Source of the DNA: an uncultured Atribacterota bacterium | Lineage (GTDB): Bacteria; Atribacterota; JALVIU01 | Length of the DNA stretch: 64,000 bases | NCBI GenBank assembly: GCA_964462295.1 | Contig: CAYWXH010000003.1 | Coordinates: forward strand, 9,653-73,652 | Direction of reading: 5' to 3' | Part shown: piece after piece, positions 1 to 64,000 of the stretch | Numbering within the stretch: the stretch's first letter is position 1 | Layout of the letters: every line of letters starts with the position of its first letter | Position numbers and translations under genes: made by a program | Notes under the pieces: generated by a model | What the model was told of the DNA's origin: nothing | Database searches by the model: none | Seen by the model: the letters and a program-made list of their open reading frames with translations, nothing else

Positions 1-275
1 TAACTTAAGAATGGCATATCTCCTACTACATGAGAAGTTGTGTTTCCCCTCATAACAGCCTTACAATGATATATTGTTTCATCAACTGTTACAGGGACAG
101 TACTTGTAAGCCCTTGAAATACCATTGCAAGAGAATCACCTACAAGAATAATATCTATCTCTGCTTCATTTACCATTTGAGAGATGGGATAATCATATGC
201 AGTAAGCATTGTGATCTTTTTCCCTTCTTCCTTTTTTTTCTTAAGATATGGAATGGTAACCTTTTTTTTGGCCAT
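1..275 (-). CDS. panB: 3-methyl-2-oxobutanoate hydroxymethyltransferase (ketopantoate hydroxymethyltransferase), N-terminal ~91 codons. The gene runs off the window start.
   Basis: Reverse complement of 1..275 reads [30 protein letters not shown]...[14 protein letters not shown]...TVDE..HC..V.RG....VVGDMPFLS, the conserved PanB N-terminus. ATG is the complement of 273-275 with a GGAGGA SD 7 nt upstream. Absent from the ORF track because it is truncated by the window edge. Confidence 0.7.
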
Positions 276-285
276 TTTTTCCTCC

Positions 286-1005
286 TTATTCACTTATTAT
301 ATTTTTAAATTCAGAAGTAGTTGGAATTACATAATCTGGCCTTATTCCATCTACGATAAATTTTTCATCCGGGGGTGTTCCAACAAGCACTGTAGTCATA
401 TCAAATTTCTTTGCCCCGATTATATCTTTCCAATAATTATCACCTATGTATATGGCTTTTTCCCCAGAGACCCCTGCTTTATTTAATGCCTTTTGAAATA
501 TTTCTGGGTTAGGTTTATATGCCCTTACCTCTTCTGATGTTGTGATAGAATCAAATATGTCTTTAATTCCAAAAATATTTAATTGGAATTCCATATAATC
601 ATTATCTATATCTGAAATAATGCCTATATGCTTACCCTTTTCTTTTAAAAATTTTAGTAGATCTACCACACCTGGATAGAGGTCTACAAATTTTTCATGA
701 TATTTAAAGTATATCTCTCTTATCCACCCAAAATCTAGTTCAATATTGGGAGCGTACTCAGAAAATAACTTGTAGAGACTTCTCTTTAGGGCATCCCATG
801 TAGTTATAAAACTCTCTTTGTTTATCTCCTCTACAAGGTACTCATAATGTGCATCTAATGCCTTTTCTGCACTAATAGGAATCCCATATCTTAAGATAAT
901 CTCTTGAAGAATTTCAAGATGAGCCCTCCTATCTTTATCTGCATCTATTAATGTACCTCCAAGGTCGAAGAATATTGCCTCGTAATTATCAAGCTTTATT
1001 GACAT
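286..1005 (-). CDS. HAD-superfamily hydrolase (haloacid dehalogenase-like phosphatase)
   Basis: 239 aa. Motif I FFDLGGTL (DxG, second Asp replaced by Gly, followed by T). Overall HAD subfamily IA layout. Confidence 0.7.
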
Positions 1006-1169
1006 CCCAACCTCCTTAACACTCTTTTGCCATCATTATAGCATAGGGAGGTGAGATTTTCTATAAAATTTTTTAAAAAATTTATTCCACTCTTCTATTT
1101 TCAAGATAGATTTTTTGTGGTATTATATATTAAATTAAAGAATAATATTTATGTCAGGAGGAGATCGTT

Positions 1170-2405
1170 ATGGATAAGGTAAAGTATATATTATTGATAT
1201 TTCTAATTTTTATCCTGACTTTTTCATTTAATGCTTTTGCAATTGGTTTTTTTAAGATTCAGGAGCCCGTATATGTAAACCCCATTAATGTAGGGAAACT
1301 TGTCACAGCAAGCCCCCCTCTAAAACCTCTTCCCGGTATCGCAATAAAAAAGGAGGACCTTCCTATAAAGATAGATATTCCTTCTACCTCTTTTTTAAAT
1401 ATTTGGTTAGATAGGGCGCCTGGGGCTGTCTATATGCCAGGGGAAGAGATGACTGTTTATTTCATGGTAAAAAGAGACAGTTATGTATTAATTTACGATA
1501 TTGATGCTAATGGAAAGGCAAGGCTAATATTCCCTAATATGTACATACGGGATAATTTTTTAAAGGCAGGGAATGTTTATGCTATCCCTCTTCCCAATTG
1601 GTTCAAGCTGAGGGTTACACCACCTTTGGGAAAAGAGTATCTGCAAGGTTTTGCATCTGCCAGGGGAAATCTTCTAAGTGCCAAGGAAAAAAGACTTATA
1701 AAAACAGGGGTAGTTCCTGTGACTGATGTAAGGGTCCTTACAAGAAAATTTAATCTACTTTTGGACCCTATGAATGAGAAAGATTGGTCAAGTGCAGTTG
1801 TTTATTTCCAAGTAGGGCTTCCTCAAAATATGCCTAAGGAAAATGTTAAAACCGTAGTCCCTGCACCTTCACCTCAAAAGATAGGAACTCAAACTACCCA
1901 AGGGGCACCTGTAATTGTGGTCACCCCTACTATGCAGGGCACCCAACAGAATGGTTTTACACAAATCCCAGAACCTCTAGGGGGTATCTCTATATCATCC
2001 ATACCTCAAGGTGCCAATGTATTTTTAGATGGGATGAGAAAAGGTATTACCCCTATTACATTAGAAAACATTAAAGCAGGCGCACATAAGATAAAGATAG
2101 AACTTGGGGGATACGAAACCCTAGAGGAGAATGTTTATGTGCCAGAGGGAAAGATCACCTCTGTTGTTTATTCTCTTGTCCCTGTAAAAAAGGTGGGTTA
2201 TGTCTTTATAATTGATGCCGTAAAAGGTGCAAAAGTCTATGTGGATGGGAAGTATAAAGGGCATATTCCTCAGAGTGGAAACCTAAAAATAGCCTTAAAA
2301 CCAGGATATCACAATATTACTTTGATGAAAGAGGGTTATAACACTTGGACAAGAGGGGTAAATATTTCTGCAGAGCAAACAGTTTATATTTTCCCGAATT
2401 CTTAA
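1170..2405 (+). CDS. Secreted or membrane-anchored protein with a DUF4384-like N-terminal domain and two C-terminal PEGA domains
   Basis: 411 aa. N-terminal hydrophobic signal/anchor. YVLIYDIDANGKARLIFPN segment resembles DUF4384. Two PEGA-like beta-sandwich repeats (..GANVFLDG..GITPITLENI..G.HKIKIEL.GYET.. and ..GAKVYVDGKYKGHIP..G.HNITLMKEGY..). SD AGGAGG 8 nt upstream. Confidence 0.55.
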   Translation: MDKVKYILLIFLIFILTFSFNAFAIGFFKIQEPVYVNPINVGKLVTASPPLKPLPGIAIKKEDLPIKIDIPSTSFLNIWLDRAPGAVYMPGEEMTVYFMVKRDSYVLIYDIDANGKARLIFPNMYIRDNFLKAGNVYAIPLPNWFKLRVTPPLGKEYLQGFASARGNLLSAKEKRLIKTGVVPVTDVRVLTRKFNLLLDPMNEKDWSSAVVYFQVGLPQNMPKENVKTVVPAPSPQKIGTQTTQGAPVIVVTPTMQGTQQNGFTQIPEPLGGISISSIPQGANVFLDGMRKGITPITLENIKAGAHKIKIELGGYETLEENVYVPEGKITSVVYSLVPVKKVGYVFIIDAVKGAKVYVDGKYKGHIPQSGNLKIALKPGYHNITLMKEGYNTWTRGVNISAEQTVYIFPNS

Positions 2406-2425
2406 TTTTTTAAGGGGGTGTTAAT

Positions 2426-3031
2426 ATGAAAAAAGGATGGTTGTTTTTTCTTGTTTTAGGTTTAGTTTTTTTAAACATAACTGCCTTGGCTACAGAGACT
2501 GTAGTAGTTCCTTCAGGTTCTGTCTCTTATGGTGCAATATCTCTTACCCAGGTACCTGTGGGGGCAAAGGTATATCTTGATGGTGCCTATATTGGGACTA
2601 CCCCAATTACTGTAGGTAATGTAATGGTGGGCACTCATCATCTTACAGTGGAACTTCCCGGTTATGAACCCTACATCGCATATATCTATGTACCTGTAAA
2701 TACAGTTGTAAATTATGTGTATCCATCTCAGATTGTATATGTCCCTATAACCTCTACCCAAGTGCTTTATCCACAGGTAGTTGTTGGTTCTCCTGGGGTT
2801 GTAAGGGTAGAGCAATTTATGGCATATGTTACGATAGAATCTGCCCCACCATCTGCACAGGTCTATATGGATGGATTTTTTAGGGGACTTACTGATAAAA
2901 ATGGGAAATTAACTGTAGGAGTTGTATCTGCAGGAACACATCAGATAGTAGTAATAAAGGATGGAAATATAAAATGGCAGGGGTTTGTAACACTTCAGCC
3001 AGGAAATAAGATTACACTACACATAAAATAA
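2426..3031 (+). CDS. Secreted PEGA-domain protein with two PEGA repeats
   Basis: 201 aa, signal peptide MKKGWLFFLVLGLVFLNITALA. Repeats GAKVYLDGAYIGTTPITVGNV..G.HHLTVELPGYEP and SAQVYMDGFFRG..GTHQIVVIKDGN. SD AAGGGGGTG. Confidence 0.55.
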   Translation: MKKGWLFFLVLGLVFLNITALATETVVVPSGSVSYGAISLTQVPVGAKVYLDGAYIGTTPITVGNVMVGTHHLTVELPGYEPYIAYIYVPVNTVVNYVYPSQIVYVPITSTQVLYPQVVVGSPGVVRVEQFMAYVTIESAPPSAQVYMDGFFRGLTDKNGKLTVGVVSAGTHQIVVIKDGNIKWQGFVTLQPGNKITLHIK

Positions 3032-3062
3032 AAATTTAATATTGAGAAAGGGGATGGTTAAA

Positions 3063-3254
3063 ATGCGAAACGAAAAAGGACTTTGTCAGGTGTGTAGGCA
3101 TGTTGATAGGGAGCTTATGGAAAAAGAAGGGGTATATAAGTGTCTTATTACCCAAAAAATAAGGAAAAATCCTGTTGACCAATGTGATTGGTTTTATCCT
3201 TCTCACTTGACAGAGTCTCATGAAAATGTAAAGGAAGAGAGCTTAGGGAATTAA
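3063..3254 (+). CDS. Small Cys4 protein, possible zinc ribbon
   Basis: ORF-track ORF 3042..3254. The likely start is ATG 3054 or 3063, since the track's first M is a TTG. Cys pattern CQVC..x13..C..x16..C. Stop TAA 3252-3254 lies 2 nt before the rnhC start. Confidence 0.3.
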   Translation: MRNEKGLCQVCRHVDRELMEKEGVYKCLITQKIRKNPVDQCDWFYPSHLTESHENVKEESLGN

Positions 3255-3256
3255 GT

Positions 3257-4099
3257 TTGAATATTTCTTTAGATTTCCCTTTAAAATATAAAGATAGGCT
3301 GTTCTTATGGTTGAAAAATAGGCACTTTTCATTTAAAAATTTAGAGTATGCCTTTTTCAAGGCAGAAAAGGATGGTATAAGTTTAATCCTTTACAAAAGT
3401 GGAAAGCTGCTTATTCAGGGCAAAGAGTCAGAAGCCCTTTATAATGATATAAGAGATAAATTTTTTAAGATGAAAGAATCTACATGGATGGGGACTGATG
3501 AGGCAGGAAAGGGAGATTATTTCGGTCCATTGGTAGTAGCAGGGGTTATTGTACAGCCTAAAGATGAGAGCAATCTTTTGAAAATAGGGATAAAGGATAG
3601 TAAGAGATTAAGCCCTGCTAAGATAGAAGAGCTAGCAGGGCTTATAAAAAAGAATTTTTTATTCAAGATATTAATAATCAAACCCGAAGAATACAACCGC
3701 ATATACGAAGAAAAGAAGAATTTGAATCATATACTCAGTGATGCTCATATAAAAGTGATAAAGAGTCTTTCTGAGAGATACCCTGTAAATAGAGTAGTTG
3801 TGGATAAATTTTCAAAAAAATCTGGTATTCCCGAGTATTTTAAAAATAAGATAGAGATAGAGGAGGTCGTAGGGGGAGAGAGGGATGTGGCATGTGCAGC
3901 ATCCTCTATTCTTGCACGATGTGCCTTCGAAAAAGAGATGAGAGAAATGAGTGCTAAGTATCAGTTTGAATTTCCAAAAGGTGCTGGCAAGAAAGTAAGA
4001 GAGGCGCTCTCTCTATTTTTAGATAGATTTTCTAAAGAGGAGTTAGGAAAAGTTGCAAAACTCCATTTTAAGTTGACAAAAGAGGTGTTTAATGGATAA
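3257..4099 (+). CDS. rnhC: Ribonuclease HIII
   Basis: 280 aa. Catalytic motif GTDEAGKGDYFGPLVVAGV about 80 residues into the protein. N-terminal segment YKSGKLLIQGK matches the RNase HIII N-domain. TTG start with a weak SD. Confidence 0.7.
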   Translation: MNISLDFPLKYKDRLFLWLKNRHFSFKNLEYAFFKAEKDGISLILYKSGKLLIQGKESEALYNDIRDKFFKMKESTWMGTDEAGKGDYFGPLVVAGVIVQPKDESNLLKIGIKDSKRLSPAKIEELAGLIKKNFLFKILIIKPEEYNRIYEEKKNLNHILSDAHIKVIKSLSERYPVNRVVVDKFSKKSGIPEYFKNKIEIEEVVGGERDVACAASSILARCAFEKEMREMSAKYQFEFPKGAGKKVREALSLFLDRFSKEELGKVAKLHFKLTKEVFNG

Positions 4100-4334
4100 A
4101 GAGGATTATGTCCTTATTTATGAGGCATGGGGAGAGGAGGAGGAAAAAGTAATTGAGGGACTTTTGAGGGCAAATGGTATTAAGGTATTTGTAAAATCAC
4201 ATATAACACCCCTTACCCATCCTTTTACGGTGAATGGATTAGGAAGTTTTAAAATTATGGTAAAAAGTGAAGATAAAGAGTTGGCAGAGGCTATTTTGAA
4301 AGAGAAAATAGAGAATAAAAATGGAGGTGAATAG
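4092..4334 (+). CDS. DUF2007-like small protein (putative signal-transducing fold)
   Basis: 80 aa with a YVLIYEAWGEEEEKVIEGLLRANGIKVFVK pattern. 8-nt overlap with rnhC. Confidence 0.4.
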   Translation: MDKEDYVLIYEAWGEEEEKVIEGLLRANGIKVFVKSHITPLTHPFTVNGLGSFKIMVKSEDKELAEAILKEKIENKNGGE

Positions 4335-4874
4335 ATGGTATATCTTATTATATTAGCTATTGTTATACTTTATGTTATATTTACTTACAATAAATTAATC
4401 GTACTTAGAAACAGGGTAAAGAATGCATGGGCACAAGTACTTGTGCAGCTTAAGAGAAGGGCAGATCTTATCCCAAATTTGGTAGAGACGGTGAAGGGGT
4501 ATGCCTCTCATGAAAAGACTGTTTTTGAAAATGTTACAAAGGCAAGAACTCAGTTTCTCTCTGCTACTACACCCACGGAACAGATGGAAGCAAGTAATAT
4601 GCTTACAGGGGCATTGAGAACCCTTTTTGCAGTGGCTGAGAACTATCCACAACTTAAGGCAAATGAGAATTTTCTAAAACTTCAAGAAGACCTAACAGAT
4701 ACAGAAAACAAGATTGCATTTTCTCGTGAGTTTTACAATGATACAGTAATGAAATATAACAATGCTATTCAGATGTTCCCTGCTAACCTTTTGGCTGGAA
4801 TGTTTGGTTTTCAACCTGAAAAACTATTTGAGATACCCGAGGAGGATAGGGAGCCCGTTAAGGTTCAATTTTGA
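4335..4874 (+). CDS. lemA: LemA family membrane protein
   Basis: 179 aa. N-terminal TM, then [46 protein letters not shown], characteristic of LemA. ATG directly follows the stop of the upstream gene. Confidence 0.7.
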
Positions 4875-6547
4875 TGAATCCTGTTCAGAAATCTTTTGAA
4901 AAACGAGTCAAAGGAGAAGAGGGCCTTTTTGGAAATGTCTATGGGAAAAGGCTCTCTTTTTTGATTTCTTATCCAAATTATTACAATATTGGTATGGCAA
5001 ATCTTGGATTTCAATCCATATATTATACCTTATTAAGGGATGAGCGGATTTTAGTTGATCGAGCCTTTTTGCCATACCCTGATGAGGAAGATTACCTAAA
5101 GAGGACGAACACCCCTCTCTTTTCTTATACCACTTATATGTCTCTTCAAGATTTCGATATAGTTGCCTTTTCTATATCTTTTGAACCCGATTATCTTAAT
5201 TTTATAAAAATGTTAGACCTTTCTGGCATACCTCTCTATGCAAAAGATAGGGGGAAAGAGTCTCCTCTTATAATAGTGGGAGGGGTTGCCCCAAGTGCCA
5301 ACCCATTGCCTATAAAGCCTTTTGCAGATATATTTGTTATAGGCGAGGGAGAAGAGATTATACATGATATTATAGACCTTGTTATTCATGAAAAAGAGAG
5401 AGAATCTATCCTTAGGATTCTTTCAAAATGGAGAGGAATCTATGTCCCGAAATATCCAGTACATAGGGTAGAGAGGTTATGGGTTGAAGATGTAGATAAA
5501 TATCCTTCAGAGAGTGTGCTTTATTCTAAAGAACAAGAGTTTCCTGATATGCATCTTATAGAGATAGGCAGGGGTTGTGGAAGGGGCTGTAGGTTTTGTA
5601 TGGCAGGTTATATATATAGACCTGTGCGAAACAGAGGATATGATGTTATAATGGAATCTGCAAAGCGTGGTAGTAGGTATAGAAAAAAGGTCGGGCTTGT
5701 AAGTCCAAGTGTATCGGATCATCCTGAAATACTTGATATACTTAGAGGTATCTTAGATATGGGATTAGGTATAGGGATCTCATCTCTTAGGTCAGATTCT
5801 GCAACAAGAGAGCTCTTTGGCCTTTTGAAAAGAGGTGGTTTGAGGACTATCACCCTTGCCCCTGAAGTGGGGACAGATAAGATGAGAGAGGTTATTAATA
5901 AAAATATATACCCTGATCTGCTTTTTGAAAAAATAGGGGATGCCATATCTGAGGGAATAAAGAGTGTTAAGCTTTATTTTTTGGTAGGCCTACCCGAAGA
6001 AACTGATGATGATATAGAAGGGATAGTGGGGCTTATAGAAGATTTGCTTTCCCAATTTAAATCCCTTAGAGAGCTTATTATCAGTATAAATCCCTTTATT
6101 CCAAAACCTCATACCCCATTTGAAGTTTTTCCTCAAGAACGAGAAGATGTGGTAAATAGGCGTCTTTTATATATTGAAAATACTTTGAGAAAGAGGTATA
6201 ATCGAATTAAAATTCTTCCTCGAGAGATTAAGTATTATGTATTACAGGGACTGCTTTCTCGGGGAGGAGAAGAGATTGCTCCTTTCCTTCCAGAGATAGC
6301 CAGAAAAGGTCCCAGAAGGTTTAAGAAGATAGTTCCTTATGAACTAATAGAAAAAACTATCTTTTCTCCTTTAAAGGAGGAAGATCTGCCATGGAGGATT
6401 ATTGATACAATGGTAAGCCCTTCATATCTTGCAAGAGAAAGGAAATTAATGAAAAAGAGAAGATTTACCCCACCATGCCCACCACAGGGGTGTACTATGT
6501 GTGGAGTTTGTCAAGAGAGAGGAGGAATTTATGAAAGATTTGGATGA
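4871..6547 (+). CDS. Radical SAM protein with an N-terminal B12-binding-like (Rossmann) domain and a C-terminal Cys-rich tail
   Basis: 558 aa. CGRGCRFC (CxxxCxxC) radical SAM motif at ~aa 236-243. N-terminal flavodoxin/B12-like region ([22 protein letters not shown]). C-terminal [16 protein letters not shown] overlap with lemA. Confidence 0.75.
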
Positions 6548-7718
6548 AATATTAAAGATTGCAATAATTACCATTATTGGAAAGCTTGGTGCTGCATGGT
6601 CACTTTCTTTTTCTATGCCTACTGTTATTGGGTTTTTGGCCGTAGGTTTTATCCTTGGCCCCTCTGTATTGGGTATAATTCATGCCGATAAGGTTATTCA
6701 TACTATGTCTGATATAGGTGTGATTATAATCCTTTTTCTTGCGGGAATGGAGACAGACCTTGACCAGCTTAAAAGACAGGCGAAAGATGCCCTTCTTGCA
6801 GCTACTGGTGGTGTAACTTTGCCATTTGTGTTTGCTTTATTAATTTTACCCTTTGTAAAATACTCTTTTACTCAAAGTCTCCTTATGGGTACGGTGCTTA
6901 CCGCAACAAGTGTAAGTATCTCTGTACAGGTTCTTGCTGAGATGAAAAAGTTAAGGTCAAAGGAGGGTGCTACAATTTTAGGTGCAGCCATTGCAGATGA
7001 TGTAATGGGAATTCTTATCCTGACTTTTGTTATAACTTTTATAGGAGAAGAAGGGAAAAATCCATATTTTTCTTTCATATACATACTTATATATTTTATC
7101 CTGGGATTTTATCTTGGTAAGAAATTCCTTCCATATTTCTTTAAATGGACTTCCCGTTTTAAGCTAAAATATATGATACCTACCATGGCTATTGGTATTA
7201 TGTTTTTTTATGCATGGCTTGCCCATCATCTTGGTGCTGCATATATTACAGGGGCATATCTTGCGGGATTGGTTCTTGGTACTACGCATTATCGTCAGGT
7301 TATTCATGAGATAGCAGATATATTGGGTGCAGACTTTTTTTCTATCATGTTTTTTGTAACTATAGGGCTTGAGGCTGATATCAAAGATTTTAGATGGGCT
7401 TCTATAATTGATCTTGTCATTATTTTATCCATAGCTATTTTTGGTAAACTTATAGGTTCAGGTGGAGGAGTTTTTATATTAGGTTATAAACCTATAGAGG
7501 CCATTAGGGTAGGTGTGGGTATGATCCCAAGGGGAGAAGTTGCCCTTGTGGTTGCCGCTATGGCTCTAAGATATAATATTTTTAACAGTTATCAGTTTTC
7601 TTCTGTAGTGGCTACAGTGCTTATAACTGCATTTCTTACTCCTATACTGCTTAAAAAAGTCTTTTCTTCAGAGGATATGGGTAACTTGCGAGGGAAGAGA
7701 GGTATTAAAAAATCTTAA
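6501..7718 (+). CDS. Monovalent cation:proton antiporter (CPA2 / NapA-Kef type Na+/H+ exchanger)
   Basis: 405 aa, polytopic, with glycine-rich TM helices typical of CPA2. The start may instead be ATG 6531 (MKDLDEIL), which overlaps the radical SAM stop by 17 nt. Confidence 0.7.
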   Translation: MEFVKREEEFMKDLDEILKIAIITIIGKLGAAWSLSFSMPTVIGFLAVGFILGPSVLGIIHADKVIHTMSDIGVIIILFLAGMETDLDQLKRQAKDALLAATGGVTLPFVFALLILPFVKYSFTQSLLMGTVLTATSVSISVQVLAEMKKLRSKEGATILGAAIADDVMGILILTFVITFIGEEGKNPYFSFIYILIYFILGFYLGKKFLPYFFKWTSRFKLKYMIPTMAIGIMFFYAWLAHHLGAAYITGAYLAGLVLGTTHYRQVIHEIADILGADFFSIMFFVTIGLEADIKDFRWASIIDLVIILSIAIFGKLIGSGGGVFILGYKPIEAIRVGVGMIPRGEVALVVAAMALRYNIFNSYQFSSVVATVLITAFLTPILLKKVFSSEDMGNLRGKRGIKKS

Positions 7719-9042
7719 GCATGTAATATCTTATCCATATGTATAAAAAGCCTATCACTACACTCTCTATCATTATAGGCATACCATATCTAAAAAATTC
7801 TCCAAAACTGATTTTGTGCCCATGCTTTTCTGATATGCCAGATACTACTACATTTGCCGTAGCCCCTACTAGTGTGCCATTTCCTCCAAGACATCCTCCA
7901 AGAGAGAGTGCAATCCAAATAGGTAACACAGCAGGTGAGTGAAGTACAGCCAAAGAAGTAGGGGATGCAGAAGGCATCCCTGAAATGACAGGTGCCATAT
8001 GGGCGATGAGGGGATTCATGGTAGCTACATATGGAATATTATCTACAAAAGCAGAGGTAAATGCAGAAAACCATAGAATTACCCCAGATGTTAAGAAAGA
8101 ATGTCCTCCTGTGAGATCAAGGACTTTTTGGGAGAGTATCTGAATTATACCTACTTTTACCATAGAACCTACTATAATAAATAACCCTCCAAAGAAAAAT
8201 AGTGTGGTCCATTCTATCCGTTCAAGCATTTCATGTATGTTTGTTTTTGAAATACCAAGCATCAAGGTGGCACCTGTAAGTGCCACTATGGCTGGCTCTA
8301 ATCCAAGGGCCCCGTGAATAAAGAACCCAAAAATAACTCCTGTAAGTACAATGAGGACTTTTTTGAGGAGCACGGGATCTTTTATGGCCTTCTTTTCGTC
8401 CATTTTAAGGATTTTTTTTGCCTTTTCTTCATTGTATCTAAAACTATGTGAAAACATAATTTTTAGGGTAAGAATATATACAAGCAATATAATGATTACG
8501 GCAGGGGTAAGATGATTGATAAAATCTATAAAACCTAATTTTGCTTTACTTGCTATCATGATGTTTGGTGGGTCTCCTATAAGGGTAGCTGTGCCACCTA
8601 TATTTGAAGCAAGGGCCTCTGATATGAGAAAAGGAACCGCAGGAAGTTCCATTGCATCTGAGATAAATAGTGTGATAGGGGCTATAAACAGAACGGTTGT
8701 AACATTATCCAAAAATGCAGAAATTACCGCTGTTACAAGTACAAAGAGGACCATAAGGGCATATGGCTTTGCCTTTGAAAGTTTTACGGCCTTTACCGCA
8801 ATCCATTCAAATATGCCTGTCTGCTTAGTTATGTTGACAATGATCATCATAGACATGAGTAAGATGATAACATCCCAGTCTATTCCATATTCTGTAGAGT
8901 AAAATGCATTTTCGAAATTTAATATATGAAAAAGTAGTATGAGGGTAGCCCCAGAGAGGGCAATAACTACCCTGTGAATTTTTCCTATGCCCAGTGCGAT
9001 ATATGTGGATATAAAAATTATCACAACAATTATGTTTTCCAT
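7705..9042 (-). CDS. ArsB/NhaD-family (ion-transporter superfamily) permease
   Basis: 445 aa polytopic membrane protein with the two-repeat architecture typical of ArsB/NhaD/citrate-transporter-like permeases. Convergent 14-nt overlap with the antiporter gene. Confidence 0.65.
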   Translation of the reverse strand: MENIIVVIIFISTYIALGIGKIHRVVIALSGATLILLFHILNFENAFYSTEYGIDWDVIILLMSMMIIVNITKQTGIFEWIAVKAVKLSKAKPYALMVLFVLVTAVISAFLDNVTTVLFIAPITLFISDAMELPAVPFLISEALASNIGGTATLIGDPPNIMIASKAKLGFIDFINHLTPAVIIILLVYILTLKIMFSHSFRYNEEKAKKILKMDEKKAIKDPVLLKKVLIVLTGVIFGFFIHGALGLEPAIVALTGATLMLGISKTNIHEMLERIEWTTLFFFGGLFIIVGSMVKVGIIQILSQKVLDLTGGHSFLTSGVILWFSAFTSAFVDNIPYVATMNPLIAHMAPVISGMPSASPTSLAVLHSPAVLPIWIALSLGGCLGGNGTLVGATANVVVSGISEKHGHKISFGEFFRYGMPIMIESVVIGFLYIWIRYYMLKIF

Positions 9043-9220
9043 ATTTTAACTATACTACCAGATTTCTATTTGTCAAGGGTTTAATATAGAATATAAATTT
9101 ATTTTACTTTATTTGTTTAAAAACAAATTACTTTCTAGTTTATAAAAATATTTAACTTCCTCTGGAAAAAGGTTGTTATATATGTTATAATGAATATACA
9201 AAAAAGAAGAGGAGGGCTAA

Positions 9221-10168
9221 ATGTTTGTAAGTATAACTCCTAATCCTGCGATGGATTATATAATGATAATTAATAAGCTGGAGAAGGGGAAACATGTAAG
9301 CTCTATAAATGATTACTATTCCCCTGGAGGCAAAGGTATCCATACAGCAAGACTTGTTGCAAAATTTGGAATTCCTACTATGAGTGTAAATGCAGTGGGC
9401 GAGGGGAGGATAGGAAGAAAGCTTATTCTTCTCTTAAATGATGAGGGAATATATACAAATACTATTTTCTTGAGAGAGCATACCCGTACTGATGTAGTAA
9501 TTGTTGACCTTTCGGATAAGACAGAGACTACTATAACATCCCTTGGTCCACATATGGAGGAAGAAGACCTTAAAGAATTTATGCATGTGGTGGAGAAGTC
9601 AATATTAAATGCAGAAGTTGTCTTTATGGGTGGAAGTGTTCCTCGCGGAGCTCCATCTACCTTATATTATGATGTAATATCACTTGCAAAAAGTATAGGG
9701 GTAAAACACTGTATAGTTACAGCAAGGGGTGAATTATTAGAAAAGGCAGCAGAGGCAAAACCGTATGTCATAAAACCAGATACTTCTACTATAAAGGAAT
9801 ATTTTGGTTATAGTATAAAAGACCTGGACGGAAGTATAAAAATAGCTGAGAAGCTTATAGAACTTGGTGCTGAAAATGCCATAGTTTCTTATAAAGATAA
9901 AAACGATGTACTTGTTTCTAAGACAGGGAAAAAGGTGCTTTATAAGCTTAAATATGAAGAAAATATAAATCTTTTTGGGTCATCAGAAGCCCTTCTTGCA
10001 GGTGTTTCTATCGGAATCATGAAAGGACATGGATTGGAGGAGGCTACAAGGTTTGGTATGGGGCTTGCTTTGAAAGTAGCAACACTTGAGACTGTGTCTA
10101 TCTTTGATTTTTCACCAGAGAGTGTGGATGAAATGCTTCTAAAGGTAGAAGTAGAGGAACTTACATAG
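9221..10168 (+). CDS. PfkB-family sugar kinase (1-phosphofructokinase / tagatose-6-phosphate kinase subfamily)
   Basis: 315 aa. N-terminal SITPNPAMDY (TLNPxxD-type motif). GG motif SPGGKG. SD GAGGAGGG. Confidence 0.7.
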   Translation: MFVSITPNPAMDYIMIINKLEKGKHVSSINDYYSPGGKGIHTARLVAKFGIPTMSVNAVGEGRIGRKLILLLNDEGIYTNTIFLREHTRTDVVIVDLSDKTETTITSLGPHMEEEDLKEFMHVVEKSILNAEVVFMGGSVPRGAPSTLYYDVISLAKSIGVKHCIVTARGELLEKAAEAKPYVIKPDTSTIKEYFGYSIKDLDGSIKIAEKLIELGAENAIVSYKDKNDVLVSKTGKKVLYKLKYEENINLFGSSEALLAGVSIGIMKGHGLEEATRFGMGLALKVATLETVSIFDFSPESVDEMLLKVEVEELT

Positions 10169-10181
10169 GAAGGAGGCTATT

Positions 10182-10634
10182 ATGAGGGTAAGAGATGTCA
10201 TGAGGAGAGATCTTACCTCTATCCCTCCTCATACAAAGATTGGAAGAGTAATAGAACTTATGGAACGCATGAGAATAGCAGAACTTATTATTACAGATAA
10301 AAATTTTAAGGTAAAAGGAATAGTAACTGATGGTATAATAATGAGAGCAGCACTTCCAAGGTATTTTTCTTATCTTGACACAACTGCATATCTTCCCGAT
10401 TTAGATGAATTTGCAAGGGGACTCAAGGAACTTTCTGAGAAAGAGGTAAGTACAATAATGTTAAAGGATATTTATGTGATAAATGAGGATACAAAGGTCC
10501 TTGATTTAGTAGAGGTAATGGTAGGGAGGAGGCTGAAAATTTTACCTGTTACAGATAAGGAAGGTAGACTTGTAGGGGTGGTAGATCGACCATCTATGTT
10601 CAAAAAGGCTTTAGCCTATGATGTTGAGGAATAA
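10182..10634 (+). CDS. CBS-domain pair protein
   Basis: 150 aa with two CBS repeats (RVRDVMRRDLTSIPPHTKIGRVIELM.. and VSTIMLKDIYVINEDTKVLDLVEVMV..ILPVTDKEGRLVGVV). Confidence 0.7.
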   Translation: MRVRDVMRRDLTSIPPHTKIGRVIELMERMRIAELIITDKNFKVKGIVTDGIIMRAALPRYFSYLDTTAYLPDLDEFARGLKELSEKEVSTIMLKDIYVINEDTKVLDLVEVMVGRRLKILPVTDKEGRLVGVVDRPSMFKKALAYDVEE

Positions 10635-10651
10635 TATGGAAGGAGGTAGGT

Positions 10652-11854
10652 ATGGCACTTAAGGGTAATGCTATTATAGGGCAATCAGGTGGCCCAACAC
10701 AGGTAATTAATCAGACACTTGTAGGTATTATAAAAGAGGCAAGAAAACATGAAGAGATTGAAACACTCTATGGTGCTATTCATGGTGTAGCAGGAATTTT
10801 GGGAGATGAATTTGTCGATTTAGGAAACCTTTCATATCCGGAATTAGATTTAATAGCAAAAACCCCGGGTGCAGGTTTAGGTTCTGTAAGAAAAAAACCG
10901 ACAGAAGAAGAATGTATGTCTATGTTGCGCATGTTTCAGGCGAAGAATATTCGCTATTTTTTCTATATAGGAGGAAATGATTCTGCAGAAACTGCCTATA
11001 TAATTGATGACTTTGCAAAAAGAGAAAATTATGATTTGGTAGTATTTCATGTCCCTAAAACTATAGATAATGACCTTCTCGTTAATGATCATACTCCAGG
11101 ATACGGCTCTGCTGCACGATTTGTTGCTATGGCTTTTATGGGAGATAATCAGGATAATAAATCTCTTGGAGGTATAAAGATAAATGTAGTCATGGGAAGA
11201 CATGCAGGATTCCTTACGGCAGCCTCTATTTTGGCAAAACAGAGGGAAGAGGACGGTCCGCATCTTATATATGTGCCTGAGAAAGATTTTGATTTTGATA
11301 ACTTTTTACAAGATGTAGAAGATATTTATAGAAGACTAGGTAGGGTGCAAATTGCAGTATCTGAAGGGGTTCAAAGAGATGGAAAACCTATATATTCTAC
11401 AGGTTATACAGATTCACATGGCAATGTTCAACTTGGGACAGCTGGCGAATTAGGGGCATTCCTTGCCGATTTTGTAAAAAGAGAGTTAGGTGGTAGACTT
11501 CACAAAAAGCTTAGAGTAAGGGCGGACACCTTTGGATATATACAGAGGTCTTTTCCTATGCAGTCTGAGGTAGATGCTCAAGAGGCTTATATGGTAGGTC
11601 AAAAAGCCGTAGAATATGCTATAACAACAGAGAAAAGTGGAAGTGTAGCCATAAAGAGGTTAGGAACCGATATAGCATCTTATGGTTCAGATACCTTTAT
11701 TACGCCACTGGAATCTGTAGCAAGACATACAAAGTCCCTGCCATTAGAGTATATTTCTGAAAGGGGAAACAATATCTTAGATAGTTTTAAAGAATATGTA
11801 GGCCCATTAGTTGGAGTACTTCCTAAAATGGGGTATATAGAAGGGGTCAAATAA
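10652..11854 (+). CDS. pfp: 6-phosphofructokinase, probably pyrophosphate-dependent (PFP-type)
   Basis: 400 aa. PFK fold motifs IRYFFYIGGNDSAETA, PKTIDNDL, MGRHAGFL. Length and sequence favour the PPi-dependent group over ATP-PfkA. Confidence 0.75.
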   Translation: MALKGNAIIGQSGGPTQVINQTLVGIIKEARKHEEIETLYGAIHGVAGILGDEFVDLGNLSYPELDLIAKTPGAGLGSVRKKPTEEECMSMLRMFQAKNIRYFFYIGGNDSAETAYIIDDFAKRENYDLVVFHVPKTIDNDLLVNDHTPGYGSAARFVAMAFMGDNQDNKSLGGIKINVVMGRHAGFLTAASILAKQREEDGPHLIYVPEKDFDFDNFLQDVEDIYRRLGRVQIAVSEGVQRDGKPIYSTGYTDSHGNVQLGTAGELGAFLADFVKRELGGRLHKKLRVRADTFGYIQRSFPMQSEVDAQEAYMVGQKAVEYAITTEKSGSVAIKRLGTDIASYGSDTFITPLESVARHTKSLPLEYISERGNNILDSFKEYVGPLVGVLPKMGYIEGVK

Positions 11855-11874
11855 AAAACCGAAAGGAGGTGTAT

Positions 11875-11900
11875 CTGAAAAAGGAGGGTTCCTTTTTCAG
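11875..11900 (+). promoter_or_regulatory. Perfect 11-bp inverted repeat ctgaaaaagga-gggt-tcctttttcag between pfp and the next gene. Possible weak terminator or SD-sequestering hairpin.
   Basis: Read directly. The stem contains the SD-like aaggaggg and is followed by aagttttATG. Confidence 0.4.
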
Positions 11901-11907
11901 AAGTTTT

Positions 11908-13503
11908 ATGAGAAAAGTTAGAATTTTAGGTTTTACGCTATTAGTTTTACTATTGTTTACTACTTTGTCATTTGGTTCTTTGACCAGTGTTGTGCCTGAT
12001 AGTGCTGTATTAGTTATGGATGCAAACAATGCAGATAGTGTGATAGACTATCTATATAGTGATCAGATAAAATCTATGACAGGTGGAGAACTCGATATTG
12101 CAAAGGCGAGAGAAGATGTAAAAAATGAACTTGGATTTGATGCCTTGGATCCCGAATTTTTAAAGGGTCTCTTCTCTAATGGAATGACAATATCCATTAC
12201 AGGCTTTACTCAGATCGGTATTCCAGAGGTATTAGTAGTACTTTCTCCAAAAAATAAGATGAGCTTTTTAAAATTTGTAAAGGCCGTAGAGGATAAAACA
12301 GGTCTAAAAGAAGAAGTAGTGTCTTATAAGGGGATTAATATTACAAGATTGCCTATCCCAGATGTAAAAGAGAATGAGCCAAAAGAGCTTGCATGGTCTA
12401 TGTTTGGGAACTACATAGTTTTTGGCCTTACAGCTGCACCTGTAAAGGATGCTATTGAAGTCTTTAAGGGTGAAAGACCTGCAATTGATACGGCAGAGAA
12501 TTATATCGAAATTAGAAATAAGATAAAAGAGAAATTGGGAGATCTTCCATTTTTCTTCTATCTTGCAACAGATAAGTTTGCTACACTATTTGAGATCCTT
12601 AAATCTAAATTACCAGAAGAACAGGCAAAATCTTTGGAAAGCAGTATAGCTACTTTTTCTACTATGAGACCCATGGGGTTCTCAGGGGTAAGCACATCTT
12701 CAGGCTTTAGGGCATATGGCCTTATGGGTTTGCCGGATATGTATGTAAAATTATACAAAACCCTTACTTTCCCCAAACTTGAGTCTTTGAATCTCTTTCC
12801 TAAAAATACCTTCTTTTATTTAGGTGGAGTTATGCCCCTTTCTTGGGAGAAGATAAAGGATATTCTTCCTCCTGCGGCAAAAAAAGGAATAGAGGATTCC
12901 TTTGCTCAACTTAAAAATCAGACAGGGATGGATATCGAAAAACTTTTCTTAAGTTGGCTTGATAAAGAGCTTGCAGTTGGTGTATTTGATCCCTCAGGAA
13001 TGATTCCAAAGGTAGGTCTTATTCTTGGTTATACTAATCAAGATGCCGCTTGGAATGCTATAAACACACTTGCCTCTATGGCAGGCCCTGCCTTAGGTGC
13101 ACAACCTCAAGACAAAGAATATGAAGGTATCAAATACAAGGCTATTGAAAATCCTATGTTCCCTGTAGGTGCAGGGTTTGTAAAGGATAGGCTAGTAGTG
13201 GCCAGTGGCATAGAAAATATTATAGATGCTTCTTTAGGGAACATGGTGGGATTGGCTAAAAAGGCTACCCTCGGAGAGGCCTTGAGTACAGAAGGTCTTA
13301 CATCTATAATTTATATTGATTTTCAAGCTATCGTTTCTATTATAGAAAGGTTTGCAGGAATGGGCGGTGGATTAGATGACCAAACAAAAAAGGCACTTGA
13401 TGCCTTGAAAAAGGTAAAGGATATTGTATTTTGGTCTGGTTATGATAAAGGAATGGAATATTCCTTTATGTGGCTAAAAGTCAATAATGCTCAAAATCAA
13501 TAA
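11908..13503 (+). CDS. Large secreted hypothetical protein, possibly DUF3352-like
   Basis: ORF-track ORF 11869..13503 begins with GTG inside an SD. ATG 11908 (MRKVRILGFTLLVLLLFTTLSFG, signal peptide) is the likelier start. No catalytic motif recognised. Confidence 0.5.
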   Translation: MRKVRILGFTLLVLLLFTTLSFGSLTSVVPDSAVLVMDANNADSVIDYLYSDQIKSMTGGELDIAKAREDVKNELGFDALDPEFLKGLFSNGMTISITGFTQIGIPEVLVVLSPKNKMSFLKFVKAVEDKTGLKEEVVSYKGINITRLPIPDVKENEPKELAWSMFGNYIVFGLTAAPVKDAIEVFKGERPAIDTAENYIEIRNKIKEKLGDLPFFFYLATDKFATLFEILKSKLPEEQAKSLESSIATFSTMRPMGFSGVSTSSGFRAYGLMGLPDMYVKLYKTLTFPKLESLNLFPKNTFFYLGGVMPLSWEKIKDILPPAAKKGIEDSFAQLKNQTGMDIEKLFLSWLDKELAVGVFDPSGMIPKVGLILGYTNQDAAWNAINTLASMAGPALGAQPQDKEYEGIKYKAIENPMFPVGAGFVKDRLVVASGIENIIDASLGNMVGLAKKATLGEALSTEGLTSIIYIDFQAIVSIIERFAGMGGGLDDQTKKALDALKKVKDIVFWSGYDKGMEYSFMWLKVNNAQNQ

Positions 13504-14749
13504 TATAAAGAAGGCCCTTATTTGGGCCTTCTTTATTCTTTTATTTTCAACATCTGCCTTTTCTCATACGGCATCTACTACTATAGATGGGGGACTATGG
13601 CAAGGTACCCACTGGTATCACAGATTTATTCTTATTATCCCTGATAATCTTAAAATTAAAAATTATGTACTTTTGCATATAACAGGTTCAGAATCGATAG
13701 ATAGACCTCTTCCCTATCTCTCTTCCCTCTCTAATGCCTTAGGCATGGCCTGTGGAATAATCTATGATATTCCTAACCAACCTCTATTTGGCGGTTTAAG
13801 AGAAGATGCACTGTTATCATATAGTTTTGAACAATTTATAAAAACTAAGGATTCCCATTGGATAATTCTTAACCAGATGGCAAAAAGCGTAAGGGCTGCC
13901 ATGGATTACATAGAGGATTATTTTTCTCATCATTTTAATATTTCCCTTGAGGGTTTTATCTTATCAGGTGCATCAAAGAGGGGTTGGACCACATATATTG
14001 TTGGTGCGAAGGATAAAAGGGTTAGAGGGATAATTCCCCTCTCTTTTGATAATGTGAATTTCTTAAAAACACTTCCACATCAACTTGAGCAGTGGGGTGT
14101 TTATTCTTCTGACCTTTCTGATTATACAGAAAAAGGTATTGTGGATATGATGGCTACACCCATTGGAAAAAAGCTCTTAAAACAGATTGATCCATGGTAT
14201 ATGAGAAAGAAATTAAAAATACCCAAACTTATTGTTACAGGCACAAATGATACATATTGGACTATTGATGCAGCATCACTTTATTTTTCTGATTTATGGG
14301 GACCCAAATATATCTATTATATGCCCAATAGGGGGCATTCCTTGGGCTGGGATAGAAAGATATTTTCTACTATAGAAAAGTTTATTCTTTCAGTTGTATA
14401 TGGTTATAGACTTCCTTCCTTTAAATTTTCCTACGATTATACGGGAAAAGAAGATAGGGTTTATTTTCGAGTAAAAGGAAAAAAGATTCGACCAAAAGGT
14501 GTGAGTATTTGGTTTGCAACCTCGTATACAAAAGATTTTAGAGATGCTATTTTTCGGGAAAAACCACTCTTTTTTTCTTCTACAGAGAAGGCTTTTTTTG
14601 GCTGGATTTGGCTTCCTAAATCAAGGTTTATGGCATTTTATCCAGAAGTTGAGTATAATTTTCAGGATAAGAGCTATTATCTATGTGCGCCTGCTAGGAT
14701 AGTAAGAGGTCAACTTGCCCATCCGGAAATGGTCCCTTCTAAAAAATAA
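13487..14749 (+). CDS. Secreted alpha/beta-hydrolase-like protein, tentatively PhoPQ-activated pathogenicity-related protein (PqaA) family
   Basis: 420 aa. Signal peptide ALIWAFFILLFSTSAFS. Nucleophile-elbow-like LSGASKRGW. 17-nt overlap with the upstream gene. Confidence 0.4.
   Translation: MLKINNIKKALIWAFFILLFSTSAFSHTASTTIDGGLWQGTHWYHRFILIIPDNLKIKNYVLLHITGSESIDRPLPYLSSLSNALGMACGIIYDIPNQPLFGGLREDALLSYSFEQFIKTKDSHWIILNQMAKSVRAAMDYIEDYFSHHFNISLEGFILSGASKRGWTTYIVGAKDKRVRGIIPLSFDNVNFLKTLPHQLEQWGVYSSDLSDYTEKGIVDMMATPIGKKLLKQIDPWYMRKKLKIPKLIVTGTNDTYWTIDAASLYFSDLWGPKYIYYMPNRGHSLGWDRKIFSTIEKFILSVVYGYRLPSFKFSYDYTGKEDRVYFRVKGKKIRPKGVSIWFATSYTKDFRDAIFREKPLFFSSTEKAFFGWIWLPKSRFMAFYPEVEYNFQDKSYYLCAPARIVRGQLAHPEMVPSKK
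13507..13534 (+). terminator. Hairpin aaagaaggccc-ttattt-gggccttcttt followed by a T-rich tract. Lies inside the first codons of the 13487 ORF.
   Basis: Read directly. GC-rich centre, downstream attcttttatttt. Confidence 0.35.
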
Positions 14750-14858
14750 CATTTTAAAAATAGTATTCATAAGTCCAATAAAGTCCAAAAAAAGATTGTT
14801 TAAATTTATAAATTTTATATATATAAATATTTATTTTAATAGATTATATTTATTTAAC

Positions 14859-14887
14859 TTGTAGAAGATTCTTCGAAGTGATATAAT
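14859..14887 (+). promoter_or_regulatory. Sigma-70-type promoter with an extended -10, upstream of the PFOR gene
   Basis: TTGTAG (14859-14864), 17-nt spacer, TGaTATAAT (14879-14887). Lies in a 320-nt AT-rich intergenic region. Predicted leader ~175 nt. Confidence 0.5.
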
Positions 14888-15068
14888 GTAAAGGGCGTTA
14901 AAATAAGGATTTTAAAGAACTTTATTTTTAAAAATCGAATAAAATTTGTTTTATTTTCCTTAAAATTTTAAGGAGGTGATGTTAGACGAAATCTGATATT
15001 TTAAGATTTCTAAAATTTAATACCTCAAATACTCTGAATTTAATAAATTTCGAAAGGAAGGTAGAGCC

Positions 15069-18000
15069 ATGAAAAAGAAAAAAATGATGACTGTAGATGG
15101 TAATACTGCTGCGGCTTATGTAGCTTATGCCTTTTCTGATGTGGCCACTATTTACCCTATTACTCCTTCTTCCCCTATGGGAGAACTTGCAGACCAATGG
15201 GCAGCAGAGGGCAAAAAAAACATCTACGGAAATCCTGTTAAGGTCTCAGAATTACAATCTGAGGCAGGGGCATCAGGAGCTACCCACGGTGCTCTACAGG
15301 GGGGTGCCCTAGCTACTACTTTTACTGCATCCCAAGGTCTTCTTCTTATGATTCCTAACATGAATAAGATCTCTGGTGAATTGTTGCCAGGGGTATTTCA
15401 TGTAGCTGCACGTTCTGTTGCTACCCATGCACTTTCCATATTTGGGGACCACTCTGATGTAATGCATACAAGGGCTACAGGATTTGCTATATTGGCATCA
15501 GGAAGCGTACAGGAGGTACATGACCTTGCTGCTGTTGCACATCTTTCTGCAGTGGAGGCAAGGGTACCATTTTTACATTTCTTCGATGGTTTTAGAACCT
15601 CACATGAGATTCAAAAGATAGAAGTATTAGAGTATGATGCATTTGCCGAAATGATAAATATGGACGCAGTTCGTGCATTTAAGAAAAGTGCACTCAATCC
15701 TGAAAGACCTATAACTAGGGGTACAGCGCAAAATCCTGATATATTTTTCCAAAATAGAGAGGCTGCGAATAAGTATTACGAAAAGGTTCCTTATATTGTA
15801 GAAGAAAATATGAGAAAGGTGGCAAAATATACAGGACGAACATACCATTTATTTGATTATATTGGACCAAATGATGCAGAAAGAATAATTATAGCCATGG
15901 GTTCTGGTACAGAAGCTATAGAAAAGACCGTTGATTACCTAAATAAACAAGGAGAAAAGGTAGGTCTTGTCAAGGTAAGGTTATTTAGGCCTTTCTCAGT
16001 AGAGCATTTCCTCTCTGCTATCCCATCTTCAGTAAAGGCTATAGCTGTTCTTGATAGAACAAAGGAACCAGGTTCTGCTGGCGAACCTCTATATGAGGAT
16101 GTAAAATTTGCATTTTATGGAAGAGATGATGCCCCAATTATCGTTGGAGGAAGATATGGACTCTCATCTAAAGAATTTACCCCAGCAATGGTAAAGGCTA
16201 TATTTGACAACCTAAAGGCAAAACAACCGAAAGACCATTTTACAATAGGAATAAAGGATGATGTAACTTTTACATCACTAGAGTATGATGATAGTTTTAC
16301 TATACCAGACCCATCTGTTACAAGGTGTAAGTTCTGGGGATTTGGTTCAGATGGAACAGTAGGTGCAAGCAAAAATACCATTAAGATTATCGGTGATCAT
16401 ACAGATATGTATGTACAAGGATACTTTGTATATGATTCTAAAAAATCAGGTGGTGTTACAATATCACATTTAAGGTTTGGACCACAACCTATAAAAGACA
16501 CCTACCTTATAAGACAGGCAGACTTTATAGCATGTCATAAACCTTCATATATTACTAAATATGATGTTTTGGAAGGGATGAAGCCAGAGGGTGGAATTTT
16601 CCTTTTGAATACTCAATGGCCAAAGGAAGAGCTACTTGAGAAACTTCCAAATAATATGAAGAGGACACTTGCTCAAAAAAAGGTAAAGTTCTATATAATA
16701 GATGCATATAAAATTGCAGAAGAATTAGGACTTGGAGAGAGAATAAATACAATAATGCAGTCTGCTTTCTTTAAGCTTACAAATATCATCCCTTATGAAG
16801 ATGCATTGGTTTATATGAAAGATGCTGTAAAGAAGACCTATGCGAAAAAGGGAGAAGATGTCGTAAATATGAATATAAAGGCCATAGAAATGGGTGGAAC
16901 AGAGGTAGAAGAGATTACTGTGCCCGAAGAGTGGGCAACCCTCCCAGATGAACCAAAGGAGATAGATGAATCCAGGCCAGAATATGTAAGAGAGGTCGCA
17001 GATGTTATTAACTCTTTAAAGGGTGATACACTTCCTGTTTCAGTATTTGCACCAGATGGTACATTCCCAAATGGCCTTACGAAATATGAGAAAAGAGGAG
17101 TTGCAGTAAAGATACCAAAATGGAATGCAGAGAATTGTATACAGTGTAATGAGTGTGCCCTTGTTTGTCCACATGCAGCCATTCGCCCATATCTTGCAAC
17201 AGATGAAGAACTAAAGGGTGCACCAGAGGCGTTTAATACTATTAAACCCCTTAACAAACTCCTCAAAGATTATAATTTCCGTATCCAGGTAAGCCCCCTT
17301 GATTGTACAGGTTGCGGGAACTGCGCAGATGTATGTCCAGGAAAGAAGGGACAAAAGGCACTCGAGATGGTACCAATCGATGATATAAAGGATGTAGAGG
17401 CTATAAATTGGGAATTTGCAGAGAGCCTGCCTGATAGAAATCCCCTTGGAGATGGTAACTTTACGGCTGCCATGTTTAACAGACCCTTATTTGAGTTCTC
17501 AGGTGCATGTGCAGGGTGTGGAGAGACTCCATACATTAAGCTTGCCACACAACTCTTTGGGGATAGGATGATTATTGCAAATGCTACAGGTTGTTCCTCT
17601 ATTTATGGTGGTACAGCCCCATCTACACCGTATTGTATGAACAAAGAGGGGAAAGGTCCTGCATGGGCAAATTCTCTCTTTGAGGATAATGCAGAATACG
17701 GCTATGGTATAGCACTTGGTGTAAGAACTACCAGAGAAAATATGGTAGCACTTATGAAAGAGGCTATCTCTTTAGGAGTAAGTGATAAGATAAGAGAGCT
17801 CTTTACAGCCTGGATAGATAATATGGAAGATCCTATAAAAACAAAAGAGCTTGATAAAGAGCTAAGAGAAGTATTACCACCTGCAATAGAGAGCTCAAAA
17901 GGAAGACTAAAGGAAATATTTAAGAAACTATACGACAATAGAGAGTACTTCATAAAGAAATCCATCTGGATTATTGGTGGAGACGGATGGGCATATGATA

Positions 18001-18611
18001 TAGGTTATGGTGGATTGGATCATGTGCTTGCATCTGGAGAAGATGTAAATGTTTTGGTATTAGATACAGAGGTATATTCTAACACAGGAGGCCAGGCATC
18101 TAAGGCTACACAGACAGGTGCAATGGCAAAGTTTGCAGCAGCAGGGAAATACATAAAGAAAAAAGAGCTCGGCCTTATGGCAATGACATATGGTTATGTC
18201 TATGTGGCCCAAGTAGCACTTGGTGCAAATTTTGCTCAGACCTTTAAGGCATTTAAAGAGGCAGAATCTTATAAGGGTCCATCCATTATAATAGCATATT
18301 CTCCATGTATTGCACATGGTATAAAGAAAGGTATGTTCTCTATTCGTGAAGAGAAAGAGGCAGTAGATTGTGGTTATTGGCCAATCTATAGATATGATCC
18401 AAGATTAAGAGAAGAAGGTAAAAATCCGTTCCGTCTTGATGGGCCAAAAGAGTTAAATGGCAAGTTAGTAGACTTTATGAATGGGGAAGTAAGATTTGCA
18501 GGTCTTAAGACCCTCTTCCCAGATAGGGCAGATATGCTCTTTAAGAAGGCAGAAAAAGATGTGCAAGAACGATTTGAGAGATTAAAGAGATTTGCAGAAC
18601 ACGGATTTTAA
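15069..18611 (+). CDS. nifJ: Pyruvate:ferredoxin (flavodoxin) oxidoreductase, single-polypeptide type
   Basis: 1180 aa. N-terminal MTVDGNTAAAYVAYAFSDVATIYPITPSSPMGE. Two 4Fe-4S ferredoxin motifs CIQCNECALVCP and CTGCGNCADVCP. TPP-binding GDGWAYDIGYGGLDH. SD AGGAAGG. Confidence 0.9.
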   Translation: MKKKKMMTVDGNTAAAYVAYAFSDVATIYPITPSSPMGELADQWAAEGKKNIYGNPVKVSELQSEAGASGATHGALQGGALATTFTASQGLLLMIPNMNKISGELLPGVFHVAARSVATHALSIFGDHSDVMHTRATGFAILASGSVQEVHDLAAVAHLSAVEARVPFLHFFDGFRTSHEIQKIEVLEYDAFAEMINMDAVRAFKKSALNPERPITRGTAQNPDIFFQNREAANKYYEKVPYIVEENMRKVAKYTGRTYHLFDYIGPNDAERIIIAMGSGTEAIEKTVDYLNKQGEKVGLVKVRLFRPFSVEHFLSAIPSSVKAIAVLDRTKEPGSAGEPLYEDVKFAFYGRDDAPIIVGGRYGLSSKEFTPAMVKAIFDNLKAKQPKDHFTIGIKDDVTFTSLEYDDSFTIPDPSVTRCKFWGFGSDGTVGASKNTIKIIGDHTDMYVQGYFVYDSKKSGGVTISHLRFGPQPIKDTYLIRQADFIACHKPSYITKYDVLEGMKPEGGIFLLNTQWPKEELLEKLPNNMKRTLAQKKVKFYIIDAYKIAEELGLGERINTIMQSAFFKLTNIIPYEDALVYMKDAVKKTYAKKGEDVVNMNIKAIEMGGTEVEEITVPEEWATLPDEPKEIDESRPEYVREVADVINSLKGDTLPVSVFAPDGTFPNGLTKYEKRGVAVKIPKWNAENCIQCNECALVCPHAAIRPYLATDEELKGAPEAFNTIKPLNKLLKDYNFRIQVSPLDCTGCGNCADVCPGKKGQKALEMVPIDDIKDVEAINWEFAESLPDRNPLGDGNFTAAMFNRPLFEFSGACAGCGETPYIKLATQLFGDRMIIANATGCSSIYGGTAPSTPYCMNKEGKGPAWANSLFEDNAEYGYGIALGVRTTRENMVALMKEAISLGVSDKIRELFTAWIDNMEDPIKTKELDKELREVLPPAIESSKGRLKEIFKKLYDNREYFIKKSIWIIGGDGWAYDIGYGGLDHVLASGEDVNVLVLDTEVYSNTGGQASKATQTGAMAKFAAAGKYIKKKELGLMAMTYGYVYVAQVALGANFAQTFKAFKEAESYKGPSIIIAYSPCIAHGIKKGMFSIREEKEAVDCGYWPIYRYDPRLREEGKNPFRLDGPKELNGKLVDFMNGEVRFAGLKTLFPDRADMLFKKAEKDVQERFERLKRFAEHGF

Positions 18612-18625
18612 TAAGAGAGAAAAAA

Positions 18626-18660
18626 GCCCTGACAGCATCTACTGTCAGGGCTTTTTTATT
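18626..18660 (+). terminator. Rho-independent terminator after the PFOR gene
   Basis: gccctgacag-catcta-ctgtcagggc (10-bp GC-rich stem) followed by ttttttatttt. Confidence 0.8.
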
Positions 18661-18674
18661 TTGTCAAAAATTAT

Positions 18675-18703
18675 TTGCATAATTTGCATTATAAATGTAT
18701 AAT
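18675..18703 (+). promoter_or_regulatory. Sigma-70-type promoter for the 18743 gene
   Basis: TTGCAT (18675-18680), 17-nt spacer, TGTATAAT (18696-18703). The -35 hexamer is directly repeated (ttgcataa / ttgcatta). Confidence 0.45.
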
Positions 18704-18742
18704 ATAGAGTAAAAGTCGAAAGAAAAGGAAAGGAGTATATTT

Positions 18743-19312
18743 ATGTTTAAAAACAAATGGATGCTTTTTATCTACATTGCGATTATACTTATCTTTCTTC
18801 CTCAACTTATCTTTACATTTATGAACCGTCCGCAAAAGATAGAGGGAGATACAGTAAGTAATGAGAAACTACATTTTTCTCTAACACTACCCAATGACAG
18901 TTGGCATTTTTCTAATTACAGGAAGGCAAAAGACGGTGTTCAAATAGAGATGACTCTAAAGGATAGAAAAAAAGATTTTCCTGTTATTGTAGTAGGGGTT
19001 GTAAAGCCCAAAAAACCTCTATCTGAAGAAGAGCTAAATAAGTTTTTTTTAAATGTTCCAAAACAAAAGACCTACAAAGAAGGCGGAAAGATGATCTCTG
19101 GTGTGAATGAAATTACATTTAAAGGAGTTCCAGCACAAGAGGCAGAATATGACCTTACATTAAAAAAGGGTGATAAGCATTTTAGACTTAAATTAATACT
19201 TATACAAAAAGATGGGATATATTATATAATAAGTTTTGCTGCCAATTTTGATGAATATGATAACCAATATAAAGATTTTGAAAAATTCGTAGAACTTTGG
19301 AAATTTATATAG
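18743..19312 (+). CDS. Hypothetical protein with an N-terminal transmembrane anchor
   Basis: 189 aa. MFKNKWMLFIYIAIILIFLPQLIFTF TM segment. No recognised domain. SD GGAAAGGAG. Confidence 0.4.
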   Translation: MFKNKWMLFIYIAIILIFLPQLIFTFMNRPQKIEGDTVSNEKLHFSLTLPNDSWHFSNYRKAKDGVQIEMTLKDRKKDFPVIVVGVVKPKKPLSEEELNKFFLNVPKQKTYKEGGKMISGVNEITFKGVPAQEAEYDLTLKKGDKHFRLKLILIQKDGIYYIISFAANFDEYDNQYKDFEKFVELWKFI

Positions 19313-19327
19313 AACCTAGGAGAAAAA

Positions 19328-19507
19328 ATGGGTAAGCATGAAGTTTCTAAGACTGTCTCAATTAAAATAAATGGAGAGGGTATAGAGGTAAATAAATTTG
19401 TGGGAGAGTTTTTAAAGGGTGCGATAAGGGGAATTTTAAAAAGTTTAAAGGGAATACCTAAAGAATTAAAAAAGGTAGAGATTATTATAGAAGATGATAA
19501 GGGGTGA
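19328..19507 (+). CDS. Small ORF (59 aa) with a strong SD, immediately upstream of the AMMECR1 gene
   Basis: MGKHEVSKTVSIKINGEGIEVNKFVGEFLKGAIRGILKSLKGIPKELKKVEIIIEDDKG. AGGAG lies 7 nt before ATG 19328. Stop TGA 19505-19507 overlaps the SD of the next gene. Below the ORF-track length cutoff. Confidence 0.35.
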   Translation: MGKHEVSKTVSIKINGEGIEVNKFVGEFLKGAIRGILKSLKGIPKELKKVEIIIEDDKG

Positions 19508-19513
19508 TTGTAT

Positions 19514-20029
19514 ATGGAAAAGAGTCCTCATGCACATCTTGCAAGATTAACCATTGAGAAATATATAAGAAATGGTCAAATAATAGATGTTCCTCCAGAT
19601 ACACCTAGTGAGCTTTTAGAAAAAAGGGCAGGTGTATTTGTAACTCTTCATAAACATGGAAGATTGAGGGGATGTATAGGCACTTTTATGCCTACCCAGG
19701 AAAATATTGCCAAAGAGATAATAAGAAACGCTATAGCAGCGGCTACAGAAGATCCACGTTTTCCCCCTGTAGAAGAAGAAGAGCTACCTGAGATTGAAAT
19801 ATCTGTAGATGTGCTTTCTGAGCCAGAAGAGGTAGAAGATATAGAGGAACTTGATCCTAAAAAGTATGGCATTATAGTGGAAAGTGGTTTTAAAAGAGGA
19901 CTCTTGTTGCCCGACATAGAAGGTGTAGATACGGTAGAAGAACAAATAGAGATTACAAAGAGAAAAGCCGGAATTTATCCAGGTGAACCTATTAAGATAT
20001 ACAAATTTACTGTAAAGAGGTATCATTAA
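19514..20029 (+). CDS. AMMECR1-domain protein (AmmeMemoRadiSam system protein A type)
   Basis: [18 protein letters not shown] with the conserved Cys. Acidic insert. ORF-track start 19508 is TTG; ATG 19514 preferred. Confidence 0.75.
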
Positions 20030-20031
20030 GT

Positions 20032-21051
20032 ATGATGAAGGAGGCCTTGTTTTATACCTCACATGATAGGGGTGTGAGGTGTCTTTTGTGCCCTAAGGGG
20101 TGTTTGATTGATGATGGTAAAAGGGGTGATTGCAGGGTTAGATTAAACAACAAAGGGATTTTATATACACTAAACTATGGCAAGGTGACCGCACTTTCCT
20201 ATGATCCTATAGAAAAGAAACCCCTTTATCACTTTCTGCCAGGTAGTTATATATTCTCTATAGGGACATTTGGATGTAATTTTTCATGTCCTTTTTGCCA
20301 AAACTGGGAAATATCTCAGGCTACAGAGGTAGATATACCTTCAAAAGATATCTCTTTAGAAGACCTTATCTTATACGGAAAAAAATATGGTTCTGTAGGT
20401 GTGGCATTTACATACAATGAACCTACTATTTGGTATGAGTTTATAAGAGATAGTGCACCGCTAATTAAACAAAATGGGTTAAAAGTAGTTTTGGTGACAA
20501 ACGGGTATATAAATCCCCTTCCTCAGAGAGAACTTCTGCCTTATGTGGATGCTATGAATATAGACCTTAAGGCCTTTAGTGATGAATTTTATGTAAAATA
20601 TACAGGTGGACATTTATTACCCGTGTTAAGGGCTATAGAACAGGCACATGATAGAGGGATTCATGTAGAGATTACAAATCTTATTATTACAGGACTAAAT
20701 GATAGTAAAGAAGATATAAGTGCCCTTGTGGATTGGGTTTATCAACTTGATCCCAAAATTCCTTTACATTTTTCCCGATATTTTCCTGCCTATAAGATGA
20801 ACCGTCCACCTACTTCTTTAGCTACTATAGAAATGGCTTACAATATGGCACGAGAAAGGCTTTACTATGTATATATGGGAAATGTCTTAAACCCAGAGGG
20901 GAATACTACCTATTGTAAAAATTGTGGTAAGCCTATTATTGAAAGAAGGGGCTATGAAATCACTTCATATAATATAGATGGTGATAGATGTAAATTCTGT
21001 GGTGAAAGGGTAGATGGAGTGTTTGAAGTAAACAGAGATTTAGAGGAGTAA
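20032..21051 (+). CDS. AmmeMemoRadiSam system radical SAM enzyme (PflA-like activase family)
   Basis: 339 aa. CNFSCPFCQNW radical SAM cluster motif. N-terminal CLLCPKGC and C-terminal CKNCGK..CKFCG extra Cys motifs. 2-nt gap after the AMMECR1 gene. Confidence 0.75.
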   Translation: MMKEALFYTSHDRGVRCLLCPKGCLIDDGKRGDCRVRLNNKGILYTLNYGKVTALSYDPIEKKPLYHFLPGSYIFSIGTFGCNFSCPFCQNWEISQATEVDIPSKDISLEDLILYGKKYGSVGVAFTYNEPTIWYEFIRDSAPLIKQNGLKVVLVTNGYINPLPQRELLPYVDAMNIDLKAFSDEFYVKYTGGHLLPVLRAIEQAHDRGIHVEITNLIITGLNDSKEDISALVDWVYQLDPKIPLHFSRYFPAYKMNRPPTSLATIEMAYNMARERLYYVYMGNVLNPEGNTTYCKNCGKPIIERRGYEITSYNIDGDRCKFCGERVDGVFEVNRDLEE

Positions 21052-21053
21052 AG

Positions 21054-22070
21054 ATGGGGATACCAATTTTTAAAAAAAGAGTAGGTATAGACCTTGGAAC
21101 TGCGTATACTTTGATTTATTTAAAGGGAAAGGGTATCATCTTAAATGAGCCTTCTGTGATAAGTGTCTACAAAGACTCTAAACAAGTTATAGAGGTAGGA
21201 CGAAGGGCAAAAAGGATGTTGGGAAGGGCCCCTTACTATATAGATGTGGTAAGACCTCTTAGGTATGGTGTAATCTCTGAACTTGAGTATGCCATCCTTA
21301 TGCTCAAGGAATTTTTGGAAATTGTTGATGTAAAACCGGGATTTTTTACGGGATTAGAGACAATAGTTTGTGTCCCCTCTGCAGTAAGTACGGTTGATAA
21401 AAGGGCGGTACTTGAGCTTTCATATAGATTAGGGGCAAAAAGGGCATACCTTATTTCAGAACCAATAGCAGCTGCCATTGGTGCAGGTATGAATATTTTT
21501 GAATCTATAGGGAGTTTTATAATAGATATTGGTGGAGGTACAAGTGAATCTGCTATTATATCCCTAGGAGGACTTGTAGAAAATGAAATTACCTCTGTAG
21601 CAGGGGACAGGATGAATGAAGAAGTCATAAGATTGTTTAAAAATAAGTACAAAATTCTTATAGGAGAACAAATGGCAGAGGCTATAAAGGTAAACCTTGG
21701 TATAATAGATGATCCTGATGAGAGGTATTATGCAAAGGGAAGAGACCTTGTTACAGGTCTCCCCACAGCGCAAGAGATAAGCGCAGGGGAGTTACGGGAG
21801 GCCTTAACACCTTTAATAGATGAAATCATAAGGGTTTTGAGAGAAACCCTTATGAAGGCCAATCCTGAAATCCATAGTGATATAATGGAGAGGGGATTGG
21901 TTTTGTCAGGAGGAGGTGCACTTATAAAAGGATTAGATACATATATAAGGGATAAATTGGAAATTCCTGTTATCTTTGCCCCTCAACCCCTTTACTCTGT
22001 TATAAATGGTATAGCAGAGGTATTTAAAAACCCTAATAAATACGCAGATGTACTGATTAAGATGGAATAG
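21054..22070 (+). CDS. mreB: Rod-shape-determining protein MreB (actin homologue)
   Basis: 338 aa. GIDLGTAYTLIY, EPSVISV, IDIGGGTSE. Confidence 0.85.
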   Translation: MGIPIFKKRVGIDLGTAYTLIYLKGKGIILNEPSVISVYKDSKQVIEVGRRAKRMLGRAPYYIDVVRPLRYGVISELEYAILMLKEFLEIVDVKPGFFTGLETIVCVPSAVSTVDKRAVLELSYRLGAKRAYLISEPIAAAIGAGMNIFESIGSFIIDIGGGTSESAIISLGGLVENEITSVAGDRMNEEVIRLFKNKYKILIGEQMAEAIKVNLGIIDDPDERYYAKGRDLVTGLPTAQEISAGELREALTPLIDEIIRVLRETLMKANPEIHSDIMERGLVLSGGGALIKGLDTYIRDKLEIPVIFAPQPLYSVINGIAEVFKNPNKYADVLIKME

Positions 22071-22076
22071 GAAGAT

Positions 22077-22904
22077 ATGTTTTATAGACAAAAAAGGAAT
22101 AATAAATATCTATATCTATTTCTTGCTATAGTATTTTTTTCATTAATTTTAATTACTGTTACATATAAGTTTTCTATAGATCAGTATAGATTTTCTTATC
22201 CATTTTCCCGCATATTTTCAGAGGTATCCATCTTTTTTCAATCTCTTTATAAAAATGTAGTAAACTATATCTCAATATTTACTGAATATAAAAAGATAAA
22301 GGTTCAAAATCAAGAATTGAAAAAAAGCTTATCTATCTTGATAAATGAGAACAATCAACTTAGGGAAAAGCTCTCATACTATAAAAGATGGAATAAGATG
22401 CTAAAATACAAGGAACACTCTTCTTTTAAGCTTATTCCGGCAAATGTAGTAGGAAGGGAACCTTCTGCCTGGTTTCAGTATATATTTATAGATAAAGGGA
22501 AAAAAGATGGAATAAAAAAGGACATGGTAGTAATTACCTATTTAGGTCTTGTGGGAAAAATAAAGGCAGTAGGCCCGAGAACATCAAAAGTTATGCTTAT
22601 CCTTGATGCAAAAAGTTCTTTGGGAGGGATGATCCAAAGAACGAGAGATATAGGTGTTATAGAGGGTTTAGGTAAGGAATACTTGAGAATGATATATATA
22701 AATAATTTGGCAAATATATATAAAGGTGATATAGTTATTACCTCTGGTCTTGGAGGTATTTATCCAAAGGGTATAGCAGTGGGATATGTTTTTCGGATAG
22801 AAAAAGAGCTTGACAAGTTATACCAAAAGGTTTATATTACCCCTCGAGTGGATTTTATGCATCTTGAAGAGGTATTTATAATTAAGGGTAAGGAGGAAAA
22901 ATGA
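22077..22904 (+). CDS. mreC: Rod-shape-determining protein MreC
   Basis: 275 aa. N-terminal TM plus coiled coil (ENNQLREKLSYYK). C-terminal GDIVITSGLGGIYPKGIAVG. Follows mreB. Confidence 0.7.
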   Translation: MFYRQKRNNKYLYLFLAIVFFSLILITVTYKFSIDQYRFSYPFSRIFSEVSIFFQSLYKNVVNYISIFTEYKKIKVQNQELKKSLSILINENNQLREKLSYYKRWNKMLKYKEHSSFKLIPANVVGREPSAWFQYIFIDKGKKDGIKKDMVVITYLGLVGKIKAVGPRTSKVMLILDAKSSLGGMIQRTRDIGVIEGLGKEYLRMIYINNLANIYKGDIVITSGLGGIYPKGIAVGYVFRIEKELDKLYQKVYITPRVDFMHLEEVFIIKGKEEK

Positions 22905-24169
22905 TAGTATTCAAAACTGTGGATGATAAACTTAAAGTGGTAGCAAAAGAGATGTCCCATGTGGAGTCTGTATCTGTAATTGTTTGGATAAAAACAGGGT
23001 CAAGGTATGAACCTAAGGAGCTAAACGGTATTTCTCATTTAATAGAACATATGGTATTTAAGGGTTCAAAAAAGAGAGATAATGCCCTTAAAATCTCCCT
23101 TGCTATAGAAGAGATAGGGGGAAAGATAAATGCCTTTACATCAGAAGAATACACTGGTTTTTATGTAAAGGTACCGGCAAATTACTTATCTTTAGGGTTA
23201 GATGTCTTATCTGATATGATATTTAATCCTTTGTTAAGAGAAGAAGACCTTGTAAAAGAAAAAAAGGTAGTAATGGAAGAGATAAAGAGATATTATGATA
23301 TACCTGAAGAGTGGGTAGAGACTCTACTTACAAAGGCTGTTTGGGGAGATCATCCATTGGGAAGAGATATATTAGGTACCATAGAATCAGTCTCAGGTAT
23401 AACCAAAAAGGATATAGAGGATTTTATGAAGAAGTACTATGCCCCTTACAATATTACACTGAGTATAGCAGGTAAGATTTCCTTTGAGGAGATATTTAAA
23501 TTATCAAAGGACTATTTTCTTATAGATAGGGATGGTGTGCCATCTAATTTTTTAAAGGCAGATGATAAGATTCAAGGTGATAAGTTTATAATAGAACATA
23601 GGAAGATAAATCAGACCCATCTTTCTATGGCATTTTTGTCTTTTCCTCGTGGGGATAAGAAAAGATACGCCCTATCCCTTATGAGTATAATCCTAGGTTC
23701 AGGAATGAGTTCGAGACTCTTCCAGAGATTGAGAGAAGAAAAGGGATTAGTTTATGATATCTCTACTTATCCTGTCTATTTTACAGATACGGGGATCTTT
23801 AAAATCGGAGCAGGAATAGATCCTAAAAGGACTAAAGAGGCTATATATGCTATACAGGAAGAGTTACAAAAAATGAAAGAATTCCACAATGAGAAGGAGC
23901 TTAGAAAGGCAAAAGAATATTATAAAGGGAGTTTCCTTATAAGTCTTGAGGATTCGCTTACCCAATCTTCATTTGTAGGAAAGTGGACTATGTTAGAGGG
24001 AAATCCTCCAGATATATCAGAATTTATAGAGCAGACTGAAAGGGTTACTACAGATGATGTAAGAGAACTTGCAAATACAATATTTACATATGAAAGAGAG
24101 GCCGCTTCAATAATTTTTCCTGAGGATCTACATCTTGACCACAAGGAGTTGTTCTTTAAAGACCTATGA
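22901..24169 (+). CDS. M16-family zinc peptidase (pitrilysin-like)
   Basis: 422 aa. Inverted zinc motif HLIEHMVFKGS (HxxEH). ATGA overlap with mreC. Confidence 0.8.
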   Translation: MIVFKTVDDKLKVVAKEMSHVESVSVIVWIKTGSRYEPKELNGISHLIEHMVFKGSKKRDNALKISLAIEEIGGKINAFTSEEYTGFYVKVPANYLSLGLDVLSDMIFNPLLREEDLVKEKKVVMEEIKRYYDIPEEWVETLLTKAVWGDHPLGRDILGTIESVSGITKKDIEDFMKKYYAPYNITLSIAGKISFEEIFKLSKDYFLIDRDGVPSNFLKADDKIQGDKFIIEHRKINQTHLSMAFLSFPRGDKKRYALSLMSIILGSGMSSRLFQRLREEKGLVYDISTYPVYFTDTGIFKIGAGIDPKRTKEAIYAIQEELQKMKEFHNEKELRKAKEYYKGSFLISLEDSLTQSSFVGKWTMLEGNPPDISEFIEQTERVTTDDVRELANTIFTYEREAASIIFPEDLHLDHKELFFKDL

Positions 24170-24375
24170 TAAAAGGGAAAGAGGCCATAATAGGGCTTAG
24201 AGAAAATGATATATTGAAATTGAGAAAACCTCATCCATGTGGTAGTCATTATTTTTTAGTAAAAAAACCCGGTATTAATGTATCACTTATGTGTATAAAG
24301 TGTGGTGGTAGAATTAAAATACCACGGGTAAAATTAGAATATGCACTTATAGGTGTAATTAAGGCAGATTATTGA
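24166..24375 (+). CDS. DUF951-family small protein
   Basis: 69 aa. LRKPHPCGSHYFLV..IKCGGRIKIPR matches the KKPHPCG...C..C signature of DUF951. Confidence 0.6.
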   Translation: MIKGKEAIIGLRENDILKLRKPHPCGSHYFLVKKPGINVSLMCIKCGGRIKIPRVKLEYALIGVIKADY

Positions 24376-24421
24376 ATTTTTCTTCAAATTATGGTAAAAT
24401 TAAAAAAAATGGAGGGGTTTT

Positions 24422-24898
24422 ATGACACCTGTAAAGGTGTTTAACTTGGTAATTGATCAAGAAAGTGAGCAGTATATTGTAGTCCTTGAAGAAGAGGATG
24501 GCCCGAGACTGCTTCTTATTTGGATAGGAGCCTATGAGGCTCGTGCTATAGCATTAGGGCTTCAGGGATTAAAATTTGAAAGACCCCTTACCCATGACCT
24601 ACTTATAAGTATACTTAAAAATTTTGGTATTAAGGTACTTGATGTAGTTATATCAGACTTAAAGGAAAACACATACTATGCGTATATAAACATGATACAG
24701 GGAAATTACAGAGTGAAGATAGATTCGAGACCAAGTGATGCTATAGCATTGGCTGTAAATTTGGGTGTTCCTATATATGTAGGTGATGAAGTTTGGAAAA
24801 GGGGAAGTGTTATCTTAAAACCTATTACAGATGAAGAAGAGGAAGAATTTCGCAAGAAACTTGAAAACATAAGGCCTGAAGATTTTATGGATCTTTGA
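24422..24898 (+). CDS. Bifunctional nuclease (BFN, DUF151) domain protein
   Basis: 158 aa. LLIWIGAYEARAIALGLQG..RPLTHDL..YYAYINM..IDSRPSDAIALAV fits the BFN family. Acidic C-terminal tail. Confidence 0.6.
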   Translation: MTPVKVFNLVIDQESEQYIVVLEEEDGPRLLLIWIGAYEARAIALGLQGLKFERPLTHDLLISILKNFGIKVLDVVISDLKENTYYAYINMIQGNYRVKIDSRPSDAIALAVNLGVPIYVGDEVWKRGSVILKPITDEEEEEFRKKLENIRPEDFMDL

Positions 24899-24937
24899 TA
24901 AATTGATTTTTTTGCGAAAGTATGGTATAATTTTCTC

Positions 24938-25396
24938 ATGGAGAAAATAGTTGCAACCAATAGGAAGGCAAGATTTAACTACCATATCTTGGATACATAT
25001 GAAGCTGGAATAGAGCTTAAGGGAAATGAGGTAAAATCAATAAGAGAGGGCAAAGTAAGTATAAATGAGTCCTTTGCTACTGTGAAAAACGGAGAAATTT
25101 TTGTACATAATATGCATATTTCCCCATATGAATTTGCAAATAGGTTTGCAGCAGACCCTAAAAGAAAGAGAAAGCTCCTATTACATAAAGAAGAGATTAG
25201 AAGAATTTCAAAAAGGGTTAGTGAAAAAGGTCTTACACTTATACCTTTAAAAGTTTATCTTAAAAACAATAAGGTAAAGGTAGAGCTTGGCATATGTAAA
25301 GGCAAGAAACTATATGATAAGAGGGAAACCATTGCGAAGCGTGATATGGAGCGCGAAATGAGAAGAAGGGGGCGAATGGTATCGACAGGGATATAG
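24938..25396 (+). CDS. smpB: SsrA-binding protein SmpB
   Basis: 152 aa. IATNRKARFNYHILDTYEAGIELKGNEVKSIR. Basic C-terminal tail. Confidence 0.9.
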   Translation: MEKIVATNRKARFNYHILDTYEAGIELKGNEVKSIREGKVSINESFATVKNGEIFVHNMHISPYEFANRFAADPKRKRKLLLHKEEIRRISKRVSEKGLTLIPLKVYLKNNKVKVELGICKGKKLYDKRETIAKRDMEREMRRRGRMVSTGI

Positions 25397-25714
25397 GGGG
25401 TATAAGTTGCGAGCCGAGCTCCTGTCTCGTAAAACCAGGACCAAACAAATAAACGCCGAAGACAACTTCGCACTAGCAGCTTAGTTAATTAAGCTGCCGC
25501 CTACCCTTCCTCTGATCCTCGGGAAGGAATAGGCGTCAATGAGAGGATCTTATCTTTCACCCTTGCCCACGGGGTGAAAGAGACATATTCTGTGGGCTTG
25601 CAATCTTCTCCCTGCCTGAGGGGGAGGAGATTGTGAAATTTAAACCTCAGGCTACGCTCGTAGAGGCTTGTACCAACATATCCCTGGACGCGGGTTCGAT
25701 TCCCGCCGCCTCCA
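25396..25714 (+). ncRNA. ssrA: Transfer-messenger RNA (tmRNA, SsrA)
   Basis: 5' GGGGG directly after the smpB stop. Internal tag ORF GCC GAA GAC AAC TTC GCA CTA GCA GCT TAG gives AEDNFALAA, followed by extra stops. 3' tRNA-like end GGACGCGGGTTCGATTCCCGCCGCCTCCA (T-arm plus acceptor with G3:U), followed by a T-run. CCA is not encoded. The exact 5' end is approximate. Confidence 0.85.
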
Positions 25715-25751
25715 TTTTTATGACTATTTAGCTGGAGGACAATATAAAGTA

Positions 25752-27269
25752 ATGAAGCAAAAATACCTGTTTTTTTCTTTGCTTTTTTTTCTCCTAATTT
25801 TTATCCTCTTTTATCCTTCCCCAGGATATGCTATAAAGAAAGTTAGTGTATATGTAGATGGTAGATATATAGGAAAAATAGATATATATCCTGGTACACA
25901 GGGAAATATCTTGCTTCCTATAAGAGATTTATTCAGACTTTTGGGGGGTTCTGTGGGATGGATTGGCAGTACAAAAGAGACATATATTCAACTTGCAGGC
26001 AAAAAGGTTAGGATAAAAATTGGTAGTAATGAATATAGGGTGGATAGTGAAGTTGGTCATCTTGATACCCCTTTATCAGTGATCGATAATAAGCTCGTAA
26101 TCCCGTGTGATATTTTGAAAAAGATATGGGGATATGATTGTGTTTTGACATCTGGGGGCAGTAAACTTAGTATAAATACTACTTTACCTGTACTTGAAAA
26201 TTTCTATTATAAAAAGAGTAAAGATAGGATAGAATTTATATTTAAGTTTTCTAAGAAACCAGAGATTAAAGCGGGAAAACTTTCCTCTCCACCGCGTATA
26301 TTTGTTGACCTTTACAATACCTCTTCAAGGGTATCATTTGACAATATTTTAATAAACAGTAATATTGTAAAAGGGGTGCGTTCTGGAAGATTTACTCCAT
26401 CTATTTTTCGAATAGTATTTGATTTAGTTAAGGATGCTTATTATACCACTCAGGTAAATGGCAATGATTTGGTCCTTACCATTTTTTACAAAGGGGGAAG
26501 CCTGTCTCAACCTACCCCTCTTCCTTCTATGGCAGAAACACCTACTTCTGGGACAAATACCCCACCTCCTATAAAGTGGACACCACCGCAAAATCATAAA
26601 AAAAAGATTATTATTTTAGACCCTGGGCATGGAGGAAAGGACCCAGGAGCTATAGGAAGATATGGGACAAAGGAGAAAAATATAGTCCTATCTGTTGCCC
26701 TTAGATTAAAAAAGATGCTTGAACAGAGTGGATACACTGTATATATGACAAGATCAAGTGATAGATTTATCCCATTACAGGAAAGACCTCGCATTGCCAA
26801 CAGGAAGAATGGAGACCTATTTATAAGTATTCATGTCAATTCTGCACCCAAAAATACAAAGGCATCAGGTATAGAAACATTCTATCTTTCTTCGAGATAT
26901 TCTGATCCACAGGCAAAAGAGGTGGCAAAGAGGGAGAATACATCAAGTTTTACAGGTAAGCCTCTTACAGAAGACGAGCTTATAAAACTTATTTTAAGTG
27001 ATCTCTTGCTTACAGTCAATATTGAGGATAGTAGTAAATTTGCAGGACTTTTGGAAAAACAACTAACACGATATGTAAAATTACCTGTTCGAGGGGTAAA
27101 AACAGCACCATTTATTGTACTTAAAGGGCTTAAAATGCCGGCTGTCCTAGTAGAACTTGGATTTATTTCAAATCCAAAAGAAGAGAGTTTGCTTAAGTCT
27201 AAGGACTTTCAACTAAAACTCGTAAAGGGTATTACAAGTGCAATCAAGCTCTTCTTTAGGGGACATTAG
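25752..27269 (+). CDS. N-acetylmuramoyl-L-alanine amidase (amidase_3) with an N-terminal copper-amine-oxidase-like stalk domain and an AMIN domain
   Basis: The ORF-track ORF starts at 25668 inside the tmRNA. The real start is ATG 25752 (MKQKYLFFSLLFF signal peptide) with SD GGAGGA. Catalytic region ILDPGHGGKDPGA..E..ISIHVNS. Pro/Thr-rich linker. Confidence 0.8.
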   Translation: MKQKYLFFSLLFFLLIFILFYPSPGYAIKKVSVYVDGRYIGKIDIYPGTQGNILLPIRDLFRLLGGSVGWIGSTKETYIQLAGKKVRIKIGSNEYRVDSEVGHLDTPLSVIDNKLVIPCDILKKIWGYDCVLTSGGSKLSINTTLPVLENFYYKKSKDRIEFIFKFSKKPEIKAGKLSSPPRIFVDLYNTSSRVSFDNILINSNIVKGVRSGRFTPSIFRIVFDLVKDAYYTTQVNGNDLVLTIFYKGGSLSQPTPLPSMAETPTSGTNTPPPIKWTPPQNHKKKIIILDPGHGGKDPGAIGRYGTKEKNIVLSVALRLKKMLEQSGYTVYMTRSSDRFIPLQERPRIANRKNGDLFISIHVNSAPKNTKASGIETFYLSSRYSDPQAKEVAKRENTSSFTGKPLTEDELIKLILSDLLLTVNIEDSSKFAGLLEKQLTRYVKLPVRGVKTAPFIVLKGLKMPAVLVELGFISNPKEESLLKSKDFQLKLVKGITSAIKLFFRGH

Positions 27270-27271
27270 CC

Positions 27272-27835
27272 ATGGACAAATCAAAGATATATATAACTTT
27301 AATTATTTTACTTATAATAGTAATAGGTATACTAGGTTTCTTTTTTTACTTAAAATTACAATATATACAAAAAGCTACATTAACCCCGGCCCCTACTACT
27401 TCTGAGATTGGGAAAGAAAAAAAGATAGAAAAAGAGGTAGTATTATATTTTGCAACAAGTGATGGAGAACATCTTGGAAAAGAGGTAAGGTTAATTAAGA
27501 CTTCTCTGGGTGATCTTCCTAAGAGGATTTTTAGAGAGCTTAAAATAGGACCTAAGGAAAAAGGTTTATATAGGATCCTTGAGGATAATGTAAAACTTAG
27601 AGATATCTACATAAGTGGAGGGGTTGGGTTTGTAGATCTGGACGGTTCTATCCTTGATAGGGGAATGGGTACAACAGAAGAGTTACTTGTAATCTATTCT
27701 ATTGTGGATAGCTTATGTTTTTCTCTTGGACTTTCAAAGATTAAATTTTTGGTGGATGGGAAGGAGATTGATACCTTTGGCCATATAGATATCTCTAACC
27801 CTTTATATCCAAACTATGATATAATAGCAAAATGA
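27272..27835 (+). CDS. GerMN-domain protein with an N-terminal membrane anchor
   Basis: 187 aa. TM helix, then VVLYFATSDGEHLGKEVRLIK..ILEDNVKLRDIYISGGVGFVDLDGS, typical of the GerMN fold. Confidence 0.5.
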   Translation: MDKSKIYITLIILLIIVIGILGFFFYLKLQYIQKATLTPAPTTSEIGKEKKIEKEVVLYFATSDGEHLGKEVRLIKTSLGDLPKRIFRELKIGPKEKGLYRILEDNVKLRDIYISGGVGFVDLDGSILDRGMGTTEELLVIYSIVDSLCFSLGLSKIKFLVDGKEIDTFGHIDISNPLYPNYDIIAK

Positions 27836-28635
27836 AGGAAAGATTAGATCAATTGTTGGTAGAACAGGGATTTTTTGAAACCAGGGAGAGGGCCAAAAGG
27901 GCTATTATAGAAGGCATAGTGGCTGTAGAGGGCTATCAGCATTTAAAGCCAGGTACACGTATTGATGAAAATGCAAAAATCACGATAAAGGATAAAAAAA
28001 GGATTTTTCCCTATGTAAGCCGGGGAGGGTTAAAACTTAAAAAGGCATTAGAGGAGTTCCAGATTATTGTAAAAGATAAGGTGGCTTTGGATATTGGTGC
28101 ATCCACTGGGGGATTTACAGATTGTCTCTTGCAATTTGGTGCAATGAAGGTTTATGCTGTGGATGTAGGATACGGGCAGTTTGATTGGAAACTTAGAAAT
28201 GATTCTCGAGTAGTATTAAGGGAGAGGGTAAATGCAAGATATCTTACAAGAGAAGTAGTACCTGAAGATGTAGATATAGTAGTAATGGATGTCTCTTTTA
28301 TCTCAGTCTCTAAGATTATCCCATCTGTTTTATCATTTTTAAAAGATGAAGGAGATATAATAATACTTGTAAAACCTCAATTTGAGGCAGGGAAAGAGGA
28401 TGTAGGGAAAGGGGTAATAAGAGACTCTAAGATTCATAAAAAGGTTATAAAAAGTGTTTTAGATAGATGTGTAGAATTTTCTTTAGGTTTTTTAGGACTT
28501 ACATGGTCTCCGATAAAGGGGCCCAAGGGCAATATGGAATTTTTACTTTGGTGTAAAAAAGGTATAAAATGTACACTGAATATTGAAGAATATATAAATA
28601 GAGTAGTAGAGGAGGCACATAGAAAATTGGATTGA
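27832..28635 (+). CDS. tlyA: TlyA-family rRNA 2'-O-methyltransferase (hemolysin A-like; S4 + FtsJ domains)
   Basis: 267 aa. N-terminal S4 (RLDQLLVEQGFFETRERAKRAI). SAM motif ALDIGASTGGFTDCLL. Confidence 0.85.
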   Translation: MKERLDQLLVEQGFFETRERAKRAIIEGIVAVEGYQHLKPGTRIDENAKITIKDKKRIFPYVSRGGLKLKKALEEFQIIVKDKVALDIGASTGGFTDCLLQFGAMKVYAVDVGYGQFDWKLRNDSRVVLRERVNARYLTREVVPEDVDIVVMDVSFISVSKIIPSVLSFLKDEGDIIILVKPQFEAGKEDVGKGVIRDSKIHKKVIKSVLDRCVEFSLGFLGLTWSPIKGPKGNMEFLLWCKKGIKCTLNIEEYINRVVEEAHRKLD

Positions 28636-29150
28636 GCTATTTTTTGTTTCTGATTCTAATCTTATCTCTTTTCTGGTTTTTCCTCTTATGGTTACCAAAG
28701 AGATTGCAAAAGGAAAGATTTAAAAAGAGAATGTTAAGTGGAAAGACGGCCGAAAAAGAGGCAGAGGAAATTCTAAGAAAAAGAGGATACAAGATACTAT
28801 CCTATCAGAAGAGAGACAAGTATGAAATTATAGTAGATAATGAACCCTACCAGATAACTGTTATTGCTGATTTTCTTGTAGAAAAAAGAGGAAGGAAGTA
28901 TGTAGTAGAGGTAAAAACCGGAAGAGATGCCCCCTCTATTAAAAACTCTACAACAAGAAGACAGCTTCTTGAGTATTATTATGTATTTAAACCAGATGGT
29001 ATATTACTTGTAGATATGGAGAATGGACTATTTCATCATATAGAATTTCTCTTTCCGTACAGACATAATATTTATAATTACATAATCTATTTTATAGTCG
29101 GCTTTCTTGCTGGAGGTGTAATATTATATTTGATCATGAGGATAAAATGA
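28632..29150 (+). CDS. Membrane-anchored hypothetical protein with a PD-(D/E)xK-nuclease-like core
   Basis: 172 aa. TM helices at both ends. Soluble middle part has a D(ADFLV)...E-V-K (RKYVVEVKTG) pattern resembling PD-(D/E)xK. Confidence 0.3.
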   Translation: MSYFLFLILILSLFWFFLLWLPKRLQKERFKKRMLSGKTAEKEAEEILRKRGYKILSYQKRDKYEIIVDNEPYQITVIADFLVEKRGRKYVVEVKTGRDAPSIKNSTTRRQLLEYYYVFKPDGILLVDMENGLFHHIEFLFPYRHNIYNYIIYFIVGFLAGGVILYLIMRIK

Positions 29151-30001
29151 TATTTGGATTGGTTCTTAATACAAAGAAAGAGATAGCTATCGAGGTTGCA
29201 AAGAGGATAATAGAATTTCTTTTTCAAAGAGGTTATGAGGTTCTTATTGAAAAAAGAGATGATGAGCCTTGTATAGAGGATTTTAAGGATTTTTTCGTAT
29301 CAGATGATATTTTCTTGAAAAAAGTAGACCTTATTATAGTTTTGGGGGGAGATGGCACCTTTTTGCGGGCATCTAGAAAGGCTGTTTTTTATGATATACC
29401 TATATTAGGTGTAGACCTTGGAGGTCTTGGTTTTTTATCAGAGATAGGTAAGGAGCAGATAGAAGAGGGAATAGAAAGGTTTGTTAAAGGTAACTATTCT
29501 ATAGAAGAAAGGATGATGATAGAGGCCTCTATCTTTGAAAAAGATGAACTTATATTTTCATCTGTTGCCTTAAATGATGTAGTTTTGAATAAGTTCAGGA
29601 TTTCCCGTATAACCAAGTTTGTAACCAAGGTAAATGGTAAAGACCTTACTACTTATCCTGCAGATGGTATTATCATATCTACACCTACGGGTTCTACTGC
29701 CTATTCTCTATCTGCAGGGGGCCCTATAGTAGAGCCTTTGGCAGATGTACTTGTTGTAACTCCTATATGTGCACATACCCTCTATTCTCGTTCCCTTGTC
29801 ATACGGGGAGACAGAGAGATAGAGATTACACTTTTTGAACCGGAGGAAGATGTCCTTGTAACATACGATGGACAGAAGAGTCTTAAGATATCTTATAGAA
29901 ATAAAATTATAATAAAGAAATATAAAAAAAAGGTAAAAATAGTGAGATTCTATGGTGCTCACTTTTTTGATGTATTAAGAGAAAAATTGAGATGGGGTTA
30001 A
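29147..30001 (+). CDS. nadK: NAD+ kinase
   Basis: 284 aa. GGDGTFL and NDVV..TPTGSTAYSLSAGGPI motifs. Confidence 0.85.
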   Translation: MIFGLVLNTKKEIAIEVAKRIIEFLFQRGYEVLIEKRDDEPCIEDFKDFFVSDDIFLKKVDLIIVLGGDGTFLRASRKAVFYDIPILGVDLGGLGFLSEIGKEQIEEGIERFVKGNYSIEERMMIEASIFEKDELIFSSVALNDVVLNKFRISRITKFVTKVNGKDLTTYPADGIIISTPTGSTAYSLSAGGPIVEPLADVLVVTPICAHTLYSRSLVIRGDREIEITLFEPEEDVLVTYDGQKSLKISYRNKIIIKKYKKKVKIVRFYGAHFFDVLREKLRWG

Positions 30002-31653
30002 GAGAATTAACAATAAAAAATTTTGCACTTATTGAGTATATAGATGTGGAATTTGCTCCTGGGCTTAATGTGATAACAGGAGAGACTGGAGCAGGTAAGA
30101 CCCTTATTTTAAAGGCAATTGAATTTGCACTTGGGGCAAGGGCAGATGCAAGGTATATAAGGGATAAGGAGAGGGGAAGTGTTACCCTTCTTATAGATAT
30201 TCCAGGGCCATATGTGGAATCTTTGGGGCTTAGAGAAGGAGAAGAACTTATTGTCAAAAGAGAAATTGAACCTGGTGGACGGACAAAAATGTATATAAAT
30301 GGAGAACCTGTACCTCAGATGAAAACAAAGGAGGTCCTCTTTAATATATTTGAGTTTCATGGGCAATTTTCTAATATTGCCCTTTTTACAAAATCATATA
30401 TGACGAATTTGTATGACAATTTTTTAGGGGATAAGGTTTCAAAAATTAAAAAAGAATTGAAGGAGAATCTCTCTAGATTAAAGGTTCTAAAGGAAAAACT
30501 TAGAGAAAATACAAGTGAAAATCATGAAGAAGAGATTAAATACATAGAAGAGCAACTTAGGGAATTTGAGGCCTTAGGGATTACTCAAGATACAGAGGAT
30601 ACCCTGCGAGATGAAGAGAAACTGTTGAGAAATGCAAGAGAAATAGTAAAGAGTGTTACCTTTTCTTATGACCTATTGTATGGCAATGATACATCTGTAG
30701 GTTCTCTTTTGGCCCTTGTCAAGAGAGAACTTGGTCGTATATCTTCGTATTCTTCTGATATAAATAATATTATAGATAGAATAGATTCTTTGTCAATTGA
30801 AGTAGACGATATATCCCAAGAACTATATGATTTTAGGGAGAAAATAGAGATAGATGATGAAAGGTTGGAAAAAGTAGAAGAACTTCTCTCTCAAATTTAT
30901 TCATTTAAGAGAAAATACAGAATAAAAGATATGACAGATATAATATCTTATATGAATGATTTAAAGGAGAGACTTAAATCCTTATATGATAAAAAGAGAG
31001 AAATAAAGGAAATAGAGGAGGAGATAGATAATATAAAGTTTAAATTAAAATCATTAGCTGATAGATTGACGACATTCCGGTTAGAAAAGATAAAGGATAT
31101 AGAAAAAAAGATAGAAGAGAATATAAAAGAATTGGGTATGCCATATGCTAAATTTACAATATCTATGGTACCAAGCAAGAGAGGAGAAGAGATTTTAACA
31201 GATAAGGGGGTTATATATATTAATGAAAATGGAAAAGAGGAGATAGAGTTTTTGTTCTCTGCAAATCCTGACAAAAGCCCAGATTCCCTTTCTAAGGTAG
31301 CATCTGGGGGAGAGCTATCCCGTGTTATGCTTGCGATAAAGTCTGTACTTTTCCGAAGGGATAGCATGGAAAAGGTACTTTTATTTGATGAAATAGACCA
31401 GGGGATAGGAGAGAGGTTAGGAGATGTTGTTGGGGAAAAATTGAAGGAGCTTTCTCGGTTTAATCAGCTTATAGTAGTTACTCATCTTTCTCAAATAGCA
31501 AAAAAGGCGGATAATCACATATTTATTAGTAAATCATTTTTAGATGGAAAAACAAATGTTTTTGCCAGGTTAATTCAAGGGGAAGAGAGGAATAAAGAAC
31601 TTTTGCGTATGATTGGTGGAGAAGGCCATATAAGGACATTAAGGAGGGAATAA
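29992..31653 (+). CDS. recN: DNA repair protein RecN
   Basis: 553 aa. N-terminal Walker A GETGAGKT, long coiled coil, C-terminal signature and Walker B (LLFDEIDQGIG). 10-nt overlap with nadK. Confidence 0.85.
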   Translation: MGLRELTIKNFALIEYIDVEFAPGLNVITGETGAGKTLILKAIEFALGARADARYIRDKERGSVTLLIDIPGPYVESLGLREGEELIVKREIEPGGRTKMYINGEPVPQMKTKEVLFNIFEFHGQFSNIALFTKSYMTNLYDNFLGDKVSKIKKELKENLSRLKVLKEKLRENTSENHEEEIKYIEEQLREFEALGITQDTEDTLRDEEKLLRNAREIVKSVTFSYDLLYGNDTSVGSLLALVKRELGRISSYSSDINNIIDRIDSLSIEVDDISQELYDFREKIEIDDERLEKVEELLSQIYSFKRKYRIKDMTDIISYMNDLKERLKSLYDKKREIKEIEEEIDNIKFKLKSLADRLTTFRLEKIKDIEKKIEENIKELGMPYAKFTISMVPSKRGEEILTDKGVIYINENGKEEIEFLFSANPDKSPDSLSKVASGGELSRVMLAIKSVLFRRDSMEKVLLFDEIDQGIGERLGDVVGEKLKELSRFNQLIVVTHLSQIAKKADNHIFISKSFLDGKTNVFARLIQGEERNKELLRMIGGEGHIRTLRRE

Positions 31654-31658
31654 CAACT

Positions 31659-32723
31659 ATGTATAAGGTATTAGTTATAAATCCAGGAGCGACTTCAACA
31701 AAAATAGCTGTATATGAAGATGAAAAAGAGATATTTTCTAAAACTATATACCATTCTACAGAGGAAATCTCTAAATTTAATAAGGTTAGTGAACAGTATG
31801 AGTTTAGAAAAAATACGATATTGAACGCATTGGAGGAGGCAGGTTTCCCTATTGATAGTTTTTCTGCCATAGTAGGACGAGGTGGACTTCTTAAACCCCT
31901 CTCTGGAGGAACGTATCTTGTAAATGATAAGATGGTAGAGGACCTTATAGAGAGGCCCAGGGCAGAACATGCATCAAATTTGGGTGCATTAATTGCCAAA
32001 GATATAGCATCATCTATAGGTGTCCCTGCATATATCGTAGACCCTGTTTGTGTAGATGAGTTTGAGCCGATTGCAAGGATTTCGGGTCTCCCTGAGATAG
32101 AAAGAGAGAGCCTTTCACATGCATTGAATTTAAAGGCTATGGCAAAAAGGTATGCAAAGGAGATAGGTAAAAACTATGAAGAATTAAACCTTGTAGTTGT
32201 ACATCTTGGGTCTGGTATATCCGTAAGCGCACATAGAAATGGTCGCATGATAGATGTAAATGATGCAAGTTCGGAGGGACCATTTGCCCCTGAGCGTTCG
32301 GGAAGTGTTCCCGAACGTGCCCTTGTGAAACTTTGTTATTCTGGTAAGTATACAGCGAAACAGATGGAGAAAAAGATATTTGGAGAAGGTGGTATGTATG
32401 CATATCTTGGAACTCGTGATGCCCGAGAGGTAGAAAAAATGATAGAAGAAGGCAATGAGCAGGCCAAACTTATATATGAGGCTATGGCATATCAGGTTGC
32501 AAAAGAGATAGGGGCAGTATCTACTGTGTTGAAAGGCAAGATAGATGCTATAATAATAGGAGGGGCCCTTGCATATTCTTCTATGTTTACTTCATGGATA
32601 AAGGAAAGGGTTTCATTTATATCAAAGATAGTTCTCTATCCAGGAAGTGATGAGATGAAGGCACTTGCCCTTGGGGCATTGAGAGTCTTAAGAGGAGAAG
32701 AAGAACCTAATATATACAAGTAG
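31659..32723 (+). CDS. buk: Butyrate (branched-chain fatty acid) kinase
   Basis: 354 aa. MYKVLVINPGATSTKIAVYED. Acetate/butyrate kinase (ASKHA) fold motifs VVHLGSGISVSAH. Confidence 0.85.
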   Translation: MYKVLVINPGATSTKIAVYEDEKEIFSKTIYHSTEEISKFNKVSEQYEFRKNTILNALEEAGFPIDSFSAIVGRGGLLKPLSGGTYLVNDKMVEDLIERPRAEHASNLGALIAKDIASSIGVPAYIVDPVCVDEFEPIARISGLPEIERESLSHALNLKAMAKRYAKEIGKNYEELNLVVVHLGSGISVSAHRNGRMIDVNDASSEGPFAPERSGSVPERALVKLCYSGKYTAKQMEKKIFGEGGMYAYLGTRDAREVEKMIEEGNEQAKLIYEAMAYQVAKEIGAVSTVLKGKIDAIIIGGALAYSSMFTSWIKERVSFISKIVLYPGSDEMKALALGALRVLRGEEEPNIYK

Positions 32724-32741
32724 ATAAAAAGGAGGCGTAAG

Positions 32742-33938
32742 ATGGGATTTGAGAAATTTTTTTCTGAAAGGGCAAAAAAGGTTAAGGCATCAGCTATAAG
32801 AGAGCTTTTAAAGTTGGTTAACAATCCTGAGATTATATCTCTTGCAGGAGGACTTCCTGATCCTGCTACCTTTCCTAAGGAAGAGGTAAAAAAGATTTCA
32901 CAAGAAGTTGTAGATAAATATGGAGACAAGGCCCTACAATACGGTATTACCGAGGGTATCCCTGAACTTAGGGCATGGTTAGGAAAGAATTTTTCTGGAA
33001 AAGAAGTAGGGGCAGAAAATGTAATAATAACTAGTGCTTCTCAACAGGGGTTAGAACTTGTGGGAAAGGCCTTTATTGATCCAGATGACCCTATAATTGT
33101 AGAACTTCCAAGCTATCTTGGGGCTATTTCTGCATTTAAACTTTACGATGCTCGTTTTGTAGGTGTTACTTTAGATGATGAGGGATTAAAGATAGATGAG
33201 TTGAAACAAAAATTGGTAGAACTTAAAAAAGAAGGGAAGAGCCCTAAGTTTGTATATACAGTTTCTAATTTTCACAACCCTGCAGGGGTAACACTTTCTC
33301 TTGAGAGAAGAAAAGAGCTTTTAACCCTTGCAAATGAAAATGATTTCCTTATTGTCGAAGATGACCCTTATCATTTTATAAACTTTAGTAATGAGAATAT
33401 ACCTTCTATCTATTCCCTTGATAAAGAGGATAGAGTACTTCTTTTAGGAACATTTTCTAAAATTCTTACACCTGGATTTAGGTTAGGGTGGATATTTGGA
33501 CCAGAGGAGGCGCTTCAGAAGATAGTACAAATAAAACAGGCAACAGATCTCTGTACAAATACCTTTGTTCAATATATCGCATACGAATATGCAGAAAGTG
33601 GAGCCCTTGAGGCACACTTTGAGCATATTGTAAAGATTTACAAAGAAAAAAGGGATGTAATGCTTGAATCCCTTGATAAGTATTTCCCCAAAGAAGTTAA
33701 ATGGACTCATCCAGAGGGTGGTTTCTTTGTGTTCGCATACCTCCCTGAATACATAAATACAGATGAGATGTTTTATGACGCAATAGAGGAAAAAGTGGCA
33801 TATGTTATAGGCTCTGCCTTTTATCCAGATGGATCAGGTACAAATACTATGAGACTCTCTTTCTGTTATCCTTCAAAAGAGCAGATAGAAGAGGGGATAA
33901 AGAGACTTGGGAATGTTATAAAGAAGAAATTGAGGTGA
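32742..33938 (+). CDS. PLP-dependent aminotransferase, class I/II
   Basis: 398 aa with fold-type I motifs (NPAG, SFSKIL..PGFRLGW with the Lys). Position between buk and ptb suggests an amino acid:2-oxoacid transaminase. Confidence 0.7.
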   Translation: MGFEKFFSERAKKVKASAIRELLKLVNNPEIISLAGGLPDPATFPKEEVKKISQEVVDKYGDKALQYGITEGIPELRAWLGKNFSGKEVGAENVIITSASQQGLELVGKAFIDPDDPIIVELPSYLGAISAFKLYDARFVGVTLDDEGLKIDELKQKLVELKKEGKSPKFVYTVSNFHNPAGVTLSLERRKELLTLANENDFLIVEDDPYHFINFSNENIPSIYSLDKEDRVLLLGTFSKILTPGFRLGWIFGPEEALQKIVQIKQATDLCTNTFVQYIAYEYAESGALEAHFEHIVKIYKEKRDVMLESLDKYFPKEVKWTHPEGGFFVFAYLPEYINTDEMFYDAIEEKVAYVIGSAFYPDGSGTNTMRLSFCYPSKEQIEEGIKRLGNVIKKKLR

Positions 33939-33947
33939 TGAACTGTT

Positions 33948-34862
33948 ATGGTAAAAACTATAGGAGAAATAATTCAGCAAGTTAAGGCTTTACCTACAAA
34001 GAAAATTACTATAGCAGGTGCAGAATCTGAAGAGGTTCTGAAAAGTGCTGATGAGGCCTTAAGAGAAGGTATAGCAGACCCTATACTTGTAGGAAATAGA
34101 GAAAAAATATACGATGTAGCGAAGAGATGCAATGTAGGTTTAGGAACATTTTCTATTGTGGATGCAGAAGATGAAGTAGATGCGGCGAAAAAGGCAGTAG
34201 AACTTGTTGTAAAGGGAAATGCTGAGGTTGTGGTAAAAGGTATTGTAAAGACACCTGTTATATTGAAAGCAGTACTTGACAAAGAATATGGCCTGCGTAC
34301 AGATAGGCTCCTCACTCACGTATTTCTTATTGAAATAGAGGGATTTGATAGATTACTTATAGTAACAGATGGAGGGATTATTATCTCTCCTACCCTTGAA
34401 GAGAAGATACACATCGTTCAAAATGCCATAGATTTTGCACGCGCTATAGGAATTGAGGAGCCAAAAGTAGCCCTTTTAGGAGCTATAGAACTTGTAAATC
34501 CTAAGATGCCAGAGTCTATCGAGGCAGCAGCTATTTCAAAGATGGCGGAAAGGGGACAGATAAAGGGTGGTATCGTTGATGGTCCTCTTGCATTGGATAA
34601 TGCAATATCTGAGGAATCTGCTCGAATCAAAGGGATAAAAAGTCCTATAGCAGGAAAGGCCGATATATTGGTAGTGCCTGATATAAGGTCTGGGAATATT
34701 TTTGGGAAATCTTTGATGTATTTTTCTAAGATAAAATCAGCTGGTCTTGTGGTAGGGGCAAGGGCACCTGTTGTACTTACATCTCGTTCAGATTCGGCCG
34801 AGAATAGGCTAAATTCTATTGCAATTGGTATGCTTATGGCTAAGAATATGAAAAGAGGCTAG
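33948..34862 (+). CDS. ptb: Phosphate butyryltransferase / phosphate acyltransferase
   Basis: 304 aa. Phosphate acetyl/butyryl transferase family motifs (GAESEEVL, SGNIFGK..AGLVVGARAPVVLTSRSDS). Confidence 0.8.
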   Translation: MVKTIGEIIQQVKALPTKKITIAGAESEEVLKSADEALREGIADPILVGNREKIYDVAKRCNVGLGTFSIVDAEDEVDAAKKAVELVVKGNAEVVVKGIVKTPVILKAVLDKEYGLRTDRLLTHVFLIEIEGFDRLLIVTDGGIIISPTLEEKIHIVQNAIDFARAIGIEEPKVALLGAIELVNPKMPESIEAAAISKMAERGQIKGGIVDGPLALDNAISEESARIKGIKSPIAGKADILVVPDIRSGNIFGKSLMYFSKIKSAGLVVGARAPVVLTSRSDSAENRLNSIAIGMLMAKNMKRG

Positions 34863-34865
34863 GAT

Positions 34866-35534
34866 ATGAAAGATCTTACTATATTTACAGGGGCTTTTGG
34901 AAGTGGAAAAACGGAGATATCTATAAATTATGCTATAAATTTTGCAAAAGAATATAATGTAGCTCTTATAGATTTAGATATTGTAAATCCCTATTTTAGG
35001 TCAAGAACTAAAAGAGAAGTAATGGAGGAAAGAGGAGTTAAAGTAATAGCTCCCGAAGGTGGATTAAGTTATGTGGATGTACCTATAGTGCTCCCTCAGG
35101 TAAAAGGTTTTATAGAAAATAAAGATTTTAAGGTAGTTTTAGATATAGGAGGAGAAAAGGTAGGCGCAAAAGTACTTGGAAGCCTTAAACCTTCTGTAGA
35201 GAGTAGAGATTATGAGCTTTTATTTGTTGTAAATACATATAGGCCTTTTACCTCAAGTGTAGATGAAATCCTTTCGATGGCAAAGGAGATAGAGGGGGCA
35301 GCTCGATTGCGATTTACCGGGGTTGTAGCAAATCCAAATCTTGGGTATGAAACTACAAGAGAGGATATTTTAAAAGGTTTTGAGATTATACGGGAAGCCT
35401 CAAGGAAATTGGGGCTTCCCGTTAAATTTTTGGTAGTAGGGGATGACTTTTTAAAAGAGATAGAAAAAGAAGATTTAGGACTTTCTATCTTTCCTATAAA
35501 AAGATATCTTAGATTGCCATTTCTCGATTATTAA
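34866..35534 (+). CDS. Uncharacterised P-loop NTPase
   Basis: 222 aa. Walker A GAFGSGKTE. Possible Walker B LIDLDIVNP. Family not recognised. 3-nt gap after ptb and 11 nt before the ferredoxin subunit gene. Confidence 0.35.
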   Translation: MKDLTIFTGAFGSGKTEISINYAINFAKEYNVALIDLDIVNPYFRSRTKREVMEERGVKVIAPEGGLSYVDVPIVLPQVKGFIENKDFKVVLDIGGEKVGAKVLGSLKPSVESRDYELLFVVNTYRPFTSSVDEILSMAKEIEGAARLRFTGVVANPNLGYETTREDILKGFEIIREASRKLGLPVKFLVVGDDFLKEIEKEDLGLSIFPIKRYLRLPFLDY

Positions 35535-35545
35535 AGGAGGCTAAT

Positions 35546-35782
35546 ATGGCTGCGTTAAAAGGTTATATTGTAATTGATGAAGAGATATGCAAAGGTTGTG
35601 GGCTATGTACTACTGCATGCCCTGTACATATCATAGAACTTGCAGATTACTTTAATTCTCATGGCTATCATCCTGCAGTCCTTAAGGAACCAGATAAATG
35701 CACAGGGTGTACTATGTGTGCACTTATCTGTCCAGATGTAGCAATTGAAGTTTACAGAGAACCTATAAAGAAGGGGGTGTAA
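35546..35782 (+). CDS. 2-oxoacid:ferredoxin oxidoreductase delta subunit (2x[4Fe-4S] ferredoxin)
   Basis: 78 aa. Two CxxCxxCxxxCP motifs (CKGCGLCTTACP, CTGCTMCALICP). Confidence 0.75.
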   Translation: MAALKGYIVIDEEICKGCGLCTTACPVHIIELADYFNSHGYHPAVLKEPDKCTGCTMCALICPDVAIEVYREPIKKGV

Positions 35783-35786
35783 TATT

Positions 35787-36836
35787 ATGGGGAAAGTAAT
35801 GATGAAAGGTAATGAGGCTATTGGGGAAGCTGCTATAATGGCAGGCTGTACCCACTATTTTGGATATCCCATTACCCCTCAAAGTGAGCTTACTGCATAT
35901 ATGGCGAGAATGCTTCCGAAGAAAGGAGGAGTATTTTTACAAAGTGAGAGTGAAGTAGCAGCAATCAATATGCTTTATGGAGCAGGTGCTGCTGGTGCAA
36001 GGGTAATGACTTCTTCCTCTGGACCAGGTATATCTTTGATGTCAGAAGGTATATCATATATAGCATGTTCTGAAATACCCGTGGTACTTGTAAATATTCA
36101 AAGAGGTGGACCAGGCTTAGGAACAATTCAACCTGCACAGAGTGATTATCTTCAGGCTACAAAGGGAGGAGGACATGGAGATTATCACCTTATAGTACTT
36201 GCACCATCTTCTGTTCAAGAACTTGTTGACCTAACACAAAAGGCCTTTGATCTTGCGGATAAATACAGAAATCCAGTTATGGTATTGGGAGATGGTCTAT
36301 TAGGTCAGATGATGGAGCCTGTGGAAATAAAAGAGATAAAACCTAAACATTATGATAAATCATGGGCATTGACAGGGGCAAAGGGTAGAGCTCCACACAG
36401 GATTACATCGTTTGATATTGACCCATATAAGTTAGAAGAAGTTGTATGGAAACTCAAAAAGAAGTATGAAGAGATAGAAAAGAATGAGATAATGTACGAA
36501 GAGGTAGATACAGAGGATGCAGAAATTTTAATAATGGCCTTTGGTAGTGTAGGTAGGATCTCTAAAACTGTTATAAGAGAGTTAAGGGACGAAGGTATTA
36601 AGGTAGGCCTATTAAGACCTATTACACTTTGGCCTTTCCCTTCTGAAAAGGTCTACGAAGTTGCATCTCGAATTGGAAAGGTATTGGTTTCGGAAATGAA
36701 TGCAGGACAAATGGTAGAAGATGTAGAAAAGGCCGTAAAAGGAAAGGCAGATATTCATTTTTATGGGAGACCAGGTGGTGTAGTTATTACACCAAAGGAG
36801 TTAGAAGAAGAGATTAAAAGGATTCTGGGGAGGTAG
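35787..36836 (+). CDS. 2-oxoacid:ferredoxin oxidoreductase alpha subunit, likely the VorB-type subunit of 2-ketoisovalerate:ferredoxin oxidoreductase
   Basis: 349 aa. Pyruvate-flavodoxin/ferredoxin oxidoreductase domain I/II similarity. VOR specificity is inferred from the buk/ptb context. Confidence 0.75.
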   Translation: MGKVMMKGNEAIGEAAIMAGCTHYFGYPITPQSELTAYMARMLPKKGGVFLQSESEVAAINMLYGAGAAGARVMTSSSGPGISLMSEGISYIACSEIPVVLVNIQRGGPGLGTIQPAQSDYLQATKGGGHGDYHLIVLAPSSVQELVDLTQKAFDLADKYRNPVMVLGDGLLGQMMEPVEIKEIKPKHYDKSWALTGAKGRAPHRITSFDIDPYKLEEVVWKLKKKYEEIEKNEIMYEEVDTEDAEILIMAFGSVGRISKTVIRELRDEGIKVGLLRPITLWPFPSEKVYEVASRIGKVLVSEMNAGQMVEDVEKAVKGKADIHFYGRPGGVVITPKELEEEIKRILGR

Positions 36837-36838
36837 CC

Positions 36839-37633
36839 ATGTCAGAGAAAAAGATAAATATTCCCGAGGGAATGGAAAAGGTTTTTACTCGTACAAAAGG
36901 GCTTACAGATATGCCATTTACATATTGCCCCGGATGTCATCACGGAATTGCCCATAGACTTGTTGGAGAGGCATTGGAAGAGCTTGGAGTAATTGAGGAT
37001 ACTATAGGAGTTGCCCCTGTGGGATGCTCTGTATTTGCCTATCTATTTTTTAATGTAGATACCATTGTTGCTCCACATGGTAGAGCCCCAGCTCTTGCCA
37101 CAGGGATAAAAAGGGTTCATCCAGATAAGGTAGTTTTTACATACCAAGGAGATGGGGACCTTGCAGCAATCGGTACCGCAGAAATAGTACATGCGGCAAA
37201 TAGAGGAGAAAATATAACAGTAATTTTTATAAATAATGCAATTTATGGTATGACAGGGGGGCAAATGGCCCCGACCACTTTAATAGGTCAAGTTACTGAA
37301 ACAAGCCCTTACGGAAGGGACCCGAAGGTGGCAGGCTATCCCATAAGAATATCAGAAATGCTTGCCCAATTAGAAGGTAGTTACTATATAGCAAGGGTTG
37401 CCCTTAATAATGGGGCGAATATATTGAAAGCGAAAAAATCAATACTAAAGGCATTTAAAAATCAGATAGAAGGAAAGGGATTTTCTCTTATTGAAGTGCT
37501 TTCTACTTGTCCTACTAATTGGGGTGTTACACCAATTGAGGCAAATAATTGGATAAAGGAGAAGATGATCCCTGTTTATCCTTTAGGGGTATTTAAGGAT
37601 AAAGATAAAGAGGAAGGTGAAAACAATGCATGA
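36839..37633 (+). CDS. 2-oxoacid:ferredoxin oxidoreductase beta subunit (TPP-binding)
   Basis: 264 aa. CPGCHHG and GDGD..AIG TPP motif. Confidence 0.8.
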   Translation: MSEKKINIPEGMEKVFTRTKGLTDMPFTYCPGCHHGIAHRLVGEALEELGVIEDTIGVAPVGCSVFAYLFFNVDTIVAPHGRAPALATGIKRVHPDKVVFTYQGDGDLAAIGTAEIVHAANRGENITVIFINNAIYGMTGGQMAPTTLIGQVTETSPYGRDPKVAGYPIRISEMLAQLEGSYYIARVALNNGANILKAKKSILKAFKNQIEGKGFSLIEVLSTCPTNWGVTPIEANNWIKEKMIPVYPLGVFKDKDKEEGENNA

Positions 37634-38162
37634 GGAGATAATAATCGCAGGCTTTGGTGGACAAGGAGTCATGTCTATGGGAAGGCTTCTTGCATATATC
37701 GGCATGCTTGAGGGAAAAAGTGTTTCTTGGTATCCTTCCTATGGACCGGAAATGAGGGGTGGTACAGCTAACTGTACAGTAATTATCTCTTCTGACCTTA
37801 TAGGATCACCTGTTACATCTACACCTACTACTGCTATAGTGATGAACAGACCTTCCCTTGATAAATTTGAACCTATGGTAAAAAAAGGAGGATACTTATT
37901 TATAAATAGCTCTCTTATAGATAAAAAGGCAGAGAGGACTGATATAAAAGTATATGAGGTCCCTGCAAATGATATAGCAGAAGAAATAGGAAATCCAAAA
38001 GTGGCAAATATGGTAATGATAGGTGCATATATAGGAGTTACAGGAATTTTTCCAAAAGATAGAGCAATCGAGGCTATGAGAAGCAGCTTAAAAAAGGCAG
38101 GTGAAGATATTCTTTTGCTAAATAAAGAAGCTATAGAAAGGGGTTATAATTTATTCAAATGA
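37617..38162 (+). CDS. 2-oxoacid:ferredoxin oxidoreductase gamma subunit
   Basis: 181 aa. IIIAGFGGQGVMSMGRLL typical of the gamma subunit. 17-nt overlap with the beta subunit gene. Confidence 0.75.
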   Translation: MKTMHEEIIIAGFGGQGVMSMGRLLAYIGMLEGKSVSWYPSYGPEMRGGTANCTVIISSDLIGSPVTSTPTTAIVMNRPSLDKFEPMVKKGGYLFINSSLIDKKAERTDIKVYEVPANDIAEEIGNPKVANMVMIGAYIGVTGIFPKDRAIEAMRSSLKKAGEDILLLNKEAIERGYNLFK

Positions 38163-39289
38163 GGGTACCTATTTTTACACCAAAGAGGCAATATAAAATA
38201 CTTAAGGAAGAAATAGATAAGGCTATATTTTCAGTTTTGGAAAGTGGCATATTTATATTAGGTGAAAATGTAAAGAATTTTGAAAGGGAGGTAGCAGATT
38301 ATTTAGGATCAAGATTTGCTATAGGAGTCTCTTCAGGGACATCTGCCTTACTCATATCTCTTAGGGCTTTTAACTTAAAAAAGGATGATCTAGTAATTAC
38401 TACACCTTTTACCTTTTTTGCAACAGCAGAGGAGATAATAAATGCAGGAGGAACCCCTATTTTTGCAGATATAGAGGAGGAAGACTTCTCCCTTTCTCCA
38501 GAGAAGACAGAGGATATCTTAAAAAAACATAAGGGCAAAATAAAGGTGATACTGCCTGTGCATCTTTTTGGAAAATGTGCAAATATGGAGGATTTCTTTT
38601 TCCTTTCAAAAAAGTATAGAGTACATATAGTGGAAGATGCTGCGCAAATAATCGGGTCAATATGTAAAGTAGATGGGGAAGAGAAAAAAGGGGGAACCAT
38701 TGGTGATTTCGGTGCATTTAGTTTTTTCCCTACAAAAAATCTTGGGGCCTATGGTGATGGAGGACTAATTGTTACAAATAATGAAAAACTTTATGAAATG
38801 GCAAATATGATTCGTTCACATGGTTCTAAAAAGAGATATTATCACGAAATCGTAGGAACAAATAGTAGATTGGATGAAATACAGGCAGCAATACTTAGGG
38901 TAAAATTAAAATATCTTGATTCTTTTAATAAAAAGAGAGTAGAGATTGCAAAATATTATAATGATAAAATAAAAGCACTTGATTTACCGATAAAAACACC
39001 TCATGTACCTGATGATGGCTCCCATATTTTTCATCAGTATGTTATAAAAACAGAAAAAAGGGATGAACTTAGTAGATTTTTAAATGAACATGGAGTAGGA
39101 AATGCTATTTACTATCCTGTACCCCTTCACTTTCAGAAGGCGCTTCTATATCTTGGTTATAAACCTGGTGACTTTCCTGTGGCTGAGAAGGTATCGAAAG
39201 AGGTAATAGCACTTCCTATTTTTCCTGAACTAAAAAGAGAGGAATTGGATTATGTAATAGAGATATTAGAAAAATTTTATAAGGGATAG
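38159..39289 (+). CDS. DegT/DnrJ/EryC1/StrS-family PLP-dependent aminotransferase (sugar aminotransferase-like)
   Basis: 376 aa with family motifs (FSFFPTKNLGAYGDGG, active-site Lys). ATGA overlap with the gamma subunit gene. Confidence 0.75.
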   Translation: MRVPIFTPKRQYKILKEEIDKAIFSVLESGIFILGENVKNFEREVADYLGSRFAIGVSSGTSALLISLRAFNLKKDDLVITTPFTFFATAEEIINAGGTPIFADIEEEDFSLSPEKTEDILKKHKGKIKVILPVHLFGKCANMEDFFFLSKKYRVHIVEDAAQIIGSICKVDGEEKKGGTIGDFGAFSFFPTKNLGAYGDGGLIVTNNEKLYEMANMIRSHGSKKRYYHEIVGTNSRLDEIQAAILRVKLKYLDSFNKKRVEIAKYYNDKIKALDLPIKTPHVPDDGSHIFHQYVIKTEKRDELSRFLNEHGVGNAIYYPVPLHFQKALLYLGYKPGDFPVAEKVSKEVIALPIFPELKREELDYVIEILEKFYKG

Positions 39290-39327
39290 GGGGTCCCCTA
39301 TCCCTTATAAAAGGAGGATGATAAAGT

Positions 39328-40257
39328 ATGTATGTAATATGGGGAGAGCATTCAAAACTTTACTCCTTTGGCCCAAACCACCCCTTTAATGCCTCTCGTT
39401 ATACCCTTTTTGAAAAAGAGTTTAGTATCTTAAAGAAAGAATTACCCATTAAAATTTTACCTCCTAAATTAGCCTCATTTTCTGATATCTCTCTCTTTCA
39501 TACCCCTTCTTATGTAGAATTTGTAGAGAAACAATCTAAAATAGGAAAAGGGTATCTTGATTATGGTGATACACCGGCATTTAGGGGAGTATATGAGGCA
39601 GCATCTTATTTAGTAGGAAGTGCTATTTTAGGTATAGACCTTGTACTCTCTAACAAAGAACCGGTATTTCAAATTGCAGGAGGACTCCACCATGCAAAAA
39701 GAGATACTGCGGCGGGATTTTGTGTGTTCAATGACCCAGGAGTTGCCATTTCATATCTACTTGATAAAAAAGGAGTAGCTTCAGTTTTTTATATAGATAT
39801 AGATGCCCACCACGGTGATGGAGTAATGTATGGATTCTATGATGATAAAAGAGTAATTATATTAGATATACATGAAAATGGAAGATATCTCTATCCAGGC
39901 ACAGGTTTTGAATATGAAACCGGTGAAGGTGATGCAAAAGGGACTAAATTCAATATTCCTCTTTTACCCTCTGCAACAGATGAAGAGCTTATAAAGGCTA
40001 TTATGAGTGCAGAAGATATAGTAAAGCAGTTTTCCCCTGATTTTCTTTTGGTGCAGGCTGGTGTAGATGGTTTTTTAGGGGACCCTATTTCTCATCTTTC
40101 TTATACTTTAAGTGGGTACCAAGAAACAATTGAATTTATAAAATATTTGAGCAAACAATATTTTGATAATAAAGTGCTTATTTTTGGAGGGGGAGGGTAT
40201 AGTGCTAAAAATTTAAAAGATGCATGGATATCTGTAATAAAAGCTTTTACAAAATAA
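39328..40257 (+). CDS. Histone deacetylase-family (AcuC/AphA-like) deacetylase
   Basis: 309 aa. GGGLHHAKRD, DIDAHHGDG, and a glycine-rich GGGGY end motif. Confidence 0.75.
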   Translation: MYVIWGEHSKLYSFGPNHPFNASRYTLFEKEFSILKKELPIKILPPKLASFSDISLFHTPSYVEFVEKQSKIGKGYLDYGDTPAFRGVYEAASYLVGSAILGIDLVLSNKEPVFQIAGGLHHAKRDTAAGFCVFNDPGVAISYLLDKKGVASVFYIDIDAHHGDGVMYGFYDDKRVIILDIHENGRYLYPGTGFEYETGEGDAKGTKFNIPLLPSATDEELIKAIMSAEDIVKQFSPDFLLVQAGVDGFLGDPISHLSYTLSGYQETIEFIKYLSKQYFDNKVLIFGGGGYSAKNLKDAWISVIKAFTK

Positions 40258-40310
40258 TAATCTGTGTTATAATAAAAAAATAAATCTTTTTAAAAAGGTG
40301 AAGAGTTTCT

Positions 40311-41372
40311 ATGCCTGGACAAGAAAAGACTGAAAAACCTACGCCTCGGCGCAGGAGGGAAGCAAGGAAAAAGGGGCAAGTTGCAAAGAGTCAAGAGCTA
40401 AATAATGTAGTTATTATCTTGGCGGCAACCCTTTTTTTTCTCTTTTTGGGAACTGTCTTTTTTAAAGGTCTATTTCAAATAATGAAGGCTGTATTTTCAG
40501 GTCTTTATACGATAGATGTCTCTGCAAATAGTTTTTTTTCCTATTTTTCGAAGGGTGTAGGTGTCATTTTTAAGTTGATGATGCCTATGATCGTTATTTT
40601 AATGGTGGCAGGTATTTTAGTTGGGGTCAGCCAAACAGGCCTTATGTTTTCTTTTGAATCTATTTCCCCTAAATTTGATAGAATAAATCCTATAAAAGGT
40701 GCACAAAAGCTTTTTTCAAAAAGGGGAGTCATGGAGGTTGCAAAGGCCCTTTTTAAGGTAGGGGGTATAAGTTATATAATTTTTTCTAGTATACGACTTA
40801 ATGTTTCTATATTTTCCAATTATACCTATATGGATATAGGAGAGATAGTCTCTTCTTTTGTGAAAATTCTTTTTGGTACCATGTTTAAGATTATAGGATT
40901 TTTATTTATAATAGCTATACTAGACTATGCCTTTCAGAAATACGAATTTGAAAAAAGTATTATGATGACAAAACAAGAGGTAAAAGATGAATATAAACAG
41001 ACAGAAGGGGATCCTCAAGTAAAGTCTCGTATAAGAAGTATGCAAAGACAGATGGCAAGACAGAGGATGATGCAGGAGGTTCCTAAGGCAAAGGTTGTAA
41101 TTACAAACCCTGTTCACCTTGCCGTTGCCTTAAAGTATGAAAGCGGTATGAGGGCCCCTGAAGTTGTGGCAAAAGGTGCAAGACTTATTGCAGAGAAGAT
41201 AAAAGAGATAGCACGAGAAAATCATATACCGATAGTAGAGAACCCTCCCCTTGCGCGAGAACTTTATGAAAAAGTGGAGATCGGAGAAGAGATACCAAAG
41301 GAATTGTATAGGGCTGTAGCTGAAGTGTTGGCATATATATACAAAATGGAAAATGCTCGGGTAAGAATATGA
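40311..41372 (+). CDS. flhB: Flagellar biosynthesis protein FlhB (type III export gate, substrate-specificity switch)
   Basis: 353 aa. N-terminal basic region. Four TM helices. Autocleavage-region NPVH motif. C-terminal domain. Confidence 0.85.
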
Positions 41373-41373
41373 T

Positions 41374-43443
41374 ATGAATACTCTTGTAGAACGCATCATA
41401 AATCAAAAAGACCTTTTGATAGCTGTTGGAGTGGTGGGGATTTTGGGTATGATAATCATACCACTTCCTCCGCCTATACTTGATCTTTTTTTCGCCACAA
41501 ATATTTCACTATCTGTAGTGATACTCCTTTTGACTATGTACATAAAAAAACCCTTAGATCTTTCTGTGTTTCCGTCTTTGCTTTTGATTACAACACTTTT
41601 TAGGTTAGCGCTTAATATATCCTCTACAAGATCTATTCTCTTACACGCATATGCAGGAAAGATCATAGATACATTTGGGAAATTCGTAGTAGGAGGAAAT
41701 TATGTAGTAGGTATGGTTGTTTTTCTGATCATTGTTGTTATTCAGTTTGTGGTTATTACAAATGGTGCCCAAAGGGTGGCAGAGGTTGCAGCAAGGTTTA
41801 CCCTTGATGCAATGCCTGGAAAGCAGATGAGTATAGATGCTGACTTAAATGCAGGCCTCATAGATGAAGCAGAGGCAAGGAGAAGGAGAGAAGAGATTAC
41901 AAAAGAGGCCAATTTTTATGGGGCAATGGATGGTGCAAGTAAATTTGTAAGAGGAGATGCCATAGCAGGAATTATTATTACATTTATAAATATAATGGCA
42001 GGGGTAATTATAGGGGTAATGCAACTTGGGATGGCTGCGGATGAGGCACTGAAAAGATACGCACTTTTGACAGTGGGTGATGGCCTTGTTGCACAAATTC
42101 CTGCACTTATCATATCTACAGCTACAGGTATCTTGGTTACTCGAGCATCTGCAGAATCTAATCTGGGGATAGATTTAAGTAACCAGTTTACTTCAAATCC
42201 AAGGATTTTAGCACTTTTGTCCTTTATCTTATTTGGATTAGCTTTAGTTCCTGGTCTTCCGAAGTTTCCATTTTTCTTTCTCTCTGCACTTTCAGGATTT
42301 ACCTCATATGCCCTCCAGAGAGAAGAGTTGGTAAAGGAGGAAGAGGAGGCAAAGAGAGAATTAGAAGAGGAGGAACAGGCAAAACCCCCACCTCAAGAAG
42401 AAGAGACAGTAGAATCATTTCTTCAAGTTGACCCTATGGAACTTGAGATAGGATACTCCCTTATTCCTATAGTAGATCCAGAGCAAGGTGGAGACCTTTT
42501 AAATAGAATTACTATGGTTCGAAAACAGATAGCTATGGACCTTGGAATAATAGTTCCACCTATAAGGATAAGGGATAATGTACAGTTAAAACCTAATACT
42601 TATCAGATAAAAATTCGAGGAGTAAAGGTGGCAGAGGGTGAAGTTATGCCTGGGTACTATCTTGCTATGAATCCCGGTACTGCAGAGAAAAAGATAACTG
42701 GAATAGAGACAAAAGAGCCTGCCTTTGGGCTCCCTGCCTTGTGGATAAAAGAGGAAGATAGAGAGGAAGCGGAGCTTGCAGGATATACTGTGGTAGACCC
42801 TACATCTGTAATCTCTACCCACCTTACAGAGGTGATAAAGAGATATGCACATGAACTTTTGACAAGGGAAGATGTAAAACGTCTTATAGATAATGTAAAG
42901 AAAAATTACCCTGCTGTAGTAGATGAGCTTATCCCTGATGTTATGACTATAGGAGAGGTACAAAAAGTATTGAAGAACTTGCTCAGAGAACAGGTCTCTA
43001 TTAGAGATATGGTAACGATTCTTGAGACATTAGGAGATTATGCTCCACAAGTGAAAGATATAGATTTACTTACAGAATATGTAAGAGTGGCACTAAGTAG
43101 ATCTATAGTGTCAAGGTATCTTGATGAAAATGGTGAGCTTTGGATTATTACATTAGACCCTGAATTAGAAAAAAAGATTGCAGATTCGATACAAAGGACA
43201 GAAGAGGGAAGCTATCTTGCACTCGAGCCTCGATTTGCCCAGAAGTTTCTTCAATCTCTTTCTAAGGAGATGGAGAGGGCAAGTTCTACAGGACACCAGC
43301 CTGTCCTTGTATGTGCTCCAAACCTAAGGAGATATATAAAATTATTTACAGAAAGGGTATTGCCAAATTTAGTAGTTTTATCGTATAATGAAATAAGTAC
43401 TGATATAAATCTTAAAACCGTAGGTATGGTGAGGGTAAGTTGA
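41374..43443 (+). CDS. flhA: Flagellar biosynthesis protein FlhA
   Basis: 689 aa. Conserved FHIPx-like TM region. Acidic linker. C-terminal cytoplasmic domain. Confidence 0.9.
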   Translation: MNTLVERIINQKDLLIAVGVVGILGMIIIPLPPPILDLFFATNISLSVVILLLTMYIKKPLDLSVFPSLLLITTLFRLALNISSTRSILLHAYAGKIIDTFGKFVVGGNYVVGMVVFLIIVVIQFVVITNGAQRVAEVAARFTLDAMPGKQMSIDADLNAGLIDEAEARRRREEITKEANFYGAMDGASKFVRGDAIAGIIITFINIMAGVIIGVMQLGMAADEALKRYALLTVGDGLVAQIPALIISTATGILVTRASAESNLGIDLSNQFTSNPRILALLSFILFGLALVPGLPKFPFFFLSALSGFTSYALQREELVKEEEEAKRELEEEEQAKPPPQEEETVESFLQVDPMELEIGYSLIPIVDPEQGGDLLNRITMVRKQIAMDLGIIVPPIRIRDNVQLKPNTYQIKIRGVKVAEGEVMPGYYLAMNPGTAEKKITGIETKEPAFGLPALWIKEEDREEAELAGYTVVDPTSVISTHLTEVIKRYAHELLTREDVKRLIDNVKKNYPAVVDELIPDVMTIGEVQKVLKNLLREQVSIRDMVTILETLGDYAPQVKDIDLLTEYVRVALSRSIVSRYLDENGELWIITLDPELEKKIADSIQRTEEGSYLALEPRFAQKFLQSLSKEMERASSTGHQPVLVCAPNLRRYIKLFTERVLPNLVVLSYNEISTDINLKTVGMVRVS

Positions 43444-44534
43444 AAATCAAAACTTATAGGGCAACAAATATGCAAAAAGGGCTTATGATGGTAAAAGATG
43501 AGATGGGTCCACAAGCGGTAATTCTTGAAACCCGCAATGTTAAGGTAGGTGGTTTTTTTGGCCTTTTTGCAAAAAAAATGGTAGAGATAGTTGCAGCAAG
43601 TGATTATCCCGAAGATGTAGAAGATAAAATATATAAAGAAAATACACAGGATAATATAGTACAACCTCCCATTCCTCTTTTTAAATACCATACACCTGTT
43701 TTTAAAAGTAAAAAGTTACAGAATCTTTATGAAGTTTTGGTAAAAAATGAATTGGATGAAGCATTTTCTGCAAATTTGGTAGGAGAGATAGAAAGAGAAC
43801 TATCTGGCGATTTGCTAGATGATGATAATGCCTTAATGGAAAAAGTCACAGAGAAACTAGAAGGACTATTTCTATTTTCTGGACCTATAGATATAGATAA
43901 ACCTAATAAAGTTATATTTTTTGTAGGCCCTACAGGGGTAGGTAAAACTACTACAATTGCAAAGATAGCAGCTTTTTTTACGCTTAATATGAAGAAAAAG
44001 GTTGTACTTGTAAGTATAGATACCTTTAGGATAGCAGCAGTAGAGCAGTTAAGAACTTATGCTGAAATCCTTGGGGTACCTTTTAATGTAGTTTTTACCC
44101 CTTTGGAGCTTGAAAGAATAGTAAAGGCTTATAATGATGCAGATCTTATTTTGGTTGATACAGCAGGGAGAAGTCCTAAAAATGAATTGAGAATGTCAGA
44201 ACTTAAGGGATTCGTGACAAAGATTTTTCCTAAAGAGGTGTATCTGGTTTTAAGCATAGGGACAAGATATACAGACCTAAAAGAGGCTGTAGAGAGATTT
44301 ATTCCATTAAATATAGATAAGTTTATATTTACTAAACTTGATGAGTCTAGTCTTTTTCTGGGTAATATGTTTAAATTAATGAAAGAATATCATTTGCCCA
44401 TTTCCTATATCACCTTTGGTCAAAATGTTCCTGATGATATAGATGTGGCAACAATGAATAATATCCTGGAAAGGTGTATGTATGATGAATATCGTTGGGG
44501 ACCAGGCAGCGAAATTAAGGCAAATAGTAATTGA
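43440..44534 (+). CDS. flhF: Flagellar biosynthesis GTPase FlhF (SRP-type GTPase)
   Basis: 364 aa. NG domain FVGPTGVGKTTTIAKIAA, DTAGR. ATGA overlap with flhA. Confidence 0.8.
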   Translation: MKIKTYRATNMQKGLMMVKDEMGPQAVILETRNVKVGGFFGLFAKKMVEIVAASDYPEDVEDKIYKENTQDNIVQPPIPLFKYHTPVFKSKKLQNLYEVLVKNELDEAFSANLVGEIERELSGDLLDDDNALMEKVTEKLEGLFLFSGPIDIDKPNKVIFFVGPTGVGKTTTIAKIAAFFTLNMKKKVVLVSIDTFRIAAVEQLRTYAEILGVPFNVVFTPLELERIVKAYNDADLILVDTAGRSPKNELRMSELKGFVTKIFPKEVYLVLSIGTRYTDLKEAVERFIPLNIDKFIFTKLDESSLFLGNMFKLMKEYHLPISYITFGQNVPDDIDVATMNNILERCMYDEYRWGPGSEIKANSN

Positions 44535-45384
44535 GAGCGGCGAAATACCAGAGGATGTTAAGACTCAACGCCTAAGAAGTATAGCTATTACATCTGGCAA
44601 AGGCGGTGTAGGCAAGACAAATATTGCAACTAATCTTGCAATAGCCCTTGCTGAGAAAACAAATAAAAAAATATATATACTGGATGCTGACCTGGGACTT
44701 GCCAATATTGATGTGATATTAGGGATAACCCCTAAGTACAATCTTGCACATGTAATAAGAGGAGAAAAAGAGTTAGAAGAGATTCTTGTTAAAGGGCCCA
44801 TGGGTGTAAACATAATCCCAGGCACATCTGGAGTCTCTGAACTTGCAAATCTTTCTAAAGAAGAGAGGGAAAGATTTTTAGAGAAACTCTCCTCTTTAGA
44901 AAATGAAGATGGTATACTTATAATAGATACAGGGGCTGGTATAGATGATAATGTATTGGATTTTGTTCTTTCCTCTGATGAGGTTATAGTTGTGACTACG
45001 CCTGAACCTACAGCGATAACTGATGCATATGCCCTTATAAAGATTATAGCCTCATCAAAAAATGATGTGAATATAAATCTTTTGGTAAATATGATAAGAA
45101 AAGAAGAAGAATTTGAATTGGTAACACGGGGGATACTGCTTGTTGCAAAACAGTTTTTAGGAGTAGATGTTAAGAAATTGGGTTATGTATACTATGATAG
45201 CATAGTTTCAAAATCTGTTCTTTCTCAAGATGCTTTTTATATACTCTATCCTGATAGTATTGCTACAAAATGTATAAATAATATTGCACTTTTTCTTCTT
45301 AACAAAAATGATGAGGTAAAAGATGTGAAAAGACCCACTTTCTTTAGAAGACTTTTAAATTCTATAAAGGAAAAGGTTGGTTAA
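44482..45384 (+). CDS. flhG: Flagellar number regulator FlhG (MinD-like ATPase, YlxH/FleN)
   Basis: 300 aa. N-terminal activator motif DQAAKLR. Deviant Walker A SGKGGVGKT. 53-nt overlap with flhF. Confidence 0.8.
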   Translation: MMNIVGDQAAKLRQIVIESGEIPEDVKTQRLRSIAITSGKGGVGKTNIATNLAIALAEKTNKKIYILDADLGLANIDVILGITPKYNLAHVIRGEKELEEILVKGPMGVNIIPGTSGVSELANLSKEERERFLEKLSSLENEDGILIIDTGAGIDDNVLDFVLSSDEVIVVTTPEPTAITDAYALIKIIASSKNDVNINLLVNMIRKEEEFELVTRGILLVAKQFLGVDVKKLGYVYYDSIVSKSVLSQDAFYILYPDSIATKCINNIALFLLNKNDEVKDVKRPTFFRRLLNSIKEKVG

Positions 45385-45387
45385 AAT

Positions 45388-46155
45388 ATGCCCAAACTAG
45401 AGAGTATCTTATCAATTAATGATAATGTATACCTTGAAGTATTAGATGGACCTGTAGGTGGAAAGAATTTTGTTACAAGGGTAGAGGATATTACAAAAGA
45501 TAGTATCGTTTTAGCCGCTCCTTTTGATAGAGAAAGAAAGGTGTATGTGTATCTAAGAAATGGAACAAGGGTAAGAGTTTCTTTTCCTAAAAAAGATGCT
45601 ATATATCAATTTAATGCAAAGATATCAGATTCACGTACGGGAAGGCTTCCATTTGTAGTTATATCAAAACCTAAAGAGATTCTTAGATTTCAGAGAAGGG
45701 AATTTGTAAGACTTGATGATATTATTCGGGTTTCATATAAGATAGCTGTATCAGAAGATATGAAGGTAAAGTACAAATTGGTTGATCGTAAGGAACTTAA
45801 TGATATAGAACTTGGAAGTAAGGAGGATAGATTTTTAAATGGATTTACAAAAAATATAAGTGGGAATGGAATGCTTCTTGTTATAAAAAAAGACATAGCA
45901 AAAATTGGTAATCTCCTTGAAATCTCTTTTACTTTACCAGGAAGGGAAAAGAGATTTAATGTAGTGGGAGAGATAGTTAGGATTGCCGATGAGATAAGGG
46001 TAGACTATCCTGATGAAATAGGTGTAGGGGTAAGATTTGTAAAGATTAATGAAAAAGATAGAACAGAAATAATTAGGTATATTTTTGATAAACAAAGAGA
46101 GATGATAAAGAAAGGTCTGGTGAATCAACGAAGAAAAGGGGGTATAGTAGCATGA
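45388..46155 (+). CDS. PilZ-domain protein, YcgR/MotI-like flagellar brake candidate (c-di-GMP receptor)
   Basis: 255 aa. PilZ motifs QRREFVR and NISGNGM. Located within the flagellar operon. Confidence 0.65.
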   Translation: MPKLESILSINDNVYLEVLDGPVGGKNFVTRVEDITKDSIVLAAPFDRERKVYVYLRNGTRVRVSFPKKDAIYQFNAKISDSRTGRLPFVVISKPKEILRFQRREFVRLDDIIRVSYKIAVSEDMKVKYKLVDRKELNDIELGSKEDRFLNGFTKNISGNGMLLVIKKDIAKIGNLLEISFTLPGREKRFNVVGEIVRIADEIRVDYPDEIGVGVRFVKINEKDRTEIIRYIFDKQREMIKKGLVNQRRKGGIVA

Positions 46156-46772
46156 TAAAATTTGAGGATCTAAAGGATTTCCATCTCGATGTTCTAAAGG
46201 AACTTTCTAACATTGGAATGGGGAATGCCGCCACCTCTCTTTCTCAAATGATAGGACAGAAAGTGGATATAAGAGTTCCTAGGGTTTCCGTATTGCCCTT
46301 TAATGAGATATATACGGTTTTAGGTGAGAGAGAGGCGCTGGTAGGTGGAATTTTTTTTGAAATTGAAGGAGATTTAAATGGAGAAATATTGTTTCTCTTT
46401 CCTACAAAGAGTATTAAACTACTTTTGAGGCTTTTTACAGGGATGGAGGAGGATTTTCCTCCTATATCTGAAATGGCCCAGTCTATGTTACAAGAGGTAG
46501 GGAATATTCTATGTGGGTCTTTTCTAAATGCACTTTCAGAATTTACATCCTTTAAGATCTATCCTACAACACCTGCTTTTGGTATGGACATGGCCGAGTC
46601 CTTGTTAAGTTCTATATTAGTTGCTATAGGGGAGATAGAGGATTATGCACTTATCATAGAGACAGAATTTATCATTGGAGAAGAAGATTTTAATGCCTTT
46701 TTCTTTTTCCTACCAACTCCAGGGTCACTTTCAAAGATATTAAAAGCTGTAGGGGTGGATACAGGTGAGTAA
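46152..46772 (+). CDS. cheC: Chemotaxis protein CheC (CheY-P phosphatase)
   Basis: 206 aa. Two CheC repeats, ELSNIGMGNAATSL and QEVGNILCGSFLNAL. Confidence 0.75.
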   Translation: MIKFEDLKDFHLDVLKELSNIGMGNAATSLSQMIGQKVDIRVPRVSVLPFNEIYTVLGEREALVGGIFFEIEGDLNGEILFLFPTKSIKLLLRLFTGMEEDFPPISEMAQSMLQEVGNILCGSFLNALSEFTSFKIYPTTPAFGMDMAESLLSSILVAIGEIEDYALIIETEFIIGEEDFNAFFFFLPTPGSLSKILKAVGVDTGE

Positions 46773-47259
46773 GATAATAAAGGTTGGAATGGCCGATATG
46801 GCCGTAAGTAATGATAGCTCTGCTATGCTTATTACATATGCATTAGGCTCTTGTGTAGGTGTAAGTCTCTATGACCCTGATAAGAAGGTAGGAGGCCTTA
46901 TCCATGTTATGTTGCCATCAAGTGATAAATTTAAAGCTGATCCTCGTTCTCCCAAGTTTGCAGATACCGGTATCCCTGCCATTGTAGAGGATATAGTAAA
47001 GATTGGAGGGAGAAAGAATAAATTGGTAGCAAAGATTGCAGGAGGTGCGCAGATGTTTGCATCTTCTGCAAAATCTAAAAGTAGTGTATTAAATATAGGT
47101 AGTAGAAATGTAGAAGCAGTAAAGGAAAATCTAAAAAAGCTAAATATTCCTATAGTTGCAGAAGATACAGGTGCAAATTATGCACGAACTATGGAGTTTT
47201 ATTTAGAAGATGGAAAAGTCCTTATTAAGACTATAGGAAAAGGAGAGAAGGTCCTTTGA
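46765..47259 (+). CDS. cheD: Chemoreceptor glutamine deamidase CheD
   Basis: 164 aa. GMADMAVS.. and ALGSCVGV (catalytic Cys). Confidence 0.8.
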   Translation: MSKIIKVGMADMAVSNDSSAMLITYALGSCVGVSLYDPDKKVGGLIHVMLPSSDKFKADPRSPKFADTGIPAIVEDIVKIGGRKNKLVAKIAGGAQMFASSAKSKSSVLNIGSRNVEAVKENLKKLNIPIVAEDTGANYARTMEFYLEDGKVLIKTIGKGEKVL

Positions 47260-47990
47260 GGCCTAATGATTTATCAGAAGAGCAATTATGGAAACTTTAT
47301 AAAAATACCGATGATAAAAGTATAGAAAAGAGACTAATAGAAAGATATTTACCAATTGTAAAATCGGTGGTAAATCAGGTATACCCCCTTTTATATGGAA
47401 ATGTTGATAAAGAAGACCTTGAAAGTTATGGTATCTTTGGTCTGATAGATGCAGTAAGAAAGTTCGACCTTAAAAAGAATGTAAGGTTTGAAAACTATGC
47501 TCGTATAAGAATTAGAGGGGCTATATTTGACAATATTCGTACACTTAGTTGGTTTCCTCGTTCCTTTATGGATAAAGTCAAGAGGATAGAAGGACTTTAT
47601 CAAAAAAAAGAACAGGAACTCGGTAGAATCCCTACCGATGAAGAAATGGCCGAGGAATTAGGGGTAAGTGTAGATAAATTTCGAAAAATGCTTGCAGAGG
47701 TAAGAGGGATAGGCCTTGTTTCTCTAGAGGAGAGAGAATGGGAGGCAAAGGATTTAAAATATGATCCACTGACTATTTCATTAGATGAAAGCCTAAGAGA
47801 TGTACTTAAAGAGACAATAGATAATTTACCTGAAAGGGAAAGATATATAATTAGTTTGTACTACTATGAGGGTTTGAGTTTTAAAGAAATTGCAAAAGTA
47901 TTGGGATTATCTGAATCAAGAATTTCTCAAATCCATACTAAAACCTTACTTTTATTAAGATCAAGGTTAAATGAGGCTTTGGGGGGATAA
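47256..47990 (+). CDS. fliA: Flagellar sigma factor FliA (sigma-28 / SigD type)
   Basis: 244 aa. Regions 2-4. Region 4.2 SESRISQIH is typical of FliA. Confidence 0.85.
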   Translation: MRPNDLSEEQLWKLYKNTDDKSIEKRLIERYLPIVKSVVNQVYPLLYGNVDKEDLESYGIFGLIDAVRKFDLKKNVRFENYARIRIRGAIFDNIRTLSWFPRSFMDKVKRIEGLYQKKEQELGRIPTDEEMAEELGVSVDKFRKMLAEVRGIGLVSLEEREWEAKDLKYDPLTISLDESLRDVLKETIDNLPERERYIISLYYYEGLSFKEIAKVLGLSESRISQIHTKTLLLLRSRLNEALGG

Positions 47991-47993
47991 GAG

Positions 47994-49394
47994 GTGAAGA
48001 TAAAGCTTGAGTTCTCCAAAAACAATATGGAGGCCTATGTAGAGATAGTTTCAGAAGAGGACGGTGTGTTAGAGAAGGAGTATTTAGAAAAAAAGGTCAT
48101 CCTTGATTTTCTTAGAGACCAAGGGCTAAGTTACGGTATAAAAGAGAATTTACCCGATGTTTTTAAAATAGGACAAAGATACCTTGTTGCAGTGGGTAAA
48201 CCCCCTACCCCTGGAAAAGATGCTATTATAGAGTTATTACATAATACCGATAGGGAGATTAAACCTAAGATTTTAGAAGATGGCAGGGTAGATTATAGGG
48301 AACTCGATACGACAGTGATTGTAAAAAAAGGGGAGGTTATTTTAAAGCGTAAGCCTCCTACAGAGGGCTCTCCTGGTATAAGTGTAAAAGGGGAAATTGT
48401 ACCATCAAGGCCTGGAAGAGAAGTTCCTTTACCGATAGGATTAAATGTTGAGATATCTAAAGATGATCCAAATATACTTGTATCGAAGATAGATGGGCAA
48501 CTTATCGAGGAAGATGAGAAAATTAGTGTATTTCCAGTCTATGAGGTAAAAGGCAATCTTGATTTTTCTGTGGGTAATGTTAGTTTTCCTGGAAATGTTA
48601 TAATAAGGAGAAATGTTAAACCTGGATTTAAAATAGAGGCCAAAGGAAAGGTGGAGGTATATGAATCTGCTGAAGAATGTGATATAATATCAGAAGGAGA
48701 TATAATAATAAGAAAATCTTTTATAGGTAAAAATAGATCTTTACTTAAAAGTGATGGTAGTATTACTGTAGGTTTTATAGATGGGGCAAAGGCATTTGCA
48801 AAAAAAGATATAATTTCTCATTCTGCTATTATGCATAGTAATATATCTGCAGGAGAGAGTGTTATTGTGGAGGGAAAGGGTATTATTACAGGGGGAGAAA
48901 TTCAAGCAGAGAAGGGTATAGTGGCAAGAATTGTGGGCTCAAAATTTGGTACACATACAGTTTTAAAGATTAAAAAACCTGTAGATACTACTAATAAAAT
49001 AAAAAATTTAAGAGAGAGTTTAAAAGAAAAGAGTAAACTTATACAAAGCTTAGATGTAAAAATAAAGGTATTTGGACAGGATTTTACCTTTGAGAAATTA
49101 AAAAAGTCCTTTTTAAGAAAAGAACTAAAAATGTCTCCTCCACAGGAGGTATTAGTAAAGAAGCTATTAGCAACATATGATACCTTGATGAAAGAAGTAG
49201 AAACTATTCAGAAAGAGATATTATCTTTAGATAATTTAATTCAAAAATTTAAAAATTCTGTTATAATAATAAAAGATACTGTGTTTCCTGGTGTTATTAT
49301 TATGTTTGATGAAAATTTCTATAAAGTTAGAGATGCATTGCGGGGTGTGAAATTTTACCTTGAGGGTAATGAGATAAAGATTTCAGATGCATAG
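47994..49394 (+). CDS. FapA-like (DUF342) flagellar-associated protein
   Basis: 466 aa. Central beta-helix-like degenerate repeats rich in G/V/I (GNVSFPGNVIIRRNV..GKVEVYESAE..GDIIIRKSF..). C-terminal coiled coil. Position directly after fliA. Confidence 0.5.
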   Translation: MKIKLEFSKNNMEAYVEIVSEEDGVLEKEYLEKKVILDFLRDQGLSYGIKENLPDVFKIGQRYLVAVGKPPTPGKDAIIELLHNTDREIKPKILEDGRVDYRELDTTVIVKKGEVILKRKPPTEGSPGISVKGEIVPSRPGREVPLPIGLNVEISKDDPNILVSKIDGQLIEEDEKISVFPVYEVKGNLDFSVGNVSFPGNVIIRRNVKPGFKIEAKGKVEVYESAEECDIISEGDIIIRKSFIGKNRSLLKSDGSITVGFIDGAKAFAKKDIISHSAIMHSNISAGESVIVEGKGIITGGEIQAEKGIVARIVGSKFGTHTVLKIKKPVDTTNKIKNLRESLKEKSKLIQSLDVKIKVFGQDFTFEKLKKSFLRKELKMSPPQEVLVKKLLATYDTLMKEVETIQKEILSLDNLIQKFKNSVIIIKDTVFPGVIIMFDENFYKVRDALRGVKFYLEGNEIKISDA

Positions 49395-49408
49395 GGAGGG
49401 TGGGACAG

Positions 49409-49744
49409 GTGGCACTTAGACCTATAGATTTACAAAATATTATAAATGCCTCTGTAGAGGTGGCAAAGGTGGCCCAGACAAGAAATGATACACCTAACTT
49501 ACAACAAGGTCAGTTCGCCATTCAACTTCAAAGAGAGGCAGATAGAAAAAAAGAGCAAATTCAAAAGGGAGAAGGAAATGATGCCCAGGAGACAAAAATA
49601 AAAGATGAACACCAGAGAAGAAGGGGCTCAGAAAGAGAACCCCAAAAAAGGAAAAGAGAACCATTAGTAAAAGAAGAAAAAGAAAAAACCAAAAAAGTTC
49701 TTCTTGTAAAGAAAGAAGTTAAACATATTGATATAAAAATATAA
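49409..49744 (+). CDS. Small, highly charged K/E/R-rich hypothetical protein
   Basis: ORF-track ORF 49400..49744 (GTG start). GTG 49409 with SD GGGAGGG at 8-nt spacing preferred. No recognisable domain. Confidence 0.3.
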   Translation: MALRPIDLQNIINASVEVAKVAQTRNDTPNLQQGQFAIQLQREADRKKEQIQKGEGNDAQETKIKDEHQRRRGSEREPQKRKREPLVKEEKEKTKKVLLVKKEVKHIDIKI

Positions 49745-49769
49745 TAATGAAAAAAGGAGTTTGGAGGGA

Positions 49770-50624
49770 ATGATTAATACTGATTTTTTGAAAAATAGGA
49801 AGTTAAGTGATGAGGATTACATTTTATTCAGGGATTTTATATATAAAAAGACAGGTATATTTTTCCCTGAATCAAAAAAACTTGCACTTGGGCATAAGTT
49901 ATACAAAAGACTTAAAGCTTTGGGACTAAACACCTTTAGGGAGTATTATGATTACCTTAATAAAAAAGCGGGAGAAGATGAGTTTAAGGAACTATTTGTG
50001 GTTCTTACAACTAATGAAACAAGTTTCTTTAGAACCCCGAAACATTTTGAGGCCTTAAAGAAAGTGATATTCCCTGAACTTATGGAAAAACATGAAAAAG
50101 ATGGAACAAGAAAGATAAGGGTCTGGTCTGCCGGATGTTCTATGGGAGAGGAGCCATATACTATAGCTATAACATATCTGGAATCGGCAGGGGTAAGAGC
50201 TAAAAAGTTTGATTTTAAAATTGTTGCTACAGATCTTAGTATAAAAGTGCTGAATATAGCGAAAGAAGGTGTTTATCCTGAGTCAGAGCTTGAAAAGGTA
50301 GATGAACCGCTAAGGGAAAAATATTTTACAAAGCTCCCTGATGGTTATTATAAGGTAAAAGATACATTAAAACGACTAATAGAATTTAAGACTCATAATC
50401 TCATTTCTGATCCCGGTTTCCCAGGTATGGATATAATATTTTGTAGAAATGTTATGATATACTTTGATAAAGAGGCAAAAACGAAAGTTGTAAAGAAATT
50501 CTATGATTCTTTGAATCCTGGGGGTTATTTCTTTGTTGGCCATGCAGAGTCTCTTTATGGAATCTCGAAAGAATTTAAATTTACAAAGATAGAAGGAGCG
50601 ATACTTTACAGGAAGGAATCATGA
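49770..50624 (+). CDS. cheR: Chemotaxis protein methyltransferase CheR
   Basis: SAM-binding VWSAGCSMGEEPYTIAI plus N-terminal CheR_N helices. ORF-track start 49761 is TTG. ATG 49770 with AAGGAG at 10-nt spacing preferred. Confidence 0.85.
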   Translation: MINTDFLKNRKLSDEDYILFRDFIYKKTGIFFPESKKLALGHKLYKRLKALGLNTFREYYDYLNKKAGEDEFKELFVVLTTNETSFFRTPKHFEALKKVIFPELMEKHEKDGTRKIRVWSAGCSMGEEPYTIAITYLESAGVRAKKFDFKIVATDLSIKVLNIAKEGVYPESELEKVDEPLREKYFTKLPDGYYKVKDTLKRLIEFKTHNLISDPGFPGMDIIFCRNVMIYFDKEAKTKVVKKFYDSLNPGGYFFVGHAESLYGISKEFKFTKIEGAILYRKES

Positions 50625-51661
50625 ATAAGATAAAAGTTTTAGTGGTTGATGATACTGCTTTAATGAGAAAGCTTATATCTGATATCCTTACAAGGGATCC
50701 TGAGATAGAAGTCATAGGTACAGCACCAGATGGTTACTTGGCAATACAAAAGATTAAAAGACTTAAACCAGATGTTGTAACTATGGATGTAGAGATGCCA
50801 AGAATGGATGGTCTTACTGCACTTTCTAAGATCATGGAAGAACATCCTGTCCCTGTAATAATGGTAAGTAGTCATACATATGAGGGGGCAAAAGTGACCC
50901 TTGAGGCACTCGAACTTGGTGCCTTTGATTTTATCCCTAAGCCTACGGGTATAAGGAGTGAAGCCTTTTCTATTATTGCTGATAATCTAATTGCAAAGGT
51001 AAAAGCTGCGGCAATGGCAAAATTGAAAAGAATAGAGAAAAAGAAAGAGGAAACAGAGACTCCAAGTATTAAAAAAATTGGGAGTAAAAAGTTTACGGCT
51101 AGTATAGTGGGTATAGGTATATCTACAGGGGGTCCCCCATCTTTGAGGACAATATTTAGGGAGTTTCCCGAAGATTATCCTATACCTATAACAGTAGTAC
51201 AGCATATGCCTCCTGGCTTTACCCGTGCACTTGCAGAGCGTTTGGACAAGATATCCAAGCTTCATGTAAAAGAGGCCGAACAGGGGGAGAGGCTGGAAAA
51301 GTACACAGCATATATAGCACCTGGAGATTACCATATGGAAATAAGAAATGGAAGAGTTGTTCTTAAGAAGGGTGAACGTATCTGGGGGCAAAGACCTGCA
51401 GCAGACCCTATGTTTTTTTCTATAGCAGAGGAGTATGGCAAATTTTCGCTTGGAGTAGTTATGACAGGTATGGGAAGAGATGGGGCACAAGGGCTTAAGA
51501 AAATAAAGGAGAGGGGTGGGAAAACTATAGCCCAAAACAAGGAGACATGTGTAGTTTTTGGGATGCCAAGGGTGGCAATCGAAGAAGGTAGTGTCGACCT
51601 TGTAGTACCCCTTGAAGAGATTCCTGATGCTATTATTAAAATGAGTATTAAGGAGGAGTGA
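50621..51661 (+). CDS. cheB: Protein-glutamate methylesterase / response regulator CheB
   Basis: 346 aa. REC domain (VLVVDD..D..MP.MDG). Methylesterase domain (IGISTGGP, HM, GMGRDG). Confidence 0.85.
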   Translation: MNKIKVLVVDDTALMRKLISDILTRDPEIEVIGTAPDGYLAIQKIKRLKPDVVTMDVEMPRMDGLTALSKIMEEHPVPVIMVSSHTYEGAKVTLEALELGAFDFIPKPTGIRSEAFSIIADNLIAKVKAAAMAKLKRIEKKKEETETPSIKKIGSKKFTASIVGIGISTGGPPSLRTIFREFPEDYPIPITVVQHMPPGFTRALAERLDKISKLHVKEAEQGERLEKYTAYIAPGDYHMEIRNGRVVLKKGERIWGQRPAADPMFFSIAEEYGKFSLGVVMTGMGRDGAQGLKKIKERGGKTIAQNKETCVVFGMPRVAIEEGSVDLVVPLEEIPDAIIKMSIKEE

Positions 51662-53850
51662 CTATGGGAGATACTTATGATACCAGCCAATATATAAGCA
51701 TATTTCTCTCAGAGGCTGAAGACCAACTTGAGAAAATAGAACAGGCTCTTTTAGAATTAGAAAAAGAAAGTGATAATAAAGAAGTATTAAATGAGATGTT
51801 TAGATATTTCCATACCCTTAAAGGTTCATCTGCAGCTATGGGGTTCACCCTCATGTCAGAGGTGGCCCACAAAGGTGAAAATATCTTGGATAAGATTAGA
51901 AAAGGAGAGATGGAAGTTACCTCAGATATAGTCGATCTCATGTTTGAATGCTTGGATACCCTAAATGCTATGAAGGATATGATAGAAAATGGAGAAGAGC
52001 CTGTAATGGATGTAGATGAACTATTGGAAAAGTTAGAAAAGGCAGCATCAGGCACTCCTTCTTCATCTACCGATAAAAAAGAAAAAGAAGAAGTAAAAGA
52101 GGAACAAAAAGAAGAACCTCAGGAAAGGAGCTTTGAGGGGGATATAGGGATAGAGTTGAATGAATACGATAAGTTAGTCCTCGAAGAGGCAGAACAGAAG
52201 GGCTTAAATATTTATTATATAGAGGTCACCTTATCTTCAGAGACACTCATGAAAGCAGTAAGGGCATTTATGGTATTTAATAAATTAAAGGAAATGGGAG
52301 AAGTAGTAAAATCCGTACCTGATGCCTCTGACCTTGAAGCAGAAAAGTTTGATAGAGATTTTAAACTTATATTTATCTCGAAAGAAGATAAAGATGTTGT
52401 TTATAAAGCAATAGCTAATATCTCTGAAATAGAAAGGGTTGAGATAAAGCCCTTGAAGGCAAAAGAGGCTATCTCTGGAAAAGGATCTCAACCTTTGGAG
52501 GAAAAGACGGTTCCAAAAGAGGAGACAAAAAAAGAGCAAGATGTAAAAAAGGTAGAAAAAACTGCTCAAACACAACCCAAGGCTGCAAAAGATAAAGCTC
52601 AGGCAAAACCTCAAAAGAAACAAGAACATACCATAAGGGTAAGTATAGAAAAGTTAGATGTGCTTTTGAACCTGGTAGGGGAGCTTGTTATAGATAGAAG
52701 TAAACTTGCCCAGATTGGGGAGATTTTAGAGGCAAGGTATAAAGAAAGTGAAATATCAGATGAACTTCGTGATACAGTATCTCATATTGAGAGAATAGCA
52801 AATGACCTTCAGGAAAATATAATGAAGGCAAGGATGCTTCCTATAGGTCAGTTATTTAGTAGATTTCCTCGAATGATGAGGGATCTTTCCCGGAAAATGG
52901 GGAAAAAGATAAACTTCATCATGAGCGGTGAAGACACAGAACTTGATAGAACTGTGATAGAAGAAATGGGAGACCTCCTTATACATCTTTTGAGAAATGC
53001 TGTAGATCATGGAATAGAACCAGAAGAAGAAAGGATTGCAAAAGGAAAAGATCCTGTAGGTACTATAAAGTTAAGCGCAAGGCATGAAGAGAGTCATATT
53101 ATAATAGAGATTGAGGACGATGGAGGGGGAATAGACCCTGAAAAGATAAAAGAGGCAGCGATTCGTAAGGGTTTTGCAACACCTGAGGAACTTTCAAGAC
53201 TTTCAGATGAGGAGATTATAAACTTTATCTTTTTACCTGGATTTAGTTCTGCAAAAAAGGTTACAGATGTCTCAGGTAGGGGTGTTGGTCTTGATGCAGT
53301 AAAAGATGGAATTGAGCGCCTTAAAGGTCAGATAGAGGTAGAGTCAGTACCAGGTAAAGGAAGTAAGTTTATATTGAAACTCCCACTAACCCTTGCTATA
53401 ATAAAGGCGCTCTTAGTTGAGGCTATAAATATTACTTTTGCAATTCCACTTATCTCTGTGGAAGAGATTATAAGGATAAAAAATGAGGAGATTCCTTCTC
53501 GTGTTAAAATGGTTAAGGGCCATAGGGTAATTAAATTAAGGGGAATGGTATTGCCCTTGGTAAGTATGGGTGAGATATTTGATATGGAAGATAAGGAAAA
53601 GGACCCTGATAGGATGCTTATAGTAGTTGTAAAAGCTGATCAGAGAAAACTTGGAATAATAGTTGATGAACTTATAGGAGGTCAAGATGTAGTAATTAAG
53701 AGCTTAGGGGCTTATCTTGGAAAGGGTAGGCTCTTTGGAAAGATTCCAGGGCTTGCAGGTTCCACAATACTGGGAAGTGGAAAGGTGGCCCTTATTCTGG
53801 ATATAGCTACTTTAGTAAAAGATATCGAAAAAAAGACAAGGAGGGAATAA
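51658..53850 (+). CDS. cheA: Chemotaxis histidine kinase CheA
   Basis: 730 aa. P1 Hpt (FHTLKGSSAAMG). P3/P4 HATPase (HLLRNAVDHG, GRGVGLD). P5 CheW-like domain. Confidence 0.9.
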   Translation: MTMGDTYDTSQYISIFLSEAEDQLEKIEQALLELEKESDNKEVLNEMFRYFHTLKGSSAAMGFTLMSEVAHKGENILDKIRKGEMEVTSDIVDLMFECLDTLNAMKDMIENGEEPVMDVDELLEKLEKAASGTPSSSTDKKEKEEVKEEQKEEPQERSFEGDIGIELNEYDKLVLEEAEQKGLNIYYIEVTLSSETLMKAVRAFMVFNKLKEMGEVVKSVPDASDLEAEKFDRDFKLIFISKEDKDVVYKAIANISEIERVEIKPLKAKEAISGKGSQPLEEKTVPKEETKKEQDVKKVEKTAQTQPKAAKDKAQAKPQKKQEHTIRVSIEKLDVLLNLVGELVIDRSKLAQIGEILEARYKESEISDELRDTVSHIERIANDLQENIMKARMLPIGQLFSRFPRMMRDLSRKMGKKINFIMSGEDTELDRTVIEEMGDLLIHLLRNAVDHGIEPEEERIAKGKDPVGTIKLSARHEESHIIIEIEDDGGGIDPEKIKEAAIRKGFATPEELSRLSDEEIINFIFLPGFSSAKKVTDVSGRGVGLDAVKDGIERLKGQIEVESVPGKGSKFILKLPLTLAIIKALLVEAINITFAIPLISVEEIIRIKNEEIPSRVKMVKGHRVIKLRGMVLPLVSMGEIFDMEDKEKDPDRMLIVVVKADQRKLGIIVDELIGGQDVVIKSLGAYLGKGRLFGKIPGLAGSTILGSGKVALILDIATLVKDIEKKTRRE

Positions 53851-53853
53851 AAA

Positions 53854-54216
53854 ATGGGTGCTCGCATATTAATTGTGGATGATGCTGCATTTATGAGAAT
53901 GATGATAAAAAATATTCTTACAAGCAATGGTTATGAAGTTGTAGGAGAGGCAGAAAATGGTCTTCAGGCAGTTGAAAAATATAAAGAATTAAAACCAGAT
54001 CTTGTTACTATGGATATTACAATGCCTGAAATGGATGGTATTGCGGCAGTTAAAGAGATAAAAAAGATCGATCCTAATGCAAGAATTATTATGTGTAGTG
54101 CAATGGGACAACAATCTATGGTAATTGAGGCTATTCAGGCAGGGGCCAAAGATTTTATAGTAAAGCCTTTTAATCCTCAAAGGGTTTTAGAAGCCGTAGA
54201 AAAAGCTTTATCCTAG
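53854..54216 (+). CDS. cheY: Chemotaxis response regulator CheY
   Basis: 120 aa single REC domain (ILIVDDAAFMR, DITMPEMDG, K at ~aa 104). Confidence 0.85.
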   Translation: MGARILIVDDAAFMRMMIKNILTSNGYEVVGEAENGLQAVEKYKELKPDLVTMDITMPEMDGIAAVKEIKKIDPNARIIMCSAMGQQSMVIEAIQAGAKDFIVKPFNPQRVLEAVEKALS

Positions 54217-54223
54217 CTTTAAG

Positions 54224-55312
54224 ATGAGGTGGGTTTCTTTAAAATTTGTCAAGCCACATATGCGCTTGGCCAAGTCTATATATTCATCAGATGGTAGGGT
54301 ACTCCTTGCAGCAGGGATTGAATTAAATGAGCGTTTTATTCAACGACTCAGAGAGCTTGGGATAAATGGGGCTTATATTGAAGATGGTATAACTGAAGAT
54401 ATTATAGTTGAGGATGTAATATCTGATAAGACAAGACTTGAGGCTATACATACAATTAGAAATATAATGGAAGAGATAGATATAGAAAAGTGTATAGATG
54501 AAGAGGCTAAGGAAAGAATAAAAGTAGATCTTGCACGGGGTGCAGTTTCAAAGATTCTTGATGACCTAAGTTTGAATAGAGACTTGATAGTTAGCCTTTT
54601 GGATCTTAGGTCTTATAATGATTATACATTTGCCCATTCGGTTAATGTAACAATTCTTTCTCTGGTTTTAGGTGTCGCACTTTCTCTTAATGAACTTGAA
54701 ATAAAGGACCTGGGCATAGGGGCCTTACTTCATGATGTAGGTATGGCAAGAATTCCAAAGAAAATATACCTAAAACCAGGTCCTCTTACCAAAAAAGAGT
54801 ATGAAATAATAAAAGAACACCCAAGGATCGGATTTGATCTTTTGAGATGGAATCAGGATATAAGCCTGGTTGCCGCTCATGTGGCGTATCAGCATCATGA
54901 GAGGATGAATGGTACAGGGTATCCGAGAAAACTCGAAGGAGATCGTATACATAGATTTGCTCAAATTACCATGGTTTCCGATGTGTATGATTCTTTAACA
55001 TCAGATAGGGTATATAGAAAAAGGGTGTTGCCACATGAGGCGGTGGAATATCTTATGGGAGGAGCAGGCACACTCTTTAGTTTAAGGGTGGTAGAGGCAT
55101 TTGTAAAACATGTAGCTATATATCCTATAGGTGTAATGATAAGATTGAATACAGGAGAAAAAGGAGTGGTCGCAAAAATAAATAAACCTCTTCTTGCACG
55201 GCCTGTGATAAAGATTATACAGGATAAAGATGGGAATCCATTAAAAAATCCCAAATTAATAGACCTCTCCAAAGAGTTTACATTATCAATAGTTGAGGTG
55301 TTGGAAGGTTAG
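54224..55312 (+). CDS. HD-GYP domain protein (probable c-di-GMP phosphodiesterase)
   Basis: 362 aa. HSVNV..HDVGM..HHERMNGTGYP HD-GYP signature. 7-nt gap after cheY. Confidence 0.8.
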   Translation: MRWVSLKFVKPHMRLAKSIYSSDGRVLLAAGIELNERFIQRLRELGINGAYIEDGITEDIIVEDVISDKTRLEAIHTIRNIMEEIDIEKCIDEEAKERIKVDLARGAVSKILDDLSLNRDLIVSLLDLRSYNDYTFAHSVNVTILSLVLGVALSLNELEIKDLGIGALLHDVGMARIPKKIYLKPGPLTKKEYEIIKEHPRIGFDLLRWNQDISLVAAHVAYQHHERMNGTGYPRKLEGDRIHRFAQITMVSDVYDSLTSDRVYRKRVLPHEAVEYLMGGAGTLFSLRVVEAFVKHVAIYPIGVMIRLNTGEKGVVAKINKPLLARPVIKIIQDKDGNPLKNPKLIDLSKEFTLSIVEVLEG

Positions 55313-56063
55313 TTATTATCTCTTTATTACGATCATTTTTATATTTGGCCTTATTTTGGGAAGTTTTTTTAATGTATGTATATATAGGATCCCAAGAAGA
55401 GAGTCTATTATATTTCCTCCCTCTCATTGTCCAAAATGCGGTACCCCTTTAAAATTTTATGATAATATTCCTGTAGTAAGCTATCTTTTATTAGGGGGCA
55501 GATGTAGATACTGTAAGGAGAAAATATCTCCAATATATCCTATTACAGAACTTACCACAGGAATATTGTATGTAGGGCTTTACATACATTACGGTACCAA
55601 TCTATTTTTATTTTTTACCTTTCTTATCTTTGTATCTTTTCTTATAATAATTACATTTATAGATTTGGAACATATGATAATTCCAGATATCTTAGTATTT
55701 CCAGGAATTTTTATAGGCCTTTTGCTTTCATTGATAAGGGGAGATACAATTTTTTTAGATAGCCTCCTTGGCCTTTTGATCGGGGGAGGTGTTATATTTT
55801 TGATAGTTTTTCTAAGTAGAGGTGGAATGGGAGAGGGTGATATAAAACTTTCTGCAATGATTGGAAGTTTTTTGGGGGTAAAATTTACAATTATTACACT
55901 TTTGTCATCCTTTATTTTAGGAGGAATTGTGGGGATTCTCTTGCTTTTCCTTAAGATTAAAAGTAGAAAGGACCCCATACCTTTTGGGCCATTTCTTGCC
56001 TTAGGGGCTATTTTATCTTTATTTTGGGGCCAAACAATTGCAAATATATGGGGGTGGTATTAA
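55293..56063 (+). CDS. Prepilin peptidase (peptidase A24, PilD/TadV-like)
   Basis: 256 aa. N-terminal TM then GSFFNV..R.P, CPKCG..CRYC zinc motif, polytopic C-terminal half with a catalytic Asp region. No in-frame ATG; TTG start overlapping the HD-GYP gene by 20 nt. Confidence 0.7.
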   Translation: MRCWKVSYYLFITIIFIFGLILGSFFNVCIYRIPRRESIIFPPSHCPKCGTPLKFYDNIPVVSYLLLGGRCRYCKEKISPIYPITELTTGILYVGLYIHYGTNLFLFFTFLIFVSFLIIITFIDLEHMIIPDILVFPGIFIGLLLSLIRGDTIFLDSLLGLLIGGGVIFLIVFLSRGGMGEGDIKLSAMIGSFLGVKFTIITLLSSFILGGIVGILLLFLKIKSRKDPIPFGPFLALGAILSLFWGQTIANIWGWY

Positions 56064-57188
56064 ATGGAAGTATCAAGACTAAATAAAATACCAGAGCCGA
56101 TATCTATTGAGATAGATAGTATATTTGAAGAACTCTCTGATAGGGAAAAAAGAGATGTTGATAGAGAAATTTTAGGTCTTTCTATTACTCCCTTTGATAT
56201 ACTTAATGAAACACTATCAGGTATAAGACCAGGATTCTACTATGGTATAGCGGGTGCACCCAGAAGAGGTAAGACAAACCTTACTTTGGAGCTTGGGTTA
56301 TTGGTTGCAAAAAATAATAAGATCCCAGTACTTTTCTATTCATGGGAACAGACTAGAAAGGTATTGGTAGCAAGACTGTTGTCTAAAAAAAGTGGTATAC
56401 CCCCTGCGCTTATTATGGGAGAAAATATATATAAAAGACCTGAACTTAAAGAAAAACTTGAAGATGCAAGAGAAGAACTTAGAGAGGTTTCAGAATGGTT
56501 TTATATGGTTGAAGCAGGAAGGATGCACAAAATATCCAGAATTCGTGAAGATGCTATGCGTATAATGGATATGAAAAAAACAGATAAGATTGCTATATTT
56601 ATAGATTATTTACAAAAAGTGCCCCCGGAAAAACCTGTACAAGATATGTCTTATCGTATAGATGATATATCTGCTGGACTTGCCGAACTTAGCCTTGAGC
56701 TTAGCTCCCCAGTATTTGCTATCTCTTCTCTTAATAAAGAGGGACTTAAATTGGATGAGACAGAGGATGATTCTCGTCCCACTATGCATCACTGTACAGG
56801 GAGTGGAGACCTTGAATATGATCTAGATGTTGCCATGATTTTATCTAAGGATTGGCCAGATACGAAAAGTTTAAAAAAACAGATAGATGAAAGGCTTAAG
56901 GCCCAAGGTATTGACCCTTATTCTTACCCTATGCCAAGGATAGATGTTATAAATATGTTTATAGATAAAAATAGAGATGCTATACCTGGTGTCTCAGATA
57001 TTATTCAATATCTATTTTTTATAGACCAGAATATGTATTTGGAGATAGGATATAAGCTTCCTGTAGAGATGGACCCATCTAAATTTAATAGATATGTAAA
57101 AATTGAGAAGATTATAGATACTTTAGTTGAGAAAGGGTTAATCTTCCAGGATCTTGAACAATGGAAAAAGAAAAGTTTAAAGATATAG
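56064..57188 (+). CDS. RecA-superfamily ATPase with a DnaB-helicase-C-terminal-like (KaiC-like) core and a ~110-aa C-terminal domain of unknown function
   Basis: 374 aa. Walker A GIAGAPRRGKTNL. Walker B IAIFIDYLQ (DnaB-like hhhhDYLQ). ATG directly follows the prepilin peptidase stop. 28-nt overlap with the downstream sigma factor gene. Confidence 0.5.
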   Translation: MEVSRLNKIPEPISIEIDSIFEELSDREKRDVDREILGLSITPFDILNETLSGIRPGFYYGIAGAPRRGKTNLTLELGLLVAKNNKIPVLFYSWEQTRKVLVARLLSKKSGIPPALIMGENIYKRPELKEKLEDAREELREVSEWFYMVEAGRMHKISRIREDAMRIMDMKKTDKIAIFIDYLQKVPPEKPVQDMSYRIDDISAGLAELSLELSSPVFAISSLNKEGLKLDETEDDSRPTMHHCTGSGDLEYDLDVAMILSKDWPDTKSLKKQIDERLKAQGIDPYSYPMPRIDVINMFIDKNRDAIPGVSDIIQYLFFIDQNMYLEIGYKLPVEMDPSKFNRYVKIEKIIDTLVEKGLIFQDLEQWKKKSLKI

Positions 57189-57856
57189 AAACTTTTTTTC
57201 CATTAGTCGAAAAGATTGCACGAAAATACAAAAAATCTCACATAGAACTTGATGATCTCCGTCAACAGGGAATGGTAGGACTTTTAGAGGCTCTACGTGC
57301 ATATGATCCAGAAAGAGAAAAAACCTTATTTGCATTTGTGTCAAAATATATAGAGGGCTCTATAAGGCATTATATAAGGGATAAGTCTACACTCATTAGA
57401 TATCCAAGGTGGTTTAGGGCATTGGCAAAGCGCATAGAGAATTTTATAGTAGATTTTAAAGAAAAAAGTGGGAGGCCACCTTCTATTTCCGAGATAGGAG
57501 AATCTTTAAATATTCAAGAAGATGGAATAAGGGAATATTTTCGAATAAAAACACTCCTTTATTTTCAATATTTTGAAGATAGTGAAAATAAACAAAATAT
57601 TGATTATAAATCTTTACGGACAAAGATAAGACATAAGACTTATGAAAGCTTTAAACTTCCTATAGAGGATATACTTACACTCTATGATGCCATAGATACA
57701 CTTTCAGAATTGAAGAAAAAGGTCGTTTATTATATATTTTTTCAAGGGTACACACATAAAGAAACAGCAGAGGAGATCGGTATATCAGAGAGACATGTTT
57801 CCCGGATGAAGAAAGAAGCACTTAATGAGCTTAAGGACAAATTAAAAGACAATTAA
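57161..57856 (+). CDS. Sigma-70-family alternative sigma factor (group 3, SigB/SigF-like)
   Basis: 231 aa. Region 2 (DLRQQGMVGLLEALRAYDPERE..FAF). Region 4.2 ISERHVSRMKKEAL. Distinct from the fliA product upstream. Confidence 0.75.
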   Translation: MEKEKFKDIETFFPLVEKIARKYKKSHIELDDLRQQGMVGLLEALRAYDPEREKTLFAFVSKYIEGSIRHYIRDKSTLIRYPRWFRALAKRIENFIVDFKEKSGRPPSISEIGESLNIQEDGIREYFRIKTLLYFQYFEDSENKQNIDYKSLRTKIRHKTYESFKLPIEDILTLYDAIDTLSELKKKVVYYIFFQGYTHKETAEEIGISERHVSRMKKEALNELKDKLKDN

Positions 57857-57858
57857 CC

Positions 57859-57887
57859 TTGACATATATAGGTCCTTGTGTTAAACT
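57859..57887 (+). promoter_or_regulatory. Sigma-70-type promoter for the amino-acid ABC transporter operon
   Basis: TTGACA (57859-57864), 17-nt spacer, TAAACT (57882-57887). Confidence 0.5.
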
Positions 57888-57934
57888 ATTTTTCAAAATA
57901 ATTTTTAGTATGAAAATAAAAAGGAGGTTGTGAA

Positions 57935-58696
57935 ATGTTGAAAAAAGTAGCTCTTGTGACCTTTGTTTTAATTTTTGCTTTTTCTTTAGTCTCTTTTGCA
58001 GGTACATATGATGAGATCATGAAAAGTGGTGTAATAAAAGTAGGTAATGATGCTACATATGCACCATTTGAATATCGCAATTTTAAAAATGAAATAGTAG
58101 GTTTTGATATTGATCTCTTAAAAGAACTTGTAAAGGAGATGGGCAATCTTAAGTTGGAAATTATTGATACTGCATGGGATGGTATTATCCCTGGTCTTTT
58201 ATCCAAAAAGTATGATATGATTATGTCTGCTATGACTATTACTAAAGAAAGGGCAAAAAAGGTTACCTTCTCTGACCCATACTTTGAAACAGGACAAGTA
58301 ATAGTTGTTGCAAAAGATAGAGATGATATAAAAACCGTAAAAGATCTTGAAGGCAAAGTTATAGCTGTACAGCTTGGTACAACAGGTGATTTTGCTGCAA
58401 GTAAGATTAAAGGGGCAAAAATAAAGAGATTTGATACTATTGATAAGGCATATTTTGAAGTAATGCTCGGCAGGGCTGATGCAGTTGTCAACGACCTTGC
58501 ACAGAGTGCATATGGTATTAAGAGATTCCCTCTTAAGATTGTAGGTAAGCCATTTACCGTAGAATATTATGGCATAGCCATGAGAAAAGAGGATAAAGAC
58601 CTTCATAAAGCAGTAAATGCTGCCTTAAAGAAGTTGAAAGAAAATGGAACTTATGATAAAATATATGAAAAATGGTTTGGAAAGAAGGCAAAGTAA
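57935..58696 (+). CDS. Polar amino acid ABC transporter substrate-binding protein (family 3)
   Basis: 253 aa. Signal peptide. SBP_bac_3 motifs (GFDIDL, KYDMIMSAMTIT..R). SD AAGGAGG. Confidence 0.85.
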   Translation: MLKKVALVTFVLIFAFSLVSFAGTYDEIMKSGVIKVGNDATYAPFEYRNFKNEIVGFDIDLLKELVKEMGNLKLEIIDTAWDGIIPGLLSKKYDMIMSAMTITKERAKKVTFSDPYFETGQVIVVAKDRDDIKTVKDLEGKVIAVQLGTTGDFAASKIKGAKIKRFDTIDKAYFEVMLGRADAVVNDLAQSAYGIKRFPLKIVGKPFTVEYYGIAMRKEDKDLHKAVNAALKKLKENGTYDKIYEKWFGKKAK

Positions 58697-58725
58697 AAAA
58701 TAATTGAACTATAATTAAAATTTAT

Positions 58726-58749
58726 AATGCTCCCCATATGGGGAGCATT
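58726..58749 (+). promoter_or_regulatory. Perfect 10-bp hairpin aatgctcccc-atat-ggggagcatt between the binding-protein and permease genes. Intercistronic attenuator or RNA-stability element.
   Basis: Read directly. Contains the ORF-track ATG 58738. The next ATG, 58750, is preferred as the permease start. Confidence 0.5.
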
Positions 58750-59424
58750 ATGTTTAAGGAGGATGAATTGCACCTTGATTTTAATGTACTAATACAATCA
58801 TTTCCTTATCTTTTGGCAGGGGCTTGGATGACGGTAAAGATTACATCTTTATCCGTTGCAGTCGGGATTGTTATAGGGATAATTGGAGGACTTATGAGAG
58901 TCTCTAAAAATCCTATTCTTTATTGGATTTCTACGGTATATGTGGAGATTATAAGAGGGACCCCTCTGCTTGTTCAGATTTTTATTGTATATTTTGGTCT
59001 TCCATCTTTAGGCTTAAAACTCACACCTTATCTTTCTGCAGTTGCGGCACTTGGGATAAACAGTGGTGCATATGTTTCTGAAATAGTAAGGGGTGGAATA
59101 CAATCTATCTCACGAGGGCAGATGGAGGCCGCAAGATCTTTGGGTATGAGTTATGTTCAGGCAATGCGTTATGTTATCCTCCCTCAGGCTCTTGTTAGGA
59201 TTCTACCCCCACTGGGAAATGAATTTATAGCACTACTCAAAGACTCGTCATTGGTATCTACTATTGCTATTGCAGAACTTACCCGTGTAGGACAACAGAT
59301 TATAACAAGAACATTTCAGTCATTCGAAATATGGACAGGTGTTGCACTTTTTTATTTTGTAATGACATTTATTATGTCAAGGATAGTAAGATTTTTAGAA
59401 AGTAGGTTGGCTATCAATGACTAG
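58750..59424 (+). CDS. Polar amino acid ABC transporter permease (His/Glu/Gln/Arg/opine family)
   Basis: EAA loop region [20 protein letters not shown]. 5-6 TM helices. Confidence 0.85.
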
Positions 59425-60169
59425 AGAAGATTACATTGTAAGGGCAATTGATGTTCATAAGTATTTTGGCAGAAATTATGTATTAAAGGGGATAAATCTT
59501 TCTGTAAAACGAAATGAAGTTGTTGCTATTATTGGTGCATCCGGATCAGGTAAGAGTACATTTTTGAGATGTTTAAATGGTCTTGAGAGAATCCAAAAAG
59601 GAAAGATTTATGTGGAAGACCAGGATGTACCATCTATACTGGATACCCCGCAGATTAATAAATTAAGACAAGATATTGGTATGATTTTCCAAAGTTTTAA
59701 TCTATTCCCAAATTATACTGCACTTGGAAATATAACCCTTGCACTTACAAAGGTGAAAAAATTAAAAAAGAAAGATGCAGAAGAGATAGGATATCGTTTT
59801 CTTGAAAAAGTTGGACTTCGGGATAAGGCAACTTCTTATCCGTTTAATCTTTCAGGAGGTCAACAACAGCGTATAGCTATTGCTAGGGCATTGGCTATGA
59901 ATCCAAAGGTAATGATGTTTGATGAACCAACCTCTGCGCTTGATCCAGAGACGGTAAAAGATGTACTTGATGTTATGGAAGAACTTGCCCAAGAGGGTAT
60001 GACAATGATTGTTGTAACCCATCAAATGGGTTTTGCAAAGGTAGCTGCAGATAGAGTAATTTATATGGATGAAGGGGCTATTGTAGAGGAAGGTACACCT
60101 GATGAGATCTTTTTAAATCCTAAAAATGAAAGAACTAAACAGTTTTTGGGGAAATTATTGGTAGTCTAG
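59417..60169 (+). CDS. Polar amino acid ABC transporter ATP-binding protein
   Basis: 250 aa. Walker [10 protein letters not shown]. Signature [15 protein letters not shown]. Walker [12 protein letters not shown]. Confidence 0.9.
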
Positions 60170-60256
60170 TTTAGTATCTAATCGAATACAAGAAGGGAGG
60201 TGATTTTCTAATAATAAAAATGTATAATCTTAAAATTTAAAAGGGAGGTGGCATTA

Positions 60257-61780
60257 ATGAGGAAGTCTTTGTTCTTTAAGGTTTTTCTTCTTACAATTTT
60301 AATTACTATGTTTGGATTTTTATTTGCATTTGTAGGGTATGGTGCCCAAAAGCCAGTGTATGGTGGAAAGTTAGTAGTTGCTATTCCTGCAGAGCCTCCA
60401 GGTCTTGACCCTACATCAAACACCGCAGCAGTTATTGATAGAGTAGTCTATAACAATGTTTATGAAGGTCTTGTAAAAATAAATAGAGAAGGTAAAATTA
60501 CACCTGCACTTGCAGAATCTTGGGATGTTTCAAAAGATGGTCTTACCTATACCTTCCATCTCAGAAAGGGTGTAAAATTCCATGATGGTTCTGATTTTAC
60601 AGCAGCTGATGTAAAATATACAATAGAGAGAAATACAAAAAAAGACACCAAAAATGCACATCCAGAATTCTTCAGAGTAATAAAGAAGATGAAAGTAATC
60701 GATGACTACACCATTCAATTTACCCTTGGTGAGCCAAACTTTATGTTCCTCTTTAACCTTGCAAGAGGAGATTCTGTAATAGTTCCAGAAGGACATGATG
60801 CAGATCTTAAGAGTAAGCCTATTGGTACAGGTCCATTCAAATTCAAGGAATGGGCAAGGGGAGATCATATAACACTTGTAAAAAATAAGGATTATTGGAA
60901 TCCAAAACTTCCATATCTTGATGAAGTAGTATTTAAGTTTATACCAGATGAAACAACACAACTTGCAGCCCTTAAGGCAGGGGATATAGATGTTGTTGCA
61001 TACATCCTAAGCCCTGAAAGTGTCCCAGATATCGAGGCTGATCCAAATCTTAAAGTAATAAAGGGTGGAGTTACAACAGGTGATGTAATACTTGCTATCA
61101 ATAATTCCAGGAAACCATTTAATGATGTAAGGGTAAGAAGAGCAATAAGTTATGCTATAGATAGGAAGGCTGTTATTGATGGTGCAATGTTTGGATATGG
61201 TACACCTATTGGTAGCCATATGAGTCCTGCAAATCCGTACTATGTAGACCTTACCTGGGTATATCCATATAACCCTGCAAAGGCAAAGGAGCTATTGAAG
61301 GAAGCAGGATATCCAAATGGATTCGATGCAGTTATTAAGCTTCCTGCACCTTATAAGTATTCTGTAAAATCTGGAGAAATTATAGCTGATCTTTTGAAAG
61401 ATGTTGGTATAAACCTTAAAATAGAACTTATTGAATGGGGTCAATGGATTCAAAATGTATTTTTGAAGGCAGACTATGATCTTACAGTTATTGGACATGT
61501 TGAGGCATTTGACATAGGGATATATGCAAATCCGAAGTATTACTTCAGATATGATAGCCCATGGTTTAGAGAGGTTTATCACCGTGCACTCACTACAACA
61601 AATGAAGATGAAAGAAAGAAATTGTTTGCTATAGCTCAGTGGATTCTTGCATCTGATGCAGTAAATGGATTCTTATTTGAGGCACCATCTCTTCCTGCCA
61701 TGAGAAAGAATGTAATGAATTGGTGGGCAAATTATCCAATTATTGCAGTAGATGTAACAGAAGTTTGGAAGGCAAAATAA
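60257..61780 (+). CDS. Peptide/nickel ABC transporter substrate-binding protein (family 5, Opp/Dpp-like)
   Basis: ORF-track start 60248 is GTG inside the SD. ATG 60257 with GGGAGG at 8-nt spacing preferred. Signal peptide. SBP_bac_5 architecture. Confidence 0.8.
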   Translation: MRKSLFFKVFLLTILITMFGFLFAFVGYGAQKPVYGGKLVVAIPAEPPGLDPTSNTAAVIDRVVYNNVYEGLVKINREGKITPALAESWDVSKDGLTYTFHLRKGVKFHDGSDFTAADVKYTIERNTKKDTKNAHPEFFRVIKKMKVIDDYTIQFTLGEPNFMFLFNLARGDSVIVPEGHDADLKSKPIGTGPFKFKEWARGDHITLVKNKDYWNPKLPYLDEVVFKFIPDETTQLAALKAGDIDVVAYILSPESVPDIEADPNLKVIKGGVTTGDVILAINNSRKPFNDVRVRRAISYAIDRKAVIDGAMFGYGTPIGSHMSPANPYYVDLTWVYPYNPAKAKELLKEAGYPNGFDAVIKLPAPYKYSVKSGEIIADLLKDVGINLKIELIEWGQWIQNVFLKADYDLTVIGHVEAFDIGIYANPKYYFRYDSPWFREVYHRALTTTNEDERKKLFAIAQWILASDAVNGFLFEAPSLPAMRKNVMNWWANYPIIAVDVTEVWKAK

Positions 61781-61791
61781 ATCTTCTATTT

Positions 61792-61820
61792 AAGGGAGGG
61801 GTTAACCCCTCCCTTTTCTT
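61792..61820 (+). terminator. Hairpin aagggagggg-ttaa-cccctccctt plus a T-tract after the binding-protein gene. Partial terminator or attenuator.
   Basis: Read directly. 10-bp GC-rich stem followed by ttttcttt. The downstream SD GGGAGG follows immediately. Confidence 0.7.
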
Positions 61821-61831
61821 TGGGAGGTACT

Positions 61832-62776
61832 ATGACTCACTATATAATGAGAAGGCTTCTAAGTTTTACCCTTGTTCTTATAGGTGTATCTATCATAATC
61901 TTTTTTGTATTGCATATTTTACCTGGGGATCCTGCACAGATCATATTGGGTACTCAGGCGACACCTGAAAAGCTTGCGAATCTAAGACACTTAATGGGAC
62001 TTGATAGGCCTATTATTGTCCAGTATTTTGATTGGTTAAAGGGGGTCTTTACAGGGGATTTAGGACATTCTATCTCATATGATACATCAGTTGCAAGTCT
62101 TATTGGAACTCGTATGGAAGTCACTTTATTTCTTACTTTTTTTGCTATTTTTCTTAGTGTTATTATAGGTATACCTTTGGGTATATTTGCAGCTACACAT
62201 CAGGGGACCCCAGGAGACTATCTTGTAATGCTATTTTCTCAGATAGGAATAGCTGTACCTGCCTTTTGGACAGGAATTTTACTTATATACTTCTTTGCTG
62301 TAAAATTTCATATCTTTCCTGCAGGAGGGTTTATTCCTTTTTCAAAAGGCCTTATACCGTTTTTAAGATCCCTTATTTTACCTACACTTTCGATTGCGAT
62401 AGTTAGAGCATCGGTTCTTGCAAGGATGTCTCGTTCTTCTGTGCTTGAGGTAATGAGAGAAGACTATGTAAGAACTGCAAGGAGCAAAGGACTTTCTGAG
62501 CGAGTAGTTATATATAAACATGTCCTTAAAAACGCTTTTATCCCTATTCTTACTGTTATAGGTCTTCAAATTGGACAGCTCATGGCAGGTGAAATTGTTA
62601 TTGAAAATGTGTTTTATCTTCCGGGACTGGGCCAACTTGTAATGAGGTCTATAGGGCAAAGAGATTTGCCTACAGTACAGGCAATTGTTTTATTTATAGC
62701 TGTGCTCATTATCTTAATAAATTTAGTGGTAGATATATTATATGGCTATTTTGATCCAAGAATAAAGTATGAATAG
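61832..62776 (+). CDS. ABC transporter permease (OppB/DppB-like)
   Basis: ORF-track start 61820 is TTG. ATG 61832 (MTHYIMRRLLSF) preferred. Six TM helices, EAA-like motif. Confidence 0.85.
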   Translation: MTHYIMRRLLSFTLVLIGVSIIIFFVLHILPGDPAQIILGTQATPEKLANLRHLMGLDRPIIVQYFDWLKGVFTGDLGHSISYDTSVASLIGTRMEVTLFLTFFAIFLSVIIGIPLGIFAATHQGTPGDYLVMLFSQIGIAVPAFWTGILLIYFFAVKFHIFPAGGFIPFSKGLIPFLRSLILPTLSIAIVRASVLARMSRSSVLEVMREDYVRTARSKGLSERVVIYKHVLKNAFIPILTVIGLQIGQLMAGEIVIENVFYLPGLGQLVMRSIGQRDLPTVQAIVLFIAVLIILINLVVDILYGYFDPRIKYE

Positions 62777-62788
62777 GAGTTACTTAAA

Positions 62789-63619
62789 ATGAAGAGATAT
62801 CTAAAAAATAAAAACTTCCTTATAGGTTTTGTCATAGTCTCTCTTATAGTTATCATGGCTATACTTAGTTTTTTTTGGACCCCATATAATCCAAATAAAA
62901 TGCATATAAGGGAAAGATTAAAGCCGCCTTCTATGAGACATGTACTAGGGACAGATCAATATGGAAGAGACATATTTTCTCGTATCATGGTTGGTGCGGT
63001 TAACTCTATATTTGTAGGAATTGTATCTGTAGGTATAGGTCTTTTATTTGGGCTTTTCTTTGGGGCATTTGCCGCATACTCTGGAGGGTGGAAAGATGAG
63101 ATTACTATGCGTATAATGGATGTTCTGTATGGATTTCCCCCTGTTCTCATGGCAATACTTATCACATCTATTTTAGGGCCGGGTATAAGGAACAGTATAT
63201 TAGCCATAGGTATTTTTAATATACCTGTTTTTGCACGACTTACAAGGGGAAGCTTTCTCTCTATGAAAGAGAGAGATTTTGTTCAAGCTGCCCGTGCACT
63301 TGGAGATAGAGAATTTGTTATTATATTAAAACATATATTCCCTAATATAATTTCACCAATTATTGTACAATCTGCAACGCAATTTGCAGTGGCTATACTT
63401 GCAGAAGCTGCACTTAGCTATCTCGGGCTTGGAACCCAACCACCAAATGCAAGCTGGGGAAGAATGTTAAAAGAGGCACAGACCTATATGAGACTCTCGC
63501 CATGGCCTGCAATATTCCCAGGACTTGCCATAGGTATTGCGGTGATGGGTATAAATATGTTGGGAGATGGACTTAGAGATATATTTGACCCAAGACTTTC
63601 CAGATTGGGTAAAAAGTAG
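62789..63619 (+). CDS. ABC transporter permease (OppC/DppC-like)
   Basis: 276 aa, N-terminal TM, binding-protein-dependent transport inner-membrane component signature. Confidence 0.85.
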   Translation: MKRYLKNKNFLIGFVIVSLIVIMAILSFFWTPYNPNKMHIRERLKPPSMRHVLGTDQYGRDIFSRIMVGAVNSIFVGIVSVGIGLLFGLFFGAFAAYSGGWKDEITMRIMDVLYGFPPVLMAILITSILGPGIRNSILAIGIFNIPVFARLTRGSFLSMKERDFVQAARALGDREFVIILKHIFPNIISPIIVQSATQFAVAILAEAALSYLGLGTQPPNASWGRMLKEAQTYMRLSPWPAIFPGLAIGIAVMGINMLGDGLRDIFDPRLSRLGKK

Positions 63620-63632
63620 ATAGGAGGACAAA

Positions 63633-64000
63633 ATGAAAGAAGATGTATATAAAGAAGTGCTTTCGTATATTAATGATGATGAGGTAATAGAACTTACCCA
63701 AGCATTAGTTAGAATTCCAAGTGTATATAGAGAAGGAGACCCAGAGGGAAATGAAGAAAGAGTTGCCAAGTTTGTATATGAAAAATTAAAAGAGATTGGA
63801 ATGGATGTAGAAATCAAAGATGTTGTTCCTCATAGACCCAATGTGCGGGGCATTTTTAAAGGGAAAAATTCAGGTAGGAAACTTCTTTTCTCCGGACATA
63901 CCGATGTGGTTACAGAGGGAGACCCAAGTAAATGGACATATCCACCTTTTTCTGCAACTATCGTGGATGATAAAATATATGGGCGTGGTGCAAATGATAT
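63633..64000 (+). CDS. M20-family metallopeptidase/deacylase (ArgE/DapE/CPG2-like), N-terminal part. Gene runs off the window end.
   Basis: MKEDVYKEVLSYINDDEVIELTQALVRIPSV..LLFSGHTDVV..GRGANDM. SD AGGAGG. Confidence 0.7.
   Translation, partial: MKEDVYKEVLSYINDDEVIELTQALVRIPSVYREGDPEGNEERVAKFVYEKLKEIGMDVEIKDVVPHRPNVRGIFKGKNSGRKLLFSGHTDVVTEGDPSKWTYPPFSATIVDDKIYGRGAND

What the first reader, a model, noticed from the sequence alone, without database searches (positions are those of the whole stretch)
19328..21051. AMMECR1 plus AmmeMemoRadiSam radical SAM pair without Memo in the window, preceded by a coupled 59-aa ORF
The AMMECR1-domain gene and the PflA-like radical SAM gene are the classic two-thirds of the AmmeMemoRadiSam system, whose substrate and function are still unknown. 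No Memo gene is present within 20 kb on either side in this window. A 59-aa ORF with an AGGAG SD lies immediately upstream (MGKHEVSKTVSIKINGEGIEVNKF...). Its stop codon overlaps the SD of the AMMECR1 gene, which suggests translational coupling. A small protein so tightly linked to this system would be a candidate substrate or precursor peptide, or an accessory factor, for the radical SAM enzyme.
Basis: partly seen in the sequence, partly recalled or inferred. Interest (0 to 1): 0.55.

Follow-up and report, generated by a model that had tools for sequence, protein, structure and literature searches.

The report
Small MobB-type domain gene beside AMMECR1–radical SAM
The 59-codon gene upstream of the AMMECR1 and radical SAM pair is real, but it encodes a small folded domain that elsewhere sits next to or fused to the cofactor-assembly protein MobB, and it accompanies this enzyme pair in only one bacterial lineage, so it is unlikely to be the enzyme's substrate peptide.

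Summary
A 59-aa ORF (19328-19507), an AMMECR1 gene (19514-20029; TIGR04335) and an AmmeMemoRadiSam radical SAM gene (20032-21051; TIGR04337) lie head to tail. The AMMECR1 Shine-Dalgarno overlaps the small ORF's stop. No Memo/LigB gene is in the 64-kb window.

- The small ORF is a real gene: dN/dS is 0.07-0.13, similar to AMMECR1.
- It is not an orphan peptide. It is a stand-alone copy of an unnamed ~50-aa beta-beta-alpha-beta domain with 202 cluster representatives.
- That domain occurs singly, in tandem, or fused C-terminally to MobB.
- Five of five distant single-domain members sit immediately downstream of mobB. Four of these are in tungsten/molybdenum aldehyde oxidoreductase clusters.
- Among the 80 nearest radical SAM loci from other species, only one carries it. 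That one is an Atribacteria MAG of the same lineage with the same overall synteny.
- The tight spacing is not specific. The whole operon, through MreB, MreC and beyond, has gaps of 15 nt or less.
- AMMECR1 plus rSAM without an adjacent Memo/LigB also occurs in Thermotogaceae, and 42 of 80 relatives have the rSAM alone.

Verdict: an ordinary reduced AmmeMemoRadiSam locus with a lineage-specific, uncharacterised small-domain neighbour. Interest is low to moderate.

The parts
18620..18657 (+). Strong bidirectional intrinsic terminator after the PFOR gene. It marks the upstream boundary of the transcription unit that holds the finding.
   Evidence: 16-17 bp stem with 7 G-C pairs, T-runs on both strands. 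PFOR stops at 18611.
18743..19312 (+). 189-aa PsbP_2-like protein with an N-terminal hydrophobic segment. It is the first gene of the unit.
   Evidence: Pfam PF18933 28.7 bits. Conserved in all sister loci. dN/dS 0.02-0.05.
19318..19322 (+). AGGAG Shine-Dalgarno of the small ORF.
   Evidence: Read from the sequence. Sister lineages have GGGAG, GGGG, GAGGGG or AGAGG at the same place.
19328..19507 (+). 59-aa gene: a stand-alone copy of an unnamed ~50-aa beta-hairpin/helix/strand domain (the C-terminal domain of PRK14494-type MobB fusion proteins).
   Evidence: - NCBIfam hits to the last ~50 residues of four PRK14494 models, E ~1e-5.
- 202 cluster representatives in a profile search.
- dN/dS 0.07-0.13.
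- AF2 pLDDT 87.7.
- No Pfam family.
19499..19507 (+). AAGGGGTGA: the last two sense codons and stop of the small ORF. It doubles as the Shine-Dalgarno of AMMECR1, whose ATG is 6 nt downstream.
   Evidence: Read from the sequence. A purine-rich GG(A/G)G + TGA followed by 5-6 nt and ATG is conserved in five sublineages.
19514..20029 (+). AMMECR1-domain protein (AmmeMemoRadiSam system protein A), 171 aa from the ATG. It contains the LRGCIG motif.
   Evidence: PF01871 181 bits. TIGR04335 159.9 bits against a cut-off of 99. Gene calls in sister contigs use this start.
20032..21051 (+). AmmeMemoRadiSam radical SAM enzyme (PflA-like), 339 aa. It has C82-x3-C86-x2-C89 and extra Cys clusters at the N and C termini. 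No SPASM domain was detected.
   Evidence: TIGR04337 342.7 bits against a cut-off of 220. PF04055. Motifs read from the translation.
21054..24169 (+). MreB (21054-22070), MreC (22077-22904) and M16 peptidase (22901-24169). They continue the same tightly packed unit, with gaps of 2, 6 and -4 nt.
   Evidence: They show that tight spacing is not specific to the small ORF and AMMECR1.

Best explanation
**What the locus is.** It is a reduced, two-gene AmmeMemoRadiSam module: stand-alone AMMECR1 plus its PflA-like radical SAM partner. The LigB/Memo-type component is neither fused nor adjacent. The module is embedded in a compact housekeeping operon of an Atribacterota-like thermophile, ordered PsbP-like > small gene > AMMECR1 > rSAM > MreB > MreC > M16 peptidase > DUF951.

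**What the 59-aa gene is.** It is a real, translated gene for a single copy of a widespread but unnamed ~50-aa domain made of a beta-hairpin, a long helix and a terminal strand.

**Inferred mechanism.**
- Two copies pair to form the six-stranded, two-helix platform that the tandem versions form within one chain.
- This platform acts as a small binding or adaptor module, not as a peptide to be modified.
- Family-wide, its preferred partner is MobB, in tungsten/molybdenum-pterin enzyme clusters.
- Its position in front of AMMECR1 arose once, in this lineage. It most likely reflects operon packing or, at most, a lineage-specific accessory role.

**Shown:** gene reality, family membership, family contexts, lineage restriction, absence of Memo and MobB from the window.

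**Inferred:** homodimerisation, adaptor function, and lack of a direct role with the rSAM.
For: **Real gene**
- dN/dS is 0.07-0.13, against 0.06-0.08 for AMMECR1.
- It is conserved in five sublineages, with its own SD.

**Family**
- It matches the C-terminal ~50 residues of four PRK14494 MobB-fusion models.
- A profile search finds 202 representatives. Among the top 157 these are 41 single, 89 tandem, and about 20 fused behind MobB with 1-4 copies.

**Contexts of distant members**
- P0174, P0190, P0192 and P0106 each overlap the 3' end of a mobB gene. They are followed by Fer4/AFOR genes, and in three of the four loci by ThiF, plus ThiS in one.
- P0225 also follows a MobB-like ORF.

**Fold**
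- Confident models: 87.7 pLDDT for the window protein, and 91.9 pLDDT with pTM 0.82 for a tandem member showing b-b-a-b twice.
- In the single-copy model the terminal strand is left unpaired. This fits a need for a second copy.

**Lineage restriction**
- 1 of 80 nearest rSAM loci has the domain, and that locus is the same lineage.
- All lineage loci share the whole synteny.

**Non-specific spacing**
- Operon gaps are 15/6/2/2/6/-4/-4 nt.
- There is a terminator only upstream, at 18620-18657.

**The reduced module is not unusual**
- L077 and L088 (Thermotogaceae) have AMMECR1 plus rSAM without LigB/Memo or a small ORF.
- 42 of 80 have the rSAM alone.
- 34 of 80 have LigB-AMMECR1, fused or split.
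Against: - In this lineage the gene has kept its place directly before AMMECR1 at dS above 1, with the SD embedded in its last codons. No mobB lies within 64 kb. A lineage-specific functional tie is therefore possible.
- The lineage's proteins carry a conserved N-terminal tail (M-G/S-K-H-x-x-S) that other family members lack. Its purpose is unexplained.
- PflA-like rSAM enzymes act on protein substrates, so a small protein substrate is not absurd a priori.
- Tandem family members sit in varied contexts without MobB, so the family's function is not tied to MobB alone.
Confidence: 0.6

Rival explanations
1. The small protein is a lineage-specific accessory subunit of the AMMECR1-rSAM system. It could be an adaptor that takes over part of the role of the missing LigB/Memo component, or one that delivers a ligand or partner to AMMECR1.
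For: - It occupies the slot directly 5' of AMMECR1. In 30 of 80 related loci that slot is filled by a fused LigB/Memo-like domain.
- The SD/stop overlap is conserved in five sublineages.
- No MobB is in the window.
- The family behaves as an add-on module to another enzyme, MobB.
Against: - The association is seen in only one lineage, where all neighbouring genes are equally conserved.
- 0 of 79 other rSAM loci have it.
- Thermotogaceae have the same two-gene module without it.
- It is not homologous to LigB/Memo.
- Equally tight spacing joins the rSAM to MreB.
Confidence: 0.2
2. The 59-aa product is the substrate or precursor peptide modified by the radical SAM enzyme.
For: - It is a small ORF co-transcribed with an rSAM gene.
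- PflA-like rSAM enzymes act on proteins (established knowledge).
- The conserved, probably disordered N-terminal tail MGKHxxSK has mean pLDDT 72 over residues 1-10.
Against: - It is not conserved with TIGR04337 enzymes outside one lineage, although the rSAM family is widespread.
- It is a well-folded domain whose most conserved part is the core helix, not a leader/core layout.
- There are no Cys and no Gly-rich or repeat core.
- No SPASM or RRE-type domain was detected in the rSAM.
- Homologues are fused to MobB.
Confidence: 0.05
3. The small ORF is a chance or non-translated reading frame in an intergenic leader.
For: It is short and has no Pfam hit.
Against: - dN/dS is about 0.1 with many synonymous changes.
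- 202 homologous cluster representatives were found.
- The structure models are confident.
- It has its own SD.
- It is called as a gene in public assemblies.
Confidence: 0.02

Closest known systems
AmmeMemoRadiSam system (TIGR04335 protein A / TIGR04336 protein B (Memo) / TIGR04337 radical SAM). The AMMECR1 / radical SAM / ring-opening dioxygenase neighbourhood is described in PMC2034487.
   Same: The A and rSAM components score well above the curated cut-offs and are adjacent in the usual order, AMMECR1 then rSAM.
   Different: - No Memo or LigB-type component is fused or within the 64-kb window. By contrast, 34 of the 80 nearest relatives have a LigB(PF02900, weak Memo hit)-AMMECR1 fusion or adjacent pair.
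- An unrelated 59-aa gene lies directly upstream.
PRK14494-type 'MobB/FeS domain-containing' fusion proteins (NCBIfam NF011062-NF011065), and split mobB plus small-gene pairs in AFOR clusters.
   Same: The 59-aa protein aligns to the C-terminal ~50 residues of these models. It shares the family motif (V/I)NG..h.hN.F(V)......G...SLK...IEI with single, tandem and MobB-fused members.
   Different: It is stand-alone. There is no mobB, AFOR or other pterin-cofactor gene in the window. It carries a lineage-specific N-terminal tail and is next to AMMECR1 instead.
Thermotogaceae AMMECR1-rSAM pairs (L077, L088).
   Same: The same reduced two-gene module: stand-alone ~175-aa AMMECR1 1-9 nt upstream of the rSAM, with no LigB/Memo in the flanks.
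   Different: There is no small ORF of this family. The upstream neighbour is a phosphofructokinase, and in L088 the downstream neighbour is ApbE.
Tautomerase/MIF superfamily (short 4-OT-like and tandem MIF-like beta-alpha-beta units). This is an analogy only.

Membership tests
AmmeMemoRadiSam system | Protein A: AMMECR1-domain protein scoring above the TIGR04335 cut-off. | tested here: met
   159.9 bits against a cut-off of 99. PF01871 181 bits.
AmmeMemoRadiSam system | Radical SAM enzyme scoring above the TIGR04337 cut-off, with a CX3CX2C motif. | tested here: met
   342.7 bits against a cut-off of 220. C82-x3-C86-x2-C89 read from the translation.
AmmeMemoRadiSam system | Protein B: a Memo (PF01875/TIGR04336) or LigB-type domain, fused or in the same neighbourhood. 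| tested here: not met
   None in 64 kb. All ORFs of 200 aa or more have other Pfam assignments, and the LigB-domain HMM has no window hit.
AmmeMemoRadiSam system | Memo/LigB-type partner encoded elsewhere in the same genome. | not testable with these tools
   Only the window and 20-kb pieces of sister contigs could be read. The assemblies to search are GCA_054024655.1, GCA_054023915.1 and GCA_054020355.1.
MobB-linked small domain (C-terminal domain of PRK14494-type proteins; no Pfam name) | Profile-level sequence similarity and the shared motif. | tested here: met
   E ~1e-5 to four NCBIfam models over their last ~50 positions. 202 profile hits. N22, F24, G35 and L40 are nearly invariant across 39 single-domain members.
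MobB-linked small domain (C-terminal domain of PRK14494-type proteins; no Pfam name) | Predicted beta-beta-alpha-beta fold. | tested here: met
   AF2 pLDDT 87.7: hairpin at 12-19, helix at 23-39. The tandem member has the same unit twice, including the terminal strand, at pLDDT 91.9.
MobB-linked small domain (C-terminal domain of PRK14494-type proteins; no Pfam name) | Fusion to, or adjacency with, MobB (PF03205). | tested here: not met
   The MobB HMM finds nothing in the window or in sister loci. Tandem members also lack it, so this is a frequent feature of the family, not a universal one.
Radical-SAM-modified precursor peptide (RiPP-like) | Peptide gene co-conserved with the modifying rSAM across lineages. 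| tested here: not met
   0 of 79 non-lineage loci among the 80 nearest rSAM relatives carry it within 10 kb.
Radical-SAM-modified precursor peptide (RiPP-like) | Leader/core organisation with modifiable residues, and a SPASM or RRE domain in the enzyme. | tested here: not met
   Conservation peaks in a structured helix. There is no Cys. No SPASM or RRE hit in the rSAM.
Tautomerase/MIF superfamily | Catalytic N-terminal Pro1, and significant fold or sequence similarity. | tested here: not met

The most novel reading that the evidence does not exclude
In this Atribacterota-like lineage the MobB-type small domain has been recruited as a new third component of the AMMECR1-radical SAM system. It would take the place held elsewhere by the fused LigB/Memo domain. 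If so, it would hint at a shared logic, such as handing over a cofactor or nucleotide-derived ligand, between MobB-assisted pterin-cofactor maturation and the still unexplained AmmeMemoRadiSam chemistry.
Probability: 0.1. Interest if true: 0.55.

Novelty: new member of a known kind. Interest (0 to 1): 0.27.

Why it matters
The function of AmmeMemoRadiSam (and of eukaryotic AMMECR1 and Memo) is still unknown, so a conserved small partner could have offered a handle on its substrate. The comparison shows that this ORF does not provide such a handle. It travels with the system in one lineage only and belongs to a family whose usual partner is MobB.

Two useful by-products remain:
- A widespread ~50-aa domain (single, tandem, and MobB-fused) that has no Pfam entry and no solved structure. 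It may be relevant to tungsten/molybdenum enzyme maturation.
- A count showing that the nearest relatives of this rSAM are mostly paired with LigB-AMMECR1 fusions or stand alone. Absence of Memo from a window is therefore not remarkable.

Tried and rejected
- **Recalled MEMO1 query.** phmmer with a human MEMO1 sequence recalled from memory found nothing in any locus. The query is unverified, so this was discarded. It was replaced by a LigB-domain HMM built from fetched loci, verified by Pfam, and by Pfam scans of the window ORFs.
- **Metagenome scan.** The scan with the lineage alignment A1 gave only two short contigs of the same lineage.
- **PDB sequence search.** Nothing.
- **Literature.** 'AmmeMemoRadiSam' appears only in passing in six papers. 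The Burroughs et al. 2019 JBC paper on Memo-AMMECR1 systems is not held.
- **Promoter scan.** Counts do not exceed shuffles (28 against 25.1), so no internal promoter is claimed.
- **Read-through idea.** In the window the small ORF and AMMECR1 are in the same frame, separated by TGA and two codons. This was considered and dropped because the frame relation is not kept in the L007/L015 sublineage (gene coordinates).
- **dN/dS for the rSAM.** The rSAM comparisons involving L007 are invalid because of an indel misalignment, and were ignored.
Full report
**1. The observation**

The window has a 59-aa ORF at 19328-19507 on the + strand, preceded by AGGAG five bases upstream. Its last codons and stop (AAGGGGTGA, 19499-19507) serve as the Shine-Dalgarno for the AMMECR1 ATG at 19514. 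The ORF listing reports a TTG at 19508, but public gene calls on sister contigs start at the ATG. AMMECR1 ends at 20029 and the radical SAM gene runs 20032-21051.

Both larger genes pass curated thresholds. AMMECR1 scores PF01871 at 181 bits and TIGR04335 (AmmeMemoSam_A) at 159.9 bits against a cut-off of 99. The radical SAM gene scores TIGR04337 (AmmeMemoSam_rS) at 342.7 bits against a cut-off of 220. The rSAM has C82-x3-C86-x2-C89 plus N- and C-terminal cysteine clusters. No SPASM domain was detected.

No Memo or LigB-type protein is encoded anywhere in the 64 kb. Every ORF of 200 aa or more has another Pfam assignment. An HMM of the LigB/Memo-like domain found in related systems has no hit among the window ORFs.

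**2. The small ORF is a real gene**

Close homologues (67-100% identical) exist in several metagenome-assembled genomes. Between three sublineages the ORF shows 13-23 synonymous and 7-21 non-synonymous differences. This gives dN/dS of 0.07-0.13 at dS 0.55-2.3. AMMECR1 next door gives 0.06-0.08. In all five sublineages a purine-rich GG(A/G)G followed by TGA sits 5-6 nt before the AMMECR1 ATG.

**3. What the small protein is**

It is not an orphan.
- NCBIfam matched it, at E about 1e-5, to the last ~50 positions of four PRK14494 models, named 'MobB/FeS domain-containing protein'.
- A profile of the lineage sequences searched against 1.84 billion cluster representatives gave 202 hits at E of 1e-3 or better.
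- Domain parsing of the top 157 hits shows 41 single-domain proteins of about 55 aa, 89 tandem two-domain proteins of about 99 aa, and about 20 proteins with one to four copies behind a MobB domain.
- The shared pattern is h-x-h-x-(V/I)-N-G-x-x-h-x-h-N-x-F-V ... G-h-h-x-S-L-K ... I-E-I. N22, F24, G35 and L40 are nearly invariant.
- Pfam has no model for it, and no PDB entry is related by sequence.

AlphaFold2 models are confident.
- The window protein (pLDDT 87.7) has a beta-hairpin at residues 12-19, a helix at 23-39 and an extended C-terminal segment.
- A tandem member (pLDDT 91.9, pTM 0.82) repeats beta-beta-alpha-beta twice, with the terminal strands incorporated into the sheet.
- From this I infer that single-domain members, including this one, work as homodimers.

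**4. Where the family lives**

I looked up five distant single-domain members on long contigs.
- Four of them (P0174, P0190, P0192, P0106; Aminicenantes/Acidobacteriota-type MAGs) overlap the 3' end of a mobB gene. They are followed by ferredoxin-type and AFOR (tungsten/molybdenum aldehyde:ferredoxin oxidoreductase) genes, and in three of the four loci by ThiF, plus ThiS in one.
- In the fifth (P0225), a + strand ORF with a clear MobB HMM hit (77 bits) ends at the small gene's start, although the deposited gene calls differ.
- Three tandem members (P0248, P0329, P0009) are stand-alone genes with unrelated neighbours.

So the domain is a general small module. In its single-copy form it is typically a split or fused appendage of MobB. 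MobB is a P-loop protein of pterin-cofactor assembly. A 2026 study places a MoeA1-MobB platform at tungstate insertion (PMC13197769).

None of the 237 family proteins collected contains AMMECR1 or the rSAM. The window contains no mobB, AFOR or other pterin-cofactor gene.

**5. Is the small ORF conserved with the system?**

I scanned one genome per species (GTDB r232) with the window's rSAM. This returned the 80 closest loci (46-74% identity), with up to 10 kb of flank on each side.

The best hit, L015 (74%), is titled 'Candidatus Atribacteria bacterium'. This places the window in an Atribacterota-like thermophile lineage. L015 carries the same small protein as the P0005 sublineage.

A search of all ORFs of 35 aa or more in these loci with the family HMM found the domain only in L015. 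None of the other 79 loci has it.

The makeup of the 80 loci is as follows:

| Arrangement next to the rSAM | Loci |
|---|---|
| LigB(PF02900, weak Memo hit)-AMMECR1 fusion | 30 |
| LigB and AMMECR1 as adjacent separate genes | 4 |
| AMMECR1 only | 4 |
| Neither partner in the available flanks | 42 |

- The four AMMECR1-only loci are L015, two Thermotogaceae loci (L077, L088) and one truncated contig.
- Of the 42 loci with neither partner, 26 have at least 3 kb of flank on both sides.

In the Thermotogaceae loci a phosphofructokinase gene, not a small ORF, precedes AMMECR1.

All lineage contigs, including the most divergent (P0007 and L100), share the entire gene order from PFOR to SmpB. Conservation within the lineage therefore cannot separate functional linkage from inherited synteny.

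**6. Operon context**

A strong bidirectional terminator (18620-18657) follows PFOR. After it, the genes run PsbP-like, small gene, AMMECR1, rSAM, MreB, MreC, M16 peptidase and DUF951, with gaps of 15, 6, 2, 2, 6, -4 and -4 nt. The rSAM stop is as close to the MreB start as the small ORF's stop is to AMMECR1. Abutment is a property of this compact genome and is not evidence of a specific partnership. Promoter-like matches do not exceed shuffled expectation.

**7. Explanation and rivals**

*Best explanation (confidence 0.6).* This is a reduced AMMECR1-rSAM module of the known AmmeMemoRadiSam kind, sitting in a housekeeping operon. It is preceded by a stand-alone member of the MobB-linked small-domain family. 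That protein most likely acts as a homodimeric binding or adaptor platform. Its position here arose once, in this lineage.

*Rival 1 (0.2).* The small protein is a lineage-specific accessory subunit of the system.
- In favour: it occupies the slot filled elsewhere by the fused LigB domain; its position has been stable at dS above 1; mobB is absent nearby; and it has a conserved lineage-specific N-terminal tail (MGKHxxSK) of unexplained purpose.
- Against: the association is found in one lineage only.

*Rival 2 (0.05).* It is a substrate or precursor peptide.
- Against: the lack of co-conservation with the rSAM; the folded-domain character, with conservation centred on the helix; no cysteines; and no SPASM or RRE domain detected in the enzyme.

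*Rival 3 (0.02).* It is a spurious ORF. The evidence in section 2 refutes this.

**8. Comparison with what is known, and novelty**

The AMMECR1 / radical SAM / ring-opening dioxygenase neighbourhood and the AMMECR1-dioxygenase fusions were described in 2007 (PMC2034487) and are codified as TIGR04335-04337. The pair here is a member of that system that lacks a local B component, as do the Thermotogaceae pairs.

The small protein is a new stand-alone member of a domain so far recognised only implicitly, as the tail of PRK14494-type MobB fusions. Nothing here is categorically new.

The finding is rated 'new member of a known kind', with interest 0.27.

The most novel reading still open is that the MobB-type domain has been recruited as a third component of the system in Atribacterota, linking two poorly understood maturation systems. 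I give it a probability of about 0.1.

**9. What remains untested**
- Whether Memo/LigB, MobB or AFOR are encoded elsewhere in this genome. Whole assemblies could not be read.
- Whether the small protein dimerises or contacts AMMECR1 or the rSAM. No multimer modelling was available.
- Whether it is modified in vivo.

Noticed in passing
L091 649-1605; L088 6495-7544; about 18 of the 80 rSAM loci (WOR-3, Stahlbacteria, Thermotogaceae): An ApbE-family gene (FAD:protein FMN transferase; PF02424, 264 bits) recurs within 5 kb of the TIGR04337-type radical SAM gene in 18 loci (next to it in L088 and L091). Most of these loci have neither AMMECR1 nor LigB nearby. This is a possible alternative functional partner of this rSAM clade.
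   Followed up: partly
L010 5526-6156; L013 5565-6207; L014 5532-6192: A conserved cluster mobB > small-domain gene (overlapping the mobB stop) > polyferredoxin / AFOR, followed by ThiF in L010 and L013 (plus ThiS in L013), in Aminicenantes/Acidobacteriota-type contigs. The small domain has no Pfam family and no solved structure, and could merit a family definition of its own.
   Followed up: partly
L011 5034-6035 (+) and L012 2390-3391 (+): A + strand ORF with a clear MobB HMM hit (77 bits) ends at the start of the small-domain gene. The deposited gene calls instead place two unannotated genes on the - strand there, which is probably a gene-calling error in the public record.
   Followed up: no
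proteins P0014, P0045, P0084 (MobB fusions and multi-repeat forms): A short conserved motif, C-G-Y-x-(D/N)-(G/N)-x-x-(I/L)-(S/A)-(K/R)-(E/D)-I-x-x-G, sits just before the first small-domain repeat in archaeal-type multi-repeat proteins. Its function is unknown.
   Followed up: no
window 19328-20029: The small ORF and AMMECR1 are in the same reading frame, separated only by TGA and two codons (TTG TAT). The same holds in the L004 sublineage but not in L007/L015, so read-through fusion is unlikely to be conserved.
   Followed up: partly
window 19328-19351 (residues 1-8 of the small protein): The N-terminal tail M-(G/S)-K-H-x-x-S-(K/E) is conserved in the seven close homologues aligned (M1, K3, H4 and S7 invariant) but absent from all other family members. 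Modelled confidence is lower over residues 1-10 (mean pLDDT 72). Its purpose is unexplained.
   Followed up: no
window 4871-6547: A second, unrelated radical SAM protein (Radical_SAM_N2 + Radical_SAM, 558 aa) lies directly after a LemA gene and overlaps the start of a Na+/H+ exchanger gene.
   Followed up: no
window 28632-29150 and 49400-49744: Two conserved-looking ORFs (172 aa and 114 aa) have no Pfam hit. The first lies between the FtsJ/TlyA-like methyltransferase and NAD kinase genes. The second is in the chemotaxis cluster between FapA and CheR.
   Followed up: no
window 40311-57856: A large flagellar export and chemotaxis block (FlhB, FlhA, FlhF, MinD-like ATPase, PilZ/YcgR-like protein, CheC, CheD, a sigma-70-family factor (probably FliA-like), FapA, CheR, CheB, CheA, a single-domain response regulator (probably CheY)) in a genome whose nearest named relative is an Atribacteria MAG.
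   Followed up: no

Follow-up and report, generated by a model that had tools for sequence, protein, structure and literature searches.

The block at positions 31659-38162 of the window (the whole stretch of DNA that was analysed, 64,000 nucleotides in length) is probably a known amino acid fermentation module that includes, in a P-loop protein, an optional accessory of its OFOR, and the DegT-family and HDAC-like genes that follow it are probably lineage-specific neighbours. The operon is ordinary and widely conserved, and the module, an ancient catabolic one, is already known from Clostridium.

The fermentation module and its relatives

Nine open reading frames, a GAFGSGKTE motif, and an ATGA overlap had been reported in the first-pass annotation, and all are present where it had placed them; its domain assignments match the Pfam and NCBIfam profile results (Table 1). 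It should be noted that public gene callers start the OFOR α gene 15 nt later, giving 344 aa, and the γ gene at ATG 37626, giving 178 aa.

Table 1. Genes and sequence elements in and downstream of the block
Feature	Position	Strand	Basis or remark
buk, butyrate-type (short or branched-chain acyl) kinase, 354 aa	31659-32723	+	TIGR02707 butyr_kinase
Class I PLP aminotransferase, multiple-substrate/LysN/KAT-II group, 398 aa	32742-33938	+	PF00155, phmmer
ptb, phosphate butyryltransferase-like phosphotransacylase, 304 aa	33948-34862	+	PF01515
P-loop NTPase, uncharacterised, SIMIBI class, 222 aa	34866-35534	+	putative accessory, conserved partner of VorB-type OFOR
Hairpin and U-run, strong, inside P-loop ORF	35390-35422	+	14-bp stem; RNA MFE −28.1 kcal/mol, z = −6.2
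OFOR δ, 78 aa, two [4Fe-4S] motifs	35546-35782	+	PF00037, PF13237, two CxxCxxCxxxCP motifs in translation
OFOR α, VorB type, 349 aa	35787-36836	+	NF005507 VorB; POR_N and PFOR_II
OFOR β (TPP-binding), 264 aa	36839-37633	+	PF02775 (TPP_enzyme_C), 76 bits
OFOR γ, 181 aa from GTG 37617	37617-38162	+	PF01558 (POR), 148.2 bits
DegT/DnrJ/EryC1-family sugar aminotransferase, 376 aa	38159-39289	+	PF01041
17-bp palindrome	39275-39312		spans DegT stop codon, ends just before Shine-Dalgarno of HDAC-like gene
HDAC-like gene	39328-40257		3' of DegT
Promoter-like site, strong	40246-40273		11/12; just upstream of flhB
flhB	40311-41372		after HDAC-like gene
FlhG, bona fide	44482-45384		matches PF10609 and PF13614

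The predicted order of reactions, transamination followed by the OFOR, phosphotransacylase, and kinase steps, had been proposed before and agrees with homology and with synteny conserved in Atribacterota and Clostridium. A broad-specificity aminotransferase would convert amino acids to 2-oxoacids, from which the VorB-type OFOR (δ, α, β, γ) would form acyl-CoA, CO2, and reduced ferredoxin; the Ptb-like phosphotransacylase would convert acyl-CoA and Pi to acyl-phosphate and CoA, and in the last step the Buk-type kinase would use acyl-phosphate and ADP to give the free acid and one ATP. The Buk protein scores above the TIGR02707 equivalog cut-off (546.2 bits against 289.1, whole-protein HMM), and the OFOR α subunit above the NF005507 VorB cut-off (552.5 bits against 399); δ (2x[4Fe-4S]), α (POR_N and PFOR_II), β (TPP_enzyme_C), and γ (POR) are encoded separately, as in four-subunit VorB-type OFORs, and β is 62-76% identical across related loci. 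Ptb is a clear family member by Pfam PTA_PTB (PF01515, 187.4 bits, cut-off 24) and lies just under the cut-offs of two equivalog models (NF004472, 387.6 against 399; TIGR02706, 375.7 against 410.5). The class I aminotransferase (132.8 bits to PF00155) appears from full-length similarity to belong to the multiple-substrate/LysN/KAT-II group, with phmmer scores of 439 bits to 1wst ("multiple substrate aminotransferase"), 434 to PH0207, and 319 to Thermus thermophilus LysN, and its orthologues (54-59% identical) occupy the same position in Atribacterota loci.

VOR, Ptb, and Buk act in the oxidative Stickland branch (PMC6110889), the trio of OFOR, Ptb-like, and Buk-like enzymes has been characterised and called widespread (PMC13285125), and the enzyme set of the block is the one described in these studies and in a third (PMC12873857). 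The operon had been called a branched-chain amino acid operon, of which the pathway type stands but the restriction to branched-chain substrates does not: the aminotransferase is of the multiple-substrate type, and characterised VOR-like enzymes take branched-chain, Met-derived, and aromatic 2-oxoacids, the C. sporogenes enzyme being broad in specificity and HpdDEFG and two Blautia enzymes aromatic-specific (PMC12873857, PMC13285125). The substrates of the pathway in the window are presumably branched-chain and possibly also Met-derived or aromatic.

The Clostridium oxidative Stickland modules, represented by C. sporogenes VOR (CLOSPO_00146-00149), C. difficile VorABC/Ptb/Buk, and C. scatologenes HpdDEFG/HpdJ/HpdK, share with the window the four OFOR subunits, a Ptb-like transferase, and a Buk-like kinase. 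A C. botulinum/sporogenes-group locus (L093) is 54, 69, 51, 58, and 49% identical in α, β, γ, buk, and ptb, respectively, and has the order buk-ptb-buk, a 263-nt gap, and then Ploop-δ-α-β-γ, so that in both the P-loop gene lies directly upstream of δ; the window differs in having a single buk rather than two and an aminotransferase gene inside the cluster, as in Atribacterota. The closest relatives of the window's P-loop (46-51%), α (61-66%), and β (70-76%) proteins are found in an Atribacterota cluster with the order nadK-recN-(sigma54 activator)-AT-ptb-buk-Ploop-δ-α-β-γ-M42 peptidase. Both have nadK-recN upstream, but in the window buk precedes the aminotransferase gene, as opposed to the order aminotransferase-ptb-buk, and the DegT and HDAC-like genes stand in place of the M42 peptidase gene. 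The window belongs to a low-GC lineage, and the closest relatives of the operon genes are those of Atribacterota.

The intergenic gaps from buk to DegT are, in order, 18, 9, 3, 11, 4, 2, −17, and −4 nt. However, such tight gaps typify the whole window and not the block (51 junctions; median gap 3 nt, 75% at ≤20 nt, 37% overlapping, with many 4-nt overlaps), and spacing alone therefore shows neither a single transcript nor functional coupling. Unlike the Atribacterota cluster, the window has neither a sigma54 activator nor a −24/−12 promoter near the operon (21 matches window-wide, where chance alone would give about 18); a sigma70 promoter scan gave no signal (40 sites, 52 expected), and Rfam identified only tmRNA across the window and no leader RNA for the operon. 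The sole strong terminator-like site on the + strand of the block is the hairpin within the P-loop ORF, which is retained in one relative (L091, z = −5.1); nothing comparable is present in another (L088), and the sequence has diverged in an Atribacterota locus (L005).

The P-loop gene and its linkage to OFOR genes

The P-loop gene, which stands between ptb and the ferredoxin gene, had been regarded as unexpected there but is instead the conserved first gene of a P-loop-δ-α-β-γ unit that occurs in five phyla. It lies directly 5' of δ-α-β-γ in 63 of 65 species-level loci from these phyla (δ within 400 nt of the P-loop gene), with or without ptb and buk, both of which are missing from the unit in Ignavibacteria, Zixibacteria, Pelotomaculum, and C. 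scatologenes. The P-loop protein belongs with the OFOR genes rather than with ptb, in a unit that part of the VorB-type family inherits as a whole. The reverse link is loose, the gene being present in 19-20 of 53 α-seeded OFOR loci (about 38%), and its presence is clade-wise, the state of the nearest neighbour agreeing in 109 of 116 cases as opposed to about 63% by chance. Loci that lack it have no substitute gene at that position; since they amount to about 60% of similar OFORs, any role of the P-loop protein is either dispensable or restricted to particular clades.

In some Bacillota the P-loop gene adjoins folC with no VOR nearby or is fused to FolC. Such copies are not predicted by a factor dedicated to OFORs, although folC-Ploop-δ-α-β-γ arrangements exist (L063, L085) and some Bacillota have the order valS-folC-Ploop-VOR. 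A folate-related function, for which the FolC fusions could be read as a "Rosetta stone," was given less weight in view of these arrangements. A neighbor-joining tree of the P-loop sequences is star-like, and the FolC-linked copies are neither grouped nor separated as one clade.

The protein, with the N-terminal sequence MKDLTIFTGAFGSGKTE, belongs to a family of uncharacterised SIMIBI NTPases comprising 733 clusters (E ≤ 1e-30) from at least five phyla. Its Walker A motif is GAFGSGKT, in a form (G[SAG]FGSGKT) found in 45 homologues, and the signature lysine of MinD (deviant Walker A, xKGGxxGK[ST]) is absent. There is no conserved Cys or His that could serve as a metal ligand across the 45 homologues, and the window protein contains no Cys at all. 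Pfam and NCBIfam searches with the window protein and the 45 homologues gave generic P-loop models alone, sub-threshold or barely above, with AAA_31 matched in just 4 of the 45 (E ≤ 1), and comparison of the window protein with PDB sequences gave nothing meaningful, the best match (E 0.005) being an unrelated dehydrogenase and HypB following at E 0.73. More specifically, it lies below the level of the Mrp/ApbC/Nbp35/NUBPL group (PF10609, 14.7 bits against 27.1) and has no CxxC, and it lies below that of the G3E metallochaperone GTPases (HypB/UreG/CobW/MeaB; PF02492, 11.3 bits against 20.7) and has no Cys/His motif; the combination of a PF00448 match with the guanine-specificity motif TKxD that marks SRP-type GTPases (Ffh/FtsY/FlhF) was not found in it. 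The family thus differs from the SIMIBI NTPases that serve other redox systems (CooC, HypB including the Mrp-type 3vx3, UreG, NifH, ApbC/Nbp35/Cfd1) in having an OFOR as partner and in its lack of metal-binding motif, signature lysine, and any family model above cut-off. Public annotations of family members are generic or wrong ("ATP-binding," "ParA family," "MipZ," "NifH," "MinD-like ATPase").

Possible roles of the P-loop protein

The best guess, based on linkage and fold, is that the P-loop protein serves the OFOR as an optional, NTP-dependent accessory in assembly, stabilisation, or regulation, without being a catalytic subunit or an Fe-S carrier. The protein would be dispensable for catalysis, as C. 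sporogenes VOR expressed from four genes showed activity in E. coli lysates (PMC12873857) and this enzyme is, we infer, the counterpart of the P-loop-linked locus L093. In another study, a recombinant VOR-like enzyme assembled poorly, with the β subunit substoichiometric (PMC13285125), so that a helper in assembly is conceivable. No description of an accessory NTPase for OFORs or of an OFOR-associated P-loop protein was found in the literature searched, including under C. difficile locus tags, and the P-loop gene goes unmentioned in published work on the Clostridium Stickland VOR modules. A narrower proposal, put forward tentatively, is that the family, so far unrecognised, consists of nucleotide-dependent factors that assemble or activate VorB-type OFORs specifically, in the form of a SIMIBI switch free of metal ligands, which might help to load or dock the β and δ Fe-S subunits or might gate activity. 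If this is true, a dedicated factor of this kind could explain the poor assembly of VorB-type OFORs in heterologous hosts.

Many of the invariant Arg, Asn, and aromatic residues of the family lie in loops at the C-terminal ends of the strands, a placement that would also fit an enzyme. The P-loop protein could be an enzyme that acts in the pathway or in cofactor metabolism, namely a SIMIBI protein of the carboxylate-activating or kinase type like BioD, the CobB/CobQ ATP domain, or formate-THF ligase, rather than a protein-directed switch. This is unlikely, however: no chemical step of the pathway is left for it to fill, VOR expressed from four genes is functional in E. coli (PMC12873857), the valS-folC-Ploop-VOR order of some Bacillota can account for the adjacency to folC, and no candidate substrate emerges. 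It is distinctly improbable that the protein is a stoichiometric fifth subunit of its OFOR clade rather than an accessory; the gene is tightly co-inherited as the first of the unit and is separated from δ by 11 nt in the window, but, besides the activity obtained from four genes in E. coli (PMC12873857), its Shine-Dalgarno sequence (AGAGG) is weak by comparison with the structural genes (AAGGAGG), it is missing from about 60% of close OFOR relatives, and it is also found without an adjacent OFOR. A housekeeping positioning ATPase of the MinD/ParA/FlhG type or an Fe-S carrier of the Mrp/ApbC type, as public annotations would have it, is hardly credible and is largely refuted by the missing signature lysine and conserved Cys, with every specific model under cut-off, OFOR linkage in 63/65 loci, and a bona fide FlhG encoded elsewhere in the window.

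The DegT gene, its neighbours, and wider implications

The DegT-family gene had been viewed as coupled to VOR through the overlap of its ATG with the γ TGA (ATGA, 4 nt), whether it served as a second, keto-acid-directed transaminase or provided a link to flagellin glycosylation. All of the window's clade retains the overlap, at identities as low as 72% in DegT and 61% in the P-loop protein, so that co-transcription is likely even if function is unrelated, and flhB and flhA lie two genes downstream. Functional coupling is nevertheless very improbable: DegT follows γ in none of 80 genome and 80 metagenome loci outside the window's own clade, and 4-nt overlaps are a common junction type in this genome, with 37% of window junctions overlapping and a median gap of 3 nt. 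A connection to flagellin glycosylation with pseudaminic or legionaminic acid is not borne out, as the protein scores below the PseC (TIGR03588, 241.1 against 423.5) and LegC (TIGR04181, 190.6 against 420) cut-offs, the 64-kb window contains no pse- or leg-like or other nucleotide-sugar genes, and a strong promoter-like site lies just upstream of flhB.

Membership of the DegT/DnrJ/EryC1/StrS family is clear (PF01041, 364.1 bits against 19.8), and the protein lies below every NCBIfam equivalog cut-off. Among proteins of known structure, its best matches are aminotransferases of sugars or cyclitols (7b0d, QdtB, 2oga, an entry with no name beyond "Transaminase," WbpE, and NtdA), with full-length scores of 345 bits for 7b0d and 289 bits for QdtB (3frk). 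The PLP-binding Lys is retained in a stretch, FSFFPTKNLGAYGDGG, that is common to 7b0d and QdtB; the Lys of FSFFPTKNLG aligns, and the stretch FSF(F/Y)PTKNLGAYGDGG that includes it is shared with 7b0d and closely with QdtB. The nearest homologue outside the clade is in a polysaccharide locus, between Wzz and a nucleotide-sugar epimerase/dehydratase. In contrast to 7b0d, QdtB, WbpE, and NtdA, the window protein has no partner dehydratase or isomerase gene nearby. DegT most likely is an ordinary aminotransferase of sugars or cyclitols that takes no part in 2-oxoacid metabolism, and it and the HDAC-like gene, which is preceded by a palindrome with no T-run after it on the + strand, appear to be neighbours that the window's own lineage acquired.

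The operon itself adds little, placing a known module that leads from amino acid through acyl-CoA and acyl-phosphate to acid and ATP in an uncultured low-GC lineage. The P-loop gene is a useful by-product, since it nearly always accompanies a VorB-type OFOR and occurs in genetically tractable Clostridium species. Should its product act in assembly or regulation, it would offer a practical handle on OFORs, enzymes that are hard to express and reconstitute and that act as the gate to branched-chain and aromatic fatty acid production in gut and subsurface anaerobes.

Gene content and layout of the operon

The ORF list reproduces the gene map of the first-pass annotation exactly, with every gene on the + strand, and domain searches agree with it gene by gene.

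Coordinates (window positions) and assignments of the operon genes and of neighboring features
Feature	Position	Strand	Assignment or property
Single-chain pyruvate:ferredoxin oxidoreductase	15069-18611	+	1180 aa
smpB	24938-25396		
tmRNA gene	25368-25717	+	Rfam 205.6 bits; tag peptide AEDNFALAA
Listed ORF (amidase)	25668-27269		Overlaps tmRNA gene
buk	31659-32723	+	TIGR02707, 546 bits vs cut-off 289
Class I aminotransferase	32742-33938	+	PF00155, 132.8 bits
ptb	33948-34862	+	PTA_PTB, 187 bits; slightly below both Ptb equivalog cut-offs
P-loop protein, 222 aa	34866-35534	+	N terminus MKDLTIFTGAFGSGKTE
Hairpin in P-loop ORF	35390-35422	+	Perfect 14-bp stem
OFOR delta	35546-35782	+	Ferredoxin-like, two [4Fe-4S] motifs
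OFOR alpha	35787-36836	+	NF005507 "VorB", 552 bits vs 399
OFOR beta	36839-37633	+	TPP_enzyme_C
OFOR gamma	37617-38162	+	POR
DegT	38159-39289	+	PF01041, 364 bits
Palindrome	39275-39312		17 bp
FlhG/MinD-type ATPase	44482-45384	+	PF10609 and PF13614

The aminotransferase lies near the Thermococcus "multiple substrate aminotransferase" (1wst, 439 bits), and also PH0207 and LysN, and by sequence is predicted to fall in a broad-specificity group. The alpha subunit of the 2-oxoacid:ferredoxin oxidoreductase (OFOR) clearly passes the NCBI VorB subfamily model; its nearest solved structures are a Pyrococcus 2-ketoacid:ferredoxin oxidoreductase and 2-oxoglutarate enzymes. In Atribacterota, the genes 3' of nadK-recN encode a sigma54 activator, aminotransferase, Ptb, Buk, the P-loop protein, delta, alpha, beta, gamma, and an M42 peptidase, and the equivalent Clostridium order is buk-ptb-buk-P-loop-delta-alpha-beta-gamma. 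Branched-chain amino acids are handled in C. difficile by VorABC, Ptb, and Buk (PMC6110889), and a trio of VOR-like (2-ketoisovalerate-type) OFOR, phosphotransacylase, and kinase has been characterized and reported as widely distributed among anaerobic Firmicutes (PMC13285125). The genetically validated VOR of C. sporogenes takes branched-chain, Met-derived, and aromatic 2-oxoacids as well as pyruvate, and other VOR-like enzymes favor aromatic substrates (PMC12873857). Enzyme homology, the synteny between Atribacterota and Clostridium, and this published chemistry bear out the reading of the operon as a fermentation pathway; since the chemistry is already in the literature, the operon is a catabolic system of a known kind. 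The description "branched-chain" is too narrow, and the predicted substrates are better described as amino acid-derived 2-oxoacids, because the range of the characterized VOR extends to Met-derived and aromatic compounds (PMC12873857). The order nadK-recN-(spoIVB-spo0A)-...-P-loop-OFOR-M20/M42 peptidase is common to Pelotomaculum, Atribacterota, and, as far as the OFOR genes, the window (29147-31653 in the window; loci L005 and L051), and looks like an old cross-phylum synteny block.

Nearly all genes between 9.2 and 57.9 kb are on the + strand. The median gap at 51 gene junctions in the window is 3 nt, with 75% at ≤20 nt and 37% overlapping, often by exactly 4 nt; buk starts 5 nt past the end of recN, and nadK and recN overlap. 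The close spacing in the operon block is by itself not meaningful, and the ATGA in which the gamma stop codon and the DegT start codon overlap is a routine junction type in this genome and therefore no mark of a functional link. A promoter scan of the window gave 40 sites, fewer than the 52 in shuffled sequence, and a terminator scan found no intergenic terminator inside the block, which together make a single transcript plausible only.

Upstream of the operon, the tmRNA gene lies directly 3' of smpB; the listed ORF overlaps it, so that the amidase gene must begin further downstream. Within the P-loop ORF, the stem of the hairpin is followed by UUAAAUUUUUGG (RNA MFE −28.1 kcal/mol, z = −6.2 versus shuffles). 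The hairpin is retained, with G-C to G-U and loop changes, in the relative L091 (81% DegT identity); folding of locus L088 gave no comparable hairpin, and the sequence at this place in Atribacterota (L005) has diverged. Conceivably it acts as a translation-sensitive attenuator, or as a site at which RNA is processed or stabilized between the upstream and OFOR genes.

The DegT-family gene

DegT is typical of its family, with the Lys located within FSFFPTKNLGAYGDGG, a stretch common to DegT and 7b0d. Its nearest solved structures are 7b0d (345 bits), QdtB (289 bits), 2oga (whose deposited name is simply "Transaminase"), WbpE, and NtdA, and those with descriptive deposited names are sugar or cyclitol aminotransferases. 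The overlap with gamma is kept inside the window's clade, to 72% DegT and 61% P-loop identity, but DegT follows gamma in 0 of 160 other loci (genome and metagenome) outside it, and a peptidase gene takes its place in Atribacterota and Pelotomaculum. Of the out-of-clade homologues whose organism is named and whose surroundings were examined, the nearest, from Dictyoglomus (L089/L090, 54% identity), is flanked on one side by the chain-length determinant Wzz and on the other by a nucleotide-sugar epimerase/dehydratase. The proposed coupling of DegT to VOR thus finds no support, given its absence from the other loci, the routine type of overlap, and the sugar-aminotransferase relatives; nothing ties the chemistry of DegT to 2-oxoacids. 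The suggested link to flagellin glycosylation fares no better, as DegT scores below all NCBIfam equivalog cut-offs, including those of PseC (241 versus 423.5) and LegC (191 versus 420), and there are no further nucleotide-sugar genes within the 64-kb window. Co-transcription of DegT with the OFOR genes is nevertheless probable, given the overlap with gamma that the clade retains; an HDAC-like gene, flhB, and flhA lie downstream, with a strong promoter-like site directly 5' of flhB.

At the Dictyoglomus loci, the DegT homologue is followed by smpB, an AMIN-amidase gene, and an M20/M42 peptidase gene. The window carries smpB and an AMIN-amidase gene 5' of its operon, and in Atribacterota and Pelotomaculum the next gene after the OFOR set encodes an M20/M42 peptidase; these correspondences may be leftovers of a common gene order. 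The 5' arm of the palindrome is formed by the final codons and stop of DegT, and its 3' arm, with no T-run on the + strand, stops at the Shine-Dalgarno sequence of the HDAC-like gene, whereas in L091 the HDAC-like gene overlaps DegT.

Linkage of the P-loop gene to OFOR genes

A scan seeded with the P-loop protein, with one genome per species, gave 399 relatives, the best 80 of whose loci were examined. These 80 come from Atribacterota, Bacillota (Clostridium, Pelotomaculum, Syntrophomonadaceae, Desulfotomaculaceae, Thermoanaerobacterales, Halanaerobiales, and Mahellales), Ignavibacteria, Zixibacteria, and Holophagae. Among the 65 with sufficient downstream DNA, delta lies ≤400 nt past the end of the P-loop gene in 63, and one more has delta-alpha-beta-gamma within 7 kb. 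Upstream ptb/buk genes are confined to some lineages; P-loop-delta-alpha-beta-gamma occurs without them in Ignavibacteria, Zixibacteria, Pelotomaculum, and one C. scatologenes locus, and in Clostridium the gap from buk to the P-loop gene is 263 nt. The P-loop gene, previously taken for an unexpected insert beside ptb, therefore belongs with the OFOR genes and heads a five-gene unit.

In an independent, reverse scan of metagenome contigs, seeded with the alpha subunit (80 loci, alpha 53-63% identical to that of the window), 53 loci have at least 1.5 kb of upstream sequence; the P-loop gene is present in 19 of these and in one more in permuted order, and is absent within 5 kb in the remaining 33. 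The upstream genes at OFOR loci lacking it are mutually unrelated (bestrophin-like, Dxs, GNAT, and DUF2070). In a tree of alpha plus beta, the nearest neighbor has the same P-loop state in 109 of 116 cases, versus ∼63% by chance, so that presence and absence are strongly clustered. Thus, the tie of the P-loop gene to an OFOR is near-obligate, whereas the OFOR family can dispense with this partner, whose inheritance follows clades.

The single-chain pyruvate:ferredoxin oxidoreductase gene of the window has no adjoining P-loop gene, the latter being specific to the four-subunit VorB-type enzyme. At L133 (metagenome contig Ga0316601_100005469), the order is P-loop, delta, beta, gamma, alpha. In Ignavibacteria (L044, L046, and L074, ∼11.3-14.5 kb in each), NuoE-like, NuoF-like, and 2Fe-2S/4Fe-4S genes lie 3' of P-loop-delta-alpha-beta-gamma in L044, with size-matched ORFs at this place in L046 and L074, which suggests that this OFOR may be wired to an NADH-linked flavoprotein module.

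The linkage has a complication in FolC, a folylpolyglutamate synthase-type Mur ligase, which is fused to a complete P-loop domain in three cluster representatives of 667-672 aa (P0368, P0370, and P0447). The P0368 locus reads valS-folC::P-loop-SPOR-rimP-nusA with no OFOR nearby, and in L049 folC is followed by a separate P-loop gene, again with no OFOR. Among the Bacillota loci in which the P-loop protein is joined to FolC or comes directly after it are L095/L096 and L071, L095 with no OFOR nearby. Since L063 and L085 have folC-P-loop-delta-alpha-beta-gamma, the FolC link probably descends from a Bacillota gene order with the five-gene unit after valS-folC. Persistence of the P-loop gene without an adjoining OFOR is not accounted for by a strictly OFOR-dedicated role.

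Fold and possible role of the P-loop protein

Sequence search found no relative of the P-loop protein, a putative SIMIBI-class NTPase, among solved structures, and the sole Pfam match is a marginal one to CbiA (29.8 bits); 45 aligned homologues gave further weak, sub-threshold matches to ParA/NUBPL, GPN-loop, and SRP54 models. The AlphaFold model from the homologue alignment is confident (pLDDT 83.9). The invariant motifs are GxFGSGKTE, DLDIxNPYFRxR, PEG, DxGG, NxYRPF, and NPNL; the alignment has no invariant Cys or His, and the window copy has neither residue. The Walker A lysine is K15, and there is an LPW/LPF motif at the C terminus. The hallmarks of MinD/ParA (the signature lysine), Mrp/ApbC (CxxC), G3E chaperones (a metal motif), and SRP GTPases (TKxD) are all missing, and assignment to these families was rejected. 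Searching 1.84 billion representatives with a profile yielded 733 clusters at E ≤ 1e-30 and 1784 at E ≤ 1e-10; the public names of family members are nonspecific or incorrect ("ATP-binding protein," "ParA family," "MipZ," "nitrogenase subunit NifH," and "MinD-like ATPase"). The window has a separate, bona fide FlhG within its flhB-flhA-flhF-flhG block, and thus the MinD-like ATPase of flagella or division that such names imply is a different protein from the 222-aa one.

Four genes suffice for activity of the C. sporogenes VOR in lysates of E. coli (PMC12873857), as fits an optional partner. In a C. botulinum/sporogenes-group genome (L093), the P-loop gene lies directly 5' of a buk-ptb-buk-linked VOR, which we infer to be the published C. 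sporogenes enzyme. With a recombinant VOR-like enzyme, a stoichiometric beta subunit was hard to obtain (PMC13285125). The Shine-Dalgarno sequence of the P-loop gene, AGAGG, is weaker than the AAGGAGG of the structural genes. The SIMIBI fold, the near-obligate position at the head of OFOR operons, the lack of metal ligands, the weaker Shine-Dalgarno sequence, the catalytic dispensability, and the difficulty with beta point, tentatively, to an NTP-dependent OFOR accessory as the most likely role; such a protein would aid assembly, stabilization, or regulation of the complex. It is improbable, as the main rival would have it, that the protein is itself an enzyme of carboxylate activation or a kinase (compare BioD, the CobQ ATP domain, and FTHFS), a reading favored by the numerous invariant Arg, Asn, and aromatic residues in the loops following its strands and by the FolC fusions. 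An Fe-S carrier or a MinD/ParA positioning ATPase is disfavored, as the required motifs are missing. The lead to keep is the P-loop family, which is uncharacterized and mis-annotated, has a tight yet optional association with VorB-type OFORs in several phyla, and is amenable to testing in Clostridium.

Follow-up and report, generated by a model that had tools for sequence, protein, structure and literature searches.

A truncated DnaB-type ATPase gene coupled to a SigF-like sigma factor gene at the end of an Atribacterota flagellar operon, and its plausible link to type IV pili

Introduction

In archaea, the gene for the PilB homologue ArlI is accompanied by genes for RecA-fold ATPases of the KaiC-like kind, ArlH/FlaH and CirA (PMC5019145, PMC4858521, PMC10983859). 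The bacterial ATPase family considered here offers an analogy of genomic logic, in that the gene of an accessory RecA-superfamily ring ATPase again adjoins the genes for the motor ATPase and the platform protein of a type IV filament. However, ArlH is archaeal and of the KaiC clade, whereas the family is bacterial, belongs to DnaB/SF4 and keeps the H4 nucleic-acid loop of DnaB. For the particular family member that is the subject of this report, no pilB lies nearby in the stretch of DNA that was analysed (64 kb from an uncultured Atribacterota bacterium, hereafter the window).

A sigma factor is also part of the story. SigF of Synechocystis recognises the pilA1 promoter (PMC2532724), and the sigma factors of the pilus clusters described below are tied genomically to pilin genes. 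A different arrangement is the SigB/SigF partner switch, which pairs a GHKL anti-sigma kinase (RsbW or SpoIIAB) with a STAS anti-anti-sigma factor. The sigma factor studied here, called sigX, falls broadly into the SigB/F/G type as well, but no gene for a GHKL kinase or STAS protein adjoins it and its neighbour encodes a DnaB-type ATPase. We know of no anti-sigma activity in DnaB-type ATPases.

RadA/Sms and ComM/ComFA are ring or RecA-like ATPases that act on DNA from pilus-dependent uptake. Some have zinc-finger N-termini, comparable with the zinc ribbon in some long members of the ATPase family. However, the window ATPase scores only 14.7 bits on the RadA model TIGR00416 (cutoff 403), has no Lon-like domain and has no competence genes nearby. 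The literature was searched for ATPases of DnaB-like, KaiC-like or RecA-fold type tied to bacterial type IV pili (T4P) or to a sigma factor, and for pili of Atribacterota, and nothing relevant came up; no experiment or paper linking a DnaB-like protein to bacterial pili was found in these searches.

Organization of the operon end

The ATPase gene and sigX close a contiguous operon that runs from flagellar genes through sigX with gaps below about 45 nt (Table 1). A preliminary description of this DNA had reported a 374-residue ATPase abutting the stop codon of a prepilin peptidase and overlapped by a sigma factor gene over 28 nt, and these open reading frames are as described. The pilD stop codon (TAA, 56061-56063) directly abuts the ATPase ATG (56064), which together with the overlap and the contiguity of the operon bears out the tight translational coupling that had been claimed. 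Promoter-like sites inside the operon are not in excess (16 observed, 18.8 expected) and no terminator was found between the ATPase gene and sigX. Therefore, a separate promoter for sigX was rejected. Before sigX stand the genes of PilD and the DnaB-like ATPase, and after it that of an ABC-transporter binding protein.

Table 1. Positions of the operon-end genes and associated signals in the window
Feature	Position	Strand	Basis or remark
FliA/WhiG sigma factor gene, same operon (context only)	47256..47990	+	NCBIfam FliA_WhiG 234.3 bits, cutoff 189.6
HD-GYP (HD_5) phosphodiesterase-type gene	54224..55312	+	Pfam HD_5 91.8 bits; opens the putatively pilus-linked tail block
Prepilin peptidase gene pilD (A24)	55293..56063	+	Pfam A24_N_bact 126 bits, Peptidase_A24 68 bits
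Alternative start of pilD	near 55356	+	Yields 235 aa; the gene call in locus L001 is likewise 235 aa
Shine-Dalgarno-like run GGGGGTGG for the ATPase gene	56050..56057	+	Inside the end of pilD; read from sequence
DnaB-family (SF4) ring ATPase gene, no N-domain, 374 aa	56064..57188	+	Pfam DnaB_C, AF2, Foldseek, invariant residues, BLASTP motif map
AGGA upstream of the sigX ATG, 9 nt away	57148-57151	+	Read from sequence
Overlap of ATPase 3' end and sigX start, 28 nt	57161..57188	+	ORF coordinates
sigX, group-3 SigB/F/G-like sigma factor gene, 231 aa, last of the operon	57161..57856	+	NCBIfam scores
Promoter-like TTGACA-N17-TAAACT of the next, unrelated ABC transporter operon	57859..57887	+	Marks the operon boundary

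The ATPase

The window ATPase had been labelled DnaB-C/KaiC-like. The KaiC part of this label does not hold, since DnaB is what every match in sequence and fold points to. Pfam DnaB_C (PF03796) is matched at 103.7 bits against a cutoff of 27, and the PHROG matches merely repeat "DnaB-like" (phrog_19, 113.7 bits). The AF2 model (pLDDT 90.3) shows the fold of the DnaB C-domain preceded by a linker helix, the same RecA-type C-terminal fold and linker helix that are seen in DnaB and phage G40P (SF4; PDB 7t22, 4esv, 2r6a, 3bh0). The top 50 listed Foldseek matches in the PDB are all DnaB or G40P (best E 6.7e-19) and include no KaiC or RadA structure; the TM-score reaches 0.85 for the G40P ATPase domain (E 7e-19). 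A KaiC or RadA identity was rejected, since no KaiC family matches at E<=0.1 and the RadA score is far below its cutoff. By sequence and predicted structure, then, the protein belongs to the DnaB clade.

The motifs agree with this placement. Walker A (GAPRRGKT, residues 64-71) and the DnaB-like Walker B (IDYLQ, 180-184, with D181) are present as had been noted, and the rest of the map comprises the linker helix (13-30), the catalytic E95, H4 (246-255), the Arg finger K302/R304 and a family tail (341-373). In a BLASTP motif map these SF4 motifs align with those of Geobacillus DnaB, including Walker A, the catalytic Glu (SLEMS/SWEQT), Walker B DYLQ, the H4 loop and the Lys/Arg finger. Across 65 sequences there is no variation at H1 (G64-T71), H1a (E95), H2 (D181), H4 (G246-D255) or the trans Arg finger (K302/R304), so that the residues for inter-subunit NTP hydrolysis and the DnaB H4 loop are all kept. 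One motif is not. The H3 glutamine of DnaB (SQLSR) aligns to AISSLNK, where the protein has Ser and the family a variable Ser/Pro position.

Other differences from DnaB are an identity of only about 28% to DnaB (24-29% to the Geobacillus protein), one helix inserted at 264-280 and the two-helix tail. An uncharacterised C-terminal domain of about 110 residues had also been proposed, but most of this part completes the DnaB-type RecA core, whose strands continue to about residue 330. Only the tail of about 45 residues, with its two helices, is family-specific. The replicative DnaB equivalog TIGR00665 gives 102.5 bits against a cutoff of 385.25, and the score is far under the cutoff of each remaining DnaB equivalog model. 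The DnaB N-terminal domain (PF00772, the primase-binding collar) is absent, in line with the earlier observation, and the protein begins at the linker. Since this collar is missing, the window ATPase is probably not a replicative helicase. A split gene was rejected, as the N-domain of long-form relatives is not encoded elsewhere in the 64-kb window. A defence-system identity was rejected as well: the ATPase has no PADLOC match and sigX is only generically similar to MzaA.

The ATPase family and its pilus neighbours

The window ATPase belongs to an uncharacterised family of DnaB paralogues with members in 262 species-level genomes. Most are 460-640 aa long and have a DnaB N-domain, divergent but present, to which a zinc ribbon is added in some. 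In alignment, the profile of the family covers residues 17-414 of full-length Geobacillus DnaB. Therefore, the long forms consist of N-domain, linker and C-domain, and the window protein, which begins at the linker, is an N-terminally truncated form of the family. A phage or mobile-element origin was rejected because no family members occur in 2.9 million viral contigs.

What are the neighbours of these genes? DnaB is found with rplI and replication genes, whereas the window ATPase is found with pilus or sigma factor genes. Among 80 family loci, 37 have a T2SSE gene (pilB/pilT) within 5 kb, usually as the immediate neighbour, and 22 have a T2SSF gene within that distance; the family gene directly adjoins pilB, pilT or pilC in just under half of the species that were sampled. 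The T2SSE and T2SSF genes keep fixed positions (-1, +1 to +4) in Armatimonadota, Sysuimicrobiota, Wallbacteria, ANGP1 and Bacillota-labelled MAGs. However, the Armatimonadota that contribute many of these loci are related to one another, and the counts therefore do not represent independent events. The Armatimonadota clusters read sigma-Robl_LC7 ... pilB, then DnaB-like-MerR-DUF6812-pilB-pilT-pilC. About half of the family loci (Caldisericota and an ANGP1/Acidiferrales-type group) have no pilus or sigma factor genes within 10 kb, and housekeeping-type neighbours are found in half of the loci. In Caldisericota the family gene precedes a MoCF_biosynth gene that is possibly, though weakly, CinA-like. 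Gene content in the high-GC loci was read with a codon-position GC heuristic and tblastn maps.

Sigma factor genes, SigF-like or ECF, lie within 5 kb in 17 of the 80 loci. In Wallbacteria/Cloacimonadota-type loci an ECF sigma gene is followed by a zf-HC2 anti-sigma gene and then a zinc-ribbon DnaB-like gene, and in locus L090 an ECF sigma gene lies 110 nt downstream of the family ATPase gene. This proportion (21%) is only a modest enrichment because sigma-70/ECF genes are numerous in genomes.

sigX and its relatives

The suggestion that the sigma factor is SigB/F-like rather than FliA-like holds, in that the best NCBIfam model is SigB/F/G (TIGR02980; 146.2 bits, cutoff 234.35) and the FliA/WhiG model TIGR02479 gives 103.8 bits (cutoff 189.6), both scores being below the model cutoffs. 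The cyanobacterial-type SigF model is second-best at 131 bits, and over sigX and its pilus-cluster relatives it scores 131-163 bits, again all below cutoffs. Regions 2 and 4 are matched at 47.5 and 52.6 bits, and region 3 at 23.1, just below its cutoff of 25.3. Because a bona fide FliA/WhiG sigma factor is encoded in the same operon, sigX is a second, different one; the two are only 24% identical.

The relatives of sigX are found in pilus clusters. A word-index search for sigma homologues was shallow (22 matches), and the Armatimonadota sequences came from tblastn. Identity is 36-39% to Armatimonadota pilus-cluster sigma factors and about 40% to Caldatribacteriota ones, and both groups class, like sigX, as SigBFG or cyanobacterial-type SigF. 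The Caldatribacteriota clusters read pilB-(GAF-HD-GYP)-pilC-sigma-sigma-DUF6982-pilins-pilD, with GAF-HD_5 genes between pilB and pilC, and have no DnaB-like gene within 9 kb of the sigma genes. As judged by these matches, sigX belongs to a group-3 lineage of SigF-like type, and the remaining members of this lineage are encoded within pilus clusters.

A candidate promoter comes from the same clusters. The motif GTCTAAA-N14-GGAATAAT occurs upstream of pilins in 5 of 5 cases and nowhere else in 98 loci, all five in Caldatribacteriota, and the pilin genes in these clusters also carry tandem c-di-GMP-I riboswitches. The candidate motif is absent from the window, with no exact copy in 64 kb and, allowing 3 mismatches, 4 copies against 6 expected. 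The window also holds no pilB, pilT, pilC or pilin genes, and only the pilD and HD-GYP genes adjoin the ATPase gene and sigX. The pilus system of the window organism is therefore assumed, not seen.

How far is the pairing conserved?

Direct adjacency of the ATPase gene to a sigX-type gene is found only in one narrow Atribacterota clade, where the ATPase is 79-100% identical, and in one Caldiserica MAG. The other family members, of roughly 500-640 aa, do not adjoin a sigma gene of this type. Within the short-form loci the overlap of the two genes is always retained (28 nt in L011 and L093, 14 nt in L097), and the block still closes the operon in loci with altered synteny downstream. ATPase and sigma identities in three relatives are 91 and 70%, 86 and 69%, and 87 and 63%, the ATPase being the more conserved.

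The proposal of a new partner-switching module of RecA-type ATPase and sigma factor therefore finds little support: the co-translated pair is real and a looser co-occurrence exists in the wider family, but immediate linkage is limited to the narrow clade and the single MAG. What is conserved across phyla is the link of the ATPase family to pilB/pilT/pilC, the link of the sigma family to T4P clusters and the looser ATPase-sigma co-occurrence. Since the cross-phylum linkage of each family is to pilus genes, the ATPase and sigma genes are plausibly linked through pili, and an early suggestion of a motility or pilus output gains support from both associations. Direct regulation of sigX by the ATPase, to which their co-translation might point, is less probable.

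Interpretation

The reading that we favour, with a probability of roughly 0.55, is that the HD-GYP gene, pilD, the ATPase gene and sigX form a T4P-linked four-gene block on the end of the flagellar/chemotaxis operon, in which the ATPase is an accessory motor of the pilus and sigX drives pilus genes. The block would have been fused to the operon end in one small Atribacterota clade, so that read-through would co-produce the four proteins. sigX may then steer RNA polymerase to SigB/F-like promoters of pilin or pilus genes elsewhere in the genome, in the manner of cyanobacterial SigF at pilA1, and c-di-GMP, which the HD-GYP enzyme would degrade, may tune the same system. The ATPase presumably assembles via its linker helix into an NTP-hydrolysing ring, probably as a pilus-associated motor. 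Its substrate might be single-stranded nucleic acid that passes through the pilus system or, on the pattern of archaeal ArlH beside ArlI, a PilB-type ATPase. Translational coupling would keep its output in step with that of sigX.

A different role at the pilus would be that of a DNA-transaction helicase for natural transformation, comparable to ComFA, RadA or ComM, in which a DnaB-type ring would draw in or process the entering single-stranded DNA, with the window copy a reduced ATPase or ssDNA-binding core. The long forms keep the full DnaB architecture, in some with an N-terminal zinc ribbon, no variation occurs in H1, H1a, H2, H4 or the Arg finger, and the genes form part of pilB-pilT-pilC operons, in which PilT is the retraction ATPase; the possibly CinA-like neighbour in Caldisericota is a further, weak point. 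However, comEA, comEC, dprA, recA and ssb are all absent from the family loci with Pfam-annotated gene calls. DnaB moves 5'->3', which mismatches DNA import 3'-end first, the H3 Gln is lost, and fragment studies of DnaB have found that helicase activity requires the N-domain that the short form lacks. We regard this role as unlikely. We give even less credence to the idea that the ATPase serves specifically to regulate sigX at the expense of ATP (as an anti-sigma factor, a sigma-releasing factor or a promoter remodeller), which would be a new type of sigma control in place of the GHKL-kinase/STAS switch. In its favour are the absence of RsbW/STAS-type genes beside sigX, the overlap and shared operon end kept in all short-form loci even with the sigma down to 63% identity, and the recurrence of sigma genes near the wider family, including L090 and the Wallbacteria/Cloacimonadota-type loci. 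PilR with sigma-54, a hexameric ATPase acting with a sigma factor at pilin promoters, is a precedent. However, only in one narrow clade does the ATPase gene stand immediately beside a SigF-like gene, the pilus-cluster sigma of Caldatribacteriota has no DnaB-like gene close by, Caldisericota and others have the ATPase with no SigF-like sigma, and the neighbouring sigmas differ in class. The invariant H4 loop also points to a nucleic-acid substrate and not to a protein.

A bolder proposal is that a DnaB-derived hexameric ATPase has become an ATP-dependent partner of a SigF-like sigma factor controlling T4P, either holding and releasing the sigma or helping to open pilin promoters. By analogy such a pair would be a sigma-70-family counterpart of PilR/sigma-54 enhancer-binding logic, and the translationally coupled Atribacterota form without N-domain would be its most streamlined version; we consider this very doubtful. 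The lowest odds go to an incidental adjacency, with the gene a decaying or mobile-element helicase fragment, or the divergent replicative DnaB of the lineage, and with no tie to sigma or pilus. Phages and islands often carry DnaB-like helicases, as the PHROG match illustrates, no canonical dnaB was found alongside in the 1.4 Mb of loci searched, and the housekeeping-type neighbours in half of the family loci would fit. Yet short forms remain 79-91% identical between species in which the sigma is 60-70% identical, and every catalytic residue is kept, so the gene is not decaying. The empty viral survey, the lack of a defence-system match, the low replicative-DnaB score, the distance from Geobacillus DnaB and the missing N-domain that is not encoded elsewhere in the window all argue against this view, as do pilus-motor neighbours at fixed positions in several phyla.

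Implications

The genomic comparison connects both genes with pili and does not establish a new device for sigma switching. Should the linkage prove functional, the T4P systems of several poorly studied phyla (Armatimonadota, Sysuimicrobiota, Wallbacteria and Atribacterota) would include a fourth ATPase that has gone unrecognised, a paralogue of DnaB next to PilB and PilT, in parallel to the KaiC-like ArlH of archaella. This could explain what happens to DNA once the pilus has retracted, or how the state of the motor is passed on to transcription. The comparison also defines a SigF-like sigma lineage in pilus clusters outside the cyanobacteria, together with a candidate promoter motif and with pilins under the control of c-di-GMP riboswitches. 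For the window organism, it suggests that transcription of the flagellar operon is wired to pilus regulation.

Operon structure and gene coupling

The ATPase gene and sigX, the SigB/F/G-like sigma gene that ends the flagellar/chemotaxis operon, are arranged exactly as the preliminary description had claimed. The two ORFs overlap by 28 nt, and the ATG of the ATPase directly follows the TAA (56061-56063) of the prepilin peptidase gene, pilD. GGGGGTGG precedes this ATG, and AGGA lies 9 nt 5' of the sigX ATG. From the flagellar export genes through sigX all genes are on the + strand, with gaps below about 45 nt. At 53.8-58.1 kb, promoter-like sites are not enriched (16 vs. 18.8 in shuffled sequence) and no terminator was found between the genes. 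Given the overlap, the small gaps and the lack of excess promoter-like sites or a terminator, the simplest reading is that the ATPase gene and sigX are co-transcribed and translationally coupled; co-translation itself is evident at the sequence level. A promoter-like TTGACA-N17-TAAACT with an upstream TG delimits the flagellar/chemotaxis/pilus operon at its 3' end and is likely to serve the downstream amino-acid ABC transporter operon, unrelated to that of sigX. Between fliA and cheR the operon also encodes a 466-aa FapA-domain protein and has a small ORF (111-114 aa) without a Pfam match; cheC follows a PilZ-domain gene. Elsewhere in the window an Rfam scan located a tmRNA gene (RF00023, 205.6 bits).

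Coordinates of features in the window and in loci (L numbers) from other genomes
Feature	Location	Position	Strand	Remark
ATPase ORF	window	56064-57188	+	374 aa
sigX ORF	window	57161-57856	+	231 aa
TTGACA-N17-TAAACT	window	57859-57887	+	after sigX stop
fliA	window	47256-47990		
FapA-domain gene and small ORF	window	47994-49744	+	
tmRNA gene	window	25368-25717	+	
GTCTAAA-N14-GGAATAAT	L095	10824-10850, 11336-11362		upstream of pilins
GTCTAAA-N14-GGAATAAT	L096	12593-12619		upstream of pilin
GTCTAAA-N14-GGAATAAT	L098	10845-10871, 11383-11409		upstream of pilins
Tandem c-di-GMP-I riboswitches	L095	11398-11669		pilin 5' leader
Tandem c-di-GMP-I riboswitches	L096	12654-12947		pilin 5' leader
Tandem c-di-GMP-I riboswitches	L098	11448-11702		pilin 5' leader
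Zinc-ribbon DnaB-like gene	L037	8321-10087		
Zinc-ribbon DnaB-like gene	L025	3013-4863		
Zinc-ribbon DnaB-like gene	L057	6435-8159		
Zinc-ribbon DnaB-like gene	L078	3821-5608		
Caldisericota context	L007/L008	4601-8243		also 12 other Caldisericota loci
Sigma gene with Robl_LC7	L091	4959-6046		
Sigma gene with Robl_LC7	L092	2737-3928		
PilB-HATPase_c fusion	L037	11658-14792		Wallbacteria MAG
PilB of similar length	L025	10003-13053		1016 aa
DnaB-like gene between accB-like and accC-like genes	L058	6917-11025		one MAG

Identity of the two proteins

What kind of ATPase is this? It had been labeled KaiC-like, but DnaB and phage G40P account for all of the top 50 PDB matches to its AlphaFold2 model (pLDDT 90.3, pTM 0.88, based on 65 homologues), with a best E of 6.7e-19 and TM 0.85 to the G40P ATPase domain. 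This rules out the KaiC-like label and, as judged from sequence and model, places the protein in the DnaB clade. Pfam DnaB_C is matched at 103.7 bits (cutoff 27), the NCBI DnaB models fit weakly (TIGR00665, 102.5 bits vs. a cutoff of 385) and the RadA match is negligible. Identity of the family to Geobacillus DnaB is only 24-29%. When aligned to that protein, Walker A (GAPRRGKT), the catalytic Glu (SWEQT vs. SLEMS of Geobacillus DnaB), Walker B (IDYLQ), the H4 loop (GSGDLEYDLD vs. ESGSIEQDAD) and the Lys/Arg finger (KNRD) are each invariant in 65 family members. By this motif map the inter-subunit NTPase site and the H4 loop are intact; Ser stands in place of the H3 glutamine. The proposed 110-aa C-terminal domain was an overstatement, because the DnaB core, which has one inserted helix (264-280), reaches approximately residue 330 and only the last ~45 residues, two helices, form a family-specific tail.

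The linker helix is where the window ATPase starts; a separate DnaB N-domain is not encoded anywhere in the window. Such short forms make up only five protein clusters (369-374 aa, 79-100% identical). Nearly all other listed homologues are long forms (460-640 aa, 42-52% identical) with an extra N-terminal region; the few shorter ones listed come from contigs under 2.4 kb. The family profile aligns to residues 17-414 of full-length Geobacillus DnaB and some long-form N-termini score up to 30.3 bits against Pfam DnaB-N, whose cutoff is 23. The long forms thus have the complete DnaB layout. Scanning one genome per species yielded 262 relatives, the closest (86%) in a Candidatus Atribacteria MAG. 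Others are labeled Armatimonadota, Sysuimicrobiota, Caldisericota, Wallbacteria, Cloacimonadota, Mcinerneyibacteriota, Bacillota, Limnocylindrales and Acidiferrales/Sulfotelmatobacter. Three features speak against replication as the role of the family: very low DnaB-model scores, a patchy distribution and the loss of the N-domain. No canonical dnaB was found in the sequence of the loci examined, and the family was neither found in viral contigs nor matched by defence-system models.

The sigX product has regions 2, 3 (weak) and 4. Its best model is SigB/F/G (146 bits), followed by cyanobacterial-type SigF (131) and FliA/WhiG (104), all under the model cutoffs; this ranking agrees with the original view of a SigB/F-like rather than FliA-like factor. 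The operon's other sigma is a true FliA (234 bits vs. a cutoff of 189.6), only 24% identical to SigX. The ATPase and SigX are thus new versions of known proteins, the former being a DnaB paralogue and the latter a SigF-like sigma.

Conservation of the pairing and linkage to type IV pili

The order HD-GYP, pilD, ATPase, sigma is kept in every short-form locus examined, with an overlap of 28 or 14 nt, even in one locus whose sigma has just 63% identity and whose downstream genes are different. ATPase/sigma identities across this clade are 91/70, 86/69 and 87/63%, the ATPase being much better conserved. The suggested ATPase-sigma pairing is thus conserved within the short-form clade. Outside the clade, L090, with an ECF sigma gene downstream, is the sole case of a directly adjacent sigma gene. 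Counting any sigma-70-family gene, 17 of 80 loci have one inside 5 kb and 21 of 80 inside 10 kb, and two patterns recur among them. One pattern is a sigX-like gene 3.4-7 kb upstream of the DnaB-like gene in Armatimonadota-type loci. The other is an ECF sigma and zf-HC2 anti-sigma immediately upstream of zinc-ribbon forms (570-640 aa, N-terminal CPxCG...CPFC), as in L037, L025 and L057. In these three a gene of one shared cluster follows at +1 or +2, and Pfam identifies the L037 copy as Zn-dependent phospholipase-C-like; the zinc-ribbon gene in L078 lacks such neighbours.

The dominant neighbours of the family are T2SSE ATPases (within 5 kb in 37/80 loci), with T2SSF/PilC in 22/80; both are lower bounds, as only 36 loci have a 5-kb flank on both sides. 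Their positions relative to the DnaB-like gene are fixed. Typically in Armatimonadota, pilB diverges from DnaB-like-pilT-pilC, or sigma-Robl_LC7-...-pilB (reversed) is followed by DnaB-like-MerR-DUF6812-pilB-pilT-pilC. SigX shares 36-39% identity (149-172 bits) with the sigma of these clusters, which is classified alike. As an independent line, the nearest non-orthologous SigX relatives (~40% identity) are in Caldatribacteriota pilus clusters ordered pilB-(GAF-HD-GYP)-pilC-sigma-sigma-DUF6982 (2-3 copies)-pilins...pilD. The small partner gene by the sigma thus differs per lineage: Robl_LC7 (MglB-like) directly 3' in the two Pfam-annotated Armatimonadota-type clusters, DUF6982 in Caldatribacteriota.

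The core GTCTAA-N12-16-GGAATA lies directly upstream of pilin genes in 5/5 exact matches, all in Caldatribacteriota clusters with tandem SigF-like sigma genes and all reading GTCTAAA-N14-GGAATAA[T/C]. It has no match in the other 95 loci examined and is absent, not enriched, in the window. Compared with the B. subtilis sigma-B consensus it resembles SigB/F-type promoters, and it is a candidate promoter for the sigX-type SigF-like lineage. Pilin leaders there carry tandem c-di-GMP-I riboswitches (RF01051, 59.7-81.3 bits, gathering score 35), in clusters with a GAF-HD-GYP gene and an MshEN-domain PilB.

About half of the family loci are without pilus or sigma neighbours (Caldisericota and an ANGP1/Acidiferrales-type group). 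The Caldisericota order is fixed, plsY-Germane-amidohydrolase-DnaB-like-(405-aa gene)-MoCF_biosynth, with no pilus genes nearby, so context is lineage-specific; the 405-aa gene is possibly phosphoglycerate-mutase-like. In L058 the DnaB-like gene sits after efp between genes resembling accB and accC (judged by eye from N-terminal sequences), with a pilB-type gene ~2.3 kb downstream. L037 encodes a PilB-type ATPase of ~1044 aa in which MshEN and T2SSE are followed by a fused HATPase_c (GHKL) domain at the C-terminus, near the ECF sigma, zf-HC2 and zinc-ribbon DnaB-like genes, a possible direct link from pilus motor to sigma control. L025 has a PilB of similar length, grouped with T2SSE ATPases by clustering alone.

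Interpretation

Linkage of both gene families to pilus clusters is apparent from gene neighbourhoods, and it suggests, with a probability of roughly 0.55, that HD-GYP, pilD, ATPase and sigX as a whole are a pilus-related block joined to the flagellar operon. The window itself has no pilB/T/C or pilin genes. SigX would turn on pilin/pilus promoters, for which SigF control of pilA1 in Synechocystis is a precedent (PMC2532724). The ATPase would build a ring via its linker helix and might serve the pilus machinery by acting on single-stranded nucleic acid or, by analogy with archaeal KaiC-like ArlH beside ArlI (PMC5019145), on a PilB-type motor.

What if the ATPase is instead a pilus-coupled DNA-uptake helicase? 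We consider this rather unlikely. That the ATPase controls SigX directly and in an ATP-dependent way, as first proposed, is unlikely; the overlap is kept in the short-form clade, and adjacency elsewhere is confined to L090. Incidental adjacency is the least likely of the three rivals. The initial observation stands, and its interpretation is supported in part.

On present sequence evidence the pair is a lead, short of a demonstrated new regulatory device. A literature search found no paper on such a DnaB-like protein. The association of a DnaB paralogue with type IV pili has not been described before and, together with the truncated sigma-coupled form, makes a moderately interesting lead.
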